Source: an uncultured Chloroflexia bacterium (GTDB lineage: Bacteria > Chloroflexota > UBA6077 > JACCZL01). Taken from it: a stretch of 64,000 nt of DNA. The DNA lies in NCBI GenBank assembly GCA_963765765.1, contig CAVXYC010000027.1, positions 32,001 through 96,000 on the forward strand. Direction: 5' to 3'. A program made the translations under genes and the position numbers. Below are positions 1 to 64,000 of this stretch, piece after piece. Positions within the stretch are counted from its first letter, which is position 1; each line of letters opens with the position of its first letter. The notes under the pieces were generated by a model that was given only the letters and a program-made list of their open reading frames with translations, was not told the DNA's origin and made no database searches.

Positions 1-1
1 T

Positions 2-442
2 GACGATTGGAAGCACGTCGTTGATCTCAATCTGACCCATGCATACCTGGGAGCGCGGGCGTTCGGTCCTGGGCTTCTCAAGCGGCCGGGCAGCACCATG
101 ATTAATATCTCGTCCTACGTAAACTCACGTGGGCGACTGGCGAGCGCCGCGTACAACGCGGGCAAAGCTGCATTGAATCAGCTCACCCGAGACCTCGCCG
201 TGGAGTGGGCGCCATACCGCGTCCGCGTAAACGCCATTGGGCCGGGCGTGTTTCCCGATCCTGAGCAGCGCTCGCCGGAGCAGCTCAAGAAGGACATAGA
301 AGAGCTTAACGCACGAGTGCCGTTGGGACGAGAAGGGCGTCTGCGAGACGTAGGCCTCCTTGCTGTCTACCTGGCATCAGAAGCTTCCTCCTACGTGACC
401 GGACAGGTGTATGTGATTGATGGCGGCCTGGGACTGGTCTAG
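2..442 (+). CDS. SDR-family oxidoreductase, C-terminal part (5' end outside window)
   Basis: Open frame from base 2; NISS, YxxxK (YNAGK), RVNAIGPG and VTGQVYVIDGG motifs. Confidence 0.9.
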   Translation, partial: DDWKHVVDLNLTHAYLGARAFGPGLLKRPGSTMINISSYVNSRGRLASAAYNAGKAALNQLTRDLAVEWAPYRVRVNAIGPGVFPDPEQRSPEQLKKDIEELNARVPLGREGRLRDVGLLAVYLASEASSYVTGQVYVIDGGLGLV

Positions 443-734
443 TCTTCACCCCGTAGTTTTGAGCATCGGAAATGCTGGTAGTGAGCGCTTCAGCGCTTTT
501 TCGGCGAGATCGAGCGGAGCGATGTGGACTTGAGTTCGAGTGTTGGGCAAATAGCACCTTGCCACGACAATTCCAGTCGCCATAGATACGTCGTCCGTAG
601 GCCGCCTCGCTTCGCTCGCTAGTGGACAACGTGAAAAGCACTGAACTGCTCTCACGTAAATAGCCGTGCGCGGCGACCATTTCCAAGCTCAGTGAGTGGG
701 CCAAGAGGTCCATCTTTTGTCTCACTACAAGCAT

Positions 735-785
735 CACGACGCAAAAGAGCCGCGTCCCGCGGGACGCGGCTCTTTTTGCGTCGTG
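735..785. terminator. Intrinsic terminator, probably bidirectional
   Basis: cacgacgcaaaagagccgcgtccc-gc-gggacgcggctctttttgcgtcgtg hairpin with A and T tracts, right after the stop of the minus-strand permease. Confidence 0.8.
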
Positions 786-797
786 GCTGGGGAAAAG

Positions 798-2525
798 CTA
801 GCTTCCGCCAGCGCCCGCTCGGTATCCGAACGCTCGCGCAACGAGCGCCAGGCCCACGGTGAGGAAAAGGATGCAGCACGCCACCACCGCGGCGACCTCA
901 AATTTTCCCTCCGCCATGTAGTCGAGCTGAAGCATGGAGAGTGGCCGGTTTTGCGCATTGGAGAGGAGCGCTACCTGCGCCACATTTCGGGCCGAGCCGA
1001 TGAACGCGATGAGAGCCACGACGACGAGCGTCGGCCGCAGGAGAGGCAGGACAACGTGCCGGTAGGTGTGCCACCAGCTTCCGCCCGTGAGCCAGGATGC
1101 TTCCTCCAGCTCACCGCCAAGCTGCAGGAGATTACTCTTCGTGATCTGTACCGCGAGTGGCATGCCCGAGACAACGCCCGCGATGACCAGAACTAACAAG
1201 CTGCCATACATAGGCCTGAAAGCCGGGGTGAGGAACATCGCCAGGAGACCAAGGCTGAGCAGAATTCCGGGGACCGTGAACGGCAGCCAGGTGATGAAGT
1301 CCAGCGTGTGTCGTCCAAAGAACCGAGTTCTGACCACGATGTAAGCAATAAGCGAGTTCAGAACGACGGATACCAGCGCCGTACTCGTTGCCAGAATCAA
1401 CGTGTTCTGAAGGGACCGAAGCAAGAGCGGCTCGCGGAAGGCCGTCTGCCAATGCTGTAAGGTCCACGGATCGTTCGTGAAGTATCCAAACAGCTTCATG
1501 AACGTACCCATAGTTGCGAACACAAATGGTACGCCCATGATCAGGAACATCACGAAGCCCATGAAGATGAGGGCAGGCACGCGCGCTGCGCCGAGACGGA
1601 AAAGCTGGCTTTGGAACTGGCCGGTCACCGTGGTGTATTGCCGCTTCCCGATAAACTGCTGCTGAATGACCACCAATAGCAGCATCGAAAGCACCAGCAG
1701 CACGGCTAGCGCCGAGGCCGCATCGAAGCGCGGCGTCTGCTGATAAAACGTGCTGTAGATCCACGTCGCCATCACCTGGTAGCTAATGGGCGGACCGAGA
1801 ATCTGCTCGACTTCGAACGACTCCAGAGAGCGCATCAGGACGATGAGCTCCACCGCCAGGATGGCCGGCATCATAACCGGCACGAAGATTCGCCAGATCG
1901 TACTGAGGGTACTGGCCCCAGCGACGCGTGATGCTTCCTCGAACGACGAATTCATATTTCTGAACGCAGGTGTCAGAAGCATCACCATGACGCTGATGTT
2001 GTGTGCCACCAGATGGGTCCAGACAATTCCCCAGAACGAGTAGATGTTGAAGTGGATCCCGAGCGGCTTGATGAGCTGATTGAAGAGACCGTAGTCAGGA
2101 TCGAGTACGAGGATCCAGCTCAACGTGACGGTCAGCGTCGGGAGGAAGAAGCTCAGCCAGAAGCCGAACTCGAACCACTTACTACCGGGTAGGTCAGTCC
2201 GAGCGATGAGCCATGCCATACCGATAGCGAAAGGTAGCGCGATGGCCTGGCGTGTGAGCGAGAGCATGAGCGTATTGTTGACCGCGGTTCGCAGACCACG
2301 CTCATTGAAAATGGCGATCCAGCCATCAAGGCCGTACCTCGTAGCCTCACCAGGCTTGGAAACGTCAAAGCTCTGATGAAGAATCAGCCAAAGCGGATAC
2401 AGTACCGCAAAGCCGACCACGATGAGGACAAGGATGCAGAGCGCTGTTCCGAGAGAGGGCCTGGGCAGGCGCCTCCCAACGGGGCGAACATCGATCCCGC
2501 CTACATCTGTGCTTACGCTGGCCAT
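798..2525 (-). CDS. ABC transporter permease, Fe3+/thiamine (FbpB-like) type, two fused BPD_transp_1 domains
   Basis: 575 aa, about 12 TM helices, two EAA loops (FEEASRVAGAS, LEEASWLTGGS). Confidence 0.92.
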   Translation of the reverse strand: MASVSTDVGGIDVRPVGRRLPRPSLGTALCILVLIVVGFAVLYPLWLILHQSFDVSKPGEATRYGLDGWIAIFNERGLRTAVNNTLMLSLTRQAIALPFAIGMAWLIARTDLPGSKWFEFGFWLSFFLPTLTVTLSWILVLDPDYGLFNQLIKPLGIHFNIYSFWGIVWTHLVAHNISVMVMLLTPAFRNMNSSFEEASRVAGASTLSTIWRIFVPVMMPAILAVELIVLMRSLESFEVEQILGPPISYQVMATWIYSTFYQQTPRFDAASALAVLLVLSMLLLVVIQQQFIGKRQYTTVTGQFQSQLFRLGAARVPALIFMGFVMFLIMGVPFVFATMGTFMKLFGYFTNDPWTLQHWQTAFREPLLLRSLQNTLILATSTALVSVVLNSLIAYIVVRTRFFGRHTLDFITWLPFTVPGILLSLGLLAMFLTPAFRPMYGSLLVLVIAGVVSGMPLAVQITKSNLLQLGGELEEASWLTGGSWWHTYRHVVLPLLRPTLVVVALIAFIGSARNVAQVALLSNAQNRPLSMLQLDYMAEGKFEVAAVVACCILFLTVGLALVARAFGYRAGAGGS

Positions 2526-3640
2526 ATATGCGTCCTATCTGGCGGGAACGTCAGGCGGACACTCTGTCCCTCTTCCCAGCCGACACTGCGTGGGAGGAAG
2601 AGTAGTAGCTCATCGCCGTAGGGCAGCGAAATCTGCGCCTGCCAGCGGTCACCAATAAATAGTAGCGTCTCGATCGTACCGATCAACGAGTTGTCCGGAT
2701 GGCTGGAGCTGCCATTGGCGCGTTCAACTTCGATGTCCTCGGGGCGGATTGAGATGTAGCCGGTTGAACCAGCCGACAGTCCATCAAGCGAGTGCTTCTT
2801 GCTGAAGAACTTCGCCGCATCCGGACCGTCGCCCACGGCGATTCCAATCTGACTATCTGTCGATTCCCCCACCAGCTCACCCTTGAGGCTTACCGTCTGC
2901 CCCAGAAAGTCTCGAACGAACGGGGATGCTGGCTCGTCATAGAGCGAGGCTGGGGGGCCAAGCTGCTCCGTCTTTCCGAGATTCATCACGGCGATGCGAT
3001 CTGACATCGTGAGCGCTTCTGTCTGATCGTGCGTCACAAAAAGGACGGCGATCTGGAGCTGCCGCTGGAGCAGCTTGACCTCGATGCGCATTTGTTCCCG
3101 AAGCTTGGCGTCCAGGTTACTAAATGGCTCGTCAAGCAGCAGGAGGTCGGGCTCGTACACCAGCGCGCGGCAGAGCGCCACGCGCTGCTGCTGGCCGCCA
3201 GAAAGAAGCGGAGCGGGACGTTCACCGAGGCCGCCCATGCCCACAAGCTCCAAGACCTTTTCCACTTTCTCCTTGACGACGTTTGACGACATCTTGCGGA
3301 GCCGCAGCGGGTACGCCACATTCTCGAACACCGTCATGTGCGGCCAGATGGCGTAGCTCTGGAAGACCATACCGACATTGCGCTTGTGCGGCGGGACAAA
3401 CAATCCGCGGGTTGGGTCCGCGATGGGCTGCCCACCGTAAGAGATCAATCCGCCATCGTTCCGCTCAAGGCCCGCCACCATCCGAAGCGTCGTTGTTTTG
3501 CCGCAGCCGCTAGGACCGAGCAGCGTAAAGAACTCGCCCCGCTGGATCTCAAAGCTCGAGCCATCGACGGCGCGCGTCTTACCAAACACCTTGACGACAT
3601 TCTCGAGTTTCAGAATTGTTTCGGCCACTGGCTCCTCCAC
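2513..3640 (-). CDS. ABC transporter ATP-binding protein (PotA/FbpC-like, C-terminal TOBE)
   Basis: Walker A GPSGCGKT, LSGGQQQR signature, LLLLDEP; overlaps the permease start. Confidence 0.95.
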   Translation of the reverse strand: MEEPVAETILKLENVVKVFGKTRAVDGSSFEIQRGEFFTLLGPSGCGKTTTLRMVAGLERNDGGLISYGGQPIADPTRGLFVPPHKRNVGMVFQSYAIWPHMTVFENVAYPLRLRKMSSNVVKEKVEKVLELVGMGGLGERPAPLLSGGQQQRVALCRALVYEPDLLLLDEPFSNLDAKLREQMRIEVKLLQRQLQIAVLFVTHDQTEALTMSDRIAVMNLGKTEQLGPPASLYDEPASPFVRDFLGQTVSLKGELVGESTDSQIGIAVGDGPDAAKFFSKKHSLDGLSAGSTGYISIRPEDIEVERANGSSSHPDNSLIGTIETLLFIGDRWQAQISLPYGDELLLFLPRSVGWEEGQSVRLTFPPDRTHIWPA

Positions 3641-4051
3641 TCAACATTGAGTCTGAGAACTAAGTCATGCGGGACGATCATCCGTCCCGTGACATGCGAT
3701 TGAATCGATCGATACGTTCTTGATGAGCTACTTGATCGTCTGGTTGCCTACGCCGTCGTCAACCGGTCTATCAGCCCCATGCGTGACACGAGCGTTAACT
3801 CCGGCTCCTTGAATCCTCCAAACGCATTCCATCAAGTCTCTGTGATGTCGACTCTTCAACCGATTCGCCTCGATTGGTACGGCTGATTCTCCAGCGTCCT
3901 TGCCAGTGGGATCACCGCGCCCCAGCCAACTTACGCACTTCTGCGCGCGATCTAGTATTGGGCTTTAGCGCTCACGACGGCCAGCATTTTAGCGTCTCAG
4001 GCTCGAGGGTTCAGTGGTTCGCCCGAACTGGCCCCATATGCACGCTGAGCG

Positions 4052-5155
4052 CTAGGCGACAGCGGCCACCGGCGCCAGGCGATAAAACCGCTCGGCATTC
4101 CCGCCCAGGATCTTCCCTTTCGCTTCCTCGCCCATCTCCTCGTTCTCCAGCAGCTCCTCGATCTCGTGCCGACACATCGCCGCCGTCACTTCGTGCGGGA
4201 AGTCCGTGCTGAACAGGAACGCGTCCGCTCCCACCACCCGACTCGCTTCCGCAATCGCCGGCTCTTCCCCTTCGCACCCCACGTACAGCCGCCCTTCGGC
4301 GATCTGCCGCTGCATGTACGCGCTCACTCGCTCGCCCTCGCGCAGCTGGAAGTGCTCGTTGCGCGGGTCGTGCGCCAGGTGCGTCTCCCAGCTCCGATCG
4401 AACCGCTCCAGGCATACCAGGAACCACGCGACGCCCCCTTCCAGGTACGCGTAGCGGGCATTCGGAAAGTGGTCGAAGATGCCGTTGAACAGCATCGCTC
4501 CCAGACCGACCATCTGGCCGAACGGATGCCCCAGCCCGTGGACCGGCCCGTACACGTTGAAGTGGTCCATCCCGAAGCCGCTATGCGCGCCACCGTGCAC
4601 CGCCAGCGCGCAGCCCAGTCGATCGGCCACCTCGTACACCGGCCAGTATTCTTTGGCCCCCAGGTGGTTGGGCAGCCCGGTGCTCGGTAACATGGCTCCC
4701 CGCATCCCCAGCTCGGTCACCGCCCGCTCCAGCTCCTCCGCCGCCGCGCGCGGCTCCTGCATCGGAATCAGCGCCATGCCATTGAAGCGCTTATCGGCTC
4801 CCACGTAGCCATCGTAGAGCCAGTTGTTGTAGGCCCTACATAGGGAAGCGGCCCAATCGTAGTCCACCATCTTGCCGTGTGCGAGAGCTAGTGTTGGATA
4901 TAGGACGGTACTCTCAATACCGACATCTTCAAGGAAGATTTGCCATTCGCGCGGGCCCACCGGCTTACCCGCGCCAAACGCCCCCGGCAGAAGCTCCACC
5001 TGCTGACTATGGAGATGATCGAGTGGCGGGAACATCCGTGACGCTGCGTCATTCCACCGCCAATTTGACTTGTACACATCCGGAATGTGTTTGGCGATAC
5101 CCGGCCCGTCTTCAAAGACGTGACCGTCTGCGTCGACGATGTGCGGGGAGCTCAT
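4052..5155 (-). CDS. Amidohydrolase_2 family protein (decarboxylase/hydratase-like), copy 1
   Basis: DADGH metal motif, YNNWL, AVHG, LEGG, FSTDFPH, GGNAERFY. Confidence 0.92.
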   Translation of the reverse strand: MSSPHIVDADGHVFEDGPGIAKHIPDVYKSNWRWNDAASRMFPPLDHLHSQQVELLPGAFGAGKPVGPREWQIFLEDVGIESTVLYPTLALAHGKMVDYDWAASLCRAYNNWLYDGYVGADKRFNGMALIPMQEPRAAAEELERAVTELGMRGAMLPSTGLPNHLGAKEYWPVYEVADRLGCALAVHGGAHSGFGMDHFNVYGPVHGLGHPFGQMVGLGAMLFNGIFDHFPNARYAYLEGGVAWFLVCLERFDRSWETHLAHDPRNEHFQLREGERVSAYMQRQIAEGRLYVGCEGEEPAIAEASRVVGADAFLFSTDFPHEVTAAMCRHEIEELLENEEMGEEAKGKILGGNAERFYRLAPVAAVA

Positions 5156-5211
5156 GGGGCGTCCTCTATTATTGATTGATGAACTTATAGATTTTAAGCA
5201 GTAATCGCACG

Positions 5212-5240
5212 ATTCTACGGAGCGACTGCCATACGGTCAA
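5212..5240 (-). promoter_or_regulatory. Sigma70-type promoter for amidohydrolase copy 1
   Basis: Minus strand TTGACC-17 bp-TAGAAT, about 55 bp upstream of the ATG. Confidence 0.6.
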
Positions 5241-5341
5241 GTCGTAGACAAGGAATGCTGTAGGTCGTCAGCGAACCAATTGCGCCTGGGCGGCTCCACG
5301 CTCAGCAAGTAAAGTTAACTGACGACCATTCAGGAGGAAGC

Positions 5342-6655
5342 GTGCTTAGCGAAAAGGAGAACCAAGCGCTCACGCAAGTGGGTCCCGGCACCCCAATGGG
5401 TGAGCTCATGCGACGCTACTGGCACCCCATAGGCGCCTCCAAGGAGCTTGAGGACAACCCTTTCCGCACTAAGGAAGTGCGCGTCCTCGGTGAAGACCTC
5501 GTGCTCTTTCGCGATCGGCAGGGCAAGTTGGGCTTGATCGACCGTTATTGCTCACACCGACGTGTGAATCTGGCCATCGGCGTCGTTGAAGAAGACGGCA
5601 TCCGTTGCCAATACCACGGTTGGAAATTCAACGCCGAGGGCCAGTGCATCGAGCAGCCGTTCGAAGACACGATGCATCCTGAAGCGGCGTTTCGAGGGAA
5701 GTGCGGCATCGCCGGATACCCCATCAAGGAGCTCGCCGGCCTGGTCTGGGCATATCTCGGTCCAACGCCCGTGCCTGAGCTACCGAGCTGGGAGCCGCTT
5801 ACCTGGGGAAATGCAGTGCGCGACATCGCAATCTCCGTCCTCCCTTGCAACTGGCTTCAGTGTCAAGAGAACTCGCTGGACCCCGTTCACACAGAATGGC
5901 TTCACGGATATTTTGGCAGTTACGTCAACTCGATTAAAGGCGACAGCGGAGGGCGTGTCGGCGGACGATTCGGAAAGCCGCACAAGCGCATCGCCTTCGA
6001 CACGTTCGACTACGGCATCATCAAGCGCCGTCTCGTTGAGGGCGGTTCTCTAGACGACGAGGACTGGACGATGGGTCACCCCATCATGTTCCCGCATATT
6101 CTGCTGACGGGAAATCAGTTCGTCTACACCATGCAGTGGCGCGTGCCCATGGATGACACGCACACTTATCACGTCTCCCAGTACATCTTCCCGATTGCGC
6201 CAGGACAAGAAGGACCAATGCAGGAGACTGTTCCATATCGTGAAGTGCCCCTGCGGGAAGAGAACGGCAACTGGGTCCTGGATCACCTGTTCAACCAGGA
6301 TTACATGGCCTGGTTCACACAGAAGCCGATCGCTGAACGTCATCGCGAAAAACTTGGCGAATCGGATCGAGGCATCATCCTGTTCCGACATCTCCTGCAG
6401 GAGCAGATGGAGCGCGTCCGTGAGGGTGAGGACCCCATGGGCGTCATTCGCGATGCAAACATAGCTCGATGCGTCAACGTGCCGCGTGAGCGCGTGAAGC
6501 ACGGCATCATGCACCGCCCCGTCTACCATCCGCTGGAGGCGGGCGTGAGCGAGCACGCTGACATCATCGAGCAGGCCCTGGCTACCTGGGATGCGATCCC
6601 GGAGCACAAGGGTGAGCTCGTTGGAGCCAGCGCAAGTGCCCTACTCGGAACTTAG
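5342..6655 (+). CDS. Rieske non-heme iron oxygenase alpha subunit (LigX/phthalate 4,5-dioxygenase-like)
   Basis: GPGTPMGELMRRYW N-terminus, Rieske CSH...CQYH, NWLQCQENSLDPVHTEWLH iron ligands; GGAGG RBS before GTG. Confidence 0.92.
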   Translation: MLSEKENQALTQVGPGTPMGELMRRYWHPIGASKELEDNPFRTKEVRVLGEDLVLFRDRQGKLGLIDRYCSHRRVNLAIGVVEEDGIRCQYHGWKFNAEGQCIEQPFEDTMHPEAAFRGKCGIAGYPIKELAGLVWAYLGPTPVPELPSWEPLTWGNAVRDIAISVLPCNWLQCQENSLDPVHTEWLHGYFGSYVNSIKGDSGGRVGGRFGKPHKRIAFDTFDYGIIKRRLVEGGSLDDEDWTMGHPIMFPHILLTGNQFVYTMQWRVPMDDTHTYHVSQYIFPIAPGQEGPMQETVPYREVPLREENGNWVLDHLFNQDYMAWFTQKPIAERHREKLGESDRGIILFRHLLQEQMERVREGEDPMGVIRDANIARCVNVPRERVKHGIMHRPVYHPLEAGVSEHADIIEQALATWDAIPEHKGELVGASASALLGT

Positions 6656-6673
6656 GCTAGTACGGCGTCGCTG

Positions 6674-6729
6674 ACTCAAATAAAGAGAGGTGGAGGGACG
6701 AGAGCCCTCCACCTCTCTTTATTTTGAGT
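6674..6729. terminator. Bidirectional intrinsic terminator
   Basis: actcaaataaagagaggtggaggg / ccctccacctctctttattttgagt inverted repeat between convergent genes. Confidence 0.85.
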
Positions 6730-6852
6730 GTCGCCACAACCATAGTCGCGGGTCGTTTCAAGGGGCGATCCGTAGAGCGGGACTCCGTGCCCGCGAGTCC
6801 ATCAAATGCTTTGCCCAGCATGCGTAAGCGGTATGTCCAGACACCGACCGCT

Positions 6853-8046
6853 TCAGACGCTCGTTGTAGCCTGAGCTAAACGACTCCCGACATCCCTCAA
6901 CCGCTCGGCAGCGGCGGCAAGTGTCTCTGGCCGCTTCGCGAAGCAGAAGCGCGCCAGCCGTGGCGCACGTGCCGAATCGAGGTAGAACGCCGATGGCGGC
7001 ACCGCCGCCACCCCAATCTCGCTAGTCAGCCATCGGCAAAATTCGACATCGGTACTGAAGCCAAGCGCGCTGAAATCAGCATTGATGAAGTACGAGCCCT
7101 GGACGGGCAACGGTGACAACCCGCAGTCCGCGAGGATCGCGGTGAGCTGATCTCGTCGCGCGGTGTAGTCGGCCTTCAGCGTCTCGTAGTAGCCATTCGT
7201 CCAAGCCAGCTCCAACGCCGCTGCGGCGGCATGCTGCATGGGAGTCGAGGTGGCAAACGTGACGAATTGGTGAACGGCGCGTACCGCCGACGATAGCTCC
7301 GTCGGTGCGATCAGGTAGCCGATCTTCCAACCCGTCATGCCGAAAGTCTTACCGGTTGAGTTTATTGTGATCGTCCGATCCCACATGCCTGGCACCTCGG
7401 CAAGCGGACGGTGCACCGTATCGTCGAAGGTGAGCCGGTCATAGACCTCGTCCGTGACGGCGACGACGTCCCAGTCCTGGCAGAGCTCCGCGATTTGAGC
7501 CAGCTCGTCTGCGCTGAAAACCTTGCCGGTGGGATTGTGCGGTGTATTCAACAGCAGGAGCTTGGTGCGCGGAGAGAAGGCCGACTTCAGCTCCTGCCCG
7601 TCAAATGACCAGTCCGGCGCATGCAGCGTCACAACCTTGATCTGCCCGCCAGATAGCAAAACACTGGGCACGTAGGAGTCGTAGAACGGCTCGAAGACGA
7701 TAACTTCGTCACCCGACTCAACGAAGGCGCGAACGACATCGAACAGCGCCTCGGTGGCACCACTGGTGACGCTCACCTCCGTGTCGGGGTCGATCGAGCG
7801 GCCGTACTGCCGCTCCCACGTCGTAGCGATTGCCTGGCGCAGTCGCGGCTCGCCGTGCGCTACCGCGTATTGGTTGAGACCACTCCGGATCGCCTCGACC
7901 GCTGCATCCTTAAAGAACTCGGGACCATCGAAATCCGGATAACCCTGCCCCAGGTTCACCGCCTTATGTAGATTCGCCAGGCGGCTCATCTCGGTGAAGA
8001 TCGATGTGCCAAAATGCCGCACCTGCGCCGCCGCTCGTGGGTCCAA
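6853..8046 (-). CDS. PLP-dependent class I/II aminotransferase (methionine/kynurenine aminotransferase YbdL-like)
   Basis: TSIFTEMS, NLGQGYPD, NTPHNPTG, DEVY, STGKTFGMTGWKIG, RFCFAK; probable TTG start at 8046 after a GAGGAG RBS. Confidence 0.9.
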   Translation of the reverse strand: MDPRAAAQVRHFGTSIFTEMSRLANLHKAVNLGQGYPDFDGPEFFKDAAVEAIRSGLNQYAVAHGEPRLRQAIATTWERQYGRSIDPDTEVSVTSGATEALFDVVRAFVESGDEVIVFEPFYDSYVPSVLLSGGQIKVVTLHAPDWSFDGQELKSAFSPRTKLLLLNTPHNPTGKVFSADELAQIAELCQDWDVVAVTDEVYDRLTFDDTVHRPLAEVPGMWDRTITINSTGKTFGMTGWKIGYLIAPTELSSAVRAVHQFVTFATSTPMQHAAAAALELAWTNGYYETLKADYTARRDQLTAILADCGLSPLPVQGSYFINADFSALGFSTDVEFCRWLTSEIGVAAVPPSAFYLDSARAPRLARFCFAKRPETLAAAAERLRDVGSRLAQATTSV

Positions 8047-8246
8047 TGCTCTTGCTCCTCGCCGGCGGCAATCGGAGTAGGGAGGCGCCGGCCATGACGG
8101 GTGACGCTCCCCGGCGTCACGCTTCCCTGCGGAGATGATGTTTAGCATACGCGGCGAGGTCGCGGTCGCACGAGAGGTTACTGCATAAGGAAGCGGCCAG
8201 TCCTACTAGAGTCCACGCCTTTGGCCATTGCTAACCAGCCGCGGAT

Positions 8247-8330
8247 TGTCATCCTGAGCGCAGCGAAGGGCTTACACCGACGGTTTCCCGGAATGCGTTG
8301 GGGAAGATCCTCGCTACGCTCAGGATGGCA
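8247..8330. repeat. REP/REPIN-like palindromic element (TGTCATCCTGA family)
   Basis: tgtcatcctgagcgcagcgaagg ... cctcgctacgctcaggatggca inverted arms; related to the element at 19924. Confidence 0.75.
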
Positions 8331-8584
8331 GGAACGGAGCAAGCATGGAGTAGCGGGCATGAGCGAGTCCGTTCAATCATCCCGACTACCCACACCATCG
8401 GGAGTGGCGCCCCTTACAGGCGCTACCTAGAGACCGCAATTGCGTTTGCCTGCAGTGAGTCTCAGGTGGCGCCCGTAAAGAGACGCCACGACGCGCGACC
8501 TCCAAGTCTAGTACGACAGCGCCAACACAAAGAGAGCCCGAATCGAGGTCATCGACTCGGGTTCTCGCGTAGACTCGGAGACAG

Positions 8585-9850
8585 CTAGTTGAGCAGCGCC
8601 TTCGCCAGCTCCTGAGTTTTGATTCCCGCGTCCAGAAGCGACTCGTCGTCGGAGCGGAGATACTTCACGCCCTTCTGGGGCCGCACACTCTCGTCGAATG
8701 CCGGTACGTCCAGGCGCCGGCTGTTGACGTTAGCGTTCTTGGAGTAGATCGTGCTGCCTTCCTTCGTCAGCAGCCAGTTCGCAAACACCTGAGCCGCCTT
8801 TGGATGCGGCGCCTTGGCCACAATCCAGATATTGTTACTGGCGGCGTTCGTGTATTCGATCTCAGGAACCGGGTTCACCTTGATATTGTTGCCAAGGCCT
8901 TGTGCCTGGAAATCAGCCAGAATCCGTTTGTCCACGGCACCAACGCCGATGGAGTAGCGACCGCGCACCATGAACTCGGTGAGCTGCCGTGCGTCATTGC
9001 TGACCACGATCTCCTGATCAACCCACAGCTTCTTCACGATATCGTCGCTACCCGTTACAACGCGCATCATGGTGGTTGGAGTGAAGCCTGAGCCCTTGGT
9101 ACGGGGATCGCCACCGACCATTTTCCCGCGCCATTTTGGATCCAGCAGGTGCTCCAGCTTGGTGATCTCGCCTTCTTTTACCTGATCGGTATTGATCCAG
9201 ACCTGGCTCTCGATATCGCGACCAACGGAGTATTGCCACTGCTTGCCGATGTCGTTGAAACCGCCTTCAAATCCGTCAACCCAGACGCTGTCGTCCAGAA
9301 CTTCAGGAAGCACAAGTAGTGGTCGAACTGGCACCGCGCCGCTCACCGGCACGGCTTGGCGAAGCATCTCCTGCGTGGTCATCATGGCCACGTCCCAGGT
9401 GTAGAGCCCCGCTTTGTGCTCCTGGAGCAGGCGCGGCAGATAGTCACGTGATGATGACTGGAACTGCGAGTGCTCCACCTTGATGCCAGGGAAAGCCTTT
9501 TCAAATTCATCGACGATCACACGGTAGCCCGTGCCCGCATATGTCGCTAATGTGAGCGCACCCTCAGCCTTTGCACCGGCCACGAGCGCATCCCAATCCG
9601 CCTTGCTTATACCCGCCGCTGATGCGACAGGTGAGGCGGCTGGACTTGCCGCGGGCGATGCCGCAGCAGCGGGAGAGCTAGCGGCGGCAGGTGAGGCAGC
9701 AGGCTTCGCGTCGGCTGGCTTTGCAGGCGCTGCCGTCGGTGAGGCGGGGGCCGGAGACGAACATGCCGCGGCGAGCGCCGCCGCGCTCCCGAGACCCAGT
9801 AGGCGCAGTACGCTGCGCCGATTCATTGTTCTCGCAACTTCAGTTGACAC
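8585..9850 (-). CDS. Extracellular solute-binding lipoprotein (Fe3+/thiamine cluster), Tat signal
   Basis: NRRSVL twin-arginine motif, LAAAC lipobox, PAASPA linker, LLDPKWRGK, APHPKAAQVFANWLL. Confidence 0.88.
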   Translation of the reverse strand: MSTEVARTMNRRSVLRLLGLGSAAALAAACSSPAPASPTAAPAKPADAKPAASPAAASSPAAAASPAASPAASPVASAAGISKADWDALVAGAKAEGALTLATYAGTGYRVIVDEFEKAFPGIKVEHSQFQSSSRDYLPRLLQEHKAGLYTWDVAMMTTQEMLRQAVPVSGAVPVRPLLVLPEVLDDSVWVDGFEGGFNDIGKQWQYSVGRDIESQVWINTDQVKEGEITKLEHLLDPKWRGKMVGGDPRTKGSGFTPTTMMRVVTGSDDIVKKLWVDQEIVVSNDARQLTEFMVRGRYSIGVGAVDKRILADFQAQGLGNNIKVNPVPEIEYTNAASNNIWIVAKAPHPKAAQVFANWLLTKEGSTIYSKNANVNSRRLDVPAFDESVRPQKGVKYLRSDDESLLDAGIKTQELAKALLN

Positions 9851-10171
9851 GCGTACACCAACCTCCCACGACACAAAAATGCCCCGGCTACAGCACGCTG
9901 GCCCGGGGGCATGACCAATCGACTTGAGACAATCTACTGTTAAATGGTCCTAAGTCGCAACGGCTAGTTCAATGTGGGCGTAACTGAAACTTGAGACCCT
10001 AATACCAGAACCGCTGATTCCTGTAAGGCCACTGCGGCACGCTCTGAGAATATTCTTTCACGGACGGTGCTGATTTAGCGGCCTGTCACTTTCAGGCTAA
10101 AACGCGGGGAATTTTCAGTGCTCGGCGGGGTTCGGGCCGCACCGACGGCAGGCTGCGACCGGATCGCGAGT

Positions 10172-10420
10172 CTAGTCGTCAACCAGGCGGTCCAGCAAGT
10201 CGGCTGCCAGACTGAGGAGCTGGCGCTCGGTCGGGGTGAGCGCTTGGGCCATCGCTTCGGCCAGCCATGTATCGCGGTGGCGCATGTCGTCGGAGAGTAC
10301 CCGACTCCGCTCACGCGTAATGGTGATGATGGCACGACGTCGATCGGCCGGATCCTGCGTGCGGTAGATCAACTCCTGCCCCTCGAGCTCAGCGAGCACG
10401 CGGGTCAATGTCTGCGGCTG
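10172..10420 (-). pseudogene. MarR-family regulator, 5'-truncated fragment
   Basis: TRVLAELEGQELIYRTQDPADRRRAIITIT winged-helix segment with no N-terminus. Confidence 0.7.
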
Positions 10421-10486
10421 TGACTCCTCCGGCCACGGCCAGGCCGCCCCGCAGGAAATCGCGCCGGGGAGTGGACTGGAACGAGG

Positions 10487-11491
10487 TCACTGGATCAGCT
10501 CGGTCGCCTCGGCCAGGATCGACTGAGGGATCGTCAGACCCAGCACCTGGGCGGTCGTGAGGTTGATCACCAGATCAAATTTCTCCGGCCGCTCCACCGG
10601 TAGCTCCGCTGGATTGGCGCCCTTCAGAATCTTGTCCACATAGATCGCAGCGCGTCGCTCCTGGGCGGGGCGATTTGCCCCGTAGGCGATCAGTCCGCCG
10701 GCCGCCACAAATTGAGGAGTTGACATCATCGGCAACCGATGCGCACGCGCCAGTCCGCCGACACGCGCCACGTTGCTATTCAGCACGAGATTGTCCAGCA
10801 GGGTGAGCGCATCCACTCGCTCCTGCACCGCACGCTCGAACGCGCCCTCGATGTCGGCGGGCTCACGCACCTCCAGCGGCACCAGCGTCAGCCCCAGGCG
10901 GCCAGCCGCGGTTTCCGCTATCTGCAGCTCGCCGGCCTGGTTGTCAGGGTGCCAGATAACACCCACGCGTGACACCGACGGAAGTGTCGTTCGCAGGACT
11001 TCCAACCGCTTCCCAATCAGCTCGCGGGCGATGCTGGTCTGTCCGGTGACGTTTCCTCCTGGCCGCGCAAGACTGGCCACAAAACCGTCCTCCATCGGCA
11101 TGCCGGTCTGTGCCATCACGATGGGGATGGTGCTGGTGGCACGCATCGACTCCCGGATAGGGCCGGCCCCGGAGGCCACCAGCACGTCGACGGGCATGCC
11201 CACGAGCGCGGCGGCCAGCTCGGGGAGGCGATCGACCTGCCCATCGGCGGGTCGCCGCCACTCCACGGTGATCGTGCTGCCCTCGACGTAACCCAGCTCT
11301 GCCAGGCCCTCCCGAAAGGCGTCGGCCCATTCCTGTCCGCCAGCCCACAGGTAGCCGATACGAGGTGTCCGAACCGCCTGCTGCGACCGTGGCGATAACA
11401 GCCCGCAGCCGGCCAGCAGACCCAGGCCGGCCGCCGACAGGCCACCCCCGAGGAAGCGGCGACGCGTCCTGGAGTGTCCGAGTCGCGTCAT
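10487..11491 (-). CDS. ABC substrate-binding lipoprotein, COG2984/ABC_sub_bind family (intact copy)
   Basis: RRRFL Tat motif plus LAGC lipobox; SLARPGGNVTG, YVDKILKGANPAELPVE, LVINLTTA. Confidence 0.92.
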   Translation of the reverse strand: MTRLGHSRTRRRFLGGGLSAAGLGLLAGCGLLSPRSQQAVRTPRIGYLWAGGQEWADAFREGLAELGYVEGSTITVEWRRPADGQVDRLPELAAALVGMPVDVLVASGAGPIRESMRATSTIPIVMAQTGMPMEDGFVASLARPGGNVTGQTSIARELIGKRLEVLRTTLPSVSRVGVIWHPDNQAGELQIAETAAGRLGLTLVPLEVREPADIEGAFERAVQERVDALTLLDNLVLNSNVARVGGLARAHRLPMMSTPQFVAAGGLIAYGANRPAQERRAAIYVDKILKGANPAELPVERPEKFDLVINLTTAQVLGLTIPQSILAEATELIQ

Positions 11492-11786
11492 TTGGCGCTA
11501 GTGTACGCCCGCGGGACTAACGGCGCTATGGATTGGTCTTCTGCGAAGAAGGCACCAGCAACGCCGATGGCCGATTGCACACTGCTGATGGAAGGCAGCG
11601 TATGCAGAAGCTACTGGGCAAATCGCAGAGTTGACAGCCAGACCGACCGCTGCCACACTGGCACGCAACGTCGACTGACGGCGCATCTGCCAGGAGCACG
11701 ATGCCAGGGTTGACTCAGCCATTCGTCCGTAAACATCAACCGCTGCGCGCGAAGCCCCATGGATGCTTCAAGAAAGGATCGTCGAA

Positions 11787-12979
11787 ATGAGATGCAAGCC
11801 CTCGTCTCTACTGCCGCCTCTCGGCGCCGCTATCCTTCTCCTGGCTGCCTGTGCGCCCCCCGCCGCGCCGGCCCCAAAGGCGCCGGCGGTGGCGCCAACC
11901 AGTCCGGCCAAGTCTGAGGCCGCGCCCGCGAAGCCCACGAGCGCTCCGGCTCAGCCGAAGAGTGAGCCGACCCCCGAGCAGCCCGTAGCGACGAACTCCT
12001 CGCGCGCGCTCGCCGATGCGAAGGGAAAGTACTACGAGGCGGCTAAGCAGGAGGGAAAGCTGGTGGTGTACGGGACCACCCTGTCGCCGGCGCTCTTTGA
12101 CCCGGTAAAGGAAGCCTTCAACAATCTCTTTCCCGGCATCGACATCCGAGCAGAGGAGCAGACCGGAAATATCAGCCGCGAGAAGATCATCGCCGAGCAG
12201 CTCGCCAAGAGCTACGTTGTGGATATCGCATTCACCGGGTTCTCCACCACGCGCGACCTGATCGACGCCGGCCTCGTGGTGCCCTACGAGTCGCCGCAGG
12301 CGTCGGCCCTCATTCCCGAGTTCGTGCTGCCCGGCGGCCTGGTCAACCCGCGAAACGCCAGCCTGCTTAGCGTCACCGTCAACACCAACCTGGTACCACC
12401 AGACCAGGAGCCGAAGGTATGGAACGACATCCTCGACCCTAAGTGGAAGGGGAAGCTGGCCACCCAGGACCCGCGCCAGCCGGGCGGGGGTGGTCAAATC
12501 ATCTCCGGCTTGGCCCTGGTCTACGGCTTTGAGTTCCTGCAGCAGCTCAAGACGCAGGAGGTTTTCTTCGGACGGGGCCGGGGCCGCTGTGGAACGGCCT
12601 GATCCGCGGCGAGTACGCCATGTTCCTCTCTGCGAACCATGCGGACGCCGTGTCGCATCGCAAGAGCGGAGCCCCCATAAAGTTCCTGAAGATGCAGGAC
12701 GGCGTGTCGTGGACCTACAACAGCATGCTGAACATTGCAAACCAGCCGCACCCCAACGCCGCGCGGCTGTTCATAGAGTGGGTGCTATCCGAGGAGGGTC
12801 AGCTCGTAATGTCGACCCAGGGATTCGGCGCGGTTCGTAAAGGCGTCCGGGCGGTCGAGCCGGAGGCCAGTATGGACGGCGTGACGTTCCTGCCCCGAGA
12901 CAACACTGCAGAGGCGGACGCGATACTCGGCAACGACCAGGAGCGCTCCGTGCGCTGGGACACTCTCTTCTTCAAGTAG
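11787..12979 (+). CDS. Extracellular solute-binding lipoprotein (Fe3+/thiamine cluster), one frameshift near 12570
   Basis: LAAC lipobox, ILDPKWKGK; continues in a second frame as ...GEYAMFLS...PHPNAARLFIEWVLS to the stop at 12979. Confidence 0.8.
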
Positions 12980-13098
12980 CGCATTTGGCTCGTTGCGGAG
13001 TGGATGCGACCGGTTCGTGGTGCGCCATTCTAAAAAGTCGAAATAGCGTCACGAGAAATAGAGCGGTGCACCTATCGGCACGAACGTCATCATGGTGG

Positions 13099-13290
13099 TC
13101 AAGCCGATGACGGACGCAAGCGCGCCGCACAGCGCCGGGCCCGATAGACTGTCCGCAGGTAGCCGATAGAAGGTGTCCGAACCGCCTGCTGCGACCGTGG
13201 CGATACCAGCCCGCAGCCGGCCAGCAAGCCAGCCGCCGCCAGACTGCCTCGCAGGAAATCGCGCCTGCGTACGTCGCGGAGCTCAGTCAT
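13099..13290 (-). pseudogene. COG2984 binding-protein N-terminal remnant
   Basis: RRRDFLRG...LAGCGLVSPRSQQAVRTPSIGYL nearly identical to the N-terminus of the 10487-11491 copy; homology then stops. Confidence 0.75.
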
Positions 13291-13360
13291 TGTGCTAAGC
13301 CTGCTTGCCTTCCTCCCGAGCAGCACGCGTGGGACCGAGATCGCTCCTTGAGCTCCCTAT

Positions 13361-13804
13361 CTAGCGTGCTTCGGCGCCCACGCCGGCTGGCTGGACATCA
13401 CTCGCTATCGAGGCGTAACTGCGGATCTCGACCTGGTTGTTATCGGGATCACGGAATTTGATCGAGATGGCCTCACCACGGGCTCCCCAGTTTCGGTGCG
13501 GGTCTGACTCGAGGGCGATCCCGTGTTTCTTGAGTTCCGCCACGCATGAGTCCATGTCATCATCCGTAGAGAGACAGAAGTGGTTCACATTGGGCGAGCC
13601 ACTCGGCGGCGCCTGACCGTCTTTGACCCTGGCAAGATCGATAATGGTGGTCTCATTCAGGCGGACCGAGGGAAATCCGTTCTTCCCGGCGCGCCACGAC
13701 TCCACCCGCTCAGGGGACAGTCCGAGCACCTCGGTGTAGAACTTGAGTGAGCGCTCGACATCTCGAACGTTAAGGACTAGGTGGTCCATACCGGTTAGGC
13801 GCAT
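13361..13804 (-). CDS. VOC/glyoxalase family protein
   Basis: MDHLVLNVRDVERSLKFYTEVLG, NHFCL, FRDPDNNQVEI; GGAGG RBS. Confidence 0.9.
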   Translation of the reverse strand: MRLTGMDHLVLNVRDVERSLKFYTEVLGLSPERVESWRAGKNGFPSVRLNETTIIDLARVKDGQAPPSGSPNVNHFCLSTDDDMDSCVAELKKHGIALESDPHRNWGARGEAISIKFRDPDNNQVEIRSYASIASDVQPAGVGAEAR

Positions 13805-13971
13805 TGGACACTCCTCCCGTGAGAATCGCGTCACCATTGTAGCGGCCGGCGGCTGGACAGGCGTTGCCCCTAGCATCATAGATTCTCACCGGAGCGATCC
13901 CAAGCGCGGGAAGCCCGTCTCGCCCACCATCAGTCAATCCGGCTACCCAGACGACGCTTGTTCCCTGTGTT

Positions 13972-13999
13972 TGTTCCGATAACGCCCACTATCGGAAGG
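13972..13999 (+). repeat. dif/Xer-like recombination site candidate A
   Basis: TGTTCCGATAA-CGCCCA-CTATCGGAAGG, 11-6-11 inverted arms. Confidence 0.6.
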
Positions 14000-14160
14000 G
14001 GCACAAACAAGGGAGACGTGAGGAACTTCCCGACGTAGTCCAAGAGCGAGCAGCATCGCGAGGATGATCGGGATGCCGGAGAACTCAAAGAACTTAGGGT
14101 GCTGACGAGTTCCGATACGTTCCGGCAATCATGGGGGCGTCCGGCGCGTTCCGCGCCTAT

Positions 14161-15151
14161 CTACTGGATGACCTCGGTCGCCTGGGCCAGGACCGACTGC
14201 GGGATGGTCAGCCCAAGCCCCTGTGCGGTCTTGAGGTTGATCACGAAGTCGAACGTCGTGGGCTGCTCGACGGGCATATCGGCCGGGTTGGCGCCCTTGA
14301 GGATCCTGTCCACGTAGGCAGCGGCGCGTCGGTAGATCTCGGCGAAGTTCGGCCCGTAGGTCGCGAGCCCGCCCACATCGGTGAACTCGCGATGTTCGTA
14401 GAGCGCGGGCAGCCGATGCTGCGCCGCCAGTTCGACGACCCGAGTAGGGTAACTGAGGGCGGGGCTGCCCGATGGCACCAGCAGCGCGTCGGCGCCCCAG
14501 TCGACCGCCGCCGCGAAGGCGCCGGCGAAATCGTCGGCCGTCCGCGCCGGCAGCAGCCGCACCTGCTGCCCCAGGACCTGGGCCGCCGCCTCGAAGTTCG
14601 CCAGCCGCGGCCCTGTCGCTGGAGTGTCGGGGTTGGCCAGGATGGCGACGCGGGAGGCCGTGGGGACCACCCCCTTCAGCCGCTCCATCCGCTTCATGTC
14701 GGTGCTATCGCCGAGGGTGCTCAAACCGGTGACGTTCCCGCCCGGCCGCGCGAGACTGGCGACCAGGCCGCTCCCGACCGGGTCGGGGACCGCGACGGCA
14801 ACCATGGGGATGGTGCTGGTGGCCTGCTTGGCGGCAAGGCTCGATTGGCCGCCTATCGTCACGAGGACATCGGGCCGCAGGTCGACCAGCTCGCTCGCCA
14901 GCCCGGGAAGACGCTCGTTCTGGCCCTCGGAGAAGCGGTACTCGATGTGGATGTTCTGCCCTGGCTCGTAGCCGTGCTCGCGCAGCCCACGGAGGAAGTC
15001 CTCGCGGATGACGGCGGCCAGGAAGCCGATTCGCGGCATCCTGGCCGTCCCCGTGACTCGGCGCCGACACGACCCCGCAGCCGGCGAGCAGGCCGAGGCC
15101 GGTGAGGCCGAGGCCAGCGCGCAGGAAGTCGCGACGACTCCACGGGTCCAT
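14161..15151 (-). CDS. COG2984 ABC substrate-binding lipoprotein, frameshift near 15060
   Basis: Signal peptide MDPWSRRDFLRAG...LAGC in one frame; mature domain (MPRIGFL...SLARPGGNVTG...QATEVIQ) in another. Confidence 0.82.
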
Positions 15152-15158
15152 GGCAGCC

Positions 15159-15187
15159 AGTATAGACCTGGCCCGCTTAGCCGACAA
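15159..15187 (-). promoter_or_regulatory. Leaderless-type sigma70 promoter
   Basis: TTGTCG-17 bp-TATACT, 7 nt before ATG 15151; a near-identical copy lies at 16411-16439. Confidence 0.65.
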
Positions 15188-15291
15188 TCGAACCATTCAC
15201 CCACCGCGGTCGGCGATCGGCCAGACAACGGAGCCAATCCAGAGAAGGATCTCTCACGCCCCTCCCGGCGCACGCTCCGCGTTTTGAAAGA

Positions 15292-15320
15292 GGGTCCGAT
15301 AACCCCCCATTATCGGCCCG
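15292..15320 (+). repeat. dif/Xer-like recombination site candidate B
   Basis: GGGTCCGATAA-CCCCCCA-TTATCGGCCCG (7-nt spacer, possibly a homopolymer indel). Confidence 0.6.
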
Positions 15321-15376
15321 TCCCTGCCTAGGGTCTCAGCGCAAAGAGGGGAGATTGATCCGAGCGAGCTCACTCG

Positions 15377-16403
15377 CTACTGGATCAGCTCGGTGGCCCG
15401 GAGCAGGACCGACTGGGGGACGGTGATCCCGAGCTCTCGGGCCATCCTGGAGATTCACCACGACCGGAAGCGTGGTCGGCAGCTCGATCGGCAGGTCGCC
15501 CGGTCTAGCGCCTTTGAGGATCCGGTCGACGTAATAGGCCGCCCGCCGGGCGAGCCCGGGCGAGTCAATGCCGTGTGCCAGCAGGCCGCCGTTGGCGGCG
15601 AAGAGCCGATTCTCCGCCACAGCCGGCAGCCCGGACTTCAACACCGCGCCGCCGATGCGGGGATCGGTCCCCCCACCGATGACGCCGCCCGGACAGCACG
15701 ACAGAGACCGCTCCGCCCCCCCGCCCTGGCCGTCGACGAGCACCGCCGAGAAGCTGGTCGAGGTGGGGCATCTCATACCAGCGCGAGCTGGAAGCCCCAG
15801 AGGATTGGGCGGCGCGCTCCACCTCTCGAGTTGCCCCTGCTGGGCGGTCGGGTTCCCGGCCCGATCCTCGCACTGCCGCCAGGCGGGAGATGCGTGGGCA
15901 CGGTCTCATGGAGCAGCTCGACCCACTTGCCGAGCGTTTCACCGGCGTTCGTCGCCACGCCGGTGATGTTGCCCTCGGGGCGGGCCATGTTTTTCACCGA
16001 GCCCGTTTCCTACGACGTTCGTACCGGCGGTCACGATCGGAATGGTCGAGGTCGCCCGGCTGGCGGCGACGGACCGCGGGGCTGCCCGCTGACGACGATG
16101 ACCTCGACCGGCAGAGCCGACCAGCTCGGCCGCCAGGGCCGGAAGGCGCTCGAAGTCCAGTTCGGCGTCGCGGCGCTCGATCAGGACGTGCTGGCCCTCG
16201 ACGTAGCCGAGGTCCGCGGAGCCCCTCGTGGAACGCATCGAAGTAGACCTCTGGGGGTTAGCGCCGGAGGTCCAGGTAACCGATGCGGCGCGGGCGCCGG
16301 CGCCCGGCCCTGCGATGGGAGCACCCCGCAGCCGGCGCAGCAGGCCGAGGCTGGTCAGGCCCAGGCTGGCACGCAGGAAGTCTCGACGATTCCACGGGTC
16401 CAT
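15377..16403 (-). pseudogene. COG2984 ABC substrate-binding protein, multiple frameshifts
   Basis: Fragments in several frames: MDPWNRRDFLRAS, LGYVEGQHV, NMARPEGNITG, YYVDRILKGARPGDLPIE. Confidence 0.8.
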
Positions 16404-16700
16404 GACAGCCAGTATAGACCTGGCGGCCTTAGCCCACAATCGAACCATTCACCATATCCCCAGCCGCCGATGCATGCCCCTCGAGCAGCGGGCTGAGGAC
16501 CTCTACCGGTGCGACCCCACCGTATTTGCAGGGCGCTTCCGGGTCGACCGGACCGCCGCGTCGTTCGACGCCTTCGTGTACCTGGCCGTGATCGTCATCT
16601 GCATCCGGAGAGCCATGCGTGCCCAAGCATCGGGCATCGAGGATGATTGTTTACCGCCAAGGCCTAGCGCGCACGGTCAGGCCCCGGATAGTTTGAAACA

Positions 16701-16728
16701 GGGTCCGATAACCCCCATTGTCAGAACC
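16701..16728 (+). repeat. dif/Xer-like recombination site candidate C
   Basis: GGGTCCGATAA-CCCCCA-TTGTCAGAACC; preceded by tttgaaa, as site B is. Confidence 0.6.
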
Positions 16729-16924
16729 AGAGGGCCGCGAGCCTGACTACAGAGAGTCACAGTGTTTTGGTTCCAGATAGCCGCCGCGCCTTACACCCGC
16801 CAAAGGAAGGAATCCTGGAGACGGCACGTATATTGGCGAAGTGCACGCGCTGTGGTCGGTCAAACGCGCGCGAGCCCGGGAACCTCTAGCGCCGTCAGCT
16901 TCACGGGCGTACACTAGCGCCATC

Positions 16925-17949
16925 ATGACGCCACTCGGACCATCGAGCACCCGTCGCCGCTTCCTGAGGGGTGGCCTGTCCATGGCCGGCCTCGGTCTGC
17001 TGGCCGGCTGCGGGCTGCTCCCTCCCCAGGCCCCAACGTCCGAGCGGGTGCGCCTGATCGGGGTCCTCGGCGACGCGCCTGGCGGGCGTTGGGACGCGTT
17101 CTTGGATGGACTGCGGGAGCTGGGCTGGGTCGAGGGCCGGAACCTCGCCGTGGAGTCCCGCTGGGCCGAGGGAGACTCCCAACGGTACCGGGCGCTCGCG
17201 ACCGAGCTCGTCGAGCGGAAGGTCGAGCTGATTGTAGTGGGGACGTCGGAGGCCAGCCTCGCCGCCAAGCAGGCGACCGCCACCGTCCCGCTCGTGGCGA
17301 TCCTGGTCAGCGGGGAGGCAATCGAGATCGGGCTCGTCGACAACATCGCGCGGCCCGGCGGGAACATCACTGGGACGGCCGGCATAAGCGGGCCGCAACT
17401 GGTAGGCAAGCAGCTTCAACTCTTGAAGGAAGCGGTCCCGCACGCCTCCCGTGTAGCCGTGCTCCGCCCAGGCAGCGCAGAGGACCTTCGGCTTCGGATG
17501 CGCGCGCGTGCGGGCGCTCCAGGAGGCCGCGCCCGGCCTCGGGGTACACCTTCACGTGGTCGCCATGCCGAACATCAGCGGCCTCGACGACGCGTTCGCG
17601 GCCATGTCCACAGCCGGCGCTGATGCCGTCAAGATTCTCCGCAACCCAGTTCGACTCTGCGTGGGGACGCATCGCCGAGTTAGCGCTCCAGTATCGGCTG
17701 CCGTCGATCGCGGAATATCCGGAGTTCGCTCGGGCGGGAGGCTTGCTGTCCTATGGCTCGAGTCGAGCCGAGGTCTACCGGAGTGCAGCACCGTACGTGG
17801 ACAAAATCCTGCGAGGCGCCCGCCCTGGCGACCTGCCGATGGAGCGGCCCACGGACTTCGACTTCGTGATCAATCTCGGAACAGCGCAGGCCCTGGGGCT
17901 GACCATCCCGCAGTCCATCCTGCCGCAGGCCACCGAAGTCATCCAGTAG
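16925..17949 (+). pseudogene. COG2984 ABC substrate-binding protein, frameshifted
   Basis: TRRRFL/LAGC signal, NIARPGGNITG; C-terminus YVDKILRGARPGDLPME...QATEVIQ in another frame; shifts near 17500 and 17650. Confidence 0.8.
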
Positions 17950-17989
17950 CAGACCGGCGAGCACCCCGGCCGATGGTTCCTTCGAAGCA

Positions 17990-18016
17990 AGTTCCGGTAA
18001 CCGCATCATCCGCCCT
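17990..18016 (+). repeat. Degenerate dif/Xer-like site candidate D
   Basis: AGTTCCGGTAA-CCGCA-TCATCCGCCCT, lying between two binding-protein paralogs. Confidence 0.4.
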
Positions 18017-18164
18017 AGTACACGGATGACGGGTGAGGTCGCTCGGAGCGAAGTCCTACGTAGCGCCCGATCGGCCTGCGCGCTATGCTGGGTATTCGTC
18101 GCGGGCTGTGCAGCCGGTGAGCCCGCCCAAGCTCTGAACGGGAGGACCTGTGCTGCAGGCCAAC

Positions 18165-19180
18165 ATGATGCGCCAGCGGTTTGCACCGACTCGTCGCGCC
18201 TTCCTGCGGGGCGGCCTGGCTGTGGCGGGCCTGGGCCTGCTCTCGGGGTGCGCGGCGGCATCGCCGATCGGCCCGCAGCGTCAGGCGCGGCTACCCCGTA
18301 TCGGCTACCTGTGGAGCGGCGAACAGGAATGGGCCGACGGCTTTCGGGAGGGCCTGGCGGACCTGGGCTACGTTGAGGGCAGGACTATCATCGTCGAGTG
18401 GCGACCCGCCGATGGGCAGGTCGAACGCTCCCCGGGCTGGCCGCCGAGCTGGTGGGCCTGCCCGTCGACGTGCTCGTGGCCTCCGGGGCCAGCCCATCCG
18501 GGCCGCGATGCGCGCCACCAGCACCATCCCGATCGTGATGGCATGAGACGAACGACCCGGTGGACGGAGGGCTTTGTGGCCAGCCTGGCACGGCCGGGAG
18601 GCAACGTCACCGGGCAGACCAGCATCTCCCGCGAGCTGATCTGGGAAGCGGTTGGAAGTTCTGCGAACGGCACTCCCGTCCGTGTCGCGGGTAGGCGTGA
18701 TCTGGAACCCTGATCTCGCCGACCAGGCCGGCGAGGTGCTGGAGGTGGAGGCCGCGGCCGGCCCCCTGGGGCTGGAGCTGTGCCGCTGGAGGTGCGTGAT
18801 TCCGCCGACCTCGAGGGCGCGTTCGAGCGAGCGGTGCATGAGCGGGTGGATGCGCTGTCCCTGGTGGACAATCTCGTGCTGGCGAGCAATGTGGCGCGGG
18901 TCGGCGGGCTGGCGCTCACGCACCGGTTGCCGATGAGCTCGGCCGCTCCGCGATATGGTGGCGGCCGGCGGACTGATCGCCTACGGCGCAAATCGCCCCG
19001 CCCTGTAGCGCCGCGCGGCCAGCTACGTGGACAGGATTCTGAAGGGCGCCAATCCCGCGGAGATGCCAGTGGAGCGGCCGGACGAAATTTGACCTGGTGA
19101 TCAACCTCGGAACGCGCAGGCGCTGGGCTCTGACGATTCCGCCGTCGGTCCTGGCCCAGGCAACCGAGATCATCCAGTAG
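18165..19180 (+). pseudogene. COG2984 ABC substrate-binding protein, multiple frameshifts; close paralog of 10487-11491
   Basis: PRIGYLWSGEQEWADGFREGLADLGYVEG, EGAFERAVHERVDAL; ends QATEIIQ followed by stop. Confidence 0.8.
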
Positions 19181-19245
19181 GTACTTGGCCCCATCAGCGC
19201 CCAAGCGCCCAGTACGGGGTGGGAGCGAGCTATCCGGACATCACT

Positions 19246-19272
19246 CGTTCCGATAATCCCCATTGCGGAACG
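19246..19272 (+). repeat. dif/Xer-like recombination site candidate E
   Basis: CGTTCCGATAA-TCCCCA-TTGCGGAACG (right arm one base short). Confidence 0.55.
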
Positions 19273-19450
19273 AAGGTTTCAGGCCCTCTGCTCCACGACT
19301 AAATAACGCTTACTGTCAACCCCGCGGCTAATATCATCGCGCACGCTCCGAGAACATGAGTCTCGGTGTATCGTGGGAGAAGGCGAGACGACCGGCCAAT
19401 CGCGTGGTCTGGCCTTTCACTTTGGCACCAACCTGGACGCAGATGAGCAT

Positions 19451-19876
19451 ATGACCCAGACCGACCCCGCGTGGGAAACCTTCTTTCGCAACTATGGCGC
19501 CGATGCTCTGGGAGCCGCGCCAGAGCGGATTGCCGCCTTCTATGCCGAGAGTTTCATCGCCGCTGGGCCTCGAGGCAGCGCGGTTTTCAGGAATGACGAA
19601 CAGTTTATCGATTGGCTGATGCAGTTGCATCAGTTCAACGAGAGCATCGGCATGACCGCGATGATGGTCGTGTCCATCAATGACTCAAAACCGTTGAGCG
19701 GCCGGCACCAGCTCGTAACGGTTGAATGGGGGGCGCGTTTCGAGAAGACAGGTGAACGACTCGTCACCTTTCAGATCAGCTACCTTCTCGAGCGCTCAGG
19801 CGAAGCCTGGAAGATCATCGCGTACATCTCAGAGAAGGATCAGGAAGAAGAGATGCAGGCGCTGGGATTACTCTGA
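19451..19876 (+). CDS. Hypothetical protein, NTF2/SnoaL-like fold
   Basis: IAAFYAESFIAAGP, VTVEWGARF, ISYLL...WKIIAYIS pattern typical of NTF2-like proteins. Confidence 0.7.
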   Translation: MTQTDPAWETFFRNYGADALGAAPERIAAFYAESFIAAGPRGSAVFRNDEQFIDWLMQLHQFNESIGMTAMMVVSINDSKPLSGRHQLVTVEWGARFEKTGERLVTFQISYLLERSGEAWKIIAYISEKDQEEEMQALGLL

Positions 19877-19923
19877 CGAAGCAGCGACCAGTCCCGGATT
19901 ATTCACCGGCAACCCTCGGCCGC

Positions 19924-20052
19924 CCTGTCATCCTGACGAAGGAAGGATCTGAACGGACATTGGCAACCATCCGACTGAGAGCGCAGCACCGTGTTTCCAA
20001 CGGCGCCGTCCGTCGATGTCCGTTCAGATCCTTCCTTCGTCAGGATGACAGG
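19924..20052. repeat. REPIN-like element with perfect 37-bp inverted arms
   Basis: cctgtcatcctgacgaaggaaggatctgaacggacat and its exact reverse complement at 20016-20052. Confidence 0.85.
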
Positions 20053-20176
20053 CACTCTGATGCGTAGGGCAGTAACCGGTGGTCGAGCCACATCGCGATT
20101 CAGCATCAGAAACAAGAAGCCCGGAGCTCGCTCGCTCCGGGCTTTCGTCCGTAGGGACGCTGAAAGTCCTGAGACG

Positions 20177-21265
20177 TCAGGCAGCAGCGCCCACCGGGGT
20201 CAGTTGGTAGAACCGCTCCGCGTTCCCCGCCAGGATCTTCCCTTTCGCTTCCTCGCCCATCTCCTCGTTCTCCAGCAGCTCCTCGATCTCGTGCCGACAC
20301 ATCTGCGCCGTCACTTCGTGCGGGAAGTCCGTGCTGAACAGGAACGCTTCCGCTCCCACCACCCGCGTCGCTTCCGCGATCGCCGGCTCTTCCCCTTCGC
20401 ACCCCACGTACAGCCGCCCTTCGGCGATCTGCCGCTTCATGTACGCGCTCACTCGCTCGCCCTCGCGCAGACGGAAGTGCTCATTGCGCGGGTCGTGCGC
20501 CAGGTGCGTCTCCCAGCTCCGATCGAACCGCTCCAGGCACACCAGGAACCACGCGACGCCACCTTCCAGGTACGCGTAGCGGGCATTCGGAAAGTGGTCG
20601 AAGATCCCGTTGAACAGCATCGCTCCCAGTCCCACCATCTGGCCGAACGGGTGCCCCAGCCCGTGGACCGGCCCGTACACGTTGAAGTGGTCCATCCCGA
20701 AGCCGCTGTGCGCGCCGCCGTGCACCGCCAGCGCGCAGCCCAGCCGATCGGCCACCTCGTACACCGGCCAGTACTCCTTGGCCCCCAGGTGGTTGGGCAG
20801 CCCGGTGCTCGGTAACATGGCTCCCCGCATGCCCAGCTCGGTCACCGCCCGCTCCAGCTCCTCCGCCGCCGCTCGCGGCTCCTGCATCGGAATCAGCGCC
20901 ATGCCGCCAAATCGAGGATCCACCTTCAGATAGGCATCATGGAGCCAGTCGTTGTATGCGCGGCAGGCCACAGCCGCCCACTCATAATCCACCATCTTGC
21001 CGTGCGCCAGGCCGCGCGTCGGATAGAGCACGGTGCTCTCGATGTTGATCTCGGTCAGGAACTCGAGCCACTCGGCAGCGCGGATGAACTTGCCGTTGCC
21101 CGAGGCGCCCGGCAGCATGACGAGCTGCTGGCTATGGAGGTGGTCGAGCGGCGGAAAGTGCCGGTCGGCGTTGTAGTTCCAACGATCCTTCCAGATGTCC
21201 GGAACGAACTTGGAGATCGCCTGCATGTCCTCCATGATGTGGCCATCTGCATCGATGATGCGCAT
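20177..21265 (-). CDS. Amidohydrolase_2 family protein, copy 2
   Basis: IDADGH, FSTDFPH; GGAGG RBS. Confidence 0.92.
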   Translation of the reverse strand: MRIIDADGHIMEDMQAISKFVPDIWKDRWNYNADRHFPPLDHLHSQQLVMLPGASGNGKFIRAAEWLEFLTEINIESTVLYPTRGLAHGKMVDYEWAAVACRAYNDWLHDAYLKVDPRFGGMALIPMQEPRAAAEELERAVTELGMRGAMLPSTGLPNHLGAKEYWPVYEVADRLGCALAVHGGAHSGFGMDHFNVYGPVHGLGHPFGQMVGLGAMLFNGIFDHFPNARYAYLEGGVAWFLVCLERFDRSWETHLAHDPRNEHFRLREGERVSAYMKRQIAEGRLYVGCEGEEPAIAEATRVVGAEAFLFSTDFPHEVTAQMCRHEIEELLENEEMGEEAKGKILAGNAERFYQLTPVGAAA

Positions 21266-21275
21266 GATCCCCTCC

Positions 21276-22374
21276 TTACGCCGGAACCGCGGCAGGGCTC
21301 AGGTTGTAGAAGCGCTGCGCATTTCGGTAGAGCACCGCGTCCTTGGCGTCATCCGAGATGTCCTCGGTCTCCATCAGCTCCTCGATCTCGTGGCGGCACA
21401 TCTCGACGGTGACCTCATGTGGATAGTCGGTGGAGAACACGAACGGCTCCGCGCCGACTTCTCTGATGGCGTACGCGAGCTCGGGCTCTTCGCCTTCGCA
21501 GCCAACGAAGATACGCCCTTCTTTGATATTGCGCTTGATGTACGGCTGACGCTCTCACCGTCGCGCAGGCGAATGAGCTCACCGCTCAGATCATAGTGCT
21601 TGTGCGTCTCGTACGAGCGATCGAAACGCTCAAGGCACATCAGCAGCCACGCAACGCCAGCCTCGAGAAAGCCGAATTTCAGCGTTCGGGAAGTTGTCGC
21701 AGACACCGTTGAAAATCATGTTGCCAAAGGACACCATCTGGCCCAATTGGATGGCCCAGCGCATGCACGGGCGCATAGACGTTGAAATGGTCCATGCCGA
21801 AGCCTTCATGCGCGCCGCCGTGGACGGCCACGCCGCAGCCCAGGCGATCCGCCACCTTGTACACGGGCCAGTATGTCTTCGCGCCAAGCGGGCTCGGGAG
21901 ACCCGTGGACGCGAGCATCGTTCCCGACATAGCCCAGCTCGGTCACCGATCGCTCAAGCTCTTCAGCCGCGGCGGCAGGCTCCTGCATGGGCAGCAGGGC
22001 CATGCCCTTGAATCGCGAGTCGCGCTGAACATACGTCTCGGAAAGCCAGTTGTTGTAGGCCCGGCAGACGGCATTCGCCCAATCGTAGTCAACCATCTTG
22101 CCCACTGAGAGGCCGCGGGTTGGATAGAGAACGGCCGACTCCAGCCCGATCTCGTCCATGAAATTGATCCACTCATCGGGCCTACATGCTTGCCGCCCGC
22201 AAAGGCTCCTGGCAACAGTCGGTCCTGGAAGTTGTGGAGATGGTCGAGTGGCGGGAACATCGCTTCCGCGTTGAATCTCCAGTTCGCCAGGTAATAGTCA
22301 GGGATGTGCTTGGCGATAGCAGGCATATCTTCGAAGATATGCCCATCGCCGTCGATGACGCGCGGAGCGGTCAT
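21276..22374 (-). pseudogene. Amidohydrolase_2 family protein, copy 3, multiple frameshifts
   Basis: IDGDGH, FPPLDHLH, VLYPTRG, FLEAGVAWL fragments in successive frames. Confidence 0.82.
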
Positions 22375-22944
22375 GGGCGAGCCTCCTCGGTTCGATCAGC
22401 GGTCGCTGCAGTGCGCCGCCCAACTACCGAGGATTCTACATGGCACCCAGTTAACTGGTAGCGAGGCTGGCACTTGGGCGGCTCTGTGCGGACGGAGGTT
22501 GCGAGCCTCTCACCATGGCTCTGCGCCAGGAGTTCAGCCCCCTCCCCAGCTGCATCTGCTTCGCGTCGACTTCTGGCCGAGCACATCCAAATCCACCGGA
22601 TATGGTCGTTCCCCTTGCCCTCGGCGGACAGTGGTACAGCAAGGGCTGCCGAGCGCCGCGTGGTCTAACTCTTGCCTCGCGCGGAAATTTGCGCCTACGT
22701 CATTGTTTAGGCAGGGATGCGATCACACTCGAGTCAGGGAGGCAGATGCAAAGACACGAGTAGCAGAGACCGCGGGCATGCAAAACCCGCCCCGTGAATC
22801 GGTAGCTTAGATTTCGGTGATTCAGTAGTTAGAAAGGTGTGCAAGTGTCGGCGCGCTATTTCGCTTTAATTGCGGGCATAGTCTATGTACTCGTCGGACT
22901 CCTGGGCTTCGTGCCCGGGGCAAATCAGGCACCGCCGCCTGACG

Positions 22945-23024
22945 CGCCCCCTGGGAAGGGGCTGGGGTGAGGGAACTGCGCCATCGCAACGTCGCACCCT
23001 CACCCCAACCCCGCCCAGGGGGCG
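22945..23024. repeat. REP-like palindromic element (CCCTCACCCC/GGGGTGAGGG family)
   Basis: cgccccctgggaaggggctggggtgaggg ... ccctcaccccaaccccgcccagggggcg. Confidence 0.7.
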
Positions 23025-23039
23025 AGGGCAGCCCGCTGA

Positions 23040-23673
23040 ACCGATTCGCCAGCGAGCGAAGCTCCCTGACGATCTGCTCGGTGGTGCGGACGCGGCCAAA
23101 TCCGGGGAACACGCGGTCCATAAAGAAGTCATTGACACCTGGCCTGCCGGAGCTACAGGCATCGCGAACAAAGATCTGGTTGAAGTCTCTATCGCGCGCT
23201 GAGTAAGCGGTGCTGGCGATTCCGACCTCAGTGGAGCCTCCACACAGATGATGGTGTCGATCCCGGCGGTCCTCAGACTGAGCTCAAGGTGCGTTCGTGG
23301 AACGTACTCCAGCGATGCTTTTTGATGACGTAGTCTTCGTGGCGCGGATCAAGCTCGTCGATAACCTCGATTTCCCACTCACCCGAATGTGCGGCAGTGC
23401 CAATGGTCTTCGGGCACCCCCCTCTGGATCCGGTTGTCGCGATCTACGATGAGCGAAGCGAAGTCCCGCCCGTCGGGACGGTGATCGGCCTGTGCATAGA
23501 AGACCGATCAGGCCGGCCGCGCGACTTGCATCGAGCAGCTGCTGCATCCGGCCGACGATCCCGGACGGATCCACAGCCGCCTTGGCCTCAGGATTCTTCG
23601 GGTGCAGGTACACGTTTAAGGTATCGAAGAACAGTATCGCCGTCTTAGACGGCTCAATGGGAAACTCGGCCAT
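23040..23673 (-). pseudogene. Isochorismatase/cysteine hydrolase family, frameshifted (3' end approximate)
   Basis: KTAILFFD N-terminus; DNA encodes YVIKKHRWSTF, TAYSARDRDF and VRDACSS in shifted frames. Confidence 0.72.
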
Positions 23674-23692
23674 TGGCACCTCCTGCCTTGAG

Positions 23693-23805
23693 GAATTAGG
23701 AATTAAGAATGCTGAATTAAGAATGAGCCGGTCGAAGCGGGTCATTCAGACGTAAGAATCGGCTACGTCGACGGGGGTCATTCTTCATTCTCAATTCTTC
23801 AATTC
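23693..23805. repeat. Inverted arrays of 7-bp tandem repeats
   Basis: gaattag-gaattaa-gaatgct-gaattaa-gaatgag facing tcattct-tcattct-caattct-tcaattc. Confidence 0.7.
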
Positions 23806-23831
23806 GCCATTTGTCCGTCGACCGCTCGATT

Positions 23832-24657
23832 TTACGCCGCCCCGACTCGCTCCAGGATCGTCTCAGCCATCAACCTCGCCCGAATCGTGTACAGCCGCCA
23901 AAGGTCGGGATCGTGCGGCTTGGGGTCACCGAAGTATCCGAGCGGCGTGACGCGTCGCGCGTGCTCGCCGCCCTTTCGCCAGGCCACAAGATCATCCATG
24001 CCGAGCTCAGTTGGCTCCAGCTTATCCAACGCATCGTAGTTGACGATCTCCGGGAACCAACGCGTCATCATCGCCGTTTCGACCTCGTGCGCATGGACGC
24101 CCAGCTTGCCGCTCATGACGAGACCGGTGTCCTCAGGCATCAAAAAGGTCAGCCAGTAAGGATCCGTTCCGGTCCGCTCCGTGGCGCTTGGCGGTGGGCT
24201 CGTCTTCCACCCAGGCGATGCCATTGTTGCCCTTCGCATGCTGCGCCTGCATGACCTCGATCTGCACTTTCGCATGCCCCGCGTCACCCTGATGATTGAC
24301 GATGAAGACGTTCTGGAAGCCGTCCTCGATCAGCGTGTCAAAGATATCCGTGAGCAGCATGACAGCGGTTTCATGGCGCGTTCGAAAGGTTGCCGGGAAA
24401 CCCTCGGTGACCTTATTGATGCCCCAATAGAATGGCGGCGCAATGAGCGCCTCCCGACCCAGGCGACTCATCTCTCGTCGTGTCAGCTTGGCCAGTAGAT
24501 AGCTACCGTATGTATCCACTCCGATAGGTAAATGCGGCCCGTGCTGCTCGACCACGCCGCTGGGTAGGAGCACGACCGCGCCCCGCGTGGCAGCCTTCAC
24601 TACCTCGGGATAGGTCATGTCGACCATGGTTTCTTCAAAGATCGAGTAACCAGTCAT
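23832..24657 (-). CDS. Creatininase family amidohydrolase, one frameshift near 24230
   Basis: LPSGVVEQHGPHLPIGVD, IVNHQG; downstream frame has GVHAHEVETA and GYFGDP. Confidence 0.82.
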
Positions 24658-24752
24658 GGCTCGCCTCCGTTCTTCCGGCCGACCCGCGCCCCACCGGCCA
24701 GGAGATTCTACGGTGCTGCGGTATCCGTGTCATAGGCTCGGCTCACCGACTG

Positions 24753-25703
24753 CTACGGTTGCCCGGCCGCTCCGTGAGACGGAGGACCGGCGGCTACAAC
24801 GGCACGTAACCACTCCACGAAGCGCGCCGTCAGGGCCGACGGCTCCCGCCCGGACGCGGTGACGATCCCAAAACCCGCTGAGGCTCGAGAAGACGTGAGC
24901 CGGAGGACAGTGAGCGGCTGAAGGTCGGATTCGAGCGTGTAGGATGGAAGGAATGCTCCGAGGATTCCCATGCCGGCGCGAGCTGCTAATACTCGAGCCT
25001 GGATGCCATCGATCTCGATTGCTATTCGCGGCTGACTCAGGCCCGACCGGCGCAGCAACCCGGCATACGCGGTCCACTCCGCACTCTCCTGAGGGGCGGT
25101 GATCAGACCCGCGGCAGCAACCTCGTCCGGATCCACAGACTCCTGGCAGGCAAGGGGATGTTCTGGGGCCGCGAGAAATACGAAATCAGCCTGGTGGAGC
25201 GGTTCGTACCGAACTCCCGCTGGCAGGTGGATATCCAGCACGTAGGCGAGGTCGATATCGCGCTGCGCCACAAGGCCCGCAAGCTGGTAGCTGTGTCCAT
25301 ACTGGACGGAGAATCTAACATCGGGATGACGTTCCCTGAATGGGCCAATAACGCGTGCAAAGAAATATGCCTGCTCGAAATTGATGCTCGCGCCCATCCG
25401 CAAGGAGCCCGCCTGGGCGGTGAGAAGCTTGTGGACCGCATCGTCAAGCTCGTCGAGCTCGCGCAGGATCGACTTCGCGGACGCATAGACCACCTCGCCC
25501 TCAGCAGTCAGCTCAACGCGCCGATTCTGGTAGATCACCAGCTTCGTTCCAAACGCCCGTTCGAGCGCTCGAATATGGAAGGAGACCGACGGCTGACTGA
25601 GCTGGAGCTGACCGGCGGCAGCGGAAAACCCCTGTTGCTCCACAACCGTGACGAACACCAGCAGGCGGAATGCGCTCAGCTCAGAGCTTGATCTCAGGAG
25701 CAT
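24753..25703 (-). CDS. LysR-family transcriptional regulator
   Basis: FSAAAGQLQLSQPSVSFHIRALE HTH followed by a LysR substrate domain. Confidence 0.92.
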   Translation of the reverse strand: MLLRSSSELSAFRLLVFVTVVEQQGFSAAAGQLQLSQPSVSFHIRALERAFGTKLVIYQNRRVELTAEGEVVYASAKSILRELDELDDAVHKLLTAQAGSLRMGASINFEQAYFFARVIGPFRERHPDVRFSVQYGHSYQLAGLVAQRDIDLAYVLDIHLPAGVRYEPLHQADFVFLAAPEHPLACQESVDPDEVAAAGLITAPQESAEWTAYAGLLRRSGLSQPRIAIEIDGIQARVLAARAGMGILGAFLPSYTLESDLQPLTVLRLTSSRASAGFGIVTASGREPSALTARFVEWLRAVVAAGPPSHGAAGQP

Positions 25704-25804
25704 CGATCAAAAATCTCTATCGCACTATAACCTGCCATCACTCGCGCTTATAAGTAAGCGCGGGCTATGCTTCAGGGTACGTACTCTGTGAGCAGGAGAG
25801 TGTC

Positions 25805-26695
25805 ATGTCGAAGTTCCGAATTCAGCCGCACGGTCGGCTGCAGGAATGGGTGGCCAGAGAAAAGGGGTACTTCGAGGACGAGGGTCTGGACTATGAGTTC
25901 GTCTTTGGACGAGACGACGGGCTACATGAGCCAGCCTCAACAGTTCAATCGACGGAACAAGCTCCGGCTGAGGTCAAAAGGGGCGCATTTGAGTCTATGG
26001 AGGCCGGCCGCGCTGCCGAAGTGAGTAGCGCCTGCCACTGGATGGTCAATATGGCCGCCTCGGCGCAACACGGCGTGATGTGGGGCCACGGTTACACAGT
26101 GAGCCCATGCGGCATCTTTGTTCCGGGCGATTCTCCGATTAAGACTCCTGAGGATCTGGCCAACGTCGAGATCGGCGTCGGCTATCACTCGGGCAGTCAC
26201 TTCACCACCATGCAAGCATTGCAGCCGATCCTGAAGCCCGACGACATTAAGCTGCGCTTCATCGGCGGCCCGGCCGATCGTATCCACATGCTGGACGAGC
26301 ATCGCATCGAGGCCGCCACGGTCTTCGGCATGCAGTACTACATTGCCGAGCAGATCGGCTGTCGGCGCATCGTGGACACGACGTTCATGATCGGATTCCT
26401 GGCACCAGTCGATGTGGATGCCGATGATCTGGCGAAATACTTCCGCGCCCTTCAGCATGCCCAGCGTGACATCGACCTTGCTCCGGAGAAGTACAAGCAC
26501 TACTTCCTGGAGGAGCTCGAGCCGAGCTGGCACGGCCGGGTCGACGTTCGAGCGTTTGGTACGGGCGAGCGGTATGTGGCGGAGGATTACACCCGCGAGA
26601 TGTACGAAGCGACCCACGACTTTACGCTCAGCCTTAACACCATCGGACCGGACCAGCTCGGAGCAAGCCGGTTCGATGAGGCAATCCTGGTCTAG
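25805..26695 (+). CDS. NMT1/THI5/SsuA-like substrate-binding-fold protein
   Basis: WVAREKGYFEDEGLD and SPIKTPEDL motifs; divergent from lysR; no obvious signal peptide. Confidence 0.75.
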   Translation: MSKFRIQPHGRLQEWVAREKGYFEDEGLDYEFVFGRDDGLHEPASTVQSTEQAPAEVKRGAFESMEAGRAAEVSSACHWMVNMAASAQHGVMWGHGYTVSPCGIFVPGDSPIKTPEDLANVEIGVGYHSGSHFTTMQALQPILKPDDIKLRFIGGPADRIHMLDEHRIEAATVFGMQYYIAEQIGCRRIVDTTFMIGFLAPVDVDADDLAKYFRALQHAQRDIDLAPEKYKHYFLEELEPSWHGRVDVRAFGTGERYVAEDYTREMYEATHDFTLSLNTIGPDQLGASRFDEAILV

Positions 26696-26716
26696 TGCCT
26701 CGTCCGCGGGGTTCTT

Positions 26717-26848
26717 CGGTGGGACAGGCAGAGACGCCCGATATACGGATTAGTTAAGGACCGGAGATGCCCGTTAAGCGGTGGGACAGTCGTCTGACTG
26801 TCCCACCGCTCAACTAAACCGTTTTGCGCGGAGACGCCTATCCCACCA
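26717..26848. repeat. REP-like cluster (GGTGGGACAG family) including a strong hairpin at 26777-26810
   Basis: ggtgggacaggcagagacgcc; gcggtgggacagtc-gtct-gactgtcccaccgc; gagacgcctatcccacc. Confidence 0.6.
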
Positions 26849-26875
26849 ACAAGATAGTCTGAGAGGCAGCCGAGA

Positions 26876-28414
26876 ATGAGCGACGACGGCGCGCGGGCCA
26901 GATGGTTCCATCAGGAGACCAAGCATTCGCTCGAGAGCGTCCGCGCAAATCAACATCGGCTCATTTGGGAGAATCAGCCGCGGCCTTTCAAGCTCTATAC
27001 GGATGCTGAGTCCGTTGCGCTCGCTGACCTAGCGCCGGATTCCAGAATACACGCTCTGGATGCACTCTCGAATCCATTTCCCGCCGACGCTCCGTCCAGC
27101 CCGCTCACCACATCTCTTTTGAGCTCGCTACTGCACTACTCCGCCGGCATCACTAAGACAATCAACCACTTCGGTCAGGCAATGCAATTCCGCGCCGCCG
27201 CGTGCACCGGCGCGCTCTATCACGTTGACGTGTACGCGGTGACCGGTGAGCTCAACGGCCTCGACGCCGGCGTCTACCAGTTTGGCCCGCAGGATGGTCA
27301 GCTACGCCGCCTTCGCTCGGGTGACTTCCGATCGGCGCTGATCGAGGCGTGCGGAGGGCAAGAGCATGCGCGCAGATCGGACGCGATGCTGGTGCTTTCA
27401 ACAACGTTCTGGCGAAACTCGTGGAAGTACCAGGCCCGCGCCTATCGGCATGCATTCTGGGACTCGGGAACGATGGTGGCCAATACCTTGGGCGTTGCAC
27501 GAGCCCACGACCTGAGAGCCAGCGTCGTACTTGGCTTCAATGACGACGCTGTCAACGCACTGCTCGGTCTCGATGCTGAGCGCGAAGTCGCCATTGCGCT
27601 CGTCGCTCTCGGGGAATCATCGACACAGGCACCGCCATCGCCATCGGTTGAGCCGATCTCATTGGAAACTGTGCCCTACTCCGCCTACGAGGTTCCTGAG
27701 CCACTCATTCTCGACACGCATCGCGCTACAAGTTTGAGTGACAACGCCGACGTCGCGGCTTGGCGTACGCGGGCAACCCTCGTCAGCTCCTCCAGTCGCC
27801 CGTCGCAAGAGTCCGTTCCGTTGTCAGAAGACGCATCAAGACCAATCGAGGACGTCATCCGTCGTCGAGGGTCTGCGCGGCGATTTCAGCGATCGCCAAT
27901 TTCGATGGACCACCTAGATGCGCTGCTTTACGCATCTACGCAAGGTATTCCGTGCGATGTACTTGGCGCATCGACTTCGGAGACCACTTCGCTCTATCTC
28001 ATTGCGAACGCGGTCTCCGGGATGAGTCCGGGCGCATACGTATACACGCCAGCCACACATTCACTGGAAACGCTACGAACTGGAGACGCTCGATCACAGG
28101 CGGGCTATCTTGATCTGGGTCAGGAGCTTGCCGCTGACGCCGCGTTGAACGTTTACGTTCTCTCTGATCTCGAACGAGTATTCGCAACTATGGGAGATCG
28201 AGGCTATCGAGTCGCGCATCTAGAGGCGAGCATCATCAGTGGCAAACTGTATCTTGCAAGCTACGCGCTCAACCTCGCCGCGACCGGGTTGACCTTTTTC
28301 GATGACGACGTGATTCAATTCTTTAGCCCCCACGCCGACGGCAAGAGCGTCATGTTCCTGACGGCGATAGGAAATCGGGCGCCAAGCCAGGCTGGACCTG
28401 GAATCGAACGGTAA
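26876..28414 (+). CDS. SagB/ThcOx-like FMN nitroreductase-fold protein with tandem domains
   Basis: RAAACTGALY, WKYQARAYR...DSG, IRRRGSARRF, GDRGYR, GLTFFDD. Confidence 0.88.
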   Translation: MSDDGARARWFHQETKHSLESVRANQHRLIWENQPRPFKLYTDAESVALADLAPDSRIHALDALSNPFPADAPSSPLTTSLLSSLLHYSAGITKTINHFGQAMQFRAAACTGALYHVDVYAVTGELNGLDAGVYQFGPQDGQLRRLRSGDFRSALIEACGGQEHARRSDAMLVLSTTFWRNSWKYQARAYRHAFWDSGTMVANTLGVARAHDLRASVVLGFNDDAVNALLGLDAEREVAIALVALGESSTQAPPSPSVEPISLETVPYSAYEVPEPLILDTHRATSLSDNADVAAWRTRATLVSSSSRPSQESVPLSEDASRPIEDVIRRRGSARRFQRSPISMDHLDALLYASTQGIPCDVLGASTSETTSLYLIANAVSGMSPGAYVYTPATHSLETLRTGDARSQAGYLDLGQELAADAALNVYVLSDLERVFATMGDRGYRVAHLEASIISGKLYLASYALNLAATGLTFFDDDVIQFFSPHADGKSVMFLTAIGNRAPSQAGPGIER

Positions 28415-28445
28415 CTAGAGCCAAGATCGTCAAGCCTTCAGACCA

Positions 28446-28480
28446 CAAAGGGCGGGGATCAACCGATCCCCGCCCTTTTG
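28446..28480. terminator. Bidirectional intrinsic terminator
   Basis: caaagggcggggatc-aacc-gatccccgcccttttg between convergent genes. Confidence 0.8.
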
Positions 28481-28497
28481 ATCTGGCGTATTCAGAA

Positions 28498-29563
28498 TCA
28501 GGTCGCGGCAGCCTCGCTCACAGCGGAACCGGTAGAGGAGCCATTTGCGGTCCCACGGGCTGACCCCGCGGTCTCCATCGAGAGTGGCTTTCCGTACAGG
28601 TGACACGCCACCCAATGACCCGGAGTCGCCTCGAGGTTAATGGGCACTTGCTGTGAGCAAATCTCCATAGCTTCTGGGCAGCGGGGGTGGAAACGACAGC
28701 CACTTGGCGGATTAATGGGACTGGGCACTTCGCCGGGAAGTATGATCTCTTCGCGCTTGACGTCCGGGTTCCGCCGGCAGTGCAGCCGAGAACAGCGCAC
28801 GCGTGTAGGGATGGAGCGTATGCTCGTAGAGCTCTTCCGTTTCAGCCTTCTCCACGATCTGACCGAGATACATCACGGCTACGTTGGTGGCCAGATAGCG
28901 GACCGTGGCCAGGTTATGCGCAACGAGCAAAAACGTCGTTCCAAAATCGTCCTGAAGAGCCTTCAACAAATTCATGATTTGCGCCTGGACCGAGACGTCC
29001 AGGGCGGACACTGGCTCATCGAGTACAACGAGTTTGGGATTCGAGATCAGCGCTCCTGCCAGAGCCACGCGCTGGCGCTGACCGCCACTGAACTCATGGG
29101 GGTACAGCCCTGCCTGCTGCGGTCTGAGACCGACGCGAGCGAGCATCGCCTGTACGCGCTCATCAACCTCCTTGGCCGATAACCGCTCGTTGACAGTGAT
29201 CGTTTCGGAGATGATCTCGCGAACCCGCATGCGAGGATCAAGCGAGCTCCACGGGTCCTGAAACACCGCCTGAACGTCCGTGTGGAATTCACGCAGCTCG
29301 TTGCTACTTAGCTTGTGGACGTCTTTGTCGTCCAGGTAAATGTGGCCCTCGGTTGGACGCTCCAGCCGGAGGATGAGCTTGGACGTCGTGGTCTTGCCGC
29401 ATCCCGACTCACCGACAAGCGAAAGCGTCTCTCCGCGGTTGATCTCAAAGCTGATGTCGTCTACGGCCTGAACATGACCAACCACACGCTGGATGATCAA
29501 GCCCTTGGTTACGGGAAAATACTTCTTGAGATGGTCAACTTTTACTAACGCGTCGCTGGCCAT
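28498..29563 (-). CDS. Oligopeptide/dipeptide ABC ATPase (OppF/DppF-like), frameshift near 28780
   Basis: [27 protein letters not shown]; the C-terminal [19 protein letters not shown] is in a second frame. Confidence 0.9.
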
Positions 29564-30576
29564 ACGTCTTCCTGTCTCCAGCAAATCACCTCGTGACCGG
29601 TCGGAGAAGTGTAGGTGGGTGGATATTCCGCCCGGCAGCGGTCATCAGCGTATTGGCAGCGCGGAGCAAATCGGCACCCCTCAGGCAGATCAAATAGGGC
29701 TGGTGGCTGTCCCTCGATCGAATACAACCGGTCAACTTTTTGATCCATCTTGGGAACTGAGGCGAGAAGCGCCTGAGTGTACGGATGCGTGGGCGAGTGG
29801 AACAGCTCGCGGACCGTTCCATGCTCCACGATGCGTCCCGCGTACATGACGACCGCGCGATCACACATCTTCGCCACCACACCCATATCGTGCGTAATGA
29901 AGATGATCGAGACGCCCATCTCCTCCTGCACACGCTTGAGCAAGCGAAGGTACTGGGCCTGGATCGTCACATCCAGCGCAGTGGTCGGCTCGTCAGCAAT
30001 GAGCACGCGCGGTCGACTCAGCAAAGCAGTCGCGCCGACGACACGCTGCTTCATACCGCCGCTCATTTCATGTGGATACGCGCTCATCCGCCGCTCGGGG
30101 TCAGCCACACGCACCTGGCGAAGGGCATCCACCGCGCGCCCCCACAGCGACTTTCGAGACTCCGACTTCTTCTGATGCGCCATCAGCGTCTCAATGAGCT
30201 GATCGCCAACGGTGAAAAGTGGGTCGAGCGAGGTTTGAGGATCTTGAAGGATCATCGAGATCTTTTTCCCCCGCGCATCGCGCATCTCTGTCTCACTGAG
30301 CTTCAGCAAGTCAACGCCGTCCAGCAGGATCTCGCCACTCACGGTCCGTGCGGCCGGCTTCGGAGCCAAGCGAAGCAACGACAGCGCGGTCATGCTTTTC
30401 CCGCAGCCCGACTCTCCAACGATGCCAAGCGTCTCTCCCTCACGGACCTGAAAGCTGACGCCGTCCACCGCCTTGGTGACACCCCAGCGGGTGTAGAGAT
30501 AGGTCCGGAGGTCGCGGACGTCGAGTACAACGTCCCTCACCTTTTTCTCTTGTACTGATTCCTGAGCGAGAACCAT
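29545..30576 (-). CDS. Oligopeptide/dipeptide ABC ATPase (OppD/DppD-like)
   Basis: GESGCGKS, YPHEMSGGMKQR, ADEPTTALD, GCRFAPRC. Confidence 0.93.
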   Translation of the reverse strand: MVLAQESVQEKKVRDVVLDVRDLRTYLYTRWGVTKAVDGVSFQVREGETLGIVGESGCGKSMTALSLLRLAPKPAARTVSGEILLDGVDLLKLSETEMRDARGKKISMILQDPQTSLDPLFTVGDQLIETLMAHQKKSESRKSLWGRAVDALRQVRVADPERRMSAYPHEMSGGMKQRVVGATALLSRPRVLIADEPTTALDVTIQAQYLRLLKRVQEEMGVSIIFITHDMGVVAKMCDRAVVMYAGRIVEHGTVRELFHSPTHPYTQALLASVPKMDQKVDRLYSIEGQPPALFDLPEGCRFAPRCQYADDRCRAEYPPTYTSPTGHEVICWRQEDVWPATR

Positions 30577-30579
30577 GTC

Positions 30580-31476
30580 TTAGACCTGCCGAAGTCGGGG
30601 ATCGAGCTGATCACGCAGCCAATCACCAAGCAGGTTCATGGACAGCGTTACGAGAAGAATAGCCATACCAGGACACATTGCAATCCACCACGCCGCCACG
30701 ATGTGATCGCGCCCGTCAGAAACCATGACGCCCCAGCTTGGCTGTGGTCGCGGAATACCCGCGCCCAGGAAGCTCAGCGTCGCCTCGAGCAATATGACGG
30801 TGCCAACCTGCAGTGTCACAAGGACAATCAGCGTGTTCACAACGTTCGGTAACACGTGACGGAACATGATTCGAATCGGTGAGCTACCTGCCACTTTGGC
30901 GCGCGCGATGAAGTCCTGCTCCTTGATCTGCAGGACCTCCGCGCGCACCTGTCTAGCGTATCTAGCCCATAAGAGGAACGAGACCACTGTGATGACTGTA
31001 ATAAAGCCTGGCCCCATCACCAGGACGAGCACAAGCGCCAACAAAATCAACGGCAGCGAGAGAGTGATGTCAATGAGCGCGGTGACAATGTTATCGAGCC
31101 AACCGCCGAAATAGCCTGAGGCGAGCCCGGCAACGATGCCGATAGTCCCGCCAACGAAGATAGCTGATAGTGAGACACCGAGTGAGATGCGCGCGCCGTG
31201 AATCAGTCGGCTCAAGACATCTCGACCTTGTTTGTCCGTCCCCAGGATGTACTCCGAGGAGCCACCTTCCATCCACATGGGTGGCGTCAATCGTTTGACT
31301 AAGCTCTGCTCCAGCGGATCGTGCGGCGAGATCTGATCCGCGAAAAGCGCGGGAATGACCAGGAACACCAGCAGAAGCGCGACAGGGATAATCGGATAAC
31401 GTTTGAGTTTTGACCAGAACGTGAAGCTGGGAACACCGACTATGGCTCTCGGGGCGGGCAGTGTAGCTTGCGCCAT
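30580..31476 (-). CDS. Peptide ABC permease (OppC/DppC-like)
   Basis: LGTDKQGRDVLSRLIHGARISL, LSFLGAG, PSWG. Confidence 0.93.
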   Translation of the reverse strand: MAQATLPAPRAIVGVPSFTFWSKLKRYPIIPVALLLVFLVIPALFADQISPHDPLEQSLVKRLTPPMWMEGGSSEYILGTDKQGRDVLSRLIHGARISLGVSLSAIFVGGTIGIVAGLASGYFGGWLDNIVTALIDITLSLPLILLALVLVLVMGPGFITVITVVSFLLWARYARQVRAEVLQIKEQDFIARAKVAGSSPIRIMFRHVLPNVVNTLIVLVTLQVGTVILLEATLSFLGAGIPRPQPSWGVMVSDGRDHIVAAWWIAMCPGMAILLVTLSMNLLGDWLRDQLDPRLRQV

Positions 31477-31499
31477 GTATGCGTCTCCTCTTCTTCCTT

Positions 31500-32420
31500 C
31501 TAGGTGTACCTGACTCGCGGGTCGATGTAGGCGTATGCGATGTCGAGAAGCAGATTCATGAAAACAAACATTGCCGATCCTAGAAAGGCGACCGCCTGCA
31601 CCACCTGGTAGTCGCGAGCATTGACCGCCTCGAGAGCGAGGAGACCCACGCCTGGCCACGAGAATACTGTTTCGATGGTGACCGAGCCAGTAATGAGCTG
31701 CACAATGATTGCCCCAAAAAACGTGATGGGAGCAATGGAAGCATTCTTGAGTGCATGCTTCCAGATTACCTTATCCTCAGGCAGCCCCTTCACTCGCGCC
31801 AGCTTCACAAACTCCGTATCCAGAACGTTCAGCATCGACGAACGAATGAGGCGCATCAACGCCGCCACGGAGAACCACCCCAACGCGATTCCCGGAAGGA
31901 TGATGTTCTGAATACCGCCACGGCCGGACGTGGGGAACCAGCCAAGATTCGCGGCAAAGACCCAAATAAGTACGATGCCAAGCCAGAACTGCGGTAGGGA
32001 CTGGCCGAGTAAGGCGATCATCTTACCGCCCATGTCCATCCATGTGTCTCGCTTGGTGGCAGAGAGTACACCAATAGGGACCGCCAGGAGAATGCTGAAG
32101 ATGATGGCGAACGCGGCCAGCTCGAGCGTTGCGGGCAGCCGCTGGAGCACCAGGCCCATCGCGGACTGACCTTGCCACTTGAACGACTGACCGAAATTGC
32201 CCTGCACGGCATTCGTAATGAAGGTGAAGTACTGCTCGTGCAGCGGACGATCGAGGCCCCAGAGCTTGGTAAGTCGCTCAAACGCTTCAGGTGGCGCTTC
32301 AGGCGGCAACAGTACGTACAGAGGATTGCCAGAGATACGGGCCATCATGAATACGATGAGGCTCACGCCGAGAAGAGTAATGACACTCTGGCCGAGCCGA
32401 ATCAGAATGTAGCGCTGCAT
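31500..32420 (-). CDS. Peptide ABC permease (OppB/DppB-like)
   Basis: GLDRPLHEQY, RLPATLEL, ARVKGL, ETVFSWPGVG, YAYIDPRVRY. Confidence 0.93.
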   Translation of the reverse strand: MQRYILIRLGQSVITLLGVSLIVFMMARISGNPLYVLLPPEAPPEAFERLTKLWGLDRPLHEQYFTFITNAVQGNFGQSFKWQGQSAMGLVLQRLPATLELAAFAIIFSILLAVPIGVLSATKRDTWMDMGGKMIALLGQSLPQFWLGIVLIWVFAANLGWFPTSGRGGIQNIILPGIALGWFSVAALMRLIRSSMLNVLDTEFVKLARVKGLPEDKVIWKHALKNASIAPITFFGAIIVQLITGSVTIETVFSWPGVGLLALEAVNARDYQVVQAVAFLGSAMFVFMNLLLDIAYAYIDPRVRYT

Positions 32421-32526
32421 CGTTGAGCCTCGCTTGTCCTCATCTTCGAGAATGCTGGGGGATCATTAGCTTCGGTGCTCGCGCTCTCCAAACGCGGCAC
32501 AGGTCCGTGGATCGATACTAACCGGT

Positions 32527-34040
32527 TCAATCGTCACGCGCCAGAATATTGGCGCCTCTAAAGGGTAGCGGCTCAGCGATGAGCTGACGAATCTGGTCCA
32601 CGATGTCACTCCGGTTGTAACCAAGATACAGGTTGGTCTTGTTCCGCGTGATATCTCCTCGGTGCCAGTACTCGTAGATCTCCTGTCGAGCTCCGAACCC
32701 ATCCGCCGCAAGATCCCAGGCAAGGCGGAACAGACGGGACTTTTCATCAACGTCAATATTTCGACCCCGCATGTATCGTTCCAGAAACGGGCGCAGCTCA
32801 GGATTGCGAGATCACGCTCGCTTGGCTGCATGATGATGCCCGAAGCCCCTATCTTCCGCAGAATCTCGAGCACTCGCCCCGAGAACTGTGCTCCAAAGAT
32901 ACCCAATGGTTGCCCTGGTGCGGGAGCAAAAAGACCACCGGGCGTCATTGCTCCGCCGGACTCCATGCCGGCGAGACCAAGTCGGAGGACCTCCGAATAC
33001 ATGATCTGCTCGCCCATCACATCGCGGATCTCACGGAAGCCGTCGACGCCAATAGCTTCCGCGATCATCGTCGTCACACCGATGAAGGTGCGCCAACGGT
33101 ACCAGAGACGACAGAGGCTGCTGTAGCTGCTCCACGGCGTGATTTGCCCGAGACCGCGTAAAGCAAGCGGCCCATCGTAGAGCAGGAAGACCCGCTCCCA
33201 CGGGATCAGCACGTCGTCGAAGAACAGCATCGAGTCCTGCTCGTCGTACCGACTTGCAAACGGGTGTGCGTGCCCATCCGCGGTCCACTCGAGCGAATGG
33301 CGGCACAGCGTCTTCAACCCGGGAGCATTCATTGGCAGCGCGAACCACAGGACGAACTCTCGAGCGCCACGCAGCGCGAACGAAGCCGAAAGATACGAGA
33401 GCACTTCGTTCGAGATCGGGGCGAGCGTGGCGAGCTGCTTGGCCCCGCGGACCACGACGCCGTCCTCCGTCTCTTTTACGATTCGCAGACCAAGGTCGGG
33501 CTCATCGACGACGTTGCTGGATCGATCGATCTGAGGGTCCCCGAGCGCATGCGTAAGAGCCAGATCGTTCTCAGCGCAATATCGGTAATAGTCAACCGCG
33601 TGCTTGCCGAAGCGAGGATCGTTCTGTTCAAGCTCGGCTCGAAAGTTGTACAGGCCCACGCATACGTTGGACATGAAGTCCGGGGCCCGACCGATCTGCC
33701 CGAAGCTCTCTCGAAACCACGCTTCGGAATTTCGGCGCTTTAGTCGAAGGTCCTCGAGCGAACGCGGGAGAACGTAGGACCAGCTCATCCGATTCCCCGT
33801 CTCGGCCGAATCCACCGTCATCACATCACGATACTGATCAGTGAATTGAAGATCGTAGAGTCGCGCCATCTCGTGGATGGTTCCCTGGAATGCCGGGTGC
33901 GTTGTAACGTCAACGCGCTCACCGTCGTACCAGACCTCACGACCGTCACGGAGGCTTTCGATGAATCGCTCGCCGGTCATGGCACCCCGGGCTGACGAAG
34001 TGACCTCGGGGACCATCTTGTTCATTTCCGCGACGGGCAC
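32527..34040 (-). CDS. 4-hydroxyphenylacetate 3-hydroxylase-like (HpaB family) flavin monooxygenase, frameshift near 32800
   Basis: TGERFIESLRDGREVW, GRAPDF, DPQIDRS, VVRGAK.LAT, SRYDEQDS; C-terminus RLFRLAWDL...GARQEIYE in a second frame. Confidence 0.88.
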
Positions 34041-34142
34041 ATTGTGCTCCTTTGAGCGGCGGATGAAATCCTGGACTTGACTCGACTCGTCCAGAGCCGT
34101 GGGAGAGATTTGAAGAGCTCGCCAGCGCTTCTAAGTCGGATT

Positions 34143-34655
34143 CTACGTCGCCGCGGGCTCCCAGTCTCGGACGCCGCGGTAATTGCCATCGAAGTACACC
34201 AGGGGTGCCCCATCCATCGACCCTGCGCCAACGACCGAGCCAATGAAGATCGTGTGATCGCCGTCGGCGTGAAATTCCTGCACTTCGCAGTCAAAGTAAG
34301 CCAGGCTGCCAAAGATCACCGGCGCTCCGGACTGATCCACGACTGTTGGAACATCGGGAAACCCGTCCGATGCGCGCTGCGGCTCCCGACTTGGCGTGGC
34401 GAAGTATTGGGAGACCGAGCGCTGCTCCTCGCGCAGGATGTTGACAGCAAAGCGGCCTGAACTAGTGATCATGTCCGTCAACCGATTGCCCGTTCGAATG
34501 CAGACCAGCACGAGCAAGGGGTCAATAGACAGTGTGGAGAATGCGGATACGGTCAGACCGTAGATAAGGCTATTCTCCTCCGTGGTCACCACGGTGACCC
34601 CGGAAGCAAATCGCCTGGCGGACTGCTTGAATAGTTCGGCGTCGGCTTTTGCCAC
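34143..34655 (-). CDS. Flavin reductase (HpaC-like)
   Basis: FASGVTVVTT, SIDPLLVLVC, FAVNIL, GDHTIFIG, PLVYFDGNY; GTG start after AAAGGAG. Confidence 0.92.
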   Translation of the reverse strand: MAKADAELFKQSARRFASGVTVVTTEENSLIYGLTVSAFSTLSIDPLLVLVCIRTGNRLTDMITSSGRFAVNILREEQRSVSQYFATPSREPQRASDGFPDVPTVVDQSGAPVIFGSLAYFDCEVQEFHADGDHTIFIGSVVGAGSMDGAPLVYFDGNYRGVRDWEPAAT

Positions 34656-34862
34656 CCGCGCTCCTTTCATCGGCGCTCCACGGACTGGCGCCCGCTGGAC
34701 TGCCACTGAGGTCGAATTAGCAGAGCATTCTAGCATCAACACTGGTCGAATGCGTGTAATGATTTCGCATCCTGGAATGCGTTCCACATCACGGTAGACC
34801 GACCATTGTTCCGCTAGATATGCACTCGGAACTTTTCGTCAAAGTGCAGGAATGCGATGCCA

Positions 34863-34963
34863 GAACGACCCCACCCCAGCCCTCCCCGCTGCGGCAGGGA
34901 GCGGATTCTCGAGATTTCTGTTACGCTCCTGCCGCAGCGGGGAGGGCTGGGGTGGGGTCGTTC
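34863..34963. repeat. REPIN-like element (CCCCACCCCAGCCCTCCCC family)
   Basis: Near-perfect inverted arms of about 40 bp: gaacgaccccaccccagccctccccgctgcggcagg / cctgccgcagcggggagggctggggtggggtcgttc. Confidence 0.82.
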
Positions 34964-34976
34964 CTGGGGTCTGGCC

Positions 34977-36722
34977 CTAGCTCGCCGCCGGCTTGATGTT
35001 CTGCACGTGCGTCCACGTACCGGTAATCGACCCAGGGAACACCCAATCACTGACGACCTTGGGATTCACGACAATCTCTGCCGGCAGCCAGAACAGTGGC
35101 GCGTGCATCTGCTTGTCGAACATCGCGTTACCCATCTCACGAAGTGCCGCGTCCTGCTGATTGTCCTCGAGCGTGGCTCGCGCCTTGTCCAACAGACCAT
35201 CAACCGTCGGATCCTCGATGGCCCCGCCGCGTGGACCACGAGACGTTGTGTAGGCCGTTGAGCCAATATAGATGAACGAGCTGGTGCCGCCGATCAGCAT
35301 GTGGTTGTCGAATCCGCGCTCCCGCTGGCGAGCCGCTCGCTGGGCGGCGTCCATCTGAACGCGCTCGACATTGATTCCCACCTTCTCCATATATCCGGCA
35401 ATCGCCTCAGATACGTCGTCAGCGCCGGCAAACTGTGGAAGGTTCGCAATGTGCACGTTCGTTGAGATGGGCTTTCCTACCTCGGCCAGCAACGCGCGAG
35501 CCTTAGCGGGATCGTAGCCATACTCATCCGGGAAGCGCTTCTCCCAGTCCGGATTCCAGCCAGAGCGTGTCGGATGGTAGTGATTCAGAATCATGGGCTC
35601 CGCTTTGCCAGCAAAGAATGCCTTGTTGAGCTCATCGCGATTAATCGACTTGTTGATGGCCTGCCGAACTTTGATGTCCGCAAGCGGAGAGTTCGGATAC
35701 TTGTAACCCTGCGACGGGTCTTTGATGTCGTTCAGGAAGCAGCACTGGAAGCTCATGAACGTGCGCAGGCCTGCATTCTGGCCGGTGATAACCTTCATGC
35801 CCTTTCCTACCGCGTCCTTGAGCTGATCCTCGGGCAGTACCGCCATCTGCACTTCGCCGGCCTGCAGCGCGGCAAGTCGAGTAGACGCTTCCTGCCGAAG
35901 ACGGAACTCGAACTCGGGGAAGTCGGCATTTGCTCGCCAGTGCTGGAATGGCACTTTCTCGAACAGAATGAATTGAGACTGCTGGCGCTGCTTGAACTGG
36001 TACGGGGCGGTGCCTGCGTACGGCTCAGTCTCCATCGTGGGTGCGCCCATCTTGTCAGCATGGGCCTTACTTCGGATCTCCATGCCGTATTCCGGTTCAC
36101 CGACAGCTCTGAAGAAGTTGCCGTCCACTCGATTGAGATGGAACACAACCTCGTAGTCGTTGACCGCCTCGATGTCTTTGACAATTCCGCGCCAATACGG
36201 CGATTCGCCGTGCTGTGAGTCTTCTTTGGCAACGTCCTGCCAGGAGAAGATCACGTCCTTGGCGGTGAATTCACCGTTGCCCTTGTGGAATTGAACGCCA
36301 TTACGGAGCTTGAATCGGATGTCTTGGCCGCTGTTCTCGACTGCCCACTCCGTGGCGAGCTGAGGCTCGAGAGCGCCCGTCTTCGCATTCATACCCACGA
36401 GGTACTCGTACATTGGCTTGAGCTGCCAGGCGATTGTCTGACCCAGATGGCGGATCTCGTTACTCTCCAGACCACTGGGAGCTGGCAGCGCGATGGCGAC
36501 CCGATTGACCGATGGCTTTACTGCCGCGGCCGGGGCATCCTTGGCGGGAGCATCCTTCGCGGGCGCGGCCGGAGCGCTCGTTGGGGCTTTAGCGGCGGGC
36601 TCCGTCTTGTCTGCCGGCTTCGCCGGTGCTGCCGCGGGCGAGCCACAGGCTACGGCGAAAGCCATCCCGAGCAGAACGGCCGGCGTAGCCGCCATCTTCA
36701 CTGCCCAATGCCGAGTCAACAT
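34977..36722 (-). CDS. ABC solute-binding lipoprotein family 5 (OppA/DppA-like)
   Basis: AVAC lipobox, PAK linker, PQLATEW, FKLRNGVQFH, YDPAKARALLAE. Confidence 0.9.
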   Translation of the reverse strand: MLTRHWAVKMAATPAVLLGMAFAVACGSPAAAPAKPADKTEPAAKAPTSAPAAPAKDAPAKDAPAAAVKPSVNRVAIALPAPSGLESNEIRHLGQTIAWQLKPMYEYLVGMNAKTGALEPQLATEWAVENSGQDIRFKLRNGVQFHKGNGEFTAKDVIFSWQDVAKEDSQHGESPYWRGIVKDIEAVNDYEVVFHLNRVDGNFFRAVGEPEYGMEIRSKAHADKMGAPTMETEPYAGTAPYQFKQRQQSQFILFEKVPFQHWRANADFPEFEFRLRQEASTRLAALQAGEVQMAVLPEDQLKDAVGKGMKVITGQNAGLRTFMSFQCCFLNDIKDPSQGYKYPNSPLADIKVRQAINKSINRDELNKAFFAGKAEPMILNHYHPTRSGWNPDWEKRFPDEYGYDPAKARALLAEVGKPISTNVHIANLPQFAGADDVSEAIAGYMEKVGINVERVQMDAAQRAARQRERGFDNHMLIGGTSSFIYIGSTAYTTSRGPRGGAIEDPTVDGLLDKARATLEDNQQDAALREMGNAMFDKQMHAPLFWLPAEIVVNPKVVSDWVFPGSITGTWTHVQNIKPAAS

Positions 36723-37029
36723 TTTCGTCACTCCGTGCAACCAGTTGGTTGATTTCGGAACACGTGCGGACCGCACGCTTCCCATCCACAGGCGAGACGG
36801 CTCTCGCCCGTTAAAAAGTGCATCTCCAACATCGAGGACACGGGAATCAGTCGTCAAGTATTAAATGGAATCGTTCAACATCTTCGAACGAAGCCTACGA
36901 GGCACCCGCGCCGTTCATTCGTAAGAGGGTCTCTTCGGTCTTACGTGCGGCGTGGTCGTGAGTTTGAGGTCCTGGCTAGGACTCGAGACTCAGGCCAACA
37001 GATCCGTGGTTGAACCCGGGCGGGTCAGA

Positions 37030-37392
37030 TTAGCAACCGTGGAAAGGATAGACACCCAGAGCCGGGTTCTCAACGGCGATACCGCTCTTTACGGCGTGGT
37101 GATAGAACCGCCGCAGCACCAGCAGCTTGTGTGACACAACGCGCGGATCCAGGCCTTCGGTCGCCAGCAGGCGACGATAGTGGCGGATGTCTACGACCGT
37201 CGCTTCGGACACGCGGATCTGGCGCTCGTGGCACCAGAGCAGCCACGCGGTGATGTGCGATCGATAACCGGGCATCGCCACAGGCGAAGAGCCATCGTCG
37301 GCCAGGTGGTCGCGCAGGAACGCTAAAAACGCCTGCTCTCGATCATCGGCGGTGGTCGTCTGGGACGCACGTCCGGGGTGCGACGCATCCAT
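37030..37392 (-). CDS. Stand-alone phage-integrase/XerD N-terminal SAM-like (core-binding) domain protein
   Basis: FLAFLRDHL...Y...WLLWC...DIRHYRRLL...VSHKLLVLRRFY...ENPA, then stop; no catalytic domain follows. Confidence 0.7.
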   Translation of the reverse strand: MDASHPGRASQTTTADDREQAFLAFLRDHLADDGSSPVAMPGYRSHITAWLLWCHERQIRVSEATVVDIRHYRRLLATEGLDPRVVSHKLLVLRRFYHHAVKSGIAVENPALGVYPFHGC

Positions 37393-37594
37393 CTGCCTGC
37401 CTCGCTTTCTGAGCGATGCCCTATCTGCTCTGGAGTCTAGCACCCGGTGGCCAACGGATCAATTATCCCGCCGGTGATGCGGCCGTTCTCGAGAACACCG
37501 CCCCAGCGCGTATTTCGAAAACCGCTCATCCTTTAGGAGTAGTCTTGTCCACTTAGCACTTGAGTCGCGCCAACAGGAGGCGCATCTTTCACAG

Positions 37595-39343
37595 CTAGCG
37601 AGTGCCGCTCAAGCCAACTCGCAAACCGAGCAATCGCGCTGTCACTGCAACCCCAACCGTCATAAGTAGGATGAACACACCAATGACCGAGGCGGCCTCG
37701 AAGTCATTGTGAGAGAGAAGGTTGAGCTGGAGAATTGACAGCGGCTGATTTCCTTGCGTCGCCAGGAGTGCTACATGGCTCGTGGACGCGGCCGCCGAGG
37801 CAAAGGCCAGCACGCCGACCGCGGCAATCGCTGGTGCAATCAAAGGCAGAATGACCCGGCGAAATCCGTACCACCATGAAGCACCGCTCGCCCAGGAAGC
37901 CTCTTCAAGCTCCGCCCCAAGCTGCAAGAGGTTGCTTTTGATGATCTGTGAGGTTAGCGTGATACTGCCCAGCGTAGCCACCAGGACAAGCAGGAAGGTC
38001 GTTCCGTAAATCGGTCGAAGCCACGGTGTCCCGAGAAAGAGCCAGAGATAGCCGAGACCGATCACGATGCCCGGGAAGGTAGAGGGTAACCACACCAGGA
38101 AATCGAGTGCGCCCCGACCGCCAAACGCGGAGCGGACGACGATGTACGCAACGGCGGAGCACAATGCCATGGCCAGCAAGGAAGCTCCACCGGCAATCAA
38201 TATCGAGTTCAGCATCGCGCGCATGAAGTTCGCGCTGCTGAGCGCCGTTCGCCAGTGCTCCAGTGTCCAGGCATCAGAGATGCCGAACTGACCAAAAATC
38301 TTCATGAATGTGCCCATGACAACCAAGCCAATTGGCAATACGGTGATGGTCAGCACCAGGGTCGCCACCAGTCCGAACAGTGGCCATTTCCACGAGCCAA
38401 GCTTAGTTTGCTGCGCTCGAAATTTGCCCGACACCGTTGCGAACGAGCGTCGACTTGTGTACCGCTGCTGAGCGATCACCAGCGGAAGCATGATCGCCAG
38501 AATCATCAGGCTCAGAACTGTGGCTTCGCCGAATTGAAGTGGCGGGCGCAACACTGAGCGGTAGATAAGCGTGCTGTAGACATCAATGTTGGCTGGCGTA
38601 CCCAGGACGAGCTCAATCTCGAAAGCCTCGAGAGATCGGATCATTCCGATGAGTAAGACCACCAGCACAGTTGGCGCGATCAGAGGGATCGCCACACGAA
38701 AAAGGGTTCCGAACGTGCCAGCACCGGCCGTACGGGACGCTTCTTCTAGCGACGCGTCCATATTGCGGAATGCCGGCGTGAGAAGCATGACCTTGATCGG
38801 CAGTGTTCCCGTGACCAGATGAACCCAGACGATGCCCCACCACGAAAAGACGTCGAACGGCCCGCGACTAATGAATGGGACCTGCTCAAGCAATCGATTC
38901 AGGAGACCACCGTGACCGTCCAAGAGCATGATCCAGCCGAGCGTCACTGTCAACGACGGCAGAAATACGGCCACCCAGAAGCCAAACTCGAACCAGCCGC
39001 GCCCCGGCAGATCCGTCCGAGCGAGTAGCCATGCCAGCATGATGCCCAGCACGATGGCGATTCCCTGACGCGTCACAGCCAGGCTCATAGTGTTCCAGAC
39101 AGCAGCCAAAATCCCCGGTGTCTCGAAGGCCGTTCGCCAGTTGTCCAGCCCCCAGTGCGTTGTCCGCCCTAGAGGTCCTACCTCGAAGCTGTGGAGTAGC
39201 AAGAGCAGGATCGGATAGACCACCAGGAAGCCGACGGTCAACAAGATTGCGACGCAGAGGGTTGTTGAAAGAGAAATCCGCCGGATCGACGGCAGGCTTA
39301 TTCTCGATCTGACTGGGGACGTTGCGGGACTTACGGCGGCCAT
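37595..39343 (-). CDS. ABC permease, Fe3+/thiamine (FbpB-like) type; paralog of 798-2525
   Basis: ARTDLPGRGWFEFGFW and two EEAS loops. Confidence 0.92.
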   Translation of the reverse strand: MAAVSPATSPVRSRISLPSIRRISLSTTLCVAILLTVGFLVVYPILLLLLHSFEVGPLGRTTHWGLDNWRTAFETPGILAAVWNTMSLAVTRQGIAIVLGIMLAWLLARTDLPGRGWFEFGFWVAVFLPSLTVTLGWIMLLDGHGGLLNRLLEQVPFISRGPFDVFSWWGIVWVHLVTGTLPIKVMLLTPAFRNMDASLEEASRTAGAGTFGTLFRVAIPLIAPTVLVVLLIGMIRSLEAFEIELVLGTPANIDVYSTLIYRSVLRPPLQFGEATVLSLMILAIMLPLVIAQQRYTSRRSFATVSGKFRAQQTKLGSWKWPLFGLVATLVLTITVLPIGLVVMGTFMKIFGQFGISDAWTLEHWRTALSSANFMRAMLNSILIAGGASLLAMALCSAVAYIVVRSAFGGRGALDFLVWLPSTFPGIVIGLGYLWLFLGTPWLRPIYGTTFLLVLVATLGSITLTSQIIKSNLLQLGAELEEASWASGASWWYGFRRVILPLIAPAIAAVGVLAFASAAASTSHVALLATQGNQPLSILQLNLLSHNDFEAASVIGVFILLMTVGVAVTARLLGLRVGLSGTR

Positions 39344-39450
39344 TGGGTGCTCTACTGCCAGACTCGATGATGTAGCAAGCGGGAGAACGAAGGCTTGACA
39401 GTCCTGGCGCGATTGTTACGGAGTGTCAAGCCTCAGTTCCCGGGCTCTCG

Positions 39451-40590
39451 CTAACGCGGAGCGTTCTTCGTTAGCGCCAGTGTCTTATTTAGCACGGCGT
39501 CACCAGATGCGGTGCCCTGGATGACTTTGTACTTGCCCATGTTTGGATAGTCCGGCGTATCGTCCGGGTTGTAGACCTTCACGTCCAGGCGCCGACTGCT
39601 CGATTGAACGGTGGAGGTGGATGCCCACGTGTCCTGCCCTTCCTGACTTAAAAACCAAGCCAGGAAGACCTTCGTGGCATTGGGATGGGGAGCGTCCTTC
39701 AACACGCTGATCCCATTGGCAAGTACCGATTGGCCAAAGCTCACGCGCTCCACATTCTTCCCAACGCCACCTTCTTGAAGATCGGCAAGATGCGTCACAT
39801 CGGCGCCAAAGGCAATCGCGTAACGTCCCTGAACGACCCATTCGGTTGCCTGCCGACTCGTCTCGACCTGCACCATCTTCTGATCATTCACAAGCTTCTT
39901 CACGAACGCCTCGTCCTTTTCCGCCATAATTGCCGCCAGGCTCATGGTCGCGGCATTGGAAACGCTCAGAATCTGGCTCACGAATTTTCCGCTGTATTTC
40001 GGGTCCACCAGTTCATCGACGCTTGTGAGCGTTCCCGGGGGAATGAGCTCCCGATTGATGAGTATCTCGCCGCCCAGTGAAAGCTGATTGACGAATGACA
40101 CTGGATTCGCCGGGTCGGTGAACAGCTCGAACCCACCGGCCCACTTACTAGCGTCTCGCGATTCGGCGGGAAGTGAGTCCAGGAATGGGGAGATCGGCTG
40201 GAGCGCTCCAGCCGGTGTCAGCACAGTGAAAATGTTGGAAAGCGGTCCAACGTGCAGGTCCCAGAGGTACTGTCCGTTCTGTTGCTCAACGATAGAGCGA
40301 GCCGTGAAATCGCTGGCCTTCATCGAGGTCGCCTGAATCTGAAGCCAGGGGAATTTCTTCTGTGCCTTCTCAGCGAACTCGACATAGCCTGAGCCAACGT
40401 GCGTGGCCAGGACGAGCGTCCCTTCCGCACGAGCGGCGGACTCAATGTCAGGCCAGCTCGCTGGACCCGCCACCGGGGCATTCGCCTGAGGAGCTGTGGC
40501 TCCAGCACTGCAAGCGGCTAGCCCTATGGTGACCGCGAGCGATGTCGCTGTGATAAATAATCGAAGAACTGGGCTGAGACTCCTGGGCAT
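39451..40590 (-). CDS. Extracellular solute-binding lipoprotein; paralog of 8585-9850
   Basis: LAAC lipobox, LVDPKYSGK, APHPNATKVFLAWFLS. Confidence 0.88.
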   Translation of the reverse strand: MPRSLSPVLRLFITATSLAVTIGLAACSAGATAPQANAPVAGPASWPDIESAARAEGTLVLATHVGSGYVEFAEKAQKKFPWLQIQATSMKASDFTARSIVEQQNGQYLWDLHVGPLSNIFTVLTPAGALQPISPFLDSLPAESRDASKWAGGFELFTDPANPVSFVNQLSLGGEILINRELIPPGTLTSVDELVDPKYSGKFVSQILSVSNAATMSLAAIMAEKDEAFVKKLVNDQKMVQVETSRQATEWVVQGRYAIAFGADVTHLADLQEGGVGKNVERVSFGQSVLANGISVLKDAPHPNATKVFLAWFLSQEGQDTWASTSTVQSSSRRLDVKVYNPDDTPDYPNMGKYKVIQGTASGDAVLNKTLALTKNAPR

Positions 40591-40748
40591 GGCTCACCAG
40601 CCTTTCATTCCTGGCGGTCTCCTCGCTAGCAACCCGTTCGCAAGTTACCTGACCAGGAGCTTCGTGCGATTAACGAGACGTTCTCACGATGTCAGACGAT
40701 GAGAATTGGTCCTCCCCAATGGAACAGCGAAACGAAAGCCGCGGCCCG

Positions 40749-41774
40749 TCAATTCAGTCCATACAGCGCCCGAGCGTTTTGTCCGAGCAGCTTTGTCTTT
40801 TGCTTGTCGGTTAAATCCTTGCGCTCCTCCAGCTCATGCAGATTCTTGGGAAAGCTCGAATCCCAGTGTGGAAAATCGGAAGCGAATACAACCACGTCTT
40901 CGCCAACCGAATTCAGGACTTCGGGAATGAGCCGCTCCTCGGCTTCGCATGAGAAGTACAACTGGCCGCCTCGGATGTAATCACTAGGCTTCCTTGTCAA
41001 CAAGGGCGACTCACGCTCGCCACGCAGCTCGTAGTGCTCGTCCATGCGGTCCATCCAGTAGGGCACCCAGGTACAGCCGGCTTCAAGAAACGCCAGCCGC
41101 AGATTGGGGAATTTCTCGGGAACTCCTTCGAAGATCACGCTGGTGATCTGCTGCATTTGAGCGAACGAGTGCGCCATCATGTGGGCCTGAATAAAGCTAT
41201 CCACCTGCCATTCATACGTGCCGAACGGGTTGCTTCCCGATGCGTGGACGGCGAGCATCGTCTCGAGCCGCTCAGCCTCGCCGAACAACGGATCGAAGTC
41301 AGGTTTCCCGAGCAAGTACGGACCGTGCGCGGCCAGCATGCCACCCACCATGCCGAGCTCCGTGCAAGCTCGGCGGAGCTCGGCTGCCGCCGCGGCCGGG
41401 TCCTGCACCGGAAGAAGCGCCACCGCTTTGAGTCGTGGGCTCTTGCGGAGGTACTCGGCGTGCATGAAGTCGTTGTAGGCGCGACACAGGGCCACCGCCA
41501 GAGGGCGCTCACGGACGAAACCTAATCCAAGACCACCGCTTGGATAAAGAATTGTTGCCTCGAGGCCCGCTAGATCGAGCTGCTCCAGCCACACGTCTGC
41601 ATCCACGTGCTCTGTTCCTAGCGTTCCATTCATGCGGCGGTCAAAATTCTCCCCACGTGAGAAGAGATTTCCAGTGCGGCTCTTGAACGGCTCCTCGAGA
41701 TACGTACGATAGTTACGGTCGCTATCGCGAACGTGTCCGTCAGCGTCAATGTACCCGCCGGTTCCCGCTGCCAT
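40749..41774 (-). CDS. Amidohydrolase_2 family protein, copy 4 (more distant)
   Basis: IDADGH, CRAYND, FLEAG, FASDFPHWD. Confidence 0.92.
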   Translation of the reverse strand: MAAGTGGYIDADGHVRDSDRNYRTYLEEPFKSRTGNLFSRGENFDRRMNGTLGTEHVDADVWLEQLDLAGLEATILYPSGGLGLGFVRERPLAVALCRAYNDFMHAEYLRKSPRLKAVALLPVQDPAAAAAELRRACTELGMVGGMLAAHGPYLLGKPDFDPLFGEAERLETMLAVHASGSNPFGTYEWQVDSFIQAHMMAHSFAQMQQITSVIFEGVPEKFPNLRLAFLEAGCTWVPYWMDRMDEHYELRGERESPLLTRKPSDYIRGGQLYFSCEAEERLIPEVLNSVGEDVVVFASDFPHWDSSFPKNLHELEERKDLTDKQKTKLLGQNARALYGLN

Positions 41775-41938
41775 GTCACACCTCTCAAGCCGACTGAGAA
41801 CGCTCAAGCGCTCAGTCCAGTAGGCGACGTCCGCCGCGAGCGACCTGCACTCAGCTCTAATCGGTCGGTAATGAAATTCGAAGCATCAGCGGAGATGCCG
41901 AGATCCCAACTCCGCAACTCCAGAACGCGCGATTCGCG

Positions 41939-42391
41939 CTAGGCTTCATCACCGAAGAATTTGCCTGGGATCTCAACGGGCTTACCAAGGCGCTCGAAGG
42001 TCGGGACAATCCCTTCAGGCCAGATCCGATCATCGCGGCGAGGCCCATGCTCGGCCACGGTGCTCGCGCCCACACGAAGCAGGACGAGCGGCCGGTCTCC
42101 TGTGTTGGTGAACCAGTAGAAGGCGCCCCGTGGTTGGAGAATTCCCTCATTCTTTCGACGCACGATCACGTTGTCGTCTTGATCGTGAAAGGTCGCTTCG
42201 CCATCGAGGATGATGAAGGCGTGATCTTCCTCGGTATGCGCGTGAAGGTGATTCTCGCCGCCCTCCGCGTACACTTTCACCCAGATCCAGAGTGAATCAG
42301 TCTGGGCAACGACGTTGTTCAGTCCTCCACGCTCCAGAAGCGGCGTTTTCAAGGTGAACGTCTGAGCCGGTGCGGATGTCTCCACGGTCAT
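41939..42391 (-). CDS. Cupin domain protein
   Basis: GGENHLHAHTEEDHAFIILDG, FTNTGDRPLVLLRV. Confidence 0.88.
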   Translation of the reverse strand: MTVETSAPAQTFTLKTPLLERGGLNNVVAQTDSLWIWVKVYAEGGENHLHAHTEEDHAFIILDGEATFHDQDDNVIVRRKNEGILQPRGAFYWFTNTGDRPLVLLRVGASTVAEHGPRRDDRIWPEGIVPTFERLGKPVEIPGKFFGDEA

Positions 42392-42510
42392 GGACGGAAC
42401 CTCCAGGAACAACTCTGTGCAAGGAATCTTCCCCACTGTAGTGTGGCCGTCCAGATGTGTCAACGAACTTCGCGGCGTGACTGGAGTGCTGGGGTCCAAG
42501 TGTCAATCTG

Positions 42511-43898
42511 CTATTGCTCTAGCGAAGCAAACAGGTTGTTGAAACCTTCGGCCAGCGTCGGATGCGCAAAGATTCCATTCCGCAAGGCCTGCCAGGGTAG
42601 ATTGCCCATCATGGCAATCTCGATCATCGACATGATCTCGCCGCCCTCTATCCCCAGTGCCGCGAAGCCGAGAATTCGGTCGGTACGAGCGTCGACGACC
42701 GCCTTCAACAGTCCCCGAGGCTCGTCTACCTCCAGGGCTCGAGCGACGCGAGACATGGGCATGGAGGCAACGCGGATCTCCATCCCGCGCTTTCTCGCCT
42801 CGGTCTCAGTCATTCCGACCCTTCCAAGCTGTGGGTCGATATAGACGGTGTATGGAACGAGTCGGTCCGTAATTGAAGCGGTTCCGCCATCGATGAGATT
42901 GGTCTTGATGACTCGGAAGTCGTCGTAGGAGATGTGCGTGAATTGTGGTCCACCCTTTACGTCGCCCAGCGCGTAAACGCCAGGAGCGCTCGTCTCGAGT
43001 CGATCGTTGACCACGATCTCCCGGCGCTCGTTCACTTGCACCCGGCAGCTTCGAGGTTGAGGGTCTCTGTGTTGGGCGATCGACCTACGGCCACAAGGAG
43101 GTGCGAGCCCGAAACGCTGCGCTCTCCAGAGGGTAACCCCAGATGCATGTGAATCTCGCCATCAACGGATTCGACGGACTGCGCATCTGCTTGATAGATC
43201 AGCTCGATCCCGTCTTGCTCCATGATCTGAGCGACTTTTTGGCAGACATCATCATCTTCCCGCGCAAACAATCGCTCGCCTCGCTGGATCACCGTTACGC
43301 GGCTTCCGAGCCGGCGGTAGAGCTGGCCGAATTCGAGTCCGATGTACCCGCCGCCCAGTACCAGAAAATGATCGGGTACCGTATCGAGCTCTAGCACTGA
43401 CGAGGAGTCGAGCCAGGGGACTGTGTCCAGCCCCGCAAGCTTTGGGCGCGCGGGGCGGCCGCCGGTATTGATGAAGATCAGGTCGGAGTCTATCGCCGAT
43501 TCACCACCGCCGCTGAGCTTCACGCTCATTGACCTGGGCCCGGTGAAGCTCGCCTCCCCACGTACGATCTGAACCCCACCTGTCTCGATGGACTTTTCGC
43601 TGCCGCTCCGAAACTGATCGACGATGTTGCGCTTTCGGTCGCGCACTTTTTGCATGTCGATCTCAATGGGTCCAGTGATGACGCCAAAGTCCGCGCCCCT
43701 ATGAGCCAGATATGAGACTCGCCCACTTGCGATCAGCGTCTTCGTGGGTGTGCACCCAACGTTGATGCAGGTACCACCTACGTGTTCCCGTTCCACCAAC
43801 GCGACGCGGCGCCCCTTTTTCGCAAATGCCGTAGCAAGCGGTCCGCCCGCTTGTCCCGAGCCGATGATGACGACGTCATAGTGTGTTGAGGAAGCCAT
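42511..43898 (-). CDS. Class I pyridine nucleotide-disulfide oxidoreductase (mercuric-reductase-like/RclA-like), frameshift near 43040
   Basis: [40 protein letters not shown]; lacks the MerA C-terminal Cys-Cys. Confidence 0.88.
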
Positions 43899-44051
43899 GC
43901 CACACTCCCGGAGCCTGCTCAAGCATTCGGCAAGCTCAGCTACAATTTTGAGTTCTCAGTGATCGGCAACCTGCCGTTCTATCGAACAAGTCAATAGTAG
44001 TACCGATGACCGTAGCGGCCCCTCGGCCAGCGCATCCAAAGGAGCACTTTT

Positions 44052-44267
44052 ATGCCACCAGGCTCAGATTCGTCCCAGGAGGAAATTCGCGCTGGTCTCG
44101 CTTCCGCGCATGCCGCGAAGTTCGGCGCACGGGCGGATGACGCGTTAGCCGCTGCGCTGGATGCGACTGCTCAGGCAATCGCAGTGATCTCCAGTCAGCC
44201 GATTGGCGCCTACGGCGTTGAGCCCGACTTCATCACAGGGTCGTCCGAGAACGAGGCCGCCTCATGA
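44052..44267 (+). CDS. Small protein translationally coupled to the amidase (possible GatC/AtzG-like accessory subunit)
   Basis: AAGGAG RBS; ATGA overlap with the amidase start; C-terminal VEPDF. Confidence 0.65.
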   Translation: MPPGSDSSQEEIRAGLASAHAAKFGARADDALAAALDATAQAIAVISSQPIGAYGVEPDFITGSSENEAAS

Positions 44268-45604
44268 GCGGTCTGCACGAGCTCGGTGTCGTGGAGATTG
44301 CCGATCGAATTCGCGCAAAGGACATCTCGGCGGTTGAAGTCGTCGACGCCGTGCTCCAGCGCATCGAATCAACCGAGCCAACGATTCGCGCCTGGGTTAC
44401 GGTGGATCCAGAGGGCGCCCGCGCGCAGGCGCGGCAGGCGGATGACGCCACCGCGCGCGGAGACGGCGGTCCCCTGAATGGCGTTCCCGTGGGCCTGAAA
44501 GACATCTACGACGCGGCTGGGTTCTCCACGCTCTGTGGCTCAACGTTTTTACTCGACGAGCACCGTCTGACCGACGCGGCATCGGTTGCGCGTCTCAAGC
44601 GCGCGGGTGCTATCGTCATCGGTAAGACGGTCACCACGCCTTTTGCCCTGGCTGATCCACCGGTCACGCGCAACCCATGGAATCCGGGGCGTACGCCGGG
44701 CGGATCGAGCAGTGGATCGGCGGCATCGGTTGGCGCCTGGCAAATCCCCGCGGCTATGGGCTCGCAAACTGCCGGCAGCATCTGCCGACCCGCGGGCTAC
44801 TGTGGCGCCGTGGGACTCAAGCCGACCTTTGGAAGAATCAGCCGCCAGGGCATTCATCCGCTGGCATGGTCGCTGGACCACGCGGGGCCGATCACGCGCC
44901 GCGTAGCGGACGCCGCGGCGCTCCTGCAGGTGCTGGCCGGCCATGATCCGACCGACCAGGGCTCGCGTGACCGCCCAGTTGACGATTACGTTGGCGCCGC
45001 GGCCACATCTGCCGCGCCCCGACTTGGGCTGCTTACCGACATCGTGGAGCTAAGTCAGCCCGACGTTCGCGCGCACATTCTCGAGGTAGCGGAAAAGCTG
45101 CGGCACGCCGGTGCCACCGTGGTAGAGATGACGCTGCCAGAGCCCTTTGAGCGTATGCTGGCAACGCAATTGATCACTATGCAGTCGGAGGCTGGCGCGA
45201 TTCACGCGATGCAGCATCGCCAGTTTGCTGATCAGTACCCGCCTCGTCTGCGAGCAGCAGTTGAGCTAGGACAGCTCGTACCGGCAGAGGTCTATCTCCA
45301 CGCCCAGCGATTACGGCGACGGATTCGAGTCGCGACCCTGGAGCTTTTTGAGACCGTGGATGCTCTGCTCATGCCCACTGCCGCAAACCTGGCCCCTGAG
45401 CCTGCCACCACGGGCGACAATCGGTTCCAGGCGATTTGGAGCGTGATCGGCTTTCCAACGCTGTGCGTTCCCAGCGGATTGAGTGCCGAGCGTTTGCCAT
45501 TCTCAACGAAGCTCATTGCACGTCCATGGGCCGAAGCAAAGCTCTTTAGCGCGGGAGCGTGGTGTGAGTCGGTGTTTGGCCCACTTCCTGATCCATGTCA
45601 GTAG
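44264..45604 (+). CDS. Amidase-signature family amidase
   Basis: GVPVGLKD, PGGSSSGSAA, GSQTAGSICRPAGYCG (Lys-cisSer-Ser triad). Confidence 0.94.
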   Translation: MSGLHELGVVEIADRIRAKDISAVEVVDAVLQRIESTEPTIRAWVTVDPEGARAQARQADDATARGDGGPLNGVPVGLKDIYDAAGFSTLCGSTFLLDEHRLTDAASVARLKRAGAIVIGKTVTTPFALADPPVTRNPWNPGRTPGGSSSGSAASVGAWQIPAAMGSQTAGSICRPAGYCGAVGLKPTFGRISRQGIHPLAWSLDHAGPITRRVADAAALLQVLAGHDPTDQGSRDRPVDDYVGAAATSAAPRLGLLTDIVELSQPDVRAHILEVAEKLRHAGATVVEMTLPEPFERMLATQLITMQSEAGAIHAMQHRQFADQYPPRLRAAVELGQLVPAEVYLHAQRLRRRIRVATLELFETVDALLMPTAANLAPEPATTGDNRFQAIWSVIGFPTLCVPSGLSAERLPFSTKLIARPWAEAKLFSAGAWCESVFGPLPDPCQ

Positions 45605-45654
45605 GGAAAGAAGCACGGACCTTGTCTAGCATCGGGCAATACTCAACGTAGCCA

Positions 45655-46335
45655 ATGTCGATCTCACATCGTGCACGCGGCTGGTGGGTTGGCTGGCCAC
45701 GCTTTATCCTTCTCCTGGTGGGCCCGGTGATTATTTCAGTTGGGTTCACCATGAACATCCAGGCGAACGTCGGCCAGGGTCCGTGGCAAGCATTCCACGT
45801 GGGCATTGCACTTCAGACGCCTCTGACGATCGGAATGGCGGGCCAGGTGGTGAGCGTCATTACGCTGGCCATGGCCTGGGCACTGAGCGTGCGCCCTGGA
45901 GTTGGCACAGCCGTGAACATAATCCTGGGCGGCGTCATCCAGGATCTCCTCATCTACAACCATGTCATTCCCGAAATGAACGACCCGGTTACCGGTTACG
46001 TGATGATGCTGGCGGGTGCCGTTGTCATGGGCATGGGAACGGCGCTCTACGTGAAGGCACAAATTGGCGCGGGGCCGCGCGACAGTCTGATGGTTGCGCT
46101 CTCCCGTCGCTTGCACCGGGATGTTGGACCCGTTCGCATTGCGATGGATGGGTTGGCCGTATTCTTTGGCTGGATGATGGGTGCTCCAATCGGCCTCGGG
46201 ACGGTGGTCTTCGTCATCACCCTCGGCCCCATCCTATCGTTCTGGTTCCGCGTCCTGCGGGTGCCAATGCGTCGACCGGTCCGTGCGCCTGCGGCGGCGC
46301 CAATCGCGCGGGCGGACCTTGCATCTCAATCATGA
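45655..46335 (+). CDS. YczE/YyaS-like membrane protein
   Basis: GQGPWQAFHVG, PGVGT, GAGPRDSLM, IGLGT internal repeats. Confidence 0.85.
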   Translation: MSISHRARGWWVGWPRFILLLVGPVIISVGFTMNIQANVGQGPWQAFHVGIALQTPLTIGMAGQVVSVITLAMAWALSVRPGVGTAVNIILGGVIQDLLIYNHVIPEMNDPVTGYVMMLAGAVVMGMGTALYVKAQIGAGPRDSLMVALSRRLHRDVGPVRIAMDGLAVFFGWMMGAPIGLGTVVFVITLGPILSFWFRVLRVPMRRPVRAPAAAPIARADLASQS

Positions 46336-46366
46336 CCGCTGTCGATATCAGGAGAGTGTGAGCAGT

Positions 46367-46621
46367 ATGCCGTCGATCCAGTGCCGTCACTGTGGGCTAA
46401 ACCGCGATGCGTTGACCGAGGCGCCGATGCCCGGCGAATGGGGCGAGCGTATCATCGCCGAAACGTGTGAGCCTTGCTGGCGCGAGTGGCAAGAGGAGCA
46501 GACCCGACTCATCAATCACGAAAACCTGCGGCCGTACGTCCCCGCCGATAAAAAGCTCCTCTACCGGAAGATGCACGAGTTTCTGAAGCTATCCGGGGAG
46601 GCTCCTGGGCAGGGGTTCTGA
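46367..46621 (+). CDS. yggX: Fe(II)-trafficking/oxidative-damage protection protein YggX-like
   Basis: IQC...PMPGEWGERI...CWREW.EEQTRLINHENL...MHEFL; GGAG RBS. Confidence 0.8.
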   Translation: MPSIQCRHCGLNRDALTEAPMPGEWGERIIAETCEPCWREWQEEQTRLINHENLRPYVPADKKLLYRKMHEFLKLSGEAPGQGF

Positions 46622-46651
46622 GAGACCGGAATGACGTAAGTCCCAAGAGGA

Positions 46652-46786
46652 GACCCTACCCCAGCCCTCCCCGTGCGCGGGGAGGGGGCCTGGTTTGAGG
46701 ATTCCTGGATGCGGCTCGCAATCGGATTTCCAGATTTCACAGAATCCGGCCCCCTCCCCGCGTACGGGGAGGGCTGGGGTAGGGTC
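46652..46786. repeat. REPIN-like element (same family as 34863)
   Basis: gaccctaccccagccctccccgtgcgcggggaggggg ... ccccctccccgcgtacggggagggctggggtagggtc. Confidence 0.82.
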
Positions 46787-46855
46787 GGCTCTCCAGGATC
46801 TCCTCAACTTGGCCGAAGAATTGCATTAACGGCGACCACTTTCTGACGGGAGCGA

Positions 46856-47783
46856 ATGATGGGTCGCATGTTTGATGACAACGCCAACCTCGACACGTCG
46901 CAGGTCGAAGACCGACGCGGCGGGGGACGCCGTGGTCCGTCCGGCCGCACCGGCGCGGTGGTCGGAGGTGGCGGACTTGGACTGGTCATCCTTCTCGTGG
47001 CGACACTATTGGGCGTGAACCCCTCGCAAATTCCGGGTGGCGAGTCGGCCATTGAAGATGTGCTCTCTCAGCTCGAAGGTCAATCCGCGAGCGAGGACCA
47101 GGCTCCTGAGACAGTCGCTCAAAACTGCCGCACTGGCGCGGATGCCAATGCGCGCGAGGATTGTCGCGATTGTCGGATTCGTTAATAGTATCCAGAAATA
47201 TTGGAGCACTGAGCTGCCCGCGCGCGGCGTGCGCTATACCCAGGCGAAGACGACCTTCTTCAGTCGAGCGACTCAAACGGGCTGTGGGAGCGCAACGTCC
47301 CAGGTCGGGCCGTTCTATTGTCCCGAGGATGGAAGCGTCTATATCGACCTGGGATTCTTCAATGAGCTTCAGACGAAGTTCGGCGCACGGGGTGGACCAT
47401 TCGCTCAGGCCTACGTGATCGCTCACGAATACGGTCACCACATTCAGGATATCGTTGGGGTCCTAGACCAGATCGGAAACGACCGTGAAGGTCCACAGAG
47501 TCGAGCAGTCCGAGCTGAGCTACAGGCCGATTGCCTTGCCGCCGTGTGGGCGAACCATGCCGTGGAGACGGGGTTCATCACGCAGCTTAGCGATACCGAC
47601 ATTCAGGATGCCTTGAGTGCGGCTGCCGCGGTTGGCGACGATCGTATTCAGAAAGAGTTCCAGGGCCGCGTCACTCCCGAAACCTGGACTCACGGATCAA
47701 GCGAGCAGCGCCAGCGTTGGTTCATGGCGGGCTATCGGAGCGGTACTCTCGACTCGTGTGACACATCACGCGGTCAGGTCTAA
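46856..47783 (+). CDS. Neutral zinc metallopeptidase (YpfJ-like), frameshift near 47168
   Basis: [38 protein letters not shown]. Confidence 0.88.
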
Positions 47784-47841
47784 GACGCACCATTTGAGCG
47801 ATGATTAAACCCATGATCTCACTTGTGGGCATTCGTCTCTA

Positions 47842-48351
47842 GTGCGAGCCGACCGGATTTACCACGTCATTTCCGGTACCACCACCGCGTATCGCGCCCC
47901 GGAGATCATCCGAGCCCTTCAGCCACTTACGGATGACGTCATCACACTGATGACGCCCGGAGCATCCCGAGTCATCAGTCCACGCATGCTGATGCTCGAA
48001 CCCGGCCACCGTCATGTCGAATCGTATTTCGACTCTTTGATTCTGCCGCGCCCCGCTGATGGGCCGGCGATTTTTGCACCATGCAGCTTCAATAGCTTGA
48101 ACAAGCTAGCGCAGGGCATCGCCGACTCACTGGCGCTGTCGATTATTGCGGACTTGATCGGGCGTCAGCTCCCCATCGTGGTAGCACTTTCGCTAAACCC
48201 GGCACTGTTGGCCCATCCACGGACGCGCACATCTGTAACGACACTACGAGAATGGGGCATTTCAGTGATCGAGCCCGCGTCCGTGGGAGACGAGCTCACG
48301 CTGGCGCCAACCGACGAGATTATCAGGGAGCTGACTCGGAGACTTAGCTAG
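47842..48351 (+). CDS. HFCD-family flavoprotein (PPC decarboxylase/EpiD-like fold)
   Basis: APCSFNSLNKLAQGIADSL motif; PIVVALSLN. Confidence 0.78.
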   Translation: MRADRIYHVISGTTTAYRAPEIIRALQPLTDDVITLMTPGASRVISPRMLMLEPGHRHVESYFDSLILPRPADGPAIFAPCSFNSLNKLAQGIADSLALSIIADLIGRQLPIVVALSLNPALLAHPRTRTSVTTLREWGISVIEPASVGDELTLAPTDEIIRELTRRLS

Positions 48352-48556
48352 TCGCTACTGGATAGTCTTCCTCGGCCAGCGCTTCCTTGAACTTGTCCAC
48401 TGAGACCTTACCGGCATCATAGGTCACGGTGACGGCCTTCGTTGGGATATCGACCTGGACGAGCTGAACACCCTCGATCGGTGAGAGTGCTTCGGTGATC
48501 GCGTGCTCACAGTGCTCGCAAGAGATGTCCGGTACGTTGAGCGTTGTCTTTTCCAT
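48344..48556 (-). CDS. copZ: Copper chaperone
   Basis: HMA domain ISCEHC; directly downstream of copA; AAGGAG RBS. Confidence 0.9.
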   Translation of the reverse strand: MEKTTLNVPDISCEHCEHAITEALSPIEGVQLVQVDIPTKAVTVTYDAGKVSVDKFKEALAEEDYPVATS

Positions 48557-48578
48557 GATGGCTGCTCCTTGATGCAGT

Positions 48579-51500
48579 TCAGGGGACGGACAAGACATAG
48601 CTTGCCGTCATGAGGTTTGAATTGACGTCGAGCGTTTCAACCCAGATCTTATAGAGTCCCGATGTGGGGAACGTGTAATCGAACACGATGTTCGGTCCAA
48701 ATTGCCCCTGGGGCGGTCGGGCACTGGGCGCGTGCCCGTGATCGCCGGCGGCGTCAGGAAGGCGTCCGTGGAGATGCGCAAATGAGCTCTGTTGCTCACC
48801 GATAACCACAACGTGTGCCGCGGCGCCGAGATACGGACGGAGGTCGACGCGTGGCACACCCGTTCTCGAGTCATCCGCTGCCACGCGAAGCTGTACGGGC
48901 GCTCCCGCTGTCACGCCGGCCGTGTCCTCCAGGTACAGTCGAGTCAGGCCGAATGTCTTTGGTGACAAATCCTGCTCCAACGCCAGGCCCGGGGTCATCT
49001 CTGACCCGACGTTGAGATCCTGTCGCCCAACCGCGACGCTGCCATCGGCACGCTCGGACTCCGTGTAAACGAAGAATTGACCGTCCCGCGGAAAGCTTAC
49101 GTCGAGCGCAAAAGTCCCTGGCCCACCGGTTGCCTGCGGGTGGATGTGCTGAAAGTTGCGCATGTCATCATCCACGACGATGGCATGGACCAGATGGCCA
49201 TGACTCAGCACAACGTCATCCACGGGCTCGGAGGTCGCCGGGTCCGAGAGGTGGAACGTGAGCTGCGCTGGCGTGCCAGCCGTGAGCGGCGGAAGCGGAT
49301 CCATGGTCCATACGGGGGACGATGTTCCGATCGGCGCATACGTTCCGTTCTGAGCAAAGGCGCTGTGGCGCGAGAACGTCAGCGCCACGAACCCAACGGC
49401 GAGAGCAACCAGTGCTATCCCCGCGAGGTAGGCATATTCCCCAATTCGTTCGCGGACGGGCGGATGGAGAATATCCGCCGTTGATCGCGGTCGACGGAAA
49501 CCGCGCAATCGGAGCGCGTTCGTCACAACGCTGACGCTGCTCATGGCCATGGCGGCCGCGGCAAGCACGGGATTCAAGAGAACCCCAAACGCTGGGTAGA
49601 GTGCGCCCATGGCGACCGGAATCAGGACCACATTGTAGGCAAAGGCCCAGAAGAGCCCTTGCTTGATCACCCCCACCGTTTTGCGTGAGAGCGCGATAGA
49701 GCTGACGATCCCGCGCAAATCGCCGCCGACGAGCGTGATGTCAGATGCCGCCATGGCAACGTCTGCACCCGTTCCGATGGCAATACCAAGATCTGCTTGA
49801 GCCAGAGCGGGCGCGTCGTTGATGCCGTCGCCAACCATCGCGACGACGTGTCCTGCTGCCTGGAGCTCGCGAACTCGCTCAGCCTTCTCGTGCGGCAGGA
49901 CCTCGGCCAGCACGTCGGTAATTCCGACCTCCGCGGCAATTGCGTCGGCGGTGGCCCGATTATCTCCAGTAAGCATGAAGACGTCGAGCCCCAGCGCCCG
50001 GAGCTGCCGTACGGCGTCGGCCGATTCTGGCTTGAGCGTATCGGCCACGCCAATGACACCGATCAACATGCCGTCTCGCGCGACGAATAGTGGCGTCGCA
50101 CCATTCCGTGCCATGCGCTCGGCATGCTCTTCGCCAACCGTGAGGTCCACACCCTGTTCCTCGAGCAGCGCCCGATTCCCAATGATTACATCGGCACCCC
50201 GGACGGTCGCCGAGACGCCGAGTCCACTCAGCGCCGTGAAGGAGTTCGCCGCGGGGAGGCTCTGCTCTAGCTCTCGTGCGCGATTGACAATCGCCTGACC
50301 TAGCGGGTGTTCTGAGCCGACTTCCGCCGCGCCAGCGATCACCAACAGCTCTTCCTCCGAGAGTCCCAGAGATCGAATCGCTGTCACTGAAGGCGCGCCT
50401 CGCGTCAGGGTCCCGGTCTTGTCAAGGACGATCGTGTCGATCTTGCGCGCCTGTTCCAACGCCTCGCCGCCACGGATCAGCACTCCGAGCTCGGCCGCCT
50501 TGCCCGTGCCAACCATGATGGCAGTTGGCGTAGCAAGACCGAGCGCACACGGACAGGCGATGATCAGCACGGCGATTGCAACCTGAATCGCCAGGGTCAG
50601 ACGTGGTTCGGGACCAAAACTGAGCCACGCGACAAAAGCCAGCGCAGCAAGTGCCAGAACAACGGGGACGAAGTACGATGCGACTTCATCGGCCAATCGC
50701 TGGATGGGCGCCTTAGATCCCTGAGCTTCTTCAACAAGCCGTACGATCTGCGCGAGCGCCGTGTCTCGCCCCACTCGAGCTGCTCGGAACACGAACGAGC
50801 CGGATGTGTTCAGTGTTGCCCCGATAACCTGTGTCCCCGCCTGCTTTTCGACAGGCAGGCTCTCGCCCGTGAGCATGCTTTCGTCAACGGCAGAACTACC
50901 ACTGAGAACGATGCCGTCCACCGGAACCTTCTCGCCAGGGCGAACTCGGATCTCATCGCCAACTTGCACTGACTCAATCGGCACGTCGTGCTCGACGCCC
51001 TGACGGATCACTCGAGCGGTGCGAGGCTGCAGTCCCACGAGCGCAGTAATTGCCGCGCTCGTCTGTCCTTTGGCGCGGGCCTCCAGCCAACGCCCCATCA
51101 AGATAAGAGCGACAATGATGACCGAAGTCTCGAAGTACAGGTGCGCGGGAAATCCCCATCGCGCCGCCAGACCCGGCCATAGCGTGACGAACGCACTGTA
51201 CCCAAACGCGACACTGGTGCCCACGGCCACCAGCGTGTTCATATTCGTCCCGCCGTGACGTCCGGCCGCCCATGCGGCGCGATAGAACTCGGCCCCCGCC
51301 CAGACCTGGACGAATGTAGCCGCGATCAACAGCACCGGCCCCCAGATCGCCATATCGATGTGAATCGGCAGATACATGATGGCCATCATGGCCACGCCAA
51401 TGACCAAGCTGACTATCCACTTTCGGCGCAGATCGGCGACCTCACGGGCGCGCTCCTCAATGAGAGGGTCTACAAGTGGTGCACTAGTCTGAGATTGAGC

Positions 51501-51740
51501 TGGTTCAACGGGGGTAATCCCGTAACCGGCCTTTTCAACCGCCGCGGTCAAAGACCCCAGCTCCACCAGATTGGGATCGAAAACGACGGTCGCTTTTTCG
51601 GTCGCGAGATTGACCGACGCGTCATCCACGCCGTCAACGCGCTTGAGCGCTTTCTCAACGCGCCGAACACACGACGCGCAGGTCATTCCCGAGACACGGA
51701 ACGTAAGGTCCCGTGCGTGGGGACTCGATAGGTGACTCAA
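48579..51740 (-). CDS. copA: Cu(I)-translocating P1B ATPase with a long C-terminal extension
   Basis: GMTCASC, TGES, CPC, DKTGT, SEHP, GDGIND, YN and MAMSS motifs. Confidence 0.95.
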
Positions 51741-51752
51741 CTGCCATAACGA

Positions 51753-52019
51753 TTACCGTCGCGCTAACGTATAGAGCTCCGTGAGCTCACGGATCATGTC
51801 TTCGGAGCGCCCGGCCTCGAACCCCTCCGGGACACATCCCTGGAGATGCCCCTCGACCAGTACTGCCTCGAGCTTGTGGATGGCCTTCTCGACCGCATAC
51901 GTTTGCTTCAAGACGTCCACGCAATACTGATCTTCCTCGATCATCTTGCGGATACCGCGCAAATGCCCCTCGATGGAGGCCACGCGGTTCAATACATCTT
52001 TCTTTTGTGCTACTGCCAT
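51753..52019 (-). CDS. csoR: CsoR/RcnR-family metal-sensing repressor
   Basis: RVASIEGHLRGIRKMIEEDQYC...HLQGC (Cys-His-Cys). Confidence 0.9.
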   Translation of the reverse strand: MAVAQKKDVLNRVASIEGHLRGIRKMIEEDQYCVDVLKQTYAVEKAIHKLEAVLVEGHLQGCVPEGFEAGRSEDMIRELTELYTLARR

Positions 52020-52029
52020 TGCTAATCCC

Positions 52030-52050
52030 ATCCCCCCTGGGAGGGGGTCA
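52030..52050. promoter_or_regulatory. Putative CsoR operator
   Basis: atcccccctgggagggggtca, a C-tract/G-tract pseudo-palindrome immediately upstream of csoR, resembling known CsoR operators. Confidence 0.55.
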
Positions 52051-52339
52051 GCAATATGCTAACACATGTTTCGAGAGCGGCGTAGATCTCGACGGGCCTA
52101 CGTCAGGCTGCGTTCTCGAGGCTCCGTATGCCCAGGCTCAGCAGCATCAGCACCCGCGTCTTTTCCCATCGTCACCAAGCGCCGGACTACGACACCCGGC
52201 TCGGACGCCGAAGCGTGGCAGTAACGGCCGCGGTGATGCCCTCGAGCCGGAACCGCTCAGTCTGCGCGGTGTAGAACGGCTCAAGCCAGTTCGCGGCCAT
52301 CCCCCACCTCCCGACTCACCAACGGGTGTCCCATACTGA

Positions 52340-52367
52340 AGTTCCGATAACCCCCATTATCGGAAAC
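52340..52367 (+). repeat. dif/Xer-like recombination site candidate F (closest to consensus)
   Basis: AGTTCCGATAA-CCCCCA-TTATCGGAAAC. Confidence 0.65.
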
Positions 52368-52748
52368 AAGCAAGCGCGCAGCAGCGGCACGGACCCGCAA
52401 TCGTGGCTATGGGCGAAACCCTATTAATGGCTCGACCGGGCTACATCGAACGCTCGCTCTACGCGCTGGCCATCAGGGAATGCTTCAACTATTGTGAAGT
52501 CTCCCCTGAGCGCCTCGAGACAGTATTTTCCCGCGTCGATCTCTTTCCGTGAGCGCACGCCGAAGCGACGTAGGAGCGGCAGGGCCGGCACCAGCCCTGG
52601 ACTGCGTGCTAACAGTAAAGGACGAGGACTCAGGGAACAATCACCTAGTGCCGCTAGCCCGCGACGAGGGTCAGCATCGAGTGCGTCGCGCCATGGCGGC
52701 CAGCTAACTCACGGATATCGAATCTTTAAGAGACAGGCATCGAAGGCT

Positions 52749-52778
52749 TGTTCCGATAACCCCCCTGTTATGCGAACC
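52749..52778 (+). repeat. dif/Xer-like recombination site candidate G
   Basis: TGTTCCGATAA-CCCCCCTG-TTATGCGAACC; the right arm reads GGTTCGCATAA on the minus strand, one mismatch from the E. coli XerC arm GGTGCGCATAA. Confidence 0.55.
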
Positions 52779-52942
52779 GCGGGGAACGCGGAACGGCGAA
52801 ACGTTGATCGAGCGCGTGCATCGAAGTAGGTGTAGATCGCGAACGTACCAAACCATACAACCCCGATCATCACGATCCCGATGAGAAAGGCGACATTCGC
52901 CTTACGCTTGAGCGCACGTTTCAACAGGTCATAGCTGCTCCT

Positions 52943-53974
52943 TCATGGCGATCGGTGCCGAAGGTCGGGTGCGCTCGCCGGATTTCGGCCCTTGAAGACC
53001 ACGAACAAGAGCCAGAGCGATGGCAGCAACAGCCCCATGCCCGGCACAAGCGTCCAGAGCACGAAGCGGAGCGTGGGCGCCGGTGCCGCCGAGTCGATCA
53101 CGGTCACATCGGGATAGATAATGTATGGCCATTGGGCCAGCGCCCAGCCCACCACCAACAGGATCACCTGGCCGACCGCCAGTGCTCGTGCCGTCGCGAA
53201 CCGATGCCTCCACATGGCCAAGGCGGACAGCGGCGCCAGCAGGATGCCACCGGCCACCACGGGTGCCGCCCGCAGGCTGGTCAGCCCTGTCCAGAGCCGT
53301 GGAGCTTCGACATAGGTTAGCAGCAGCGTCCCTATTGAGATGAGGCCTGCCGCCAGCCATGCGCCGAGCGCTCGGCGGCGGAAGTCCCCGCGCAGCTCGC
53401 CCTCGGTCTCCAGGGTCAGATAGACGGCGGCCAGATAGGCGCAGAGCGCGAGGGCCAGGGCACCGATCGCCAGTGCGAGCGGGTCGAGCCAGGCCCATGC
53501 CGCTTCCGGCGCCACCCGCCCGCTCTCGACTCGGATCCGCCCGTTCGAGACGGCGCCCAGGCAGACCCCGAGGAGGAACGGCGTGATAACGCTCGCGCCG
53601 CCGAAGACGTGCCCCCAGCTCAGGCGCGCGCCGATCGCCGCGTGTCCGTGCGCGCGGAACACGAACGCCGCCCCTCGCAGCACGACCCCCAGCAGGACCA
53701 GGTGGAAGGGGGCGAAGAATGCCACGCTCAGCGCCGCGAAGGCGGCCGGGAAGCAGGTGAAGAGCAGCACGATCAGGAAGATCAACCAGACGTGGTTGGC
53801 CTCCCAGACCGGCCCCATCGCGGTCGCGATGGCCGCGCGCTGCTTCCGGGCGCGTGGCCCACGGGCAAACAGGTCCCAGACTCCCCCGCCGAAGTCGGCG
53901 CCGGCCAGGACCGCATAGGCGACGAGCGTCCCCAGCGCGACGACGCCGACGACTTCGGGGAGGTACTCAGGCAT
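52943..53974 (-). CDS. cydB: Cytochrome bd quinol oxidase subunit II
   Basis: GADFGGG, GPVWEANHVWLI, LRGAAFVFR. Confidence 0.93.
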   Translation of the reverse strand: MPEYLPEVVGVVALGTLVAYAVLAGADFGGGVWDLFARGPRARKQRAAIATAMGPVWEANHVWLIFLIVLLFTCFPAAFAALSVAFFAPFHLVLLGVVLRGAAFVFRAHGHAAIGARLSWGHVFGGASVITPFLLGVCLGAVSNGRIRVESGRVAPEAAWAWLDPLALAIGALALALCAYLAAVYLTLETEGELRGDFRRRALGAWLAAGLISIGTLLLTYVEAPRLWTGLTSLRAAPVVAGGILLAPLSALAMWRHRFATARALAVGQVILLVVGWALAQWPYIIYPDVTVIDSAAPAPTLRFVLWTLVPGMGLLLPSLWLLFVVFKGRNPASAPDLRHRSP

Positions 53975-55331
53975 GGACGGGTGGAGCCTCTGGATCGGCC
54001 GCTGCGTGCTCCATCGGCTCGTCGCCACGCGCCAGGCGACGGAGCAGGATGATGAGGGTGACCGCCAGGCCGGCGTAGAGCAGGCTAAACCCGGCCAGGG
54101 ATATCCCGACCCCGCCGGCGGGCGTGACAGCGTCGGACGTGCGCATGACCCCGTAGATCACCCAGGGTTGGCGACCAACTTCGGTGACGATCCAGCCGGC
54201 CTCCAATGCCAGGAATCCGAGCGGTGCAGAGAGCACCAGCACCCAGAGGAGCCTCCGGCGGGCGGCCCAGTCGAGCCCGCCGCGTCGGCCGCGCCACCAC
54301 GCCCACCAGTACCAGAGCGCCACCCCCATCATCTCGAAGCCAGACCCGACCATTACCTGGAACGCCGGATGCACGATGCGCGACTCCGGCCACTGGTCGC
54401 GTGGGAATGCCTCCAGTCCGAGCACCTCGGCGTTCGGATCGTGGGCGGCCAGGACGCTGAGCAGGTACGGGATCTCGATGGCCCAGGACGTCTCCCGGGT
54501 ATTCGGGTCCGGCCAGCCGAAGATCCGCAACGGCGCGCCGCGCTCGGTCGTGAACTGGCCTTCCAAGGCTGCCAGCTTGGCTGGCTGATGCTCGTGTGCC
54601 CGCTGGGCCAGGAAGTCGCCAACGATCGGCTGGAGCACCGCCGAGATGCCGCCTAAGAGCATGGCGATAACGACGGCGAGGCCGTTGTAGCCGGCACAGT
54701 TCGAGCGTCGGTTCTTGAGCAGCGCCCAGGCGTAGATACCGGCGGCCGCAAACCCGACCGCCTGATACGTTGAGAGCGTCGAGTGCGCGGCCATCAGGGG
54801 CCAGGCCGGGTTGAAGAGCGCAGCCATCGGGTCGATGTTGATCGGCATGCCGTCTGGCCCCAGGTCGAAACCGACCGGCTGCTGCATCCATGAGTTCGCC
54901 GAGAGCACCAGGATGCCGGAGGCTGCTCCGCTGAGCGCAACGGGCCAACCACATAGCCAGTGAGCGAACGGTCTCAGGCGATCCCAGCCGTACAGGTACA
55001 GCCCGAGGAAGATCGCCTCGATGAAGAACGCGTACCCCTCCAGCGCGAAGGCCGGCCCGATGAGCGGCCCGGCGAACTCCATGAAGCGCGGCCAAAGCAG
55101 GCCGAGTTCGAACGAGAGCGCCGTGCCCGAGACGGCGCCGATGGCGAACAGAACGGCGGTGACCTTTGCCCAGGTCTTGGCGAGACGCAGGGCATCCCGA
55201 TCTCCCACCCGCAGCCAGCGGCCCTCGGCGATCAGCATCATCAGCGGCATCGCCATCCCGACCGCCGCGAAGACCATGTGGAACGCGAGCGAGACCTCCA
55301 TCTGGATCCGGGCGGCGGTGAGCTCGCTCAC
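53967..55331 (-). CDS. cydA: Cytochrome bd quinol oxidase subunit I (short Q-loop)
   Basis: LAFH, GAVSGT..SFE, QPAKLAALEG, EAGWIVTEVGRQPW; GTG start at 55331. Confidence 0.94.
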   Translation of the reverse strand: MSELTAARIQMEVSLAFHMVFAAVGMAMPLMMLIAEGRWLRVGDRDALRLAKTWAKVTAVLFAIGAVSGTALSFELGLLWPRFMEFAGPLIGPAFALEGYAFFIEAIFLGLYLYGWDRLRPFAHWLCGWPVALSGAASGILVLSANSWMQQPVGFDLGPDGMPINIDPMAALFNPAWPLMAAHSTLSTYQAVGFAAAGIYAWALLKNRRSNCAGYNGLAVVIAMLLGGISAVLQPIVGDFLAQRAHEHQPAKLAALEGQFTTERGAPLRIFGWPDPNTRETSWAIEIPYLLSVLAAHDPNAEVLGLEAFPRDQWPESRIVHPAFQVMVGSGFEMMGVALWYWWAWWRGRRGGLDWAARRRLLWVLVLSAPLGFLALEAGWIVTEVGRQPWVIYGVMRTSDAVTPAGGVGISLAGFSLLYAGLAVTLIILLRRLARGDEPMEHAAADPEAPPVHA

Positions 55332-55589
55332 GGCGGCGATCCTCCGAAGGGGGCAAGAGAGGCGGGGACCGCGAGCCGCCCGCGCACTCGATGCCACTGA
55401 TTGCCGTGGATATGGTCCCACAACGCTACGCCTGGGCGGGGCTGGAGAATCCCCCCAAGGGGGCGGGAATTCCCCTCTCCCGTTGTGAACGCGACGCCTG
55501 TGGGCGTCACCCATTGCTCACCGGGGCTCACTGCACTGCCTGAGCCTCCGCTCCGGAGATTAGGAGTTGGTTGGCAACCATCATGCCTG

Positions 55590-55760
55590 TGGCCACGTTC
55601 GACCCGTCGAGTGCCAATCTCGTGCCCATCGCCACCTGAACCGGCACGCCCCATGAGGTAGACAAGGATCGGCACCGTCAGGATCGAGCCGCAGGCACCA
55701 AGCGTCCCCGGCAACAGGCCGATCACGACCCCAAGCCTCAGAGCGAGCACGGCGTGACCC
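55590..55760 (-). pseudogene. TauE/SafE (sulfite exporter) N-terminal remnant
   Basis: LGVVIGLL.GTLGA.GSILTVPILVYLMG. Confidence 0.55.
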
Positions 55761-55789
55761 AACTCAGGCACGATCCGCTGATTCCAGTT

Positions 55790-56119
55790 CGGGAGCAAGC
55801 TGAGGGGCCAAGGTCGGGCGCAGCAGGTCGCAGGCGTCTGCGATGGCTGGGGTAGGCCAAGCCGTAGAAGTTTCTGTTCGCTTCGCGGCGGGCGGTCACC
55901 ATACCCACCTCGCGCATAACGGTCGGGTGCTGCGAGACATTCGGTTGGCGGACGCAAGCGCCGCGACCAACGATTAACGGTGCCCTCTCCGTCTCTGAGC
56001 AGGGGGATGATCGCCAGCCGCTTCGGGTCCGCCAGCGCTTGGCACAGCAGAGCCTGGCGCTCGAAGAGCGCCCTCGGCAGGTCGAGCCGCGGGGAAGATG
56101 CGCCGGATTGAATATTCAT
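55790..56119 (-). pseudogene. ArsR/SmtB-family regulator, frameshifted
   Basis: LFERQALLCQALADPKRLAII.LLRDGE.TV, then the frame is lost. Confidence 0.65.
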
Positions 56120-56176
56120 GATACCGACGGCTGTAGTAGCAATGGTTCAACTAACTGTGTCTGCAAGAATAGTATT

Positions 56177-56204
56177 CGTTCCGATAACCCCCATTCTCGG
56201 AACG
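56177..56204 (+). repeat. dif/Xer-like recombination site candidate H
   Basis: CGTTCCGATAA-CCCCCA-TTCTCGGAACG. Confidence 0.65.
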
Positions 56205-56693
56205 ACCAGCTCCGGATGTGAACTCGGAGACTGATTCCTTGGTTCCAGATAATGGCCTATTGACGTGGTTATCGGAACCACATTTTCGTGCGTCGATCAT
56301 TTGCCAAAAGCGGCCGGCGAGAGATTCCCAGTGACGGGCGAGACTGGCTACGCTAATCCGGCTTAGCGCTCACGCTAGCCCAGGCCGTCTCAATACTGGC
56401 CGGGCGGGGTGGTCACTGAGACATTGTTTACTTGACGGGTTGTGAGACCAAGCGTCGAGCTCGGCCGCGGGGGTTCAAGGACAGTCGGAGCTCCGTCCAA
56501 CAAACGGCCGTTTTGTGAGACGTCGGGATCCGCGCCGCGCGGACGACGCCATCCGAGCGCGGTCTTGAGCTCGCGGTGTCCAGACTGGAGAGCGAGATCG
56601 CCCCGAGGGGCCGGCGCTGCACAACGGGATCGATCATCCCTCCCATCCTCCAATTCATTGTATGTAACGGGCGCTCCCCGCTCAGGACATGCG

Positions 56694-57575
56694 TTACTGA
56701 CGAAGCTCTACCCAGCCTTCGCGGATCCGCGCCGTGAAGCTCGGCTGCGGATACACTGACGGACCGTCGAGCAGCTCGCCGGTGCACACATTGAACCTCG
56801 ATCCGTGCCAGGGGCACGTGATCACGTCACCGTCCAGCTCGCCTTCCGACAGTGGGCCCCCCAGGTGAGCACAGCTTTCGGCGATGGCGGTAACCTGATC
56901 GCCTCGTCGGAAGAGCAGGATCCGCGCGCCGTTTACCTCGCCCTTCCGGACCTGCCCATCTGGCAGATCTGCCTCCAGCATGACGCGCTTGAACTCGGGC
57001 GGTAAGCTGGTTCCTTTTGCGTGATCGACGCCGATTCCCTCGCTAAAAACGAGCGCTCCGCCGAGATAGGCGGACACATTTGAGATGGCAAACCCAGTCA
57101 TCGAAAGAACAATGCCGCGGCCTCGATGTCCTGATTTACGCGCCGCCATCGATGCGAGATACGCCATTGTCACCGATCCATTCAGAAGACCATGAACCAG
57201 ACCTATTCGCCGCGATGATCCGGATGTGTATTGCCAGTCGTTCCAGCCGGCGACGATTGCCGCGGCTGCGCCCGCTAGACCAACGGCCACCGTTGAGTCG
57301 CCAACCTTGCTGAAACTGCGCATCGAGCTCAGCTCCAGTAAATCGGCCAGAAACGTGACGCTCCACGCCCCGATTGGAACGTCCGTGAGAATGGGATGCA
57401 ATGGATGGCCGAGCCAGGTACCGTGGAGCACGTTCCTGGCACCGCTGCCAAGCTTCGTCGTGACGTCGCCGACGACTTGCGACACCCGATCGGCGAGACC
57501 ATCGAGCTGCTCCAAACTACCGATCCGCTCGGCGATCGACATCGGCAAGTGTGCCGCGTTTCTGGACATTGCCAT
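56694..57575 (-). CDS. DUF2231-like membrane domain plus Rieske [2Fe-2S] ferredoxin fusion
   Basis: LHGTWLGHPLHPILTDVPIG, YLGGALVF; CAHLGGPL...CPWHGSRF. Confidence 0.88.
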   Translation of the reverse strand: MAMSRNAAHLPMSIAERIGSLEQLDGLADRVSQVVGDVTTKLGSGARNVLHGTWLGHPLHPILTDVPIGAWSVTFLADLLELSSMRSFSKVGDSTVAVGLAGAAAAIVAGWNDWQYTSGSSRRIGLVHGLLNGSVTMAYLASMAARKSGHRGRGIVLSMTGFAISNVSAYLGGALVFSEGIGVDHAKGTSLPPEFKRVMLEADLPDGQVRKGEVNGARILLFRRGDQVTAIAESCAHLGGPLSEGELDGDVITCPWHGSRFNVCTGELLDGPSVYPQPSFTARIREGWVELRQ

Positions 57576-57699
57576 GTTCCCTCCCACGCTGAACCCGACA
57601 GAGCGGCGCAATACGCATGCCAAGCCACCCGAAAGTGTGGGTGGATTGACAGCCCGCCGAGCGCCGGTCGCCTACAATTTCTGCGTTGGGAGTTGAGCC

Positions 57700-57795
57700 A
57701 TGACCATGGATGAGAACGACGTCTTCATCGATCTAGCACTGGAAATCGCCCAGGACGAATCGCCGTCCGAGCTGGAGCCAGTCGAAGGGGAGTAG
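57700..57795 (+). CDS. Putative 31-aa acidic small protein
   Basis: GGGAG RBS; MTMDENDVFIDLALEIAQDESPSELEPVEGE; hairpin after the stop. Confidence 0.4.
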   Translation: MTMDENDVFIDLALEIAQDESPSELEPVEGE

Positions 57796-57837
57796 CGGCC
57801 GGCAGGTCGTTGACGACCCACCGGCCCGAGCTGCGTA

Positions 57838-59157
57838 TCAGGGCCTCAGAACGACGGCCGTAAACTTCTCAGGATCGAGATAGGTCTCGACCACCCGCTG
57901 CACGTCCGCCGCAGTCACGGCGCGTATGCGATCGCGGTGGTCGTCAAGGGTCTGGCCGTTGTAGGCCAGGGCACCCAGGGCCATCGCATCGTCGGCGTAC
58001 TGCTCAAGGCCCACGACGAATGTCCCAAGAAGATACCTCTTGATGGCTTCGACGCTGGCCTCGGTGATCTTGTCCCCGCGCATATTGCGGACCTGTTCGA
58101 GTGCGATGTCCCGCAATCGTTCCGCGTTTCCGGCTTCCGTGCCCGCCGCGATCGACCAGTCGCCGGTCTCACGAAACGTCATCATCCCGCTACCCACGGA
58201 ATAGGCCAAGCCATAGCGATCGCGCACTTCGCCGAACAGGGGTCCGCTGGGGAGACCCATGATGCGGTCGTAAATCAGCAGAGGATAGTAGTCAGGGTGA
58301 AGACGACCAACAGCCGGCACACTCAACACAACCTCAGCTTGATCGGACCCCGCTTTAACCTCTTTCCAACCAGGCTTTGCCTCAACCGGTGGAAGCGGCG
58401 TGCGGACAGGACGCTGACCCGACGGGACGGCGCCTAGCGCATTGCCGACCATAGCCACGGCATCTTCGTGCGAGACGTTACCGACGACCGAGACAATCAT
58501 GTTACTGCCGAGAAAATGCTGAGCATGAAACTGGCGCAGCGCATCAGGTGTGAGCGTTTGCAGGCTCTCGGCATCGCCAGAAGGCGTCCGTCGAGCGATC
58601 TCATGACCGTAGAGCTCCTCAAGCTGCACGTCCCGAATCCAGCGCGCCGGGGCGTTCTTTCGCCTCGCCACGTCATCCAGCGACGTGCGACGCGCACGCT
58701 CGATGAGGTCATCGGTGGATCCCGAGCTCATCAAAATATCGGCCAGCACGTTGAGCGCTTCAGGAAAGTCGGGACCACGCGCCACCGTGCTGAGCGAGAA
58801 ATTCTCCCAGCCTGCTCGAGTTCCCAGCATGCCACCCGTGATACTGAAGTGGCGCAGGACGTCTCCAGGAGTCGGCCGGGTGGGCGTGCCCTGGAGCATG
58901 AGCTGCTCCCAGAGCTTGGTGGCGCCCGCCTCATCGTCGGCTTCATCCCGGGAGCCGCTGCCCACCAGAACTTGCATGGCGATCACATCAGCGCCTTCAC
59001 GTTGTCGCGTAAGGACGACGATCCCGTTGGGTAACACGGTCTGCAAAGAGTCGGCGCCACCCGGGGCACTACCGGGCATAACTGCCATCGGCAAAGTGAC
59101 GCTGGCAAACACGTATGGAGCGGCGAAGAGAGCCGATGTTGTGCTGAAGACAGTCAT
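57838..59157 (-). CDS. M16 peptidase, non-catalytic subunit
   Basis: M16 fold; HxxEH replaced by KLWEQ; VRDRYGLAY; overlaps the upstream gene stop. Confidence 0.88.
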   Translation of the reverse strand: MTVFSTTSALFAAPYVFASVTLPMAVMPGSAPGGADSLQTVLPNGIVVLTRQREGADVIAMQVLVGSGSRDEADDEAGATKLWEQLMLQGTPTRPTPGDVLRHFSITGGMLGTRAGWENFSLSTVARGPDFPEALNVLADILMSSGSTDDLIERARRTSLDDVARRKNAPARWIRDVQLEELYGHEIARRTPSGDAESLQTLTPDALRQFHAQHFLGSNMIVSVVGNVSHEDAVAMVGNALGAVPSGQRPVRTPLPPVEAKPGWKEVKAGSDQAEVVLSVPAVGRLHPDYYPLLIYDRIMGLPSGPLFGEVRDRYGLAYSVGSGMMTFRETGDWSIAAGTEAGNAERLRDIALEQVRNMRGDKITEASVEAIKRYLLGTFVVGLEQYADDAMALGALAYNGQTLDDHRDRIRAVTAADVQRVVETYLDPEKFTAVVLRP

Positions 59158-60455
59158 GGTCGTACCACGACGACGGCAAGCTGCTCTGGGTCCAGATACT
59201 GGCGGGCAACCGCCAGTACATCGGCCGAAGTAACCTTGCGCACCCCCGCGAGATACACGTCAAGTCCGGCAGCAGGCCCCAGTGTGTGGGGACCAGCGAT
59301 GGTTCCGGCCTGACGAATCGAGCCCTGCATGCCAAGCTCGGTTCTTCCTTCTATAAATCGCACGGCATTGGTGACCTCTTCGTCCGTTGGCCCCGTGTCC
59401 CGCATGAGTCGCAGGTGCCCTAGTAGCCCTTGCAGGGCCTCTTCGGTTTGAGTGGGCGCTACCGTGGCGGAAAGCTCGAACAATCCTACGTCGGTGAGTT
59501 GATATGAGCTGCTCCCCGCGTCGGCGACGATTCCGCGCTGATCACGGAGATCGGTCATGAGCCGGCGCCCCGATGAGCCCAGTATCTCCGCCAGTACATC
59601 CAGAGGGTACTGCTCCTGGCTATTGAGTCCGGGCACCGCGGTGCCGACGAGTACCCGCGCCTGGCTCGAGCCCGCTTGTAAATCGATGCGCTGGGAGCGG
59701 GCCGCGGGTGGTGGCACAACTGGTCGATCATAGAACGGACCCTGGCGCATGTCCGCAAACGCGGGGGCGACCTTGGCCAGCACTTCCTCATGTGTCATTG
59801 GTCCTACAACAGCAATGACCATGTTGTTGGAGACAAAGTATTTGTCGCGGAAATCCACCAGGACTTCGCGCGTCGAATTGTTCACCGTCTCGCGACTACC
59901 AATGGGTAGTCGTTCGGCTGGATGGCCCGTAAGAACGGCTTTGGTGAGAACTTCATCGGCGTAGCGCTCAGGGCTATTTCGACCGCGATTCAGCTCTTCC
60001 AGGACAACCGCGCGTTCTTTATCCACTTTGTCCGCGGGGAATGTGGAGTTGACCAGGATATCGGAGAGAACGTCTAGACCGACGTCAAAGTCATCAGCAG
60101 CCACGACGACCTGAAATGCGATCTGCTCAAAGCTCGTGTACGCGTTGATCCAACCACCGCGAGATGTGACGCTATCGAAAATTGCAGCCTGATCGGCATA
60201 CCTCGACGCACCCTGAAAGAACATGTGCTCCATGAAGTGCGCCGCGCCCACGGTCTCGTCGTCCTCGTCACGCGATCCGCCGCGGAACGCCGCGTGGAAA
60301 GCAACCACCTGACCCTCCGGGCGCTCGCTTGTCAGGACCGTGATGCCGTTTGCAAGCTCGGAGCTGCGGACGTCGCTGTCGTCTGCAAACCCAGGTCGCT
60401 CACCGGATGTAACTGACGCCAATAAGGCCAATACGACCCCCCACGATTTGAGCAT
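59154..60455 (-). CDS. M16 zinc peptidase, catalytic subunit
   Basis: GAAHFMEHM, NAYTS, ERAVVLEE. Confidence 0.92.
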   Translation of the reverse strand: MLKSWGVVLALLASVTSGERPGFADDSDVRSSELANGITVLTSERPEGQVVAFHAAFRGGSRDEDDETVGAAHFMEHMFFQGASRYADQAAIFDSVTSRGGWINAYTSFEQIAFQVVVAADDFDVGLDVLSDILVNSTFPADKVDKERAVVLEELNRGRNSPERYADEVLTKAVLTGHPAERLPIGSRETVNNSTREVLVDFRDKYFVSNNMVIAVVGPMTHEEVLAKVAPAFADMRQGPFYDRPVVPPPAARSQRIDLQAGSSQARVLVGTAVPGLNSQEQYPLDVLAEILGSSGRRLMTDLRDQRGIVADAGSSSYQLTDVGLFELSATVAPTQTEEALQGLLGHLRLMRDTGPTDEEVTNAVRFIEGRTELGMQGSIRQAGTIAGPHTLGPAAGLDVYLAGVRKVTSADVLAVARQYLDPEQLAVVVVRP

Positions 60456-60849
60456 TCAGGCTCCCAGCCAATCTGCTAAGGAGATAATCAATTCGATTAT
60501 ACCGACCTGTCTTGCACGGCCCTGGGGCGTTCATTAGACTCGACGCTGGGATGATCGTCGGCAGACGATGTGTCGCCCTCAAGGAGAGCGCCATGGCGGA
60601 TGTCCCGATCACCCCCTTCCTTCACAAGCTCCAGGAGATGGACCCAGCATTTTGCGGAGTCGGTGCTCAAGATGGTCCATGGATGAGCTCGCAAAGCCGC
60701 CGCCCGACGACTCCGGTGGGCACCAACGTCAATACAGCGAGGAATGAGGGCCGGAACTGGTCGTGCCAGTCAACTTCGCGTAGAGAATAGCTTCTTTCCG
60801 CGATCGACCTGGCAGGTCCAGAACCGCTCCCAGCAATTGGGGGCTAGCC

Positions 60850-61373
60850 ACACGGAGAGCTTCCTTCCCTGATCTTCACGACGATCCGTGCTGCGCGAGG
60901 CGTCGGTACCAGCACGGCCATGACATCGTCGTGGGTCTCGGCGTGAGCAGCCAGGTCGACGTGGCCATGGAGGTCCTGGAGGAGCGGCGCGGCGTGCTGA
61001 GCGTCGTGAGCCAGCGCGAAGAGCACTTCAGCGAACACGACCAGCGCTTCCTCACCGCCGTGGCCGGCTGGATTGGCCACTTGACCCATCGGAGTGAGCT
61101 GGTCAAGCAATTGGCCGGCGGGATCGCCCAGCAGGCGCGGCGGGAGGCCGGCGACGAGCTGGCCCGAATCACCCGCCGACAGCAGGAAGTAGCTGCGCTG
61201 GTGGCGGAGTGCCTGAGTAACGAGGAGATCGCGGCACGGCTGGTATTGACGCCGGGCACGTGGCCAACCACATGGAAAACATCCTCACGCGGCTCGAACT
61301 GCCGAATCGGACGAGTCTGGGGGTCTGGGCGGTGGAGCGCGGACTGTATCGTTCGGAGTGGGCCAGGGAGTAA
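60850..61373 (+). pseudogene. GAF plus LuxR-HTH regulator, truncated and frameshifted (5' end approximate)
   Basis: RGVLSVVS...FSEHDQRFL GAF end; ITRRQQEVAALVAECLSNEEIAARL, then ANHMENILTRL in a shifted frame. Confidence 0.7.
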
Positions 61374-62193
61374 TTCGGGGCGGCACGACATCTGCAGGGC
61401 CGTCGCCATCCCCGCACGATCGGAGTCCCCATGGAATGGCCGGAGTTGGACGCCCTTGCCGATGAGCTTCGACGGACGCTGGCACGCGGGTCCCTGCGAG
61501 GTTGCCCCGCTCTCGGGGAGGTTGCGAGCCGAACACTGGACGCGGAGCGTGTTGCGCGCATCACGTTGGCCGACATCGATCATGTGCGCGCCTGGGAGCG
61601 GTCTGATGCCTTCCCCCGCTCCGGCCGGGTCGGCGCTGTGAGCTGGGACGGAGCGCGCGCCAGTTGCTCCACGGGGCGTAGCACGGTCCCGACTGTGAGT
61701 GCAGACGACGCCGATGGCCCCGGGCGATGCCATGGCGGAGGCGCTTCAAGGACCGCGTGGACTGCGCCCTGCGTCACGCCGAGCCGTCCGAGGGCGCCAT
61801 GACCTTCCCGTCGGTCGACAATGCGGACGGGTGGTTGTTGGAAGAAGCGGCGCCGAGCGTGGTGCACGTCCGCTGGAACAACGTCTATGGCTCTCGCGGT
61901 CCCGGAGACGACGCGCTGCGGGCGAGGCTGCTGGATCCGGTCGAGCAGTTCCTGCATTTGACGCAGTACGCCGTGACGCGGCATCGCGACGAACGAGGTC
62001 CCTACGTTCGTGTGACGCGATGGCGGTTTGCCGGGTCCGCTTCCGCCGACGGCCGCCTTCGACTCAAGTCCTGCGGATCCGATTCCCGCGCGGCATCGGA
62101 AACGGCATCGGGCGCGAGATACGTATGGAGCTGCACATCATCCCATGCAGCGTTCGGATCACTCTTAGCTGAGCACCAGGAGGGGAGCTTTCA

Positions 62194-62950
62194 ATGCCGC
62201 CAGCTGAAGTTATCGCGCTCACGGACGAGATTCACGCACGGATCGAGCAGGGCGAATTCGCCGGGCTGGGCCCGATCGCTGGTGGAGGGCGGGAAGTTCT
62301 CCCCGACGCGGAGGTGGTCGCCCGGATCCTGCTCGCCGACGTCGAGGATTGGACGGAACGCGAGTCACTGGGATCACGTCAGCCCCCCGCAGTGGAACCA
62401 CCTCACCGCGCAGCTCCGCGCCTTCCTGCGTGAAGTGGAGCACTTTCGCGGCGCGCACGGCGGTGAACTCGAGTCCCGGCCGGTCGAGGCGGCTTCCCGC
62501 TCCATCATCCAGCGGTTCGAGCTGGCGCTCCAGCGATCGCCGATCGTCGTCTACAGTCAGGACACGGAGCTGCGCTACACCTGGGTCTACAACCCGCACC
62601 CGGATTTCGATGCCCGAGAGCATCATCGGCACGACGGACGCGGCGTTCTACCAGCCGGACGAGCTGGAGCGGCTACAGGGCATCAAGCGGCGCGTCATGG
62701 ATACGGGCGTGGGGACCCGGGAAACGATCTCGCGACCCTGCATGGCACGCCCACGTACTATGACCTGACGGTCGAACCGCTGTACGACGCACACGGCGTG
62801 ATCATCGGCGTGACCGGCGCGGCAACGGACATCACGGCCCTCATGCGCACCGAGCAGGCGCTGGCCCGGAGCGAGGCCCAGCTCAACGAGGCGCGGCGGA
62901 TCGCGCAGATCGGCAGCTGGGAGTGGAACGCGGTCACCGAGCAGGTGACC
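62194..62950 (+). pseudogene. Unknown N-terminal domain plus PAS sensor protein, frameshifted and truncated
   Basis: GGAGG RBS; SPIVVYSQDTELRYTWVYNP, YYDLTVEPL...GVTGAATDIT, AQIGSWEW. Confidence 0.7.
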
Positions 62951-63061
62951 ATGCAGGACCTACTGGAGCTGCGGCGGCTGGCTGGCGATCCGCCACCGAG
63001 CGACGTGACCGGGTTTCCTGCTGAAGCGAGCGAGCGGACACCGGAATCAGCCGGAGCCACG

Positions 63062-63634
63062 ATGACAGGAAACGAATCGCGACAGCCCCCGGGGCGCCGA
63101 GCACGAAGCTACGCCCTCCAGCACTTCCATCGGATTTCATCCCGACGACCTCGGGTGCACGAGCGGCTGACGGAAGGCTGGGGGCGCCCCCTGATGCTCG
63201 TCTGCGCACCGGCCGGATTCGGGAAGACGATCGCTCTCGCCGGCTGGCTCCACGACGCTCGGCGGCCCTGGGTTTGGGTGAGCCTCGACGAGCTCGACAG
63301 TGACCTCGTCAGCTTTACCGGCGTGCTCGTCTCGGCGCTCGGCACTGTCATTCCGGATGCCGGACGCCAGGCGCTCGACCTTGTCGCGCAGACCGAGAGC
63401 CCTGCGCTCAGCCAGCTCAGCGCCCTCCTGGCCAGCGATCTCGCGGCGGTCGGCCATGAGCTGGTCATCGTGCTCGACGACTTCCACCTGATTCAAGAGG
63501 GGGCGATTCATGCGCTGCTATCGCTCCTCGTGCGCCGCCTGCCGCCCACGATCCAGCTGGTGATCGCCAGCCGCGAGGAGCCGCTGCTGCCGGTGGCCCT
63601 GACGCCAAAGCCCAGCCGGTTCACGAAGGGGTAA
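63062..63634 (+). pseudogene. MalT-like STAND regulator N-terminal NTPase fragment
   Basis: RPRVHERL, APAGFGKT, WVSLDELD, VLDDFHLI, LVIASREEP; stops long before full length. Confidence 0.78.
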
Positions 63635-64000
63635 AGATGGCAGAGTTGCGATTGGGATCCGATCGTGCGCTGCAACGTTTTCGTGCCGCTCTCGCGGCCG
63701 CTGAAGCGGCACCGACCGAAGCGTCCGTCGCTGCGCTCCACGAGGCAGCGCTTCTGCTGAAGAACGAGCTTCGCGCTGCGTACATGGCTGCCGGGCAGTC
63801 CGTACGGCAATGACCGTGCGGGCATGTACCGCTGGATCCGAGAGGTCATGGCGCGACGGGGCCTGGGACCTGATGAGATGCAGAGCGATGGCTCCATGGC
63901 GAACTAGGGCTTATAGCTCGGAAGGTGCCGTGCCGGCCGGTAGCCACGTCGTCACTCATAAACGATTGCCGTCTAAATGAAGAAGCGACAAGAAACTCGT

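What the first reader, a model, noticed from the sequence alone, without database searches (positions are those of the whole stretch)
13972..19272. Array of single-gene cassettes delimited by dif/Xer-like palindromic sites (candidate new cassette system)
Seen: five related sites of about 28 bp at 13972, 15292, 16701, 17990 (degenerate) and 19246, consensus NGTTCCGATAA-CCCCCA-TTATCGGAACN. They are 1.26-1.41 kb apart with the asymmetric C-rich spacer always on the plus strand. Each interval holds exactly one COG2984 binding-protein paralog (two minus, two plus). Established: 11-6-11 geometry with inner ATAA/TTAT is the hallmark of dif/Xer tyrosine-recombinase sites, and pdif modules mobilise single genes on Acinetobacter plasmids. 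Unlike canonical dif, both arms here look XerC-like, with no TTATGTTAAAT XerD arm. Unlike pdif pairs, the sites are all direct repeats. Inference: a chromosomal, integron-like array in which one recombinase excises and stacks modules at symmetric sites with matching spacers.
Basis: partly seen in the sequence, partly recalled or inferred. Interest (0 to 1): 0.88.

Follow-up and report, generated by a model that had tools for sequence, protein, structure and literature searches.

The report
Dif-like repeat sites bounding gene modules
A soil bacterium carries about fifty copies of a 26-base palindrome that copies one arm of its own probable chromosome-resolution (dif) site and sits at the joints between reshuffled gene-sized DNA modules, which looks like a Xer-type cassette system so far described only in Acinetobacter.

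Summary
The five sites are there, co-oriented, 1256-1409 bp apart, with one PF04392 binding-protein gene per interval. All four genes are out of frame somewhere. The window holds three more sites, at 52341, 52750 and 56178.

About 48 copies exist genome-wide, and the family is close to specific to this genome. The sites are not terminators, show no sign of hairpin selection, sit at no fixed promoter position, and are not passengers of duplications.

In 1128 site pairs, 29 share only the left flank, 27 only the right and 3 both. So the site is a joint between independently assorting modules.

Two comparisons put gene-content breaks at or near sites. A single-copy 28-bp dif-like site lies upstream of a conserved Xer-family gene. 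One of its arms matches the repeat's arm at 9 of 10 bases.

Best reading (0.5): symmetrised dif-arm recombination sites bounding modules, a new variant of Acinetobacter dif modules. No recombination product was seen and the enzyme is inferred.

The parts
13972..13998 (+). Family site (core palindrome), spacer CGCCCA. It is the left breakpoint against metagenome contig L048.
14161..15273 (-). PF04392 binding-protein gene, subfamily C. The ORF of 370 aa is open, but the Tat/lipobox signal is in another frame.
   Evidence: module homology 14161-15306/15315 to three other loci
15292..15319 (+). Family site with a 7-nt spacer. The left arm goes with the left flank module and the right arm with the right flank module.
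15380..16453 (-). PF04392 paralog split over three frames (pseudogene or assembly indels).
16701..16727 (+). Family site with a diverged right arm; it cannot fold as a hairpin.
16769..16780 (+). Remnant of the left half of the second palindrome (GGTTCCAGATAG), 41 nt after the site.
16904..17949 (+). PF04392 paralog, subfamily A, split over two frames. It is 87-94% identical to eight dispersed copies, and the homology ends at the stop codon.
17990..18014 (+). Degenerate family site (left arm only).
18189..19179 (+). PF04392 paralog, subfamily B, split over frames. It is 82-86% identical to seven dispersed copies.
19246..19271 (+). Family site with a 5-nt spacer.
52341..52366 (+). Family site, one mismatch to the consensus. 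Left end of the segment that G001 lacks.
52750..52778 (+). Variant family site GTTCCGATAAC-CCCCCT-GTTATGCGAACC.
52943..55514 (-). cydB and cydA (cytochrome bd oxidase), the cargo between two co-oriented sites. Not found in G001 with this query.
56178..56203 (+). Family site, one mismatch to the consensus; first part of the composite.
56241..56280 (+). Second palindrome ('site 2'): GGTTCCAGATAA-N14-GGTTATCGGAACC, 37 nt after the site, with TTGACG in its spacer.

Best explanation
The 26-30 bp palindromes are a lineage-specific family of Xer-type (tyrosine-recombinase) core sites. Each has two inverted copies of one arm of the genome's own dif-like site around a conserved 6-nt spacer. Recombination in or next to the spacer between two family sites joins whatever lies left of one to whatever lies right of the other. 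Gene-sized modules (binding-protein genes, cydAB, a phosphofructokinase gene, a SnoaL-like gene) are thereby inserted, lost and reshuffled. Repeated integration of circles into an existing site leaves arrays of co-oriented sites like the one in the window.

Shown: the anatomy, the copy number, the restriction to this genome, the independent assortment of the flanks, the breakpoints, and the likeness to the dif-like site.

Inferred: that a recombinase does this, and which one. The candidates are the conserved Xer-family gene next to the dif-like site (G000:C10:276983-278050), its conserved partner on C29, or a third, frameshifted Xer-like gene 0.4 kb from a site on C30. About ten copies also carry a second palindrome 37 nt away that overlaps a promoter-like box. 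I read this as the regulatory or accessory part of the ancestral element; that is inference only.
For: 1. Geometry and conservation. In 30 copies with a 6-nt spacer, arm positions 1-10 and 17-26 and spacer positions 11-16 are all conserved (for example C15 in 30 of 30, A16 in 27 of 30).

2. Flank assortment. Among 1128 pairs of the 48 sites, 29 share only the left flank, 27 only the right and 3 both. One of the 3 is two overlapping neighbour sites. Controls give 2 of 2256 and 0 of 2256. Arm variants travel with the flank on their own side: left-only pairs share 9.14 left-arm and 7.14 right-arm positions, against 8.48 and 7.09 in unrelated pairs; right-only pairs share 8.53 right-arm positions. 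This places the exchange between the arms.

3. Whole modules. The subfamily C unit is homologous from site to site at C1:191289-192542 and C23:452364-453608, with unrelated DNA outside both ends. The other two copies end in a site on the upstream side.

4. A second array with unrelated cargo at C23:452-458 kb: LigB | site | binding protein | site | phosphofructokinase | two sites | ORF | two sites | SnoaL-like | site | ORF | two sites | binding protein. All sites are on one strand.

5. Breakpoints.
- Contig L048 (92% identical) follows G000 up to the last base of site 13972, then has 1 kb with a GNAT-like ORF (my reading of the translation) where G000 has 42.4 kb.
- G001 has the P-type ATPase gene 440 nt from the Rieske gene. 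G000 has site-cydBA-site-composite (4.7 kb) between them.
- In 4 of 4 regions compared with G001, the DNA holding the sites found no match there.

6. The dif link.
- A 28-bp 11-6-11 site lies 124 nt upstream of a tyrosine recombinase that has orthologs (E <= 1e-30) in 34 of 40 relatives; all but one of those have a hit of 52-86% identity.
- The site is single-copy and identical in G000 and G001.
- Related unique sites lie upstream of the orthologs in 5 further relatives, so 7 of 15 examined including G000.
- GC skew changes sign near it.
- Its arm GTTACGATAA differs from the family arm GTTCCGATAA at 1 of 10 positions.

7. Co-orientation inside clusters: 8 of 8 in the window and 13 of 14 on C23. 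This is what integration at a site produces.

8. In Acinetobacter dif modules, exchange takes place between sites with identical or near-identical 6-bp spacers (passages of PMC13141974).
Against: - No recombination product (circle, empty site, hybrid site) was observed.
- G001 has the identical dif-like site, the conserved Xer gene and an 87% ortholog of the third recombinase, yet 0 family sites at up to 3 mismatches. Xer plus dif is therefore not enough to explain the family.
- The locus in G001 that lacks the cydAB segment has no site either, so simple integration at a pre-existing site is not shown.
- The right breakpoint against L048 lies 215 nt beyond site 56178, at the outer edge of the composite.
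- Around site C1:154755, homology with G001 resumes 1.2 kb from the site.
- For subfamilies A and B, homology between copies ends at the gene ends and not at the sites.
- One pair (C20:551909 and C30:95083) is homologous straight through the site.
- Both arms are alike, and it is unknown whether any Xer-type enzyme would cut such a site.
- The dif-like site was found by scanning for ATAA-N6-TTAT (6 non-family hits). Given that scan, the arm match alone has a chance probability of roughly 0.05 by my own estimate.
- The cargo of the window's array is broken in all four genes.
Confidence: 0.5

Rival explanations
1. A REP/BIME-like family of mosaic intergenic palindromes. It spread by an unknown copy mechanism and has no role in moving genes. 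The module joints arise because the repeats are mixed with other small repeat modules.
For: - 46 of 48 sites are intergenic by a crude gene call: 13 between convergent genes (plus one called inside an ORF), 26 between tandem genes, 6 between divergent genes (plus one called inside an ORF) and one beside a contig end.
- The family is nearly restricted to one genome.
- Sites combine with several recurrent short flank modules.
- A separate MITE-like repeat sits beside several copies.
- Good copies can fold as DNA hairpins (-7 to -8.5 kcal/mol).
Against: - The three Y1-transposase (RAYT/IS200-type) hits lie more than 100 kb from any site.
- There are only about 50 copies.
- Substitutions break pairing (1 compensatory change among 30 copies), and 2 of the 5 array sites cannot fold.
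- Sites in a cluster are co-oriented rather than alternating.
- The arm matches the dif-like site.
- Whole genes, not just short repeat modules, change at the joints.
Confidence: 0.2
2. The palindromes are hot spots for ordinary recombination or replication errors (short-homology crossover, template switching at a palindrome). No dedicated site-specific enzyme is involved, and the likeness to dif is a coincidence.
For: - The flank assortment only shows that exchange happens inside roughly 26 bp. It does not show which enzyme is responsible.
- No intact dedicated recombinase lies in the window or on its contig.
- Several breakpoints are near a site rather than exactly at it.
Against: - 26 bp is very short for homologous exchange (general knowledge, not tested here).
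- The spacer is as conserved as the arms.
- Clusters are strictly co-oriented.
- The composite of two palindromes has a fixed geometry while the DNA between them varies.
- The arm matches the dif-like site.
Confidence: 0.12
3. The half-site is the operator of a DNA-binding regulator or a nucleoid-associated protein, and the sites mark a regulon.
For: - In about ten copies, two palindromes of one half-site lie at a fixed distance (left half at +63 to +68, right half at +88 to +91) while the sequence between them varies.
- The second palindrome carries a TTGAC(A/G/T) box in its spacer and is followed by a conserved ATGTTTTACT in three loci. This places a half-site between -35-like and -10-like boxes.
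Against: - 13 of 48 sites lie between convergent genes and there is no fixed distance to starts.
- There are 0 sites in the same-genus genome and 1-2 in 2 of 30 relatives.
- The asymmetric spacer is conserved, and the sites are co-oriented over tens of kb.
- Repression of a promoter by a recombinase at its own site would explain the composite equally well.
Confidence: 0.1
4. The sites are mere passengers inside tandem and segmental duplications of the binding-protein genes.
For: - 28 of 48 sites lie within 400 bp of a PF04392 paralog.
- The paralogs form subfamilies of 83-98% nucleotide identity spread over many contigs.
- Relatives have tandem arrays of the family.
Against: - 20 of 48 sites have no such gene nearby.
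- Only 3 of 1128 pairs share both flanks.
- Sites bound cydAB, a phosphofructokinase gene and a SnoaL-like gene.
- The arrays in relatives have overlapping stop and start codons and no site.
Confidence: 0.03

Closest known systems
dif modules / pdif sites of Acinetobacter plasmids, and the chromosomal 'dif module islands' (PMC13141974, passages seen; PMC12907356, abstract seen)
   Same: - 28-bp-type sites with 11-6-11 geometry and inner ATAA/TTAT that resemble the host dif.
- Gene-sized modules lie between the sites, in linear multi-module arrays.
- Partner sites share the 6-bp spacer.
- One XerC-side arm in Table 1 of PMC13141974 (ATTTCGGATAA) matches the half-site GGTTCCGATAA at 8 of 11 positions (my count).
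   Different: - Here both arms are the same arm type, so there is no second, XerD-type arm.
- Sites are direct repeats instead of alternating C/D orientation, so excision of a single module is geometrically allowed.
- The host is an uncultured soil bacterium (nearest atlas clusters mostly Chloroflexota, a lead only), and the sites are chromosomal.
- The cargo is transport and metabolic genes, much of it broken, not resistance genes.
- About ten copies carry a second palindrome.
- Recombination is shown experimentally in Acinetobacter and not here.
Xer systems whose recombinase gene is linked to its dif site, as for XerS/difSL (starts of abstracts of PMC2731167 and PMC5357621 in the listing)
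   Same: The single-copy, conserved 28-bp site lies directly upstream of a conserved Xer-family gene in G000, G001 and 5 further relatives.
   Different: That site is the probable dif, not the repeat family. Its two arms differ, and a second conserved Xer-family gene exists on C29, so a two-recombinase system is possible. Function in dimer resolution is not tested.
Integrons (attI plus arrays of attC cassettes)
   Same: Co-oriented recombination-type sites delimit mostly single-gene units. A subset of sites has extra binding-site-like repeats on one side, which recalls the accessory repeats of attI (recalled, not tested).
   Different: - No integron integrase: the best tyrosine recombinases score 54-80 bits against a cut-off of 265.
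- Sites are 26-30 bp perfect-type palindromes, not 57-141 bp attC (the attC size is recalled).
- Genes lie in both orientations.
- Sites are scattered over at least 12 contigs.
REP/BIME repeats with RAYT transposases
   Same: Short palindromes, intergenic, species-specific, in mosaics with other small repeats.
   Different: - No RAYT lies beside them.
- There are about 50 copies.
- The stem is not kept by compensatory change.
- Sites are co-oriented in clusters.

Membership tests
Xer/dif-type core site | Two inverted arms of about 11 bp around a 6-bp central region, inner ATAA / TTAT | tested here: met
   Consensus GTTCCGATAA-CCCCCA-TTATCGGAAC from 30 copies. The spacer is 5 or 7 nt in some copies.
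Xer/dif-type core site | Arms resemble those of the host's own dif | tested here: met
   One arm of the candidate dif (GGTTACGATAA, G000:C10:278147-278174) matches at 9 of 10; the other arm matches at 6 of 11. The candidate dif itself is inferred.
Xer/dif-type core site | Bound and cut by Xer recombinases | not testable with these tools
   Needs EMSA and recombination assays.
Chromosomal dif proper | Single copy, conserved, near the terminus | tested here: not met
   About 48 copies on at least 12 contigs. The single-copy conserved site is a different sequence.
Acinetobacter-type dif modules | Modules bounded on both sides by dif-like sites, the same module in different neighbourhoods | tested here: met
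   The subfamily C module is homologous from site to site at two loci with unrelated outer flanks. cydAB lies between two sites.
Acinetobacter-type dif modules | Sites have distinct XerC and XerD arms, and modules alternate in C/D orientation | tested here: not met
   Both arms are alike. Sites are direct repeats: 8 of 8 in the window, 13 of 14 on C23.
Acinetobacter-type dif modules | [quoted passage not shown] | tested here: inconclusive
   The spacer is conserved and the exchange maps between the arms, but no event was observed.
Integron | Integron integrase beside the array | tested here: not met
   21 PF00589 matches, none on the window's contig. The two Xer-like recombinases tested score 53.8 and 79.6 bits against a cut-off of 265.
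REP/RAYT | RAYT gene flanked by the repeats | tested here: not met
   The 3 PF01797 matches (C20:197.9 kb, C18:113.6 kb, C23:350.6 kb) lie far from all sites.
REP/RAYT | Hairpin kept by compensatory changes | tested here: not met
   1 compensatory pair; most changes break pairing, for example C.A in 7 of 30 at pair 5/22.
Transcription-factor operator | Fixed position relative to promoters, conserved in relatives | tested here: not met
   All intergenic arrangements occur, including 13 convergent. There are 0 sites in the same-genus genome. The subset with the second palindrome remains compatible with an operator role.
Intrinsic terminator | GC-rich stem followed by a T run | tested here: not met
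   None of the sites is called, and there is no T run.
Serine-recombinase res / invertase site | Resolvase or invertase gene in the genome | tested here: not met
   0 PF00239 matches in G000 (92% complete), while 12 of 14 control genomes match.
Known RNA family | Match to an Rfam model | tested here: not met
   0 matches at gathering score in the window.

The most novel reading that the evidence does not exclude
A self-contained chromosomal cassette system outside Acinetobacter. A Xer-family recombinase acts on symmetric sites made of two copies of one dif arm with a fixed spacer. This may be the accessory, now frameshifted gene on C30, whose promoter region carries the same half-sites. Single-gene circles would then integrate and excise at any family site. 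The composite (core site plus a second palindrome over a promoter) would be the platform and control region of the founding element.
Probability: 0.3. Interest if true: 0.85.

Novelty: new variant of a known kind. Interest (0 to 1): 0.66.

Why it matters
As far as my three literature searches show, Xer-dependent gene modules are known as a peculiarity of Acinetobacter plasmids and, recently, its chromosome. A comparable set of dif-like sites at module joints in an unrelated soil bacterium would suggest that hijacking the dimer-resolution machinery for gene shuffling is more general. This set has a simpler, symmetric site and direct repeats that permit excision.

It also gives a concrete, testable substrate: a 26-bp site, a candidate dif and three candidate recombinases. 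And it points to the probable dif/Xer arrangement of a poorly studied lineage.

Tried and rejected
- Rfam at gathering score on the window gave nothing.
- Terminator scan: no site was called.
- Serine recombinase idea (26 bp read as 12-2-12, composite read as a res-like site): dropped because G000 has no PF00239 match.
- RAYT idea: dropped.
- Link between site orientation and GC skew: 27 agree and 21 disagree, so there is no link.
- Short motifs of the canonical proteobacterial XerD-arm type: 0 matches in G000.
- Public collections:
  - 13 scattered single matches in 185,579 species genomes. The 8 I read (of 13) are coding or unrelated sequence.
  - 1 unrelated match in viral contigs.
  - 2 metagenome contigs, both used.
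- Sequencing runs: the best holder has 0.18 of the words. The contigs of four soil runs gave only short pieces, and the joints lie between conserved parts of paralogous genes, none at a site. This says nothing for or against excision.
- Synteny of the array itself with G001: the G001 contig ends before the array, and an apparent rearrangement is explained by a 92% paralog at window 4045-4375.
- LigB next to the C23 cluster is a paralog of the G001 match, so it gives no synteny information.
- G029 and G005 have no dif-like site directly upstream of the conserved recombinase gene.
- The taxon was not established (one search is only a lead).
- No supplementary files were asked for.
- Counts include G006, an unpublished genome.
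- The list of 48 sites is curated. It keeps arm score of at least 16 of 20 with at least 3 C in the spacer, plus 8 sites of score 15 that I added by hand (C27:49991, C27:51247, C23:203612, 204639, 455253, 456194, C17:124091, C1:191289). At least two more degenerate copies exist.

Full report
OBSERVATION. Site 13972 has one change in each arm and one in the spacer. Site 15292 has a 7-nt spacer. Site 16701 has a diverged right arm. Site 17990 keeps only the left arm. Site 19246 has a 5-nt spacer. All have the C-rich spacer on the + strand, and the spacings are 1320, 1409, 1289 and 1256 bp. The 26-mer at up to 3 mismatches occurs 4 times in the window against 0.01 expected. The left half-site at up to 1 mismatch occurs 9 times against 0.49 expected.

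Each interval holds one PF04392 paralog, two on each strand. Three are split over reading frames. In the fourth, the Tat/lipobox signal peptide lies in a different frame from the mature domain. All four therefore look broken, unless the assembly has indel errors in these repeats.

The window holds three more sites, at 52341, 52750 (a variant) and 56178, around cydBA. A second, wider palindrome of the same half-site lies at 56241-56280.

CENSUS. A scan of the whole genome (6.49 Mb, 33 contigs, 61% G+C) gives about 48 copies on at least 12 contigs. They are concentrated in a few clusters: C1 183-194 kb, C7 0-5 and 36-45 kb, C23 452-458 kb, and the window. Eight of the 48 were added by hand at a slightly lower score, and at least two further degenerate copies exist.

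The family is almost restricted to this genome:
- There are 21 matches at up to 3 mismatches in G000, 0 in the same-genus genome G001, and 1 and 2 in two of the 30 relatives. The reversed control gives 0 everywhere.
- The 11-nt half-site occurs 35 times in G000 against 0-4 in relatives.
- A 20-nt core pattern finds only 13 single, scattered matches in one genome each of 185,579 species. The 8 that I read are unrelated sequence.

WHAT THE SITES ARE NOT.
- They match no Rfam family.
- They are not terminators.
- By a crude gene call, 46 of 48 are intergenic, in every arrangement: 13 convergent, 26 tandem, 6 divergent and one beside a contig end. This does not fit an operator at fixed promoter positions.
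- Good copies can fold, but two of the five array sites cannot.
- Among 30 copies the substitutions mostly break pairing, with a single compensatory change. There is therefore no sign of selection on a hairpin.
- The three Y1-transposase matches are far from any site.
- The genome has no serine recombinase match.
- Site orientation does not follow GC skew.

THE SITE IS A JOINT. I compared the 60 nt on each side of all 48 sites with a gapped local alignment. Of 1128 pairs, 29 share only the left flank, 27 only the right and 3 both. One of the 3 is two overlapping neighbour sites, one is weak, and one is a real duplication through the site (C20:551909 and C30:95083). The controls pass in 2 of 2256 and 0 of 2256 pairs. 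Ten sites have a left relative and a right relative that are different sites, so they are chimeras.

Variants in an arm go with the flank on the same side and not with the other flank. This places the exchange between the arms. A site carried along inside duplicated segments would instead give many pairs that share both flanks.

MODULES.
- The subfamily C binding-protein unit (window 14161 to the site at 15292) recurs at three other loci with 84-89% identity. The homology runs from the stop codon, or from a site 55-59 nt beyond it, to the upstream site, and it stops within the site. At C1:191289-192542 and C23:452364-453608 it is bounded by sites at both ends, with unrelated DNA outside.
- On C23, a 5.3-kb stretch has nine sites on one strand. 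They separate a binding-protein gene, a phosphofructokinase gene, an ORF without a family, a SnoaL-like gene, another ORF and a second binding-protein gene.
- For subfamilies A and B (window 16904-17949 and 18189-19179; 82-94% identical to seven or eight dispersed copies each), the homology ends at the gene ends and not at the sites.
- Relatives have tandem arrays of this gene family with overlapping stop and start codons and no palindrome. The arrays as such therefore do not need the site.

COMPARISONS WITH OTHER GENOMES. Metagenome contig L048 is 92% identical to G000 in the glyoxalase-family and Rieske genes. It follows G000 from the glyoxalase gene up to the last base of a perfect site. 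It then has 1 kb with a GNAT-like ORF (my reading of its translation), and then rejoins G000 at window 56419. G000 has 42.4 kb in that place. The right breakpoint is the outer edge of the composite, 215 nt beyond site 56178. L048 has diverged half-sites at the corresponding place.

G001 has the P-type ATPase gene 440 nt from the Rieske gene. G000 has the 4.7 kb 'site - small ORF - variant site - cydBA - site - second palindrome' between them. This copy of cydAB gave no match in G001, and the 440 nt in G001 hold no site.

In all 4 regions compared with G001, the DNA that holds the sites has no match there. In one of them, homology resumes 1.2 kb from the site. Contigs of four soil runs gave no usable joints.

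THE DIF LINK. A scan for ATAA-N6-TTAT outside the family gives six places. One of them lies 124 nt upstream of a tyrosine recombinase gene (G000:C10:276983-278050). It reads GGTTACGATAA-TGCTAA-TTATATCTACC on the strand of that gene.

The gene scores as Xer-type below the equivalog cut-offs. It has orthologs (E <= 1e-30) in 34 of 40 relatives, and all but one of those have a hit of 52-86% identity. The 28-mer is single-copy and identical in G000 and G001, and it was not found in the other 39 genomes at up to 3 mismatches.

Related 11-6-11 sites lie upstream of the orthologs in G007, G015, G010, G016 and G020. In the last three the site is identical and unique. In all, 7 of 15 upstream regions examined have such a site. 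GC skew on C10 is +0.016 before the site and -0.013 in the 20 kb after it.

I take this to be the probable dif. Its left arm differs from the family arm at one of ten positions. The exact dif arm occurs once in the genome, and the other dif arm is not amplified.

THE COMPOSITE AND A THIRD RECOMBINASE. In about ten copies, the core site is followed after 36-41 nt by GGTTCCAGATAA-N13/14-GGTTATCGGAACC. The geometry is constant while the DNA between varies. Contig L049 and G029:C10 carry the same composite in foreign contexts. The spacer of the second palindrome often holds TTGAC(A/G/T). In three loci the palindrome is followed by ATGTTTTACT. I read this as a promoter with a half-site between its boxes; that is inference.

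On C30, a core site and such a second palindrome lie 0.4 kb and 0.15 kb upstream of a third Xer-like gene. That gene is frameshifted in G000. It has an 87% ortholog in G001, which does not share the frameshift, and a truncated 69% one in G029. G029 is one of the two relatives with family-like sites, which is a weak hint. Four of about 15 tyrosine-recombinase loci lie within 2.5 kb of a site. Most of those are fragments of phage-type integrases.

MECHANISM. The best reading is that the family consists of Xer-type core sites built from two copies of one dif arm. Exchange in the spacer between family sites moves and reshuffles the DNA between them. Integration of circles explains the co-oriented arrays. 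[quoted passage not shown] A spacer different from that of the dif-like site would keep the family from recombining with it.

What is shown is anatomy and comparative pattern. The action of a recombinase, its identity and the role of the second palindrome are inferred.

The main points against this reading are:
- G001 has the same dif-like site and recombinases but no family.
- The locus in G001 that lacks the segment has no site.
- Several breakpoints are near a site rather than at it.
- The array's genes are broken.

COMPARISON AND NOVELTY. The closest known system is the dif modules of Acinetobacter, including the chromosomal 'dif module islands' (abstract of PMC12907356; passages of PMC13141974). 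Here the sites are symmetric and directly repeated, the host is an unrelated soil bacterium and the cargo is different. I therefore file this as a new variant of a known kind, not as a member. It is not an integron, a REP/RAYT family or a res system (see the membership table). My three literature searches returned no description of such a family outside Acinetobacter and the phage-like elements that integrate at dif. This is not proof that none is in print.

CAVEATS.
- The genome is a metagenome-assembled one (92% complete, 6.85% contamination). Some dispersed near-identical copies could belong to co-binned strains.
- C-run lengths and frameshifts may be assembly errors.
- G001 is in 650 contigs and only 66-87% identical, so intergenic breakpoints cannot be placed to the base.
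- The list of sites is partly curated by hand.

Noticed in passing
G000:C10:278147-278174 (outside the window): Probable dif of this lineage: a single-copy 28-bp 11-6-11 site directly upstream of a conserved Xer-family gene. It is identical in G001. A different but unique and identical site lies at the same place in three genera of a sister family.
   Followed up: yes
G000:C30:93979-95108 (locus L015/L050): Third Xer-like recombinase gene with a +1 frameshift in its N-terminal domain. Upstream of it lie a family site and a second palindrome. It has an 87% ortholog in G001, which lacks this frameshift, and a truncated 69% ortholog in G029.
   Followed up: partly
G000:C1:3333-3534, and 6 more places: A 27-nt repeat occurs 8 times, here as an inverted pair about 200 bp apart. 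This looks like a small MITE, and it sits next to several composite sites.
   Followed up: partly
L043 (G009:C4:29500-37500), L044, L045 (G001): Relatives carry tandem runs of two to six PF04392 genes in which the stop codon overlaps the next start (ATCCAGTGA), an operon-like packing of paralogs.
   Followed up: partly
window 52400-52560: Between sites 52341 and 52750 there is only a possible 41-codon ORF. It would be a very small 'module'.
   Followed up: no
window 20169-20500 and 4045-4375: Two amidohydrolase (PF04909) paralogs share a stretch of 92% nucleotide identity, which can mislead synteny comparisons.
   Followed up: partly
window 55328-56119(-) and 53967-55514(-): A 263-aa ORF without any family overlaps the 5' end of cydA, whose Pfam match starts only at residue 68. 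The true start of cydA and the status of the upstream ORF are unclear.
   Followed up: no
L014 (G000:C20:546000-554000): A binding-protein module with sites on both sides sits between a phage-type integrase (next to aspartate kinase and a LysM gene) and a terminase small-subunit gene. It lies inside a prophage-like remnant.
   Followed up: partly
L049 2277-2410 and L003 (G029:C10:79771-79890): The full composite (core site, 37 nt, second palindrome, TTGAC box) occurs in DNA unrelated to G000. In G029 it lies next to small phage-like genes, which hints at a mobile founding element.
   Followed up: partly
G000, many contigs: About a dozen fragments of one family of phage-type integrases, most much shorter than a full gene. 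This is a genome rich in decayed mobile DNA.
   Followed up: no

Follow-up and report, generated by a model that had tools for sequence, protein, structure and literature searches.

In Acinetobacter, dif/pdif (xrs) modules, including those in chromosomal islands, carry one to a few accessory genes bounded by short Xer-type sites and, in the available text of two reports, form multi-module arrays with no recombinase inside the module (PMC12907356; 10.1101/2022.12.17.520857). In Legionellales, the dif/XerL sites and those of the IMEX LME-1 have perfect-dyad arms, a 6-bp spacer, and one recombinase; the integrated element has an intact direct copy at one end and a substituted one at the other, and dif is a single terminus site in the available text (PMC9765430; PMC5071653). 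The resolution sites of Tn4430 (irs/TnpI) and Tn4651 (rst/TnpS-TnpT) lie upstream of simple tyrosine resolvase genes, according to the accessible part of PMC7157771; in Tn4651 the site is set between divergent tnpS and tnpT. Integrons and CALINs are also arrays of one- or few-gene units between repeated recombination sites. The attC hairpin of an integron spans 50 to 140 nt, and its cassettes are co-oriented.

The window (the whole 64-kb stretch of DNA analyzed here, from an uncultured member of the Chloroflexota) holds an array that resembles dif modules and IMEX arrays in its mode of working yet fails their sequence tests. The window sites do not conform to dif/pdif (XerCD) sites, in which the XerC and XerD arms are distinct and the XerD arm is of the TTATGT type: both window arms follow one consensus, and the right arm of a single site, G, is nearer to the XerC type. 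The window sites are also direct repeats with a symmetric consensus in a Chloroflexota host, whereas the dif/pdif sites are described as inversely repeated XerC/XerD sites in the available text of 10.1101/2022.12.17.520857. Compared with the single dif of Legionellales, the window has eight copies and small cargo without mobility functions. A dyad is present, but only 7/11 arm positions agree by eye with the att sequence in the accessible part of PMC5071653, and identity with the XerL site was likewise rejected. XerL homologues do occur among the recombinases that adjoin window-type motifs in other genomes, while the motif was absent beside XerL-like genes in five plasmid loci, two of which have another 11-6-11 palindrome. 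Tn4651 rst was excluded as well, with no copy of the motif in 50 kb of pWW0, where the closest match had 7 mismatches in 20 positions; the stretch that we take to be the tnpT-tnpS interval lacks the motif too. No Tn3 transposase, intact resolvase, or divergent tnpS/tnpT pair was found in the window. Unlike integrons and CALINs, the window has no long attC hairpin, its 14- to 19-kb cluster has genes on both strands, and the spacer is conserved rather than a folded single strand. No IntI integrase was found near the sites, and a six-frame profile search of the window gave an N-terminal fragment only (integron integrases are treated in PMC8138268, of which part was available).

In our assessment, with a probability of roughly 0.6, the repeats are crossover sites of a Xer-like tyrosine recombinase, and the segment between sites G and H originated in a higher-GC donor and was inserted at a site of this kind.

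Site copies in the window

Eight copies form two clusters 33 kb apart. The preliminary description had assigned the sites at 52340, 52749, and 56177 the same orientation and C-rich spacer as an array at 14 to 19 kb, and this holds for orientation (plus strand), arms, and spacers. Site F (52340..52367, plus strand) is a near-perfect 11-6-11 palindrome with spacer CCCCCA and has the top profile score among the sites of the window (38.6). Site G (52749..52778, plus strand) has a perfect left arm, a spacer of 8 nt, and an off-consensus right arm, and it is located within the reading frame of a small ORF. Site H (56177..56204, plus strand) combines a perfect left arm with the spacer of F and a right arm with one mismatch. 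Position 56279, where the region had been taken to end, falls in a decayed fourth palindrome (56240..56280, plus strand), which retains one perfect (right) arm, while the left arm has one additional base and the gap is 16 nt. The first cluster, sites A to E (13972..19272, plus strand), has starts at 13973, 15293, 16702, 17991, and 19247 in one orientation. A single ABC_sub_bind gene, intact or as a remnant, occupies each of its four intervals, two per strand; the remnants in B-C and D-E have no Pfam match and were assigned to ABC_sub_bind because their DNA resembles that of the intact copies.

These copies exceed chance expectation. An 18-mer search allowing up to two mismatches retrieved 6 matches in the window, whereas none of 100 shuffles yielded a match. 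A looser two-arm rule retrieved 7 distinct sites in the window and none in any of 40 third-order Markov simulations. All of the window sites (8/8) share a single orientation over 42 kb with the asymmetric spacer retained. Sites C, F, and H have one and the same spacer, from which the remaining ones differ by one base or an indel. Sites G and B have spacers of 8 and 7 nt within C runs, lengths that may be assembly errors, because several ordinary window genes are split too. The conserved stretch is only about 28 bp long, and its inverted arms of 10 to 11 bp conform to the core site layout of a simple tyrosine recombinase (10- to 13-bp arms and a 6- to 8-bp spacer). Left arms are near-perfect and right arms decayed, which places an insert between intact and substituted direct copies. 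Rfam and tRNA searches of the window returned 0 matches, and a terminator scan called none of F, G, and H.

The sole recombinase trace in the window is a truncated tyrosine recombinase with the N-terminal SAM-like domain only (37033..37392, minus strand; six-frame profile search). No site adjoins this fragment, which is 15 kb from F-H, and no intact recombinase was found within the 64-kb window. A search for a longer or full-length homologue of the fragment found none, which counts as weak evidence.

The cydAB segment and its neighbors

The G-H segment contains intact cydB (52943..53974, minus strand; PF02322) and intact cydA (53967..55331, minus strand; PF01654), encoding cytochrome bd subunits II and I. 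Both proteins are full-length and score above the curated Pfam cutoffs. CydA aligns end to end with its closest solved structures, the 448- to 462-residue quinol oxidases 9R2G and 5DOQ; the window copy of this two-subunit enzyme differs in being set between symmetric recombinase-type sites. Cytochrome bd oxidases are high-affinity, sulfide-tolerant enzymes. The two remnants named in the preliminary description are less secure than cydAB. The arsR-family remnant (55798..56119, minus strand) is frameshifted and was recovered by tblastn, with an ArsR match in two frames (E values of 1.7e-5, then 0.21) and no Pfam match, and the tauE/safE remnant (55649..55786, minus strand) gave a short, weak match under the curated cutoff (Pfam E, 0.0014 to 0.0023). 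The small ORF that follows cydB (52709..52924, minus strand) has one hydrophobic stretch and is open through site G without a stop; Pfam assigned it to no family, and the Atlas yielded only a lead to a 72-amino-acid hypothetical cluster (score, 0.90). Codon use is host-like in the flanking csoR (51753..52031, minus strand; with copA and copZ) on the left and in the DUF2231-Rieske gene (56694..57623, minus strand), followed by two M16 peptidases, on the right. The host is a soil-type bacterium.

The G-H segment is foreign in composition. As the preliminary description had it, cydAB is richer in GC than the flanking genes, third positions included: GC3s is 0.85 in both cydA and cydB, compared with 0.681 ± 0.025 in 31 other window genes, and amino-acid-conditioned z scores are 7.5 (cydA) and 6.5 (cydB), compared with −1.7 to +0.6 in five flanking genes. 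The proposed computation of GC and codon-usage shifts revealed a strong GC3 break with its right edge near H and its left edge interior to G. The best change-points fall at 53030 to 53140 (left) and 56090 to 56110 (right). The range of the left change-point (52890 to 53360) is 110 to 580 bp interior to G, and on the right the GC shift stops about 70 bp ahead of H. High GC3 also occurs without bracketing sites, in two amidohydrolase genes (4052 and 20177), an SBP gene (11763), and an ABC_sub_bind gene (10487).

The F-G interval, previously regarded as having no convincing gene and as possibly an empty or decayed cassette, instead contains a frameshifted, stop-containing remnant of a DUF2892-like membrane protein gene (52433..52722, minus strand). 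It represents the C-terminal part (tblastn E, 5e-9; three-sequence HMM domains, E of 2e-13 and 3e-5); the 5' part was not found, and the homology fades 30 to 70 bp short of G. The genes on either side of G both look truncated there. An Atlas search with F-G gave no usable match.

Because relatives of this remnant sit amid sulfur detoxification genes, F-H may form a single island, a sulfide-stress neighborhood (arsR-tauE-cydAB-ORF-DUF2892), that arrived as a block or in a larger element. Site G would then be a scar of internal deletion or capture, as the two truncated genes beside it would allow, and cydAB would never have been its own cassette. The DUF2892 remnant is co-oriented with arsR-tauE-cydAB (all five cargo genes lie on the minus strand) and fits them functionally, which makes G a possible internal junction rather than a cassette edge. 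Sulfur-transferase, MBL-fold, and TauE genes or Blh adjoin DUF2892 relatives in 2/3 plasmid loci examined, rhodanese and TauE genes lie within 8 kb of plasmid cydAB in 2/2 Acinetobacter loci examined, and the 6-bp spacer common to F and H is not that of G. However, the high-GC block (0.64 to 0.75 in 200-bp windows) stops short of F-G (0.54 to 0.64), with change-point support ending at 52890, and the 14- to 19-kb cluster has one gene per interval, the pattern expected of separate modules. We judge a single island to be unlikely.

Relatives of cydA occur in 820 plasmid records; thus, a mobile cydAB is in itself not new. When the G-H segment was used as a DNA query, no plasmid match covered more than 12% of it, and a search with a pdif pattern was negative around plasmid cydAB in the two Acinetobacter loci. 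Named relatives of CydA and of the flanking M16 peptidase belong to the Chloroflexota, the host phylum, and one CydA relative is 89% identical, so vertical inheritance of cydAB in part of the lineage is possible. A CydA tree of the best 70 of 120 listed matches, with 6 named rows, showed no usable discontinuity. The M16 peptidase has close relatives at 75 to 98% identity.

The site family in other genomes

A scan of GTDB genomes with the site pattern retrieved at least 118 loci, and among the matches listed the same palindrome occurs in many phyla. We analyzed 77 flanked loci, after removing L030 and L031, which duplicate L032. Among these matches, a tyrosine recombinase frame lies within 150 bp of the site in 20/77 loci, with the site upstream of the frame in 16 and downstream in 4. 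In 2000 trials of random placement, such loci averaged 2.9 and never exceeded 9, which makes the observed enrichment about sevenfold, although the recombinase profile was made from site-adjacent proteins and distant recombinases were perhaps undercounted. Pfam analysis of 19 of the 20 proteins found PF00589 in all 19, with 17 above the cutoff. On a quick tree, in which the out-of-frame L052 row was disregarded, the 20 recombinases represent about 12 independent lineages and are polyphyletic. In 3 of the 16 loci with an upstream site, the site lies between the recombinase gene and a divergent KfrA_N gene.

Spacer matching between neighboring sites within a locus is partial. At least 5/6 spacer bases were shared in 17/30 adjacent pairs, compared with 2.4% of 10,547 between-locus pairs; the 17 are not independent, since 4 are TATATA pairs from near-identical copies in one MAG and 5 come from related Lachnospiraceae. 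In the other 13/30 pairs among the matches listed, the spacers do not match. Lachnospiraceae inverted pairs keep reverse-complement spacers, with the spacer varying by species (GAAACA, GAAGTA, and GAAATA). Recombinase linkage and partial spacer matching together make a Xer-like crossover site the most likely assignment, rather than an operator. This agrees with the earlier view that the position of G does not suit an operator. An operator would be located upstream of the genes it regulates and place no constraint on the spacer sequence, whereas F and G are both downstream of genes and the spacer is conserved with a fixed orientation; elsewhere, tyrosine recombinase genes adjoin the motif.

The suggestion that the site family is independent of its cargo was also borne out, as the motif brackets unrelated genes elsewhere. 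Direct-repeat arrays enclose HNH nuclease and Fic genes in Brevibacillus and, likewise, Rhs-like modules. Two Pseudolabrys loci share a gene to the left of the site and diverge 21 bp past it, leading to an EcsC gene in one and a PPK2 gene in the other. One Chloroflexota match with a C-rich spacer (L099, with 300-bp flanks) was present among the matches listed, and no close relative of the window or sister genome with an empty site was recognized among them. A blastn search with the site gave three weak plasmid matches and one phage match, none annotated as a recombination site; a Rubrobacter match is a true motif copy. Our literature search found no description of the site family, although sequence logos printed in figures could escape such a search.

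An improbable reading is that the sites are the chromosome-dimer-resolution (dif-type) site of the host together with degenerate copies of it, which remained after IMEX-style elements had integrated repeatedly near the terminus, with the housekeeping Xer as the enzyme. The 11-6-11 layout, with one conserved and one variable arm, is as reported for dif (PMC3025954), and perfectly symmetric dif sites with a single recombinase exist, according to the accessible part of PMC9765430. XerL homologues (53% identity) have the motif directly upstream in two loci, and GC skew goes positive near 60.5 kb. However, another high-GC stretch lies where the skew changes, the recombinases beside the sites are polyphyletic, and eight copies in two separate clusters are not what a terminus site would give. 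The limited agreement with the Legionella att arm noted above and the lack of an arm of the XerD type also argue against a host dif. Less probable still is a set of nonrecombining dispersed repeats (REP-like hairpins, terminators, or operators) gathering in variable regions: some GTDB copies do have longer palindromes with A/T tails or 95-bp tandem units, and 57/77 loci among the matches listed have no recombinase within 150 bp, but the enrichment beside recombinase genes, the covarying spacers of inverted pairs, the negative Rfam and terminator results, and an asymmetric spacer held in one orientation, needless for an operator or hairpin, all weigh against it.

A possible route for cydAB and its meaning

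Under the Xer-like reading, the enzyme would bind the two inverted 10- to 11-bp arms, and the 6-bp spacer would be the region of strand exchange. A circle with one site could insert into a resident site, which would then be present as directly repeated copies; alternatively, the DNA between two copies could be excised. Both routes are conceivable because the eight window copies share orientation and have near-identical spacers. We infer that these sites moved cydAB. The G-H segment (arsR', tauE', cydA, cydB, and the small ORF) would derive from a higher-GC donor, probably another member of the Chloroflexota, with cydAB kept intact while the neighboring cargo decayed. The degenerate arm in most sites may hold the integrated pieces in place; poor excision is described for an integrated element that has an intact symmetric site at one end and a substituted one at the other, according to the available text of PMC9765430. 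The recombinase presumably acts in trans or has been lost.

More tentatively, and in our view doubtfully, the symmetric Xer-like site, served by several unrelated simple tyrosine recombinases, could define a cross-phylum capture system with modules born at half-sites and integrase-less chromosomal arrays. Spacer identity would set compatibility groups within a genome. Recombination between a true site and a cryptic half-site in donor DNA would give rise to a module and would account for the genes cut at G. Direct-repeat arrays would accumulate in chromosomes without an attached integrase gene, an integron-like store on double-stranded DNA that would deliver respiratory oxidase, binding-protein, nuclease, and Rhs modules.

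The results suggest a little-noticed cut-and-paste route by which accessory genes are added to chromosomes. If this is right, the boundaries of accessory modules in many uncultured lineages can be located by a searchable motif of 26 to 28 bp, and gene shuffling like that of dif modules extends past Acinetobacter and resistance genes into energy metabolism. Because the site lies directly upstream of 16 recombinase genes among the matches listed, testable enzyme-site pairs are available. A mobile cydAB alone would be ordinary, and the point of interest is the site family; for the host, the implication would be that it acquired a cytochrome bd oxidase as a plug-in.

Sites F to H and the DNA between them

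Sites F (52340-52367), G (52749-52778) and H (56177-56204) lie where the preliminary description placed them, all on the plus strand and with 11-bp arms counted in each. Aligned with the five first-cluster sites on the same strand (starts at 13973, 15293, 16702, 17991, and 19247), these short palindromes give the consensus GTTCCGATAA-CCCCCA-TTATCGGAAC; a further decayed palindrome occupies 56240-56280. Conservation among the window's sites is confined to ∼28 bp, with near-perfect left arms and right arms decayed to differing extents, and the spacer is exactly identical in sites C, F, and H. An 18-mer with up to 2 mismatches had 6 matches in the window (versus 0 in 100 shuffles), and a two-arm rule retrieved 7 distinct sites (versus 0 in 40 Markov simulations). 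The 8-nt spacer of G sits within a C run and, because several ordinary window genes are likewise split, its length may be an assembly error.

Between G and H, cydB (52943-53974) and cydA (53967-55331) are intact, and the latter aligns over the full length with quinol oxidases of known structure. The arsR gene upstream of cydAB is frameshifted (tblastn E value of 1.7e-5, plus a second-frame piece at 0.21), with no match for this remnant in a Pfam search, and the tauE match there is short and weak. The F-G interval, previously considered a possible empty or decayed cassette, is not empty and holds the C-terminal part of a frameshifted, stop-containing DUF2892-like gene. Homology to this gene fades out 30 to 70 bp short of G, and a search beyond G did not recover the 5′ part. 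In 2/3 plasmid loci examined, relatives of the DUF2892-like gene adjoin sulfur-transferase, MBL-fold, TauE, or Blh genes; in both Acinetobacter loci examined, plasmid-borne cydAB has rhodanese and TauE genes nearby. The F-H content is therefore co-oriented and functionally coherent, although it bears no relation to the ABC_sub_bind genes carried by the first cluster.

A small ORF 3′ of cydB reads through G without a stop. The coherence of the F-H content would fit one island with G an internal scar, a reading that we consider unlikely. The genes to either side of G appear truncated there, and its odd right arm falls within a reading frame; speculatively, capture could have used a cryptic half-site.

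Composition and origin of the cydAB block

GC3s is 0.849 in cydA and 0.850 in cydB versus 0.681 ± 0.025 in 31 other window genes, a mean from which 7 suspect genes had been excluded beforehand. Amino-acid-conditioned z scores are 7.5 (cydA) and 6.5 (cydB), and those of the flanking copA, csoR, DUF2231, and two M16 genes range from −1.7 to +0.6. The reported GC contrast thus holds, and its edges agree in part with the sites: the best two raw-GC change-points fall at 53030-53140 (support range, 52890-53360) and 56090-56110 (55340-56150), such that the right edge fits H closely while the left lies somewhat inside G. Four genes that no sites bracket are also high in GC3 (the ABC_sub_bind gene at 10487, a solute-binding protein gene, and two amidohydrolase genes), which counts against specificity. 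G-H is very likely foreign DNA.

Every named relative of the flanking M16 peptidase belongs to the Chloroflexota. Only 6 of the 120 listed CydA matches name an organism (5 Chloroflexota, at 68 to 75%, and 1 Thermodesulfobacteriota), and a tree of the best 70 of these 120 held too few named rows for testing discontinuity. A relative at 89% also exists. Because the named relatives are mostly Chloroflexota, the donor of cydAB was probably within the phylum.

Several other features of the window were recorded. The amidohydrolase genes (4052-5155 and 20177-21265) are 93 to 97% identical over long stretches and are followed, at ∼21.3 to 22.3 kb, by a third copy that is more distant. Outside any detectable site pair lie a fifth ABC_sub_bind gene (10487-11491) and a 5′ fragment (13153-13290) that matches the beginning of that gene at 95% identity. 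A second high-GC stretch (60500-64000; 0.65 to 0.68) contains fragments of broken regulators (LuxR/GAF, PAS, and AAA-ATPase); the sign of the GC skew flips where it begins, and no site was found at this left edge. A REP-like pair of 50-nt inverted repeats, 90% complementary, lies between Fe-trafficking and Zn-peptidase genes (46646-46792).

The site family in other genomes

An exact-pattern scan of GTDB genomes, with the spacer left free, retrieved at least 118 loci from many phyla, one archaeal MAG among them; spacers vary freely from genome to genome among the matches listed. All-against-all comparison of nearby ORFs gave a single dominant family, tyrosine recombinases (28 loci). With a profile built from these, and after removal of two duplicates, a recombinase frame was found within 150 bp of the site in 20 of the 77 flanked loci, with the site upstream in 16, versus a mean of 2.9 and maximum of 9 under random placement (2,000 trials). 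The other 57 have no adjacent recombinase, as in the window, where the only trace found is a truncated tyrosine recombinase (37033-37392, minus strand) reduced to its N-terminal Phage_int_SAM_1 domain; it has an oppA-like gene on one side and an ABC permease on the other, and no site adjoins it. In a quick tree with one faulty row, site-adjacent recombinases split into several clades: TnpS-like, KfrA_N-paired, XerL homologues (53% identity), and a Lachnospiraceae group.

Tyrosine recombinases are bound by inverted arms and require matching partner spacers; direct repeats allow integration and excision, and inverted repeats allow inversion. Adjacent site pairs, which are not mutually independent where spacers match, agree at 5 or more of the 6 spacer positions in 17/30 cases versus 2.4% between loci; spacers are unmatched in 13/30. 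In Brevibacillus, the genes enclosed by direct-repeat arrays are an HNH nuclease pair, a Fic gene, and hypothetical genes; in two other MAGs, such arrays surround Rhs-like modules. Two loci in Pseudolabrys are alike as far as 21 bp past the site, with an adenylate-cyclase gene in common, and differ in gene content beyond that point. In Lachnospiraceae, inverted pairs 156 to 200 bp apart lie beside a recombinase and a flagellin or csrA gene (L003:3645-3870, L015:10001-10182, L062:10000-10181, L093, and L102), and remain reverse-complementary in spacer although the spacer itself changes. These segments, which contain a conserved motif that we take to resemble a sigma-28 promoter, are likely a flagellin phase switch.

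Other arrangements were also retrieved. Between Rhs C-terminal/immunity-like modules (L006:99-3125, L069:8527-10026, and L028:10001), the sites are identical and have the spacer GGCGCC. One Prevotellaceae MAG (L001, L021, L026, L058, L090, and L115) has several near-identical ∼190-bp elements with two bounding sites and the self-complementary spacer TATATA. In Chromobacteriaceae-like genomes (L018, L035, and L075, ∼10001), the chromosomal setting is conserved, with a tyrosine recombinase on one side of the site and a divergent KfrA_N gene on the other; this may be a dedicated resolution module. Directly upstream of XerL-like recombinases on plasmids, the 11-6-11 palindrome is a different one (L126:2329-2356 and L127:2258-2285); thus, arm sequence varies within this clade. 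Another Chloroflexota MAG has a site with the C-rich spacer CCCCTC (L099:301-326; 300-bp flank), and Bacillota MAGs (L088, L096, and L076) have the site in tandem, REP-like units of ∼95 bp.

Nature of the sites

Integron features are absent here. An interval of pWW0 was taken by us to be rst. The motif is absent from that interval, and rst was rejected as the identity of the site, as far as the accessible part of its description extends (PMC7157771). In the available portions of their descriptions, Acinetobacter dif modules (PMC12907356; 10.1101/2022.12.17.520857) resemble the window's module in how it would work; because the window's sites are direct and symmetric, it is not a member of that group. 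That the sites derive by decay from a dif belonging to the host is improbable. Symmetry and an intact-plus-substituted pattern are common to the window's sites and dif/XerL with LME-1, in the portion available (PMC9765430), but the arms agree at only 7/11 positions (for dif arm conservation and recombinase classes, see the accessible parts of PMC3025954 and PMC8138268). The recombinase adjacency and the covariation of spacers in inverted pairs leave non-recombining repeats very improbable. The sites are thus very probably recombinase core sites. Among the matches listed in text searches of largely open-access literature, no description of the family was found.

The window's direct repeats could reflect repeated integration at the sites or excision between them, by a recombinase acting in trans or lost since. 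The preliminary observation is confirmed in part, and the proposal that the sites can move a cydAB module is partly supported: composition indicates that the module is foreign, and we infer movement by the sites. The whole account, including cargo entry by crossover at the sites, has a probability of roughly 0.6. On this account, tyrosine-recombinase-type sites would bound accessory modules, one of which, in this window, carries a respiratory oxidase.
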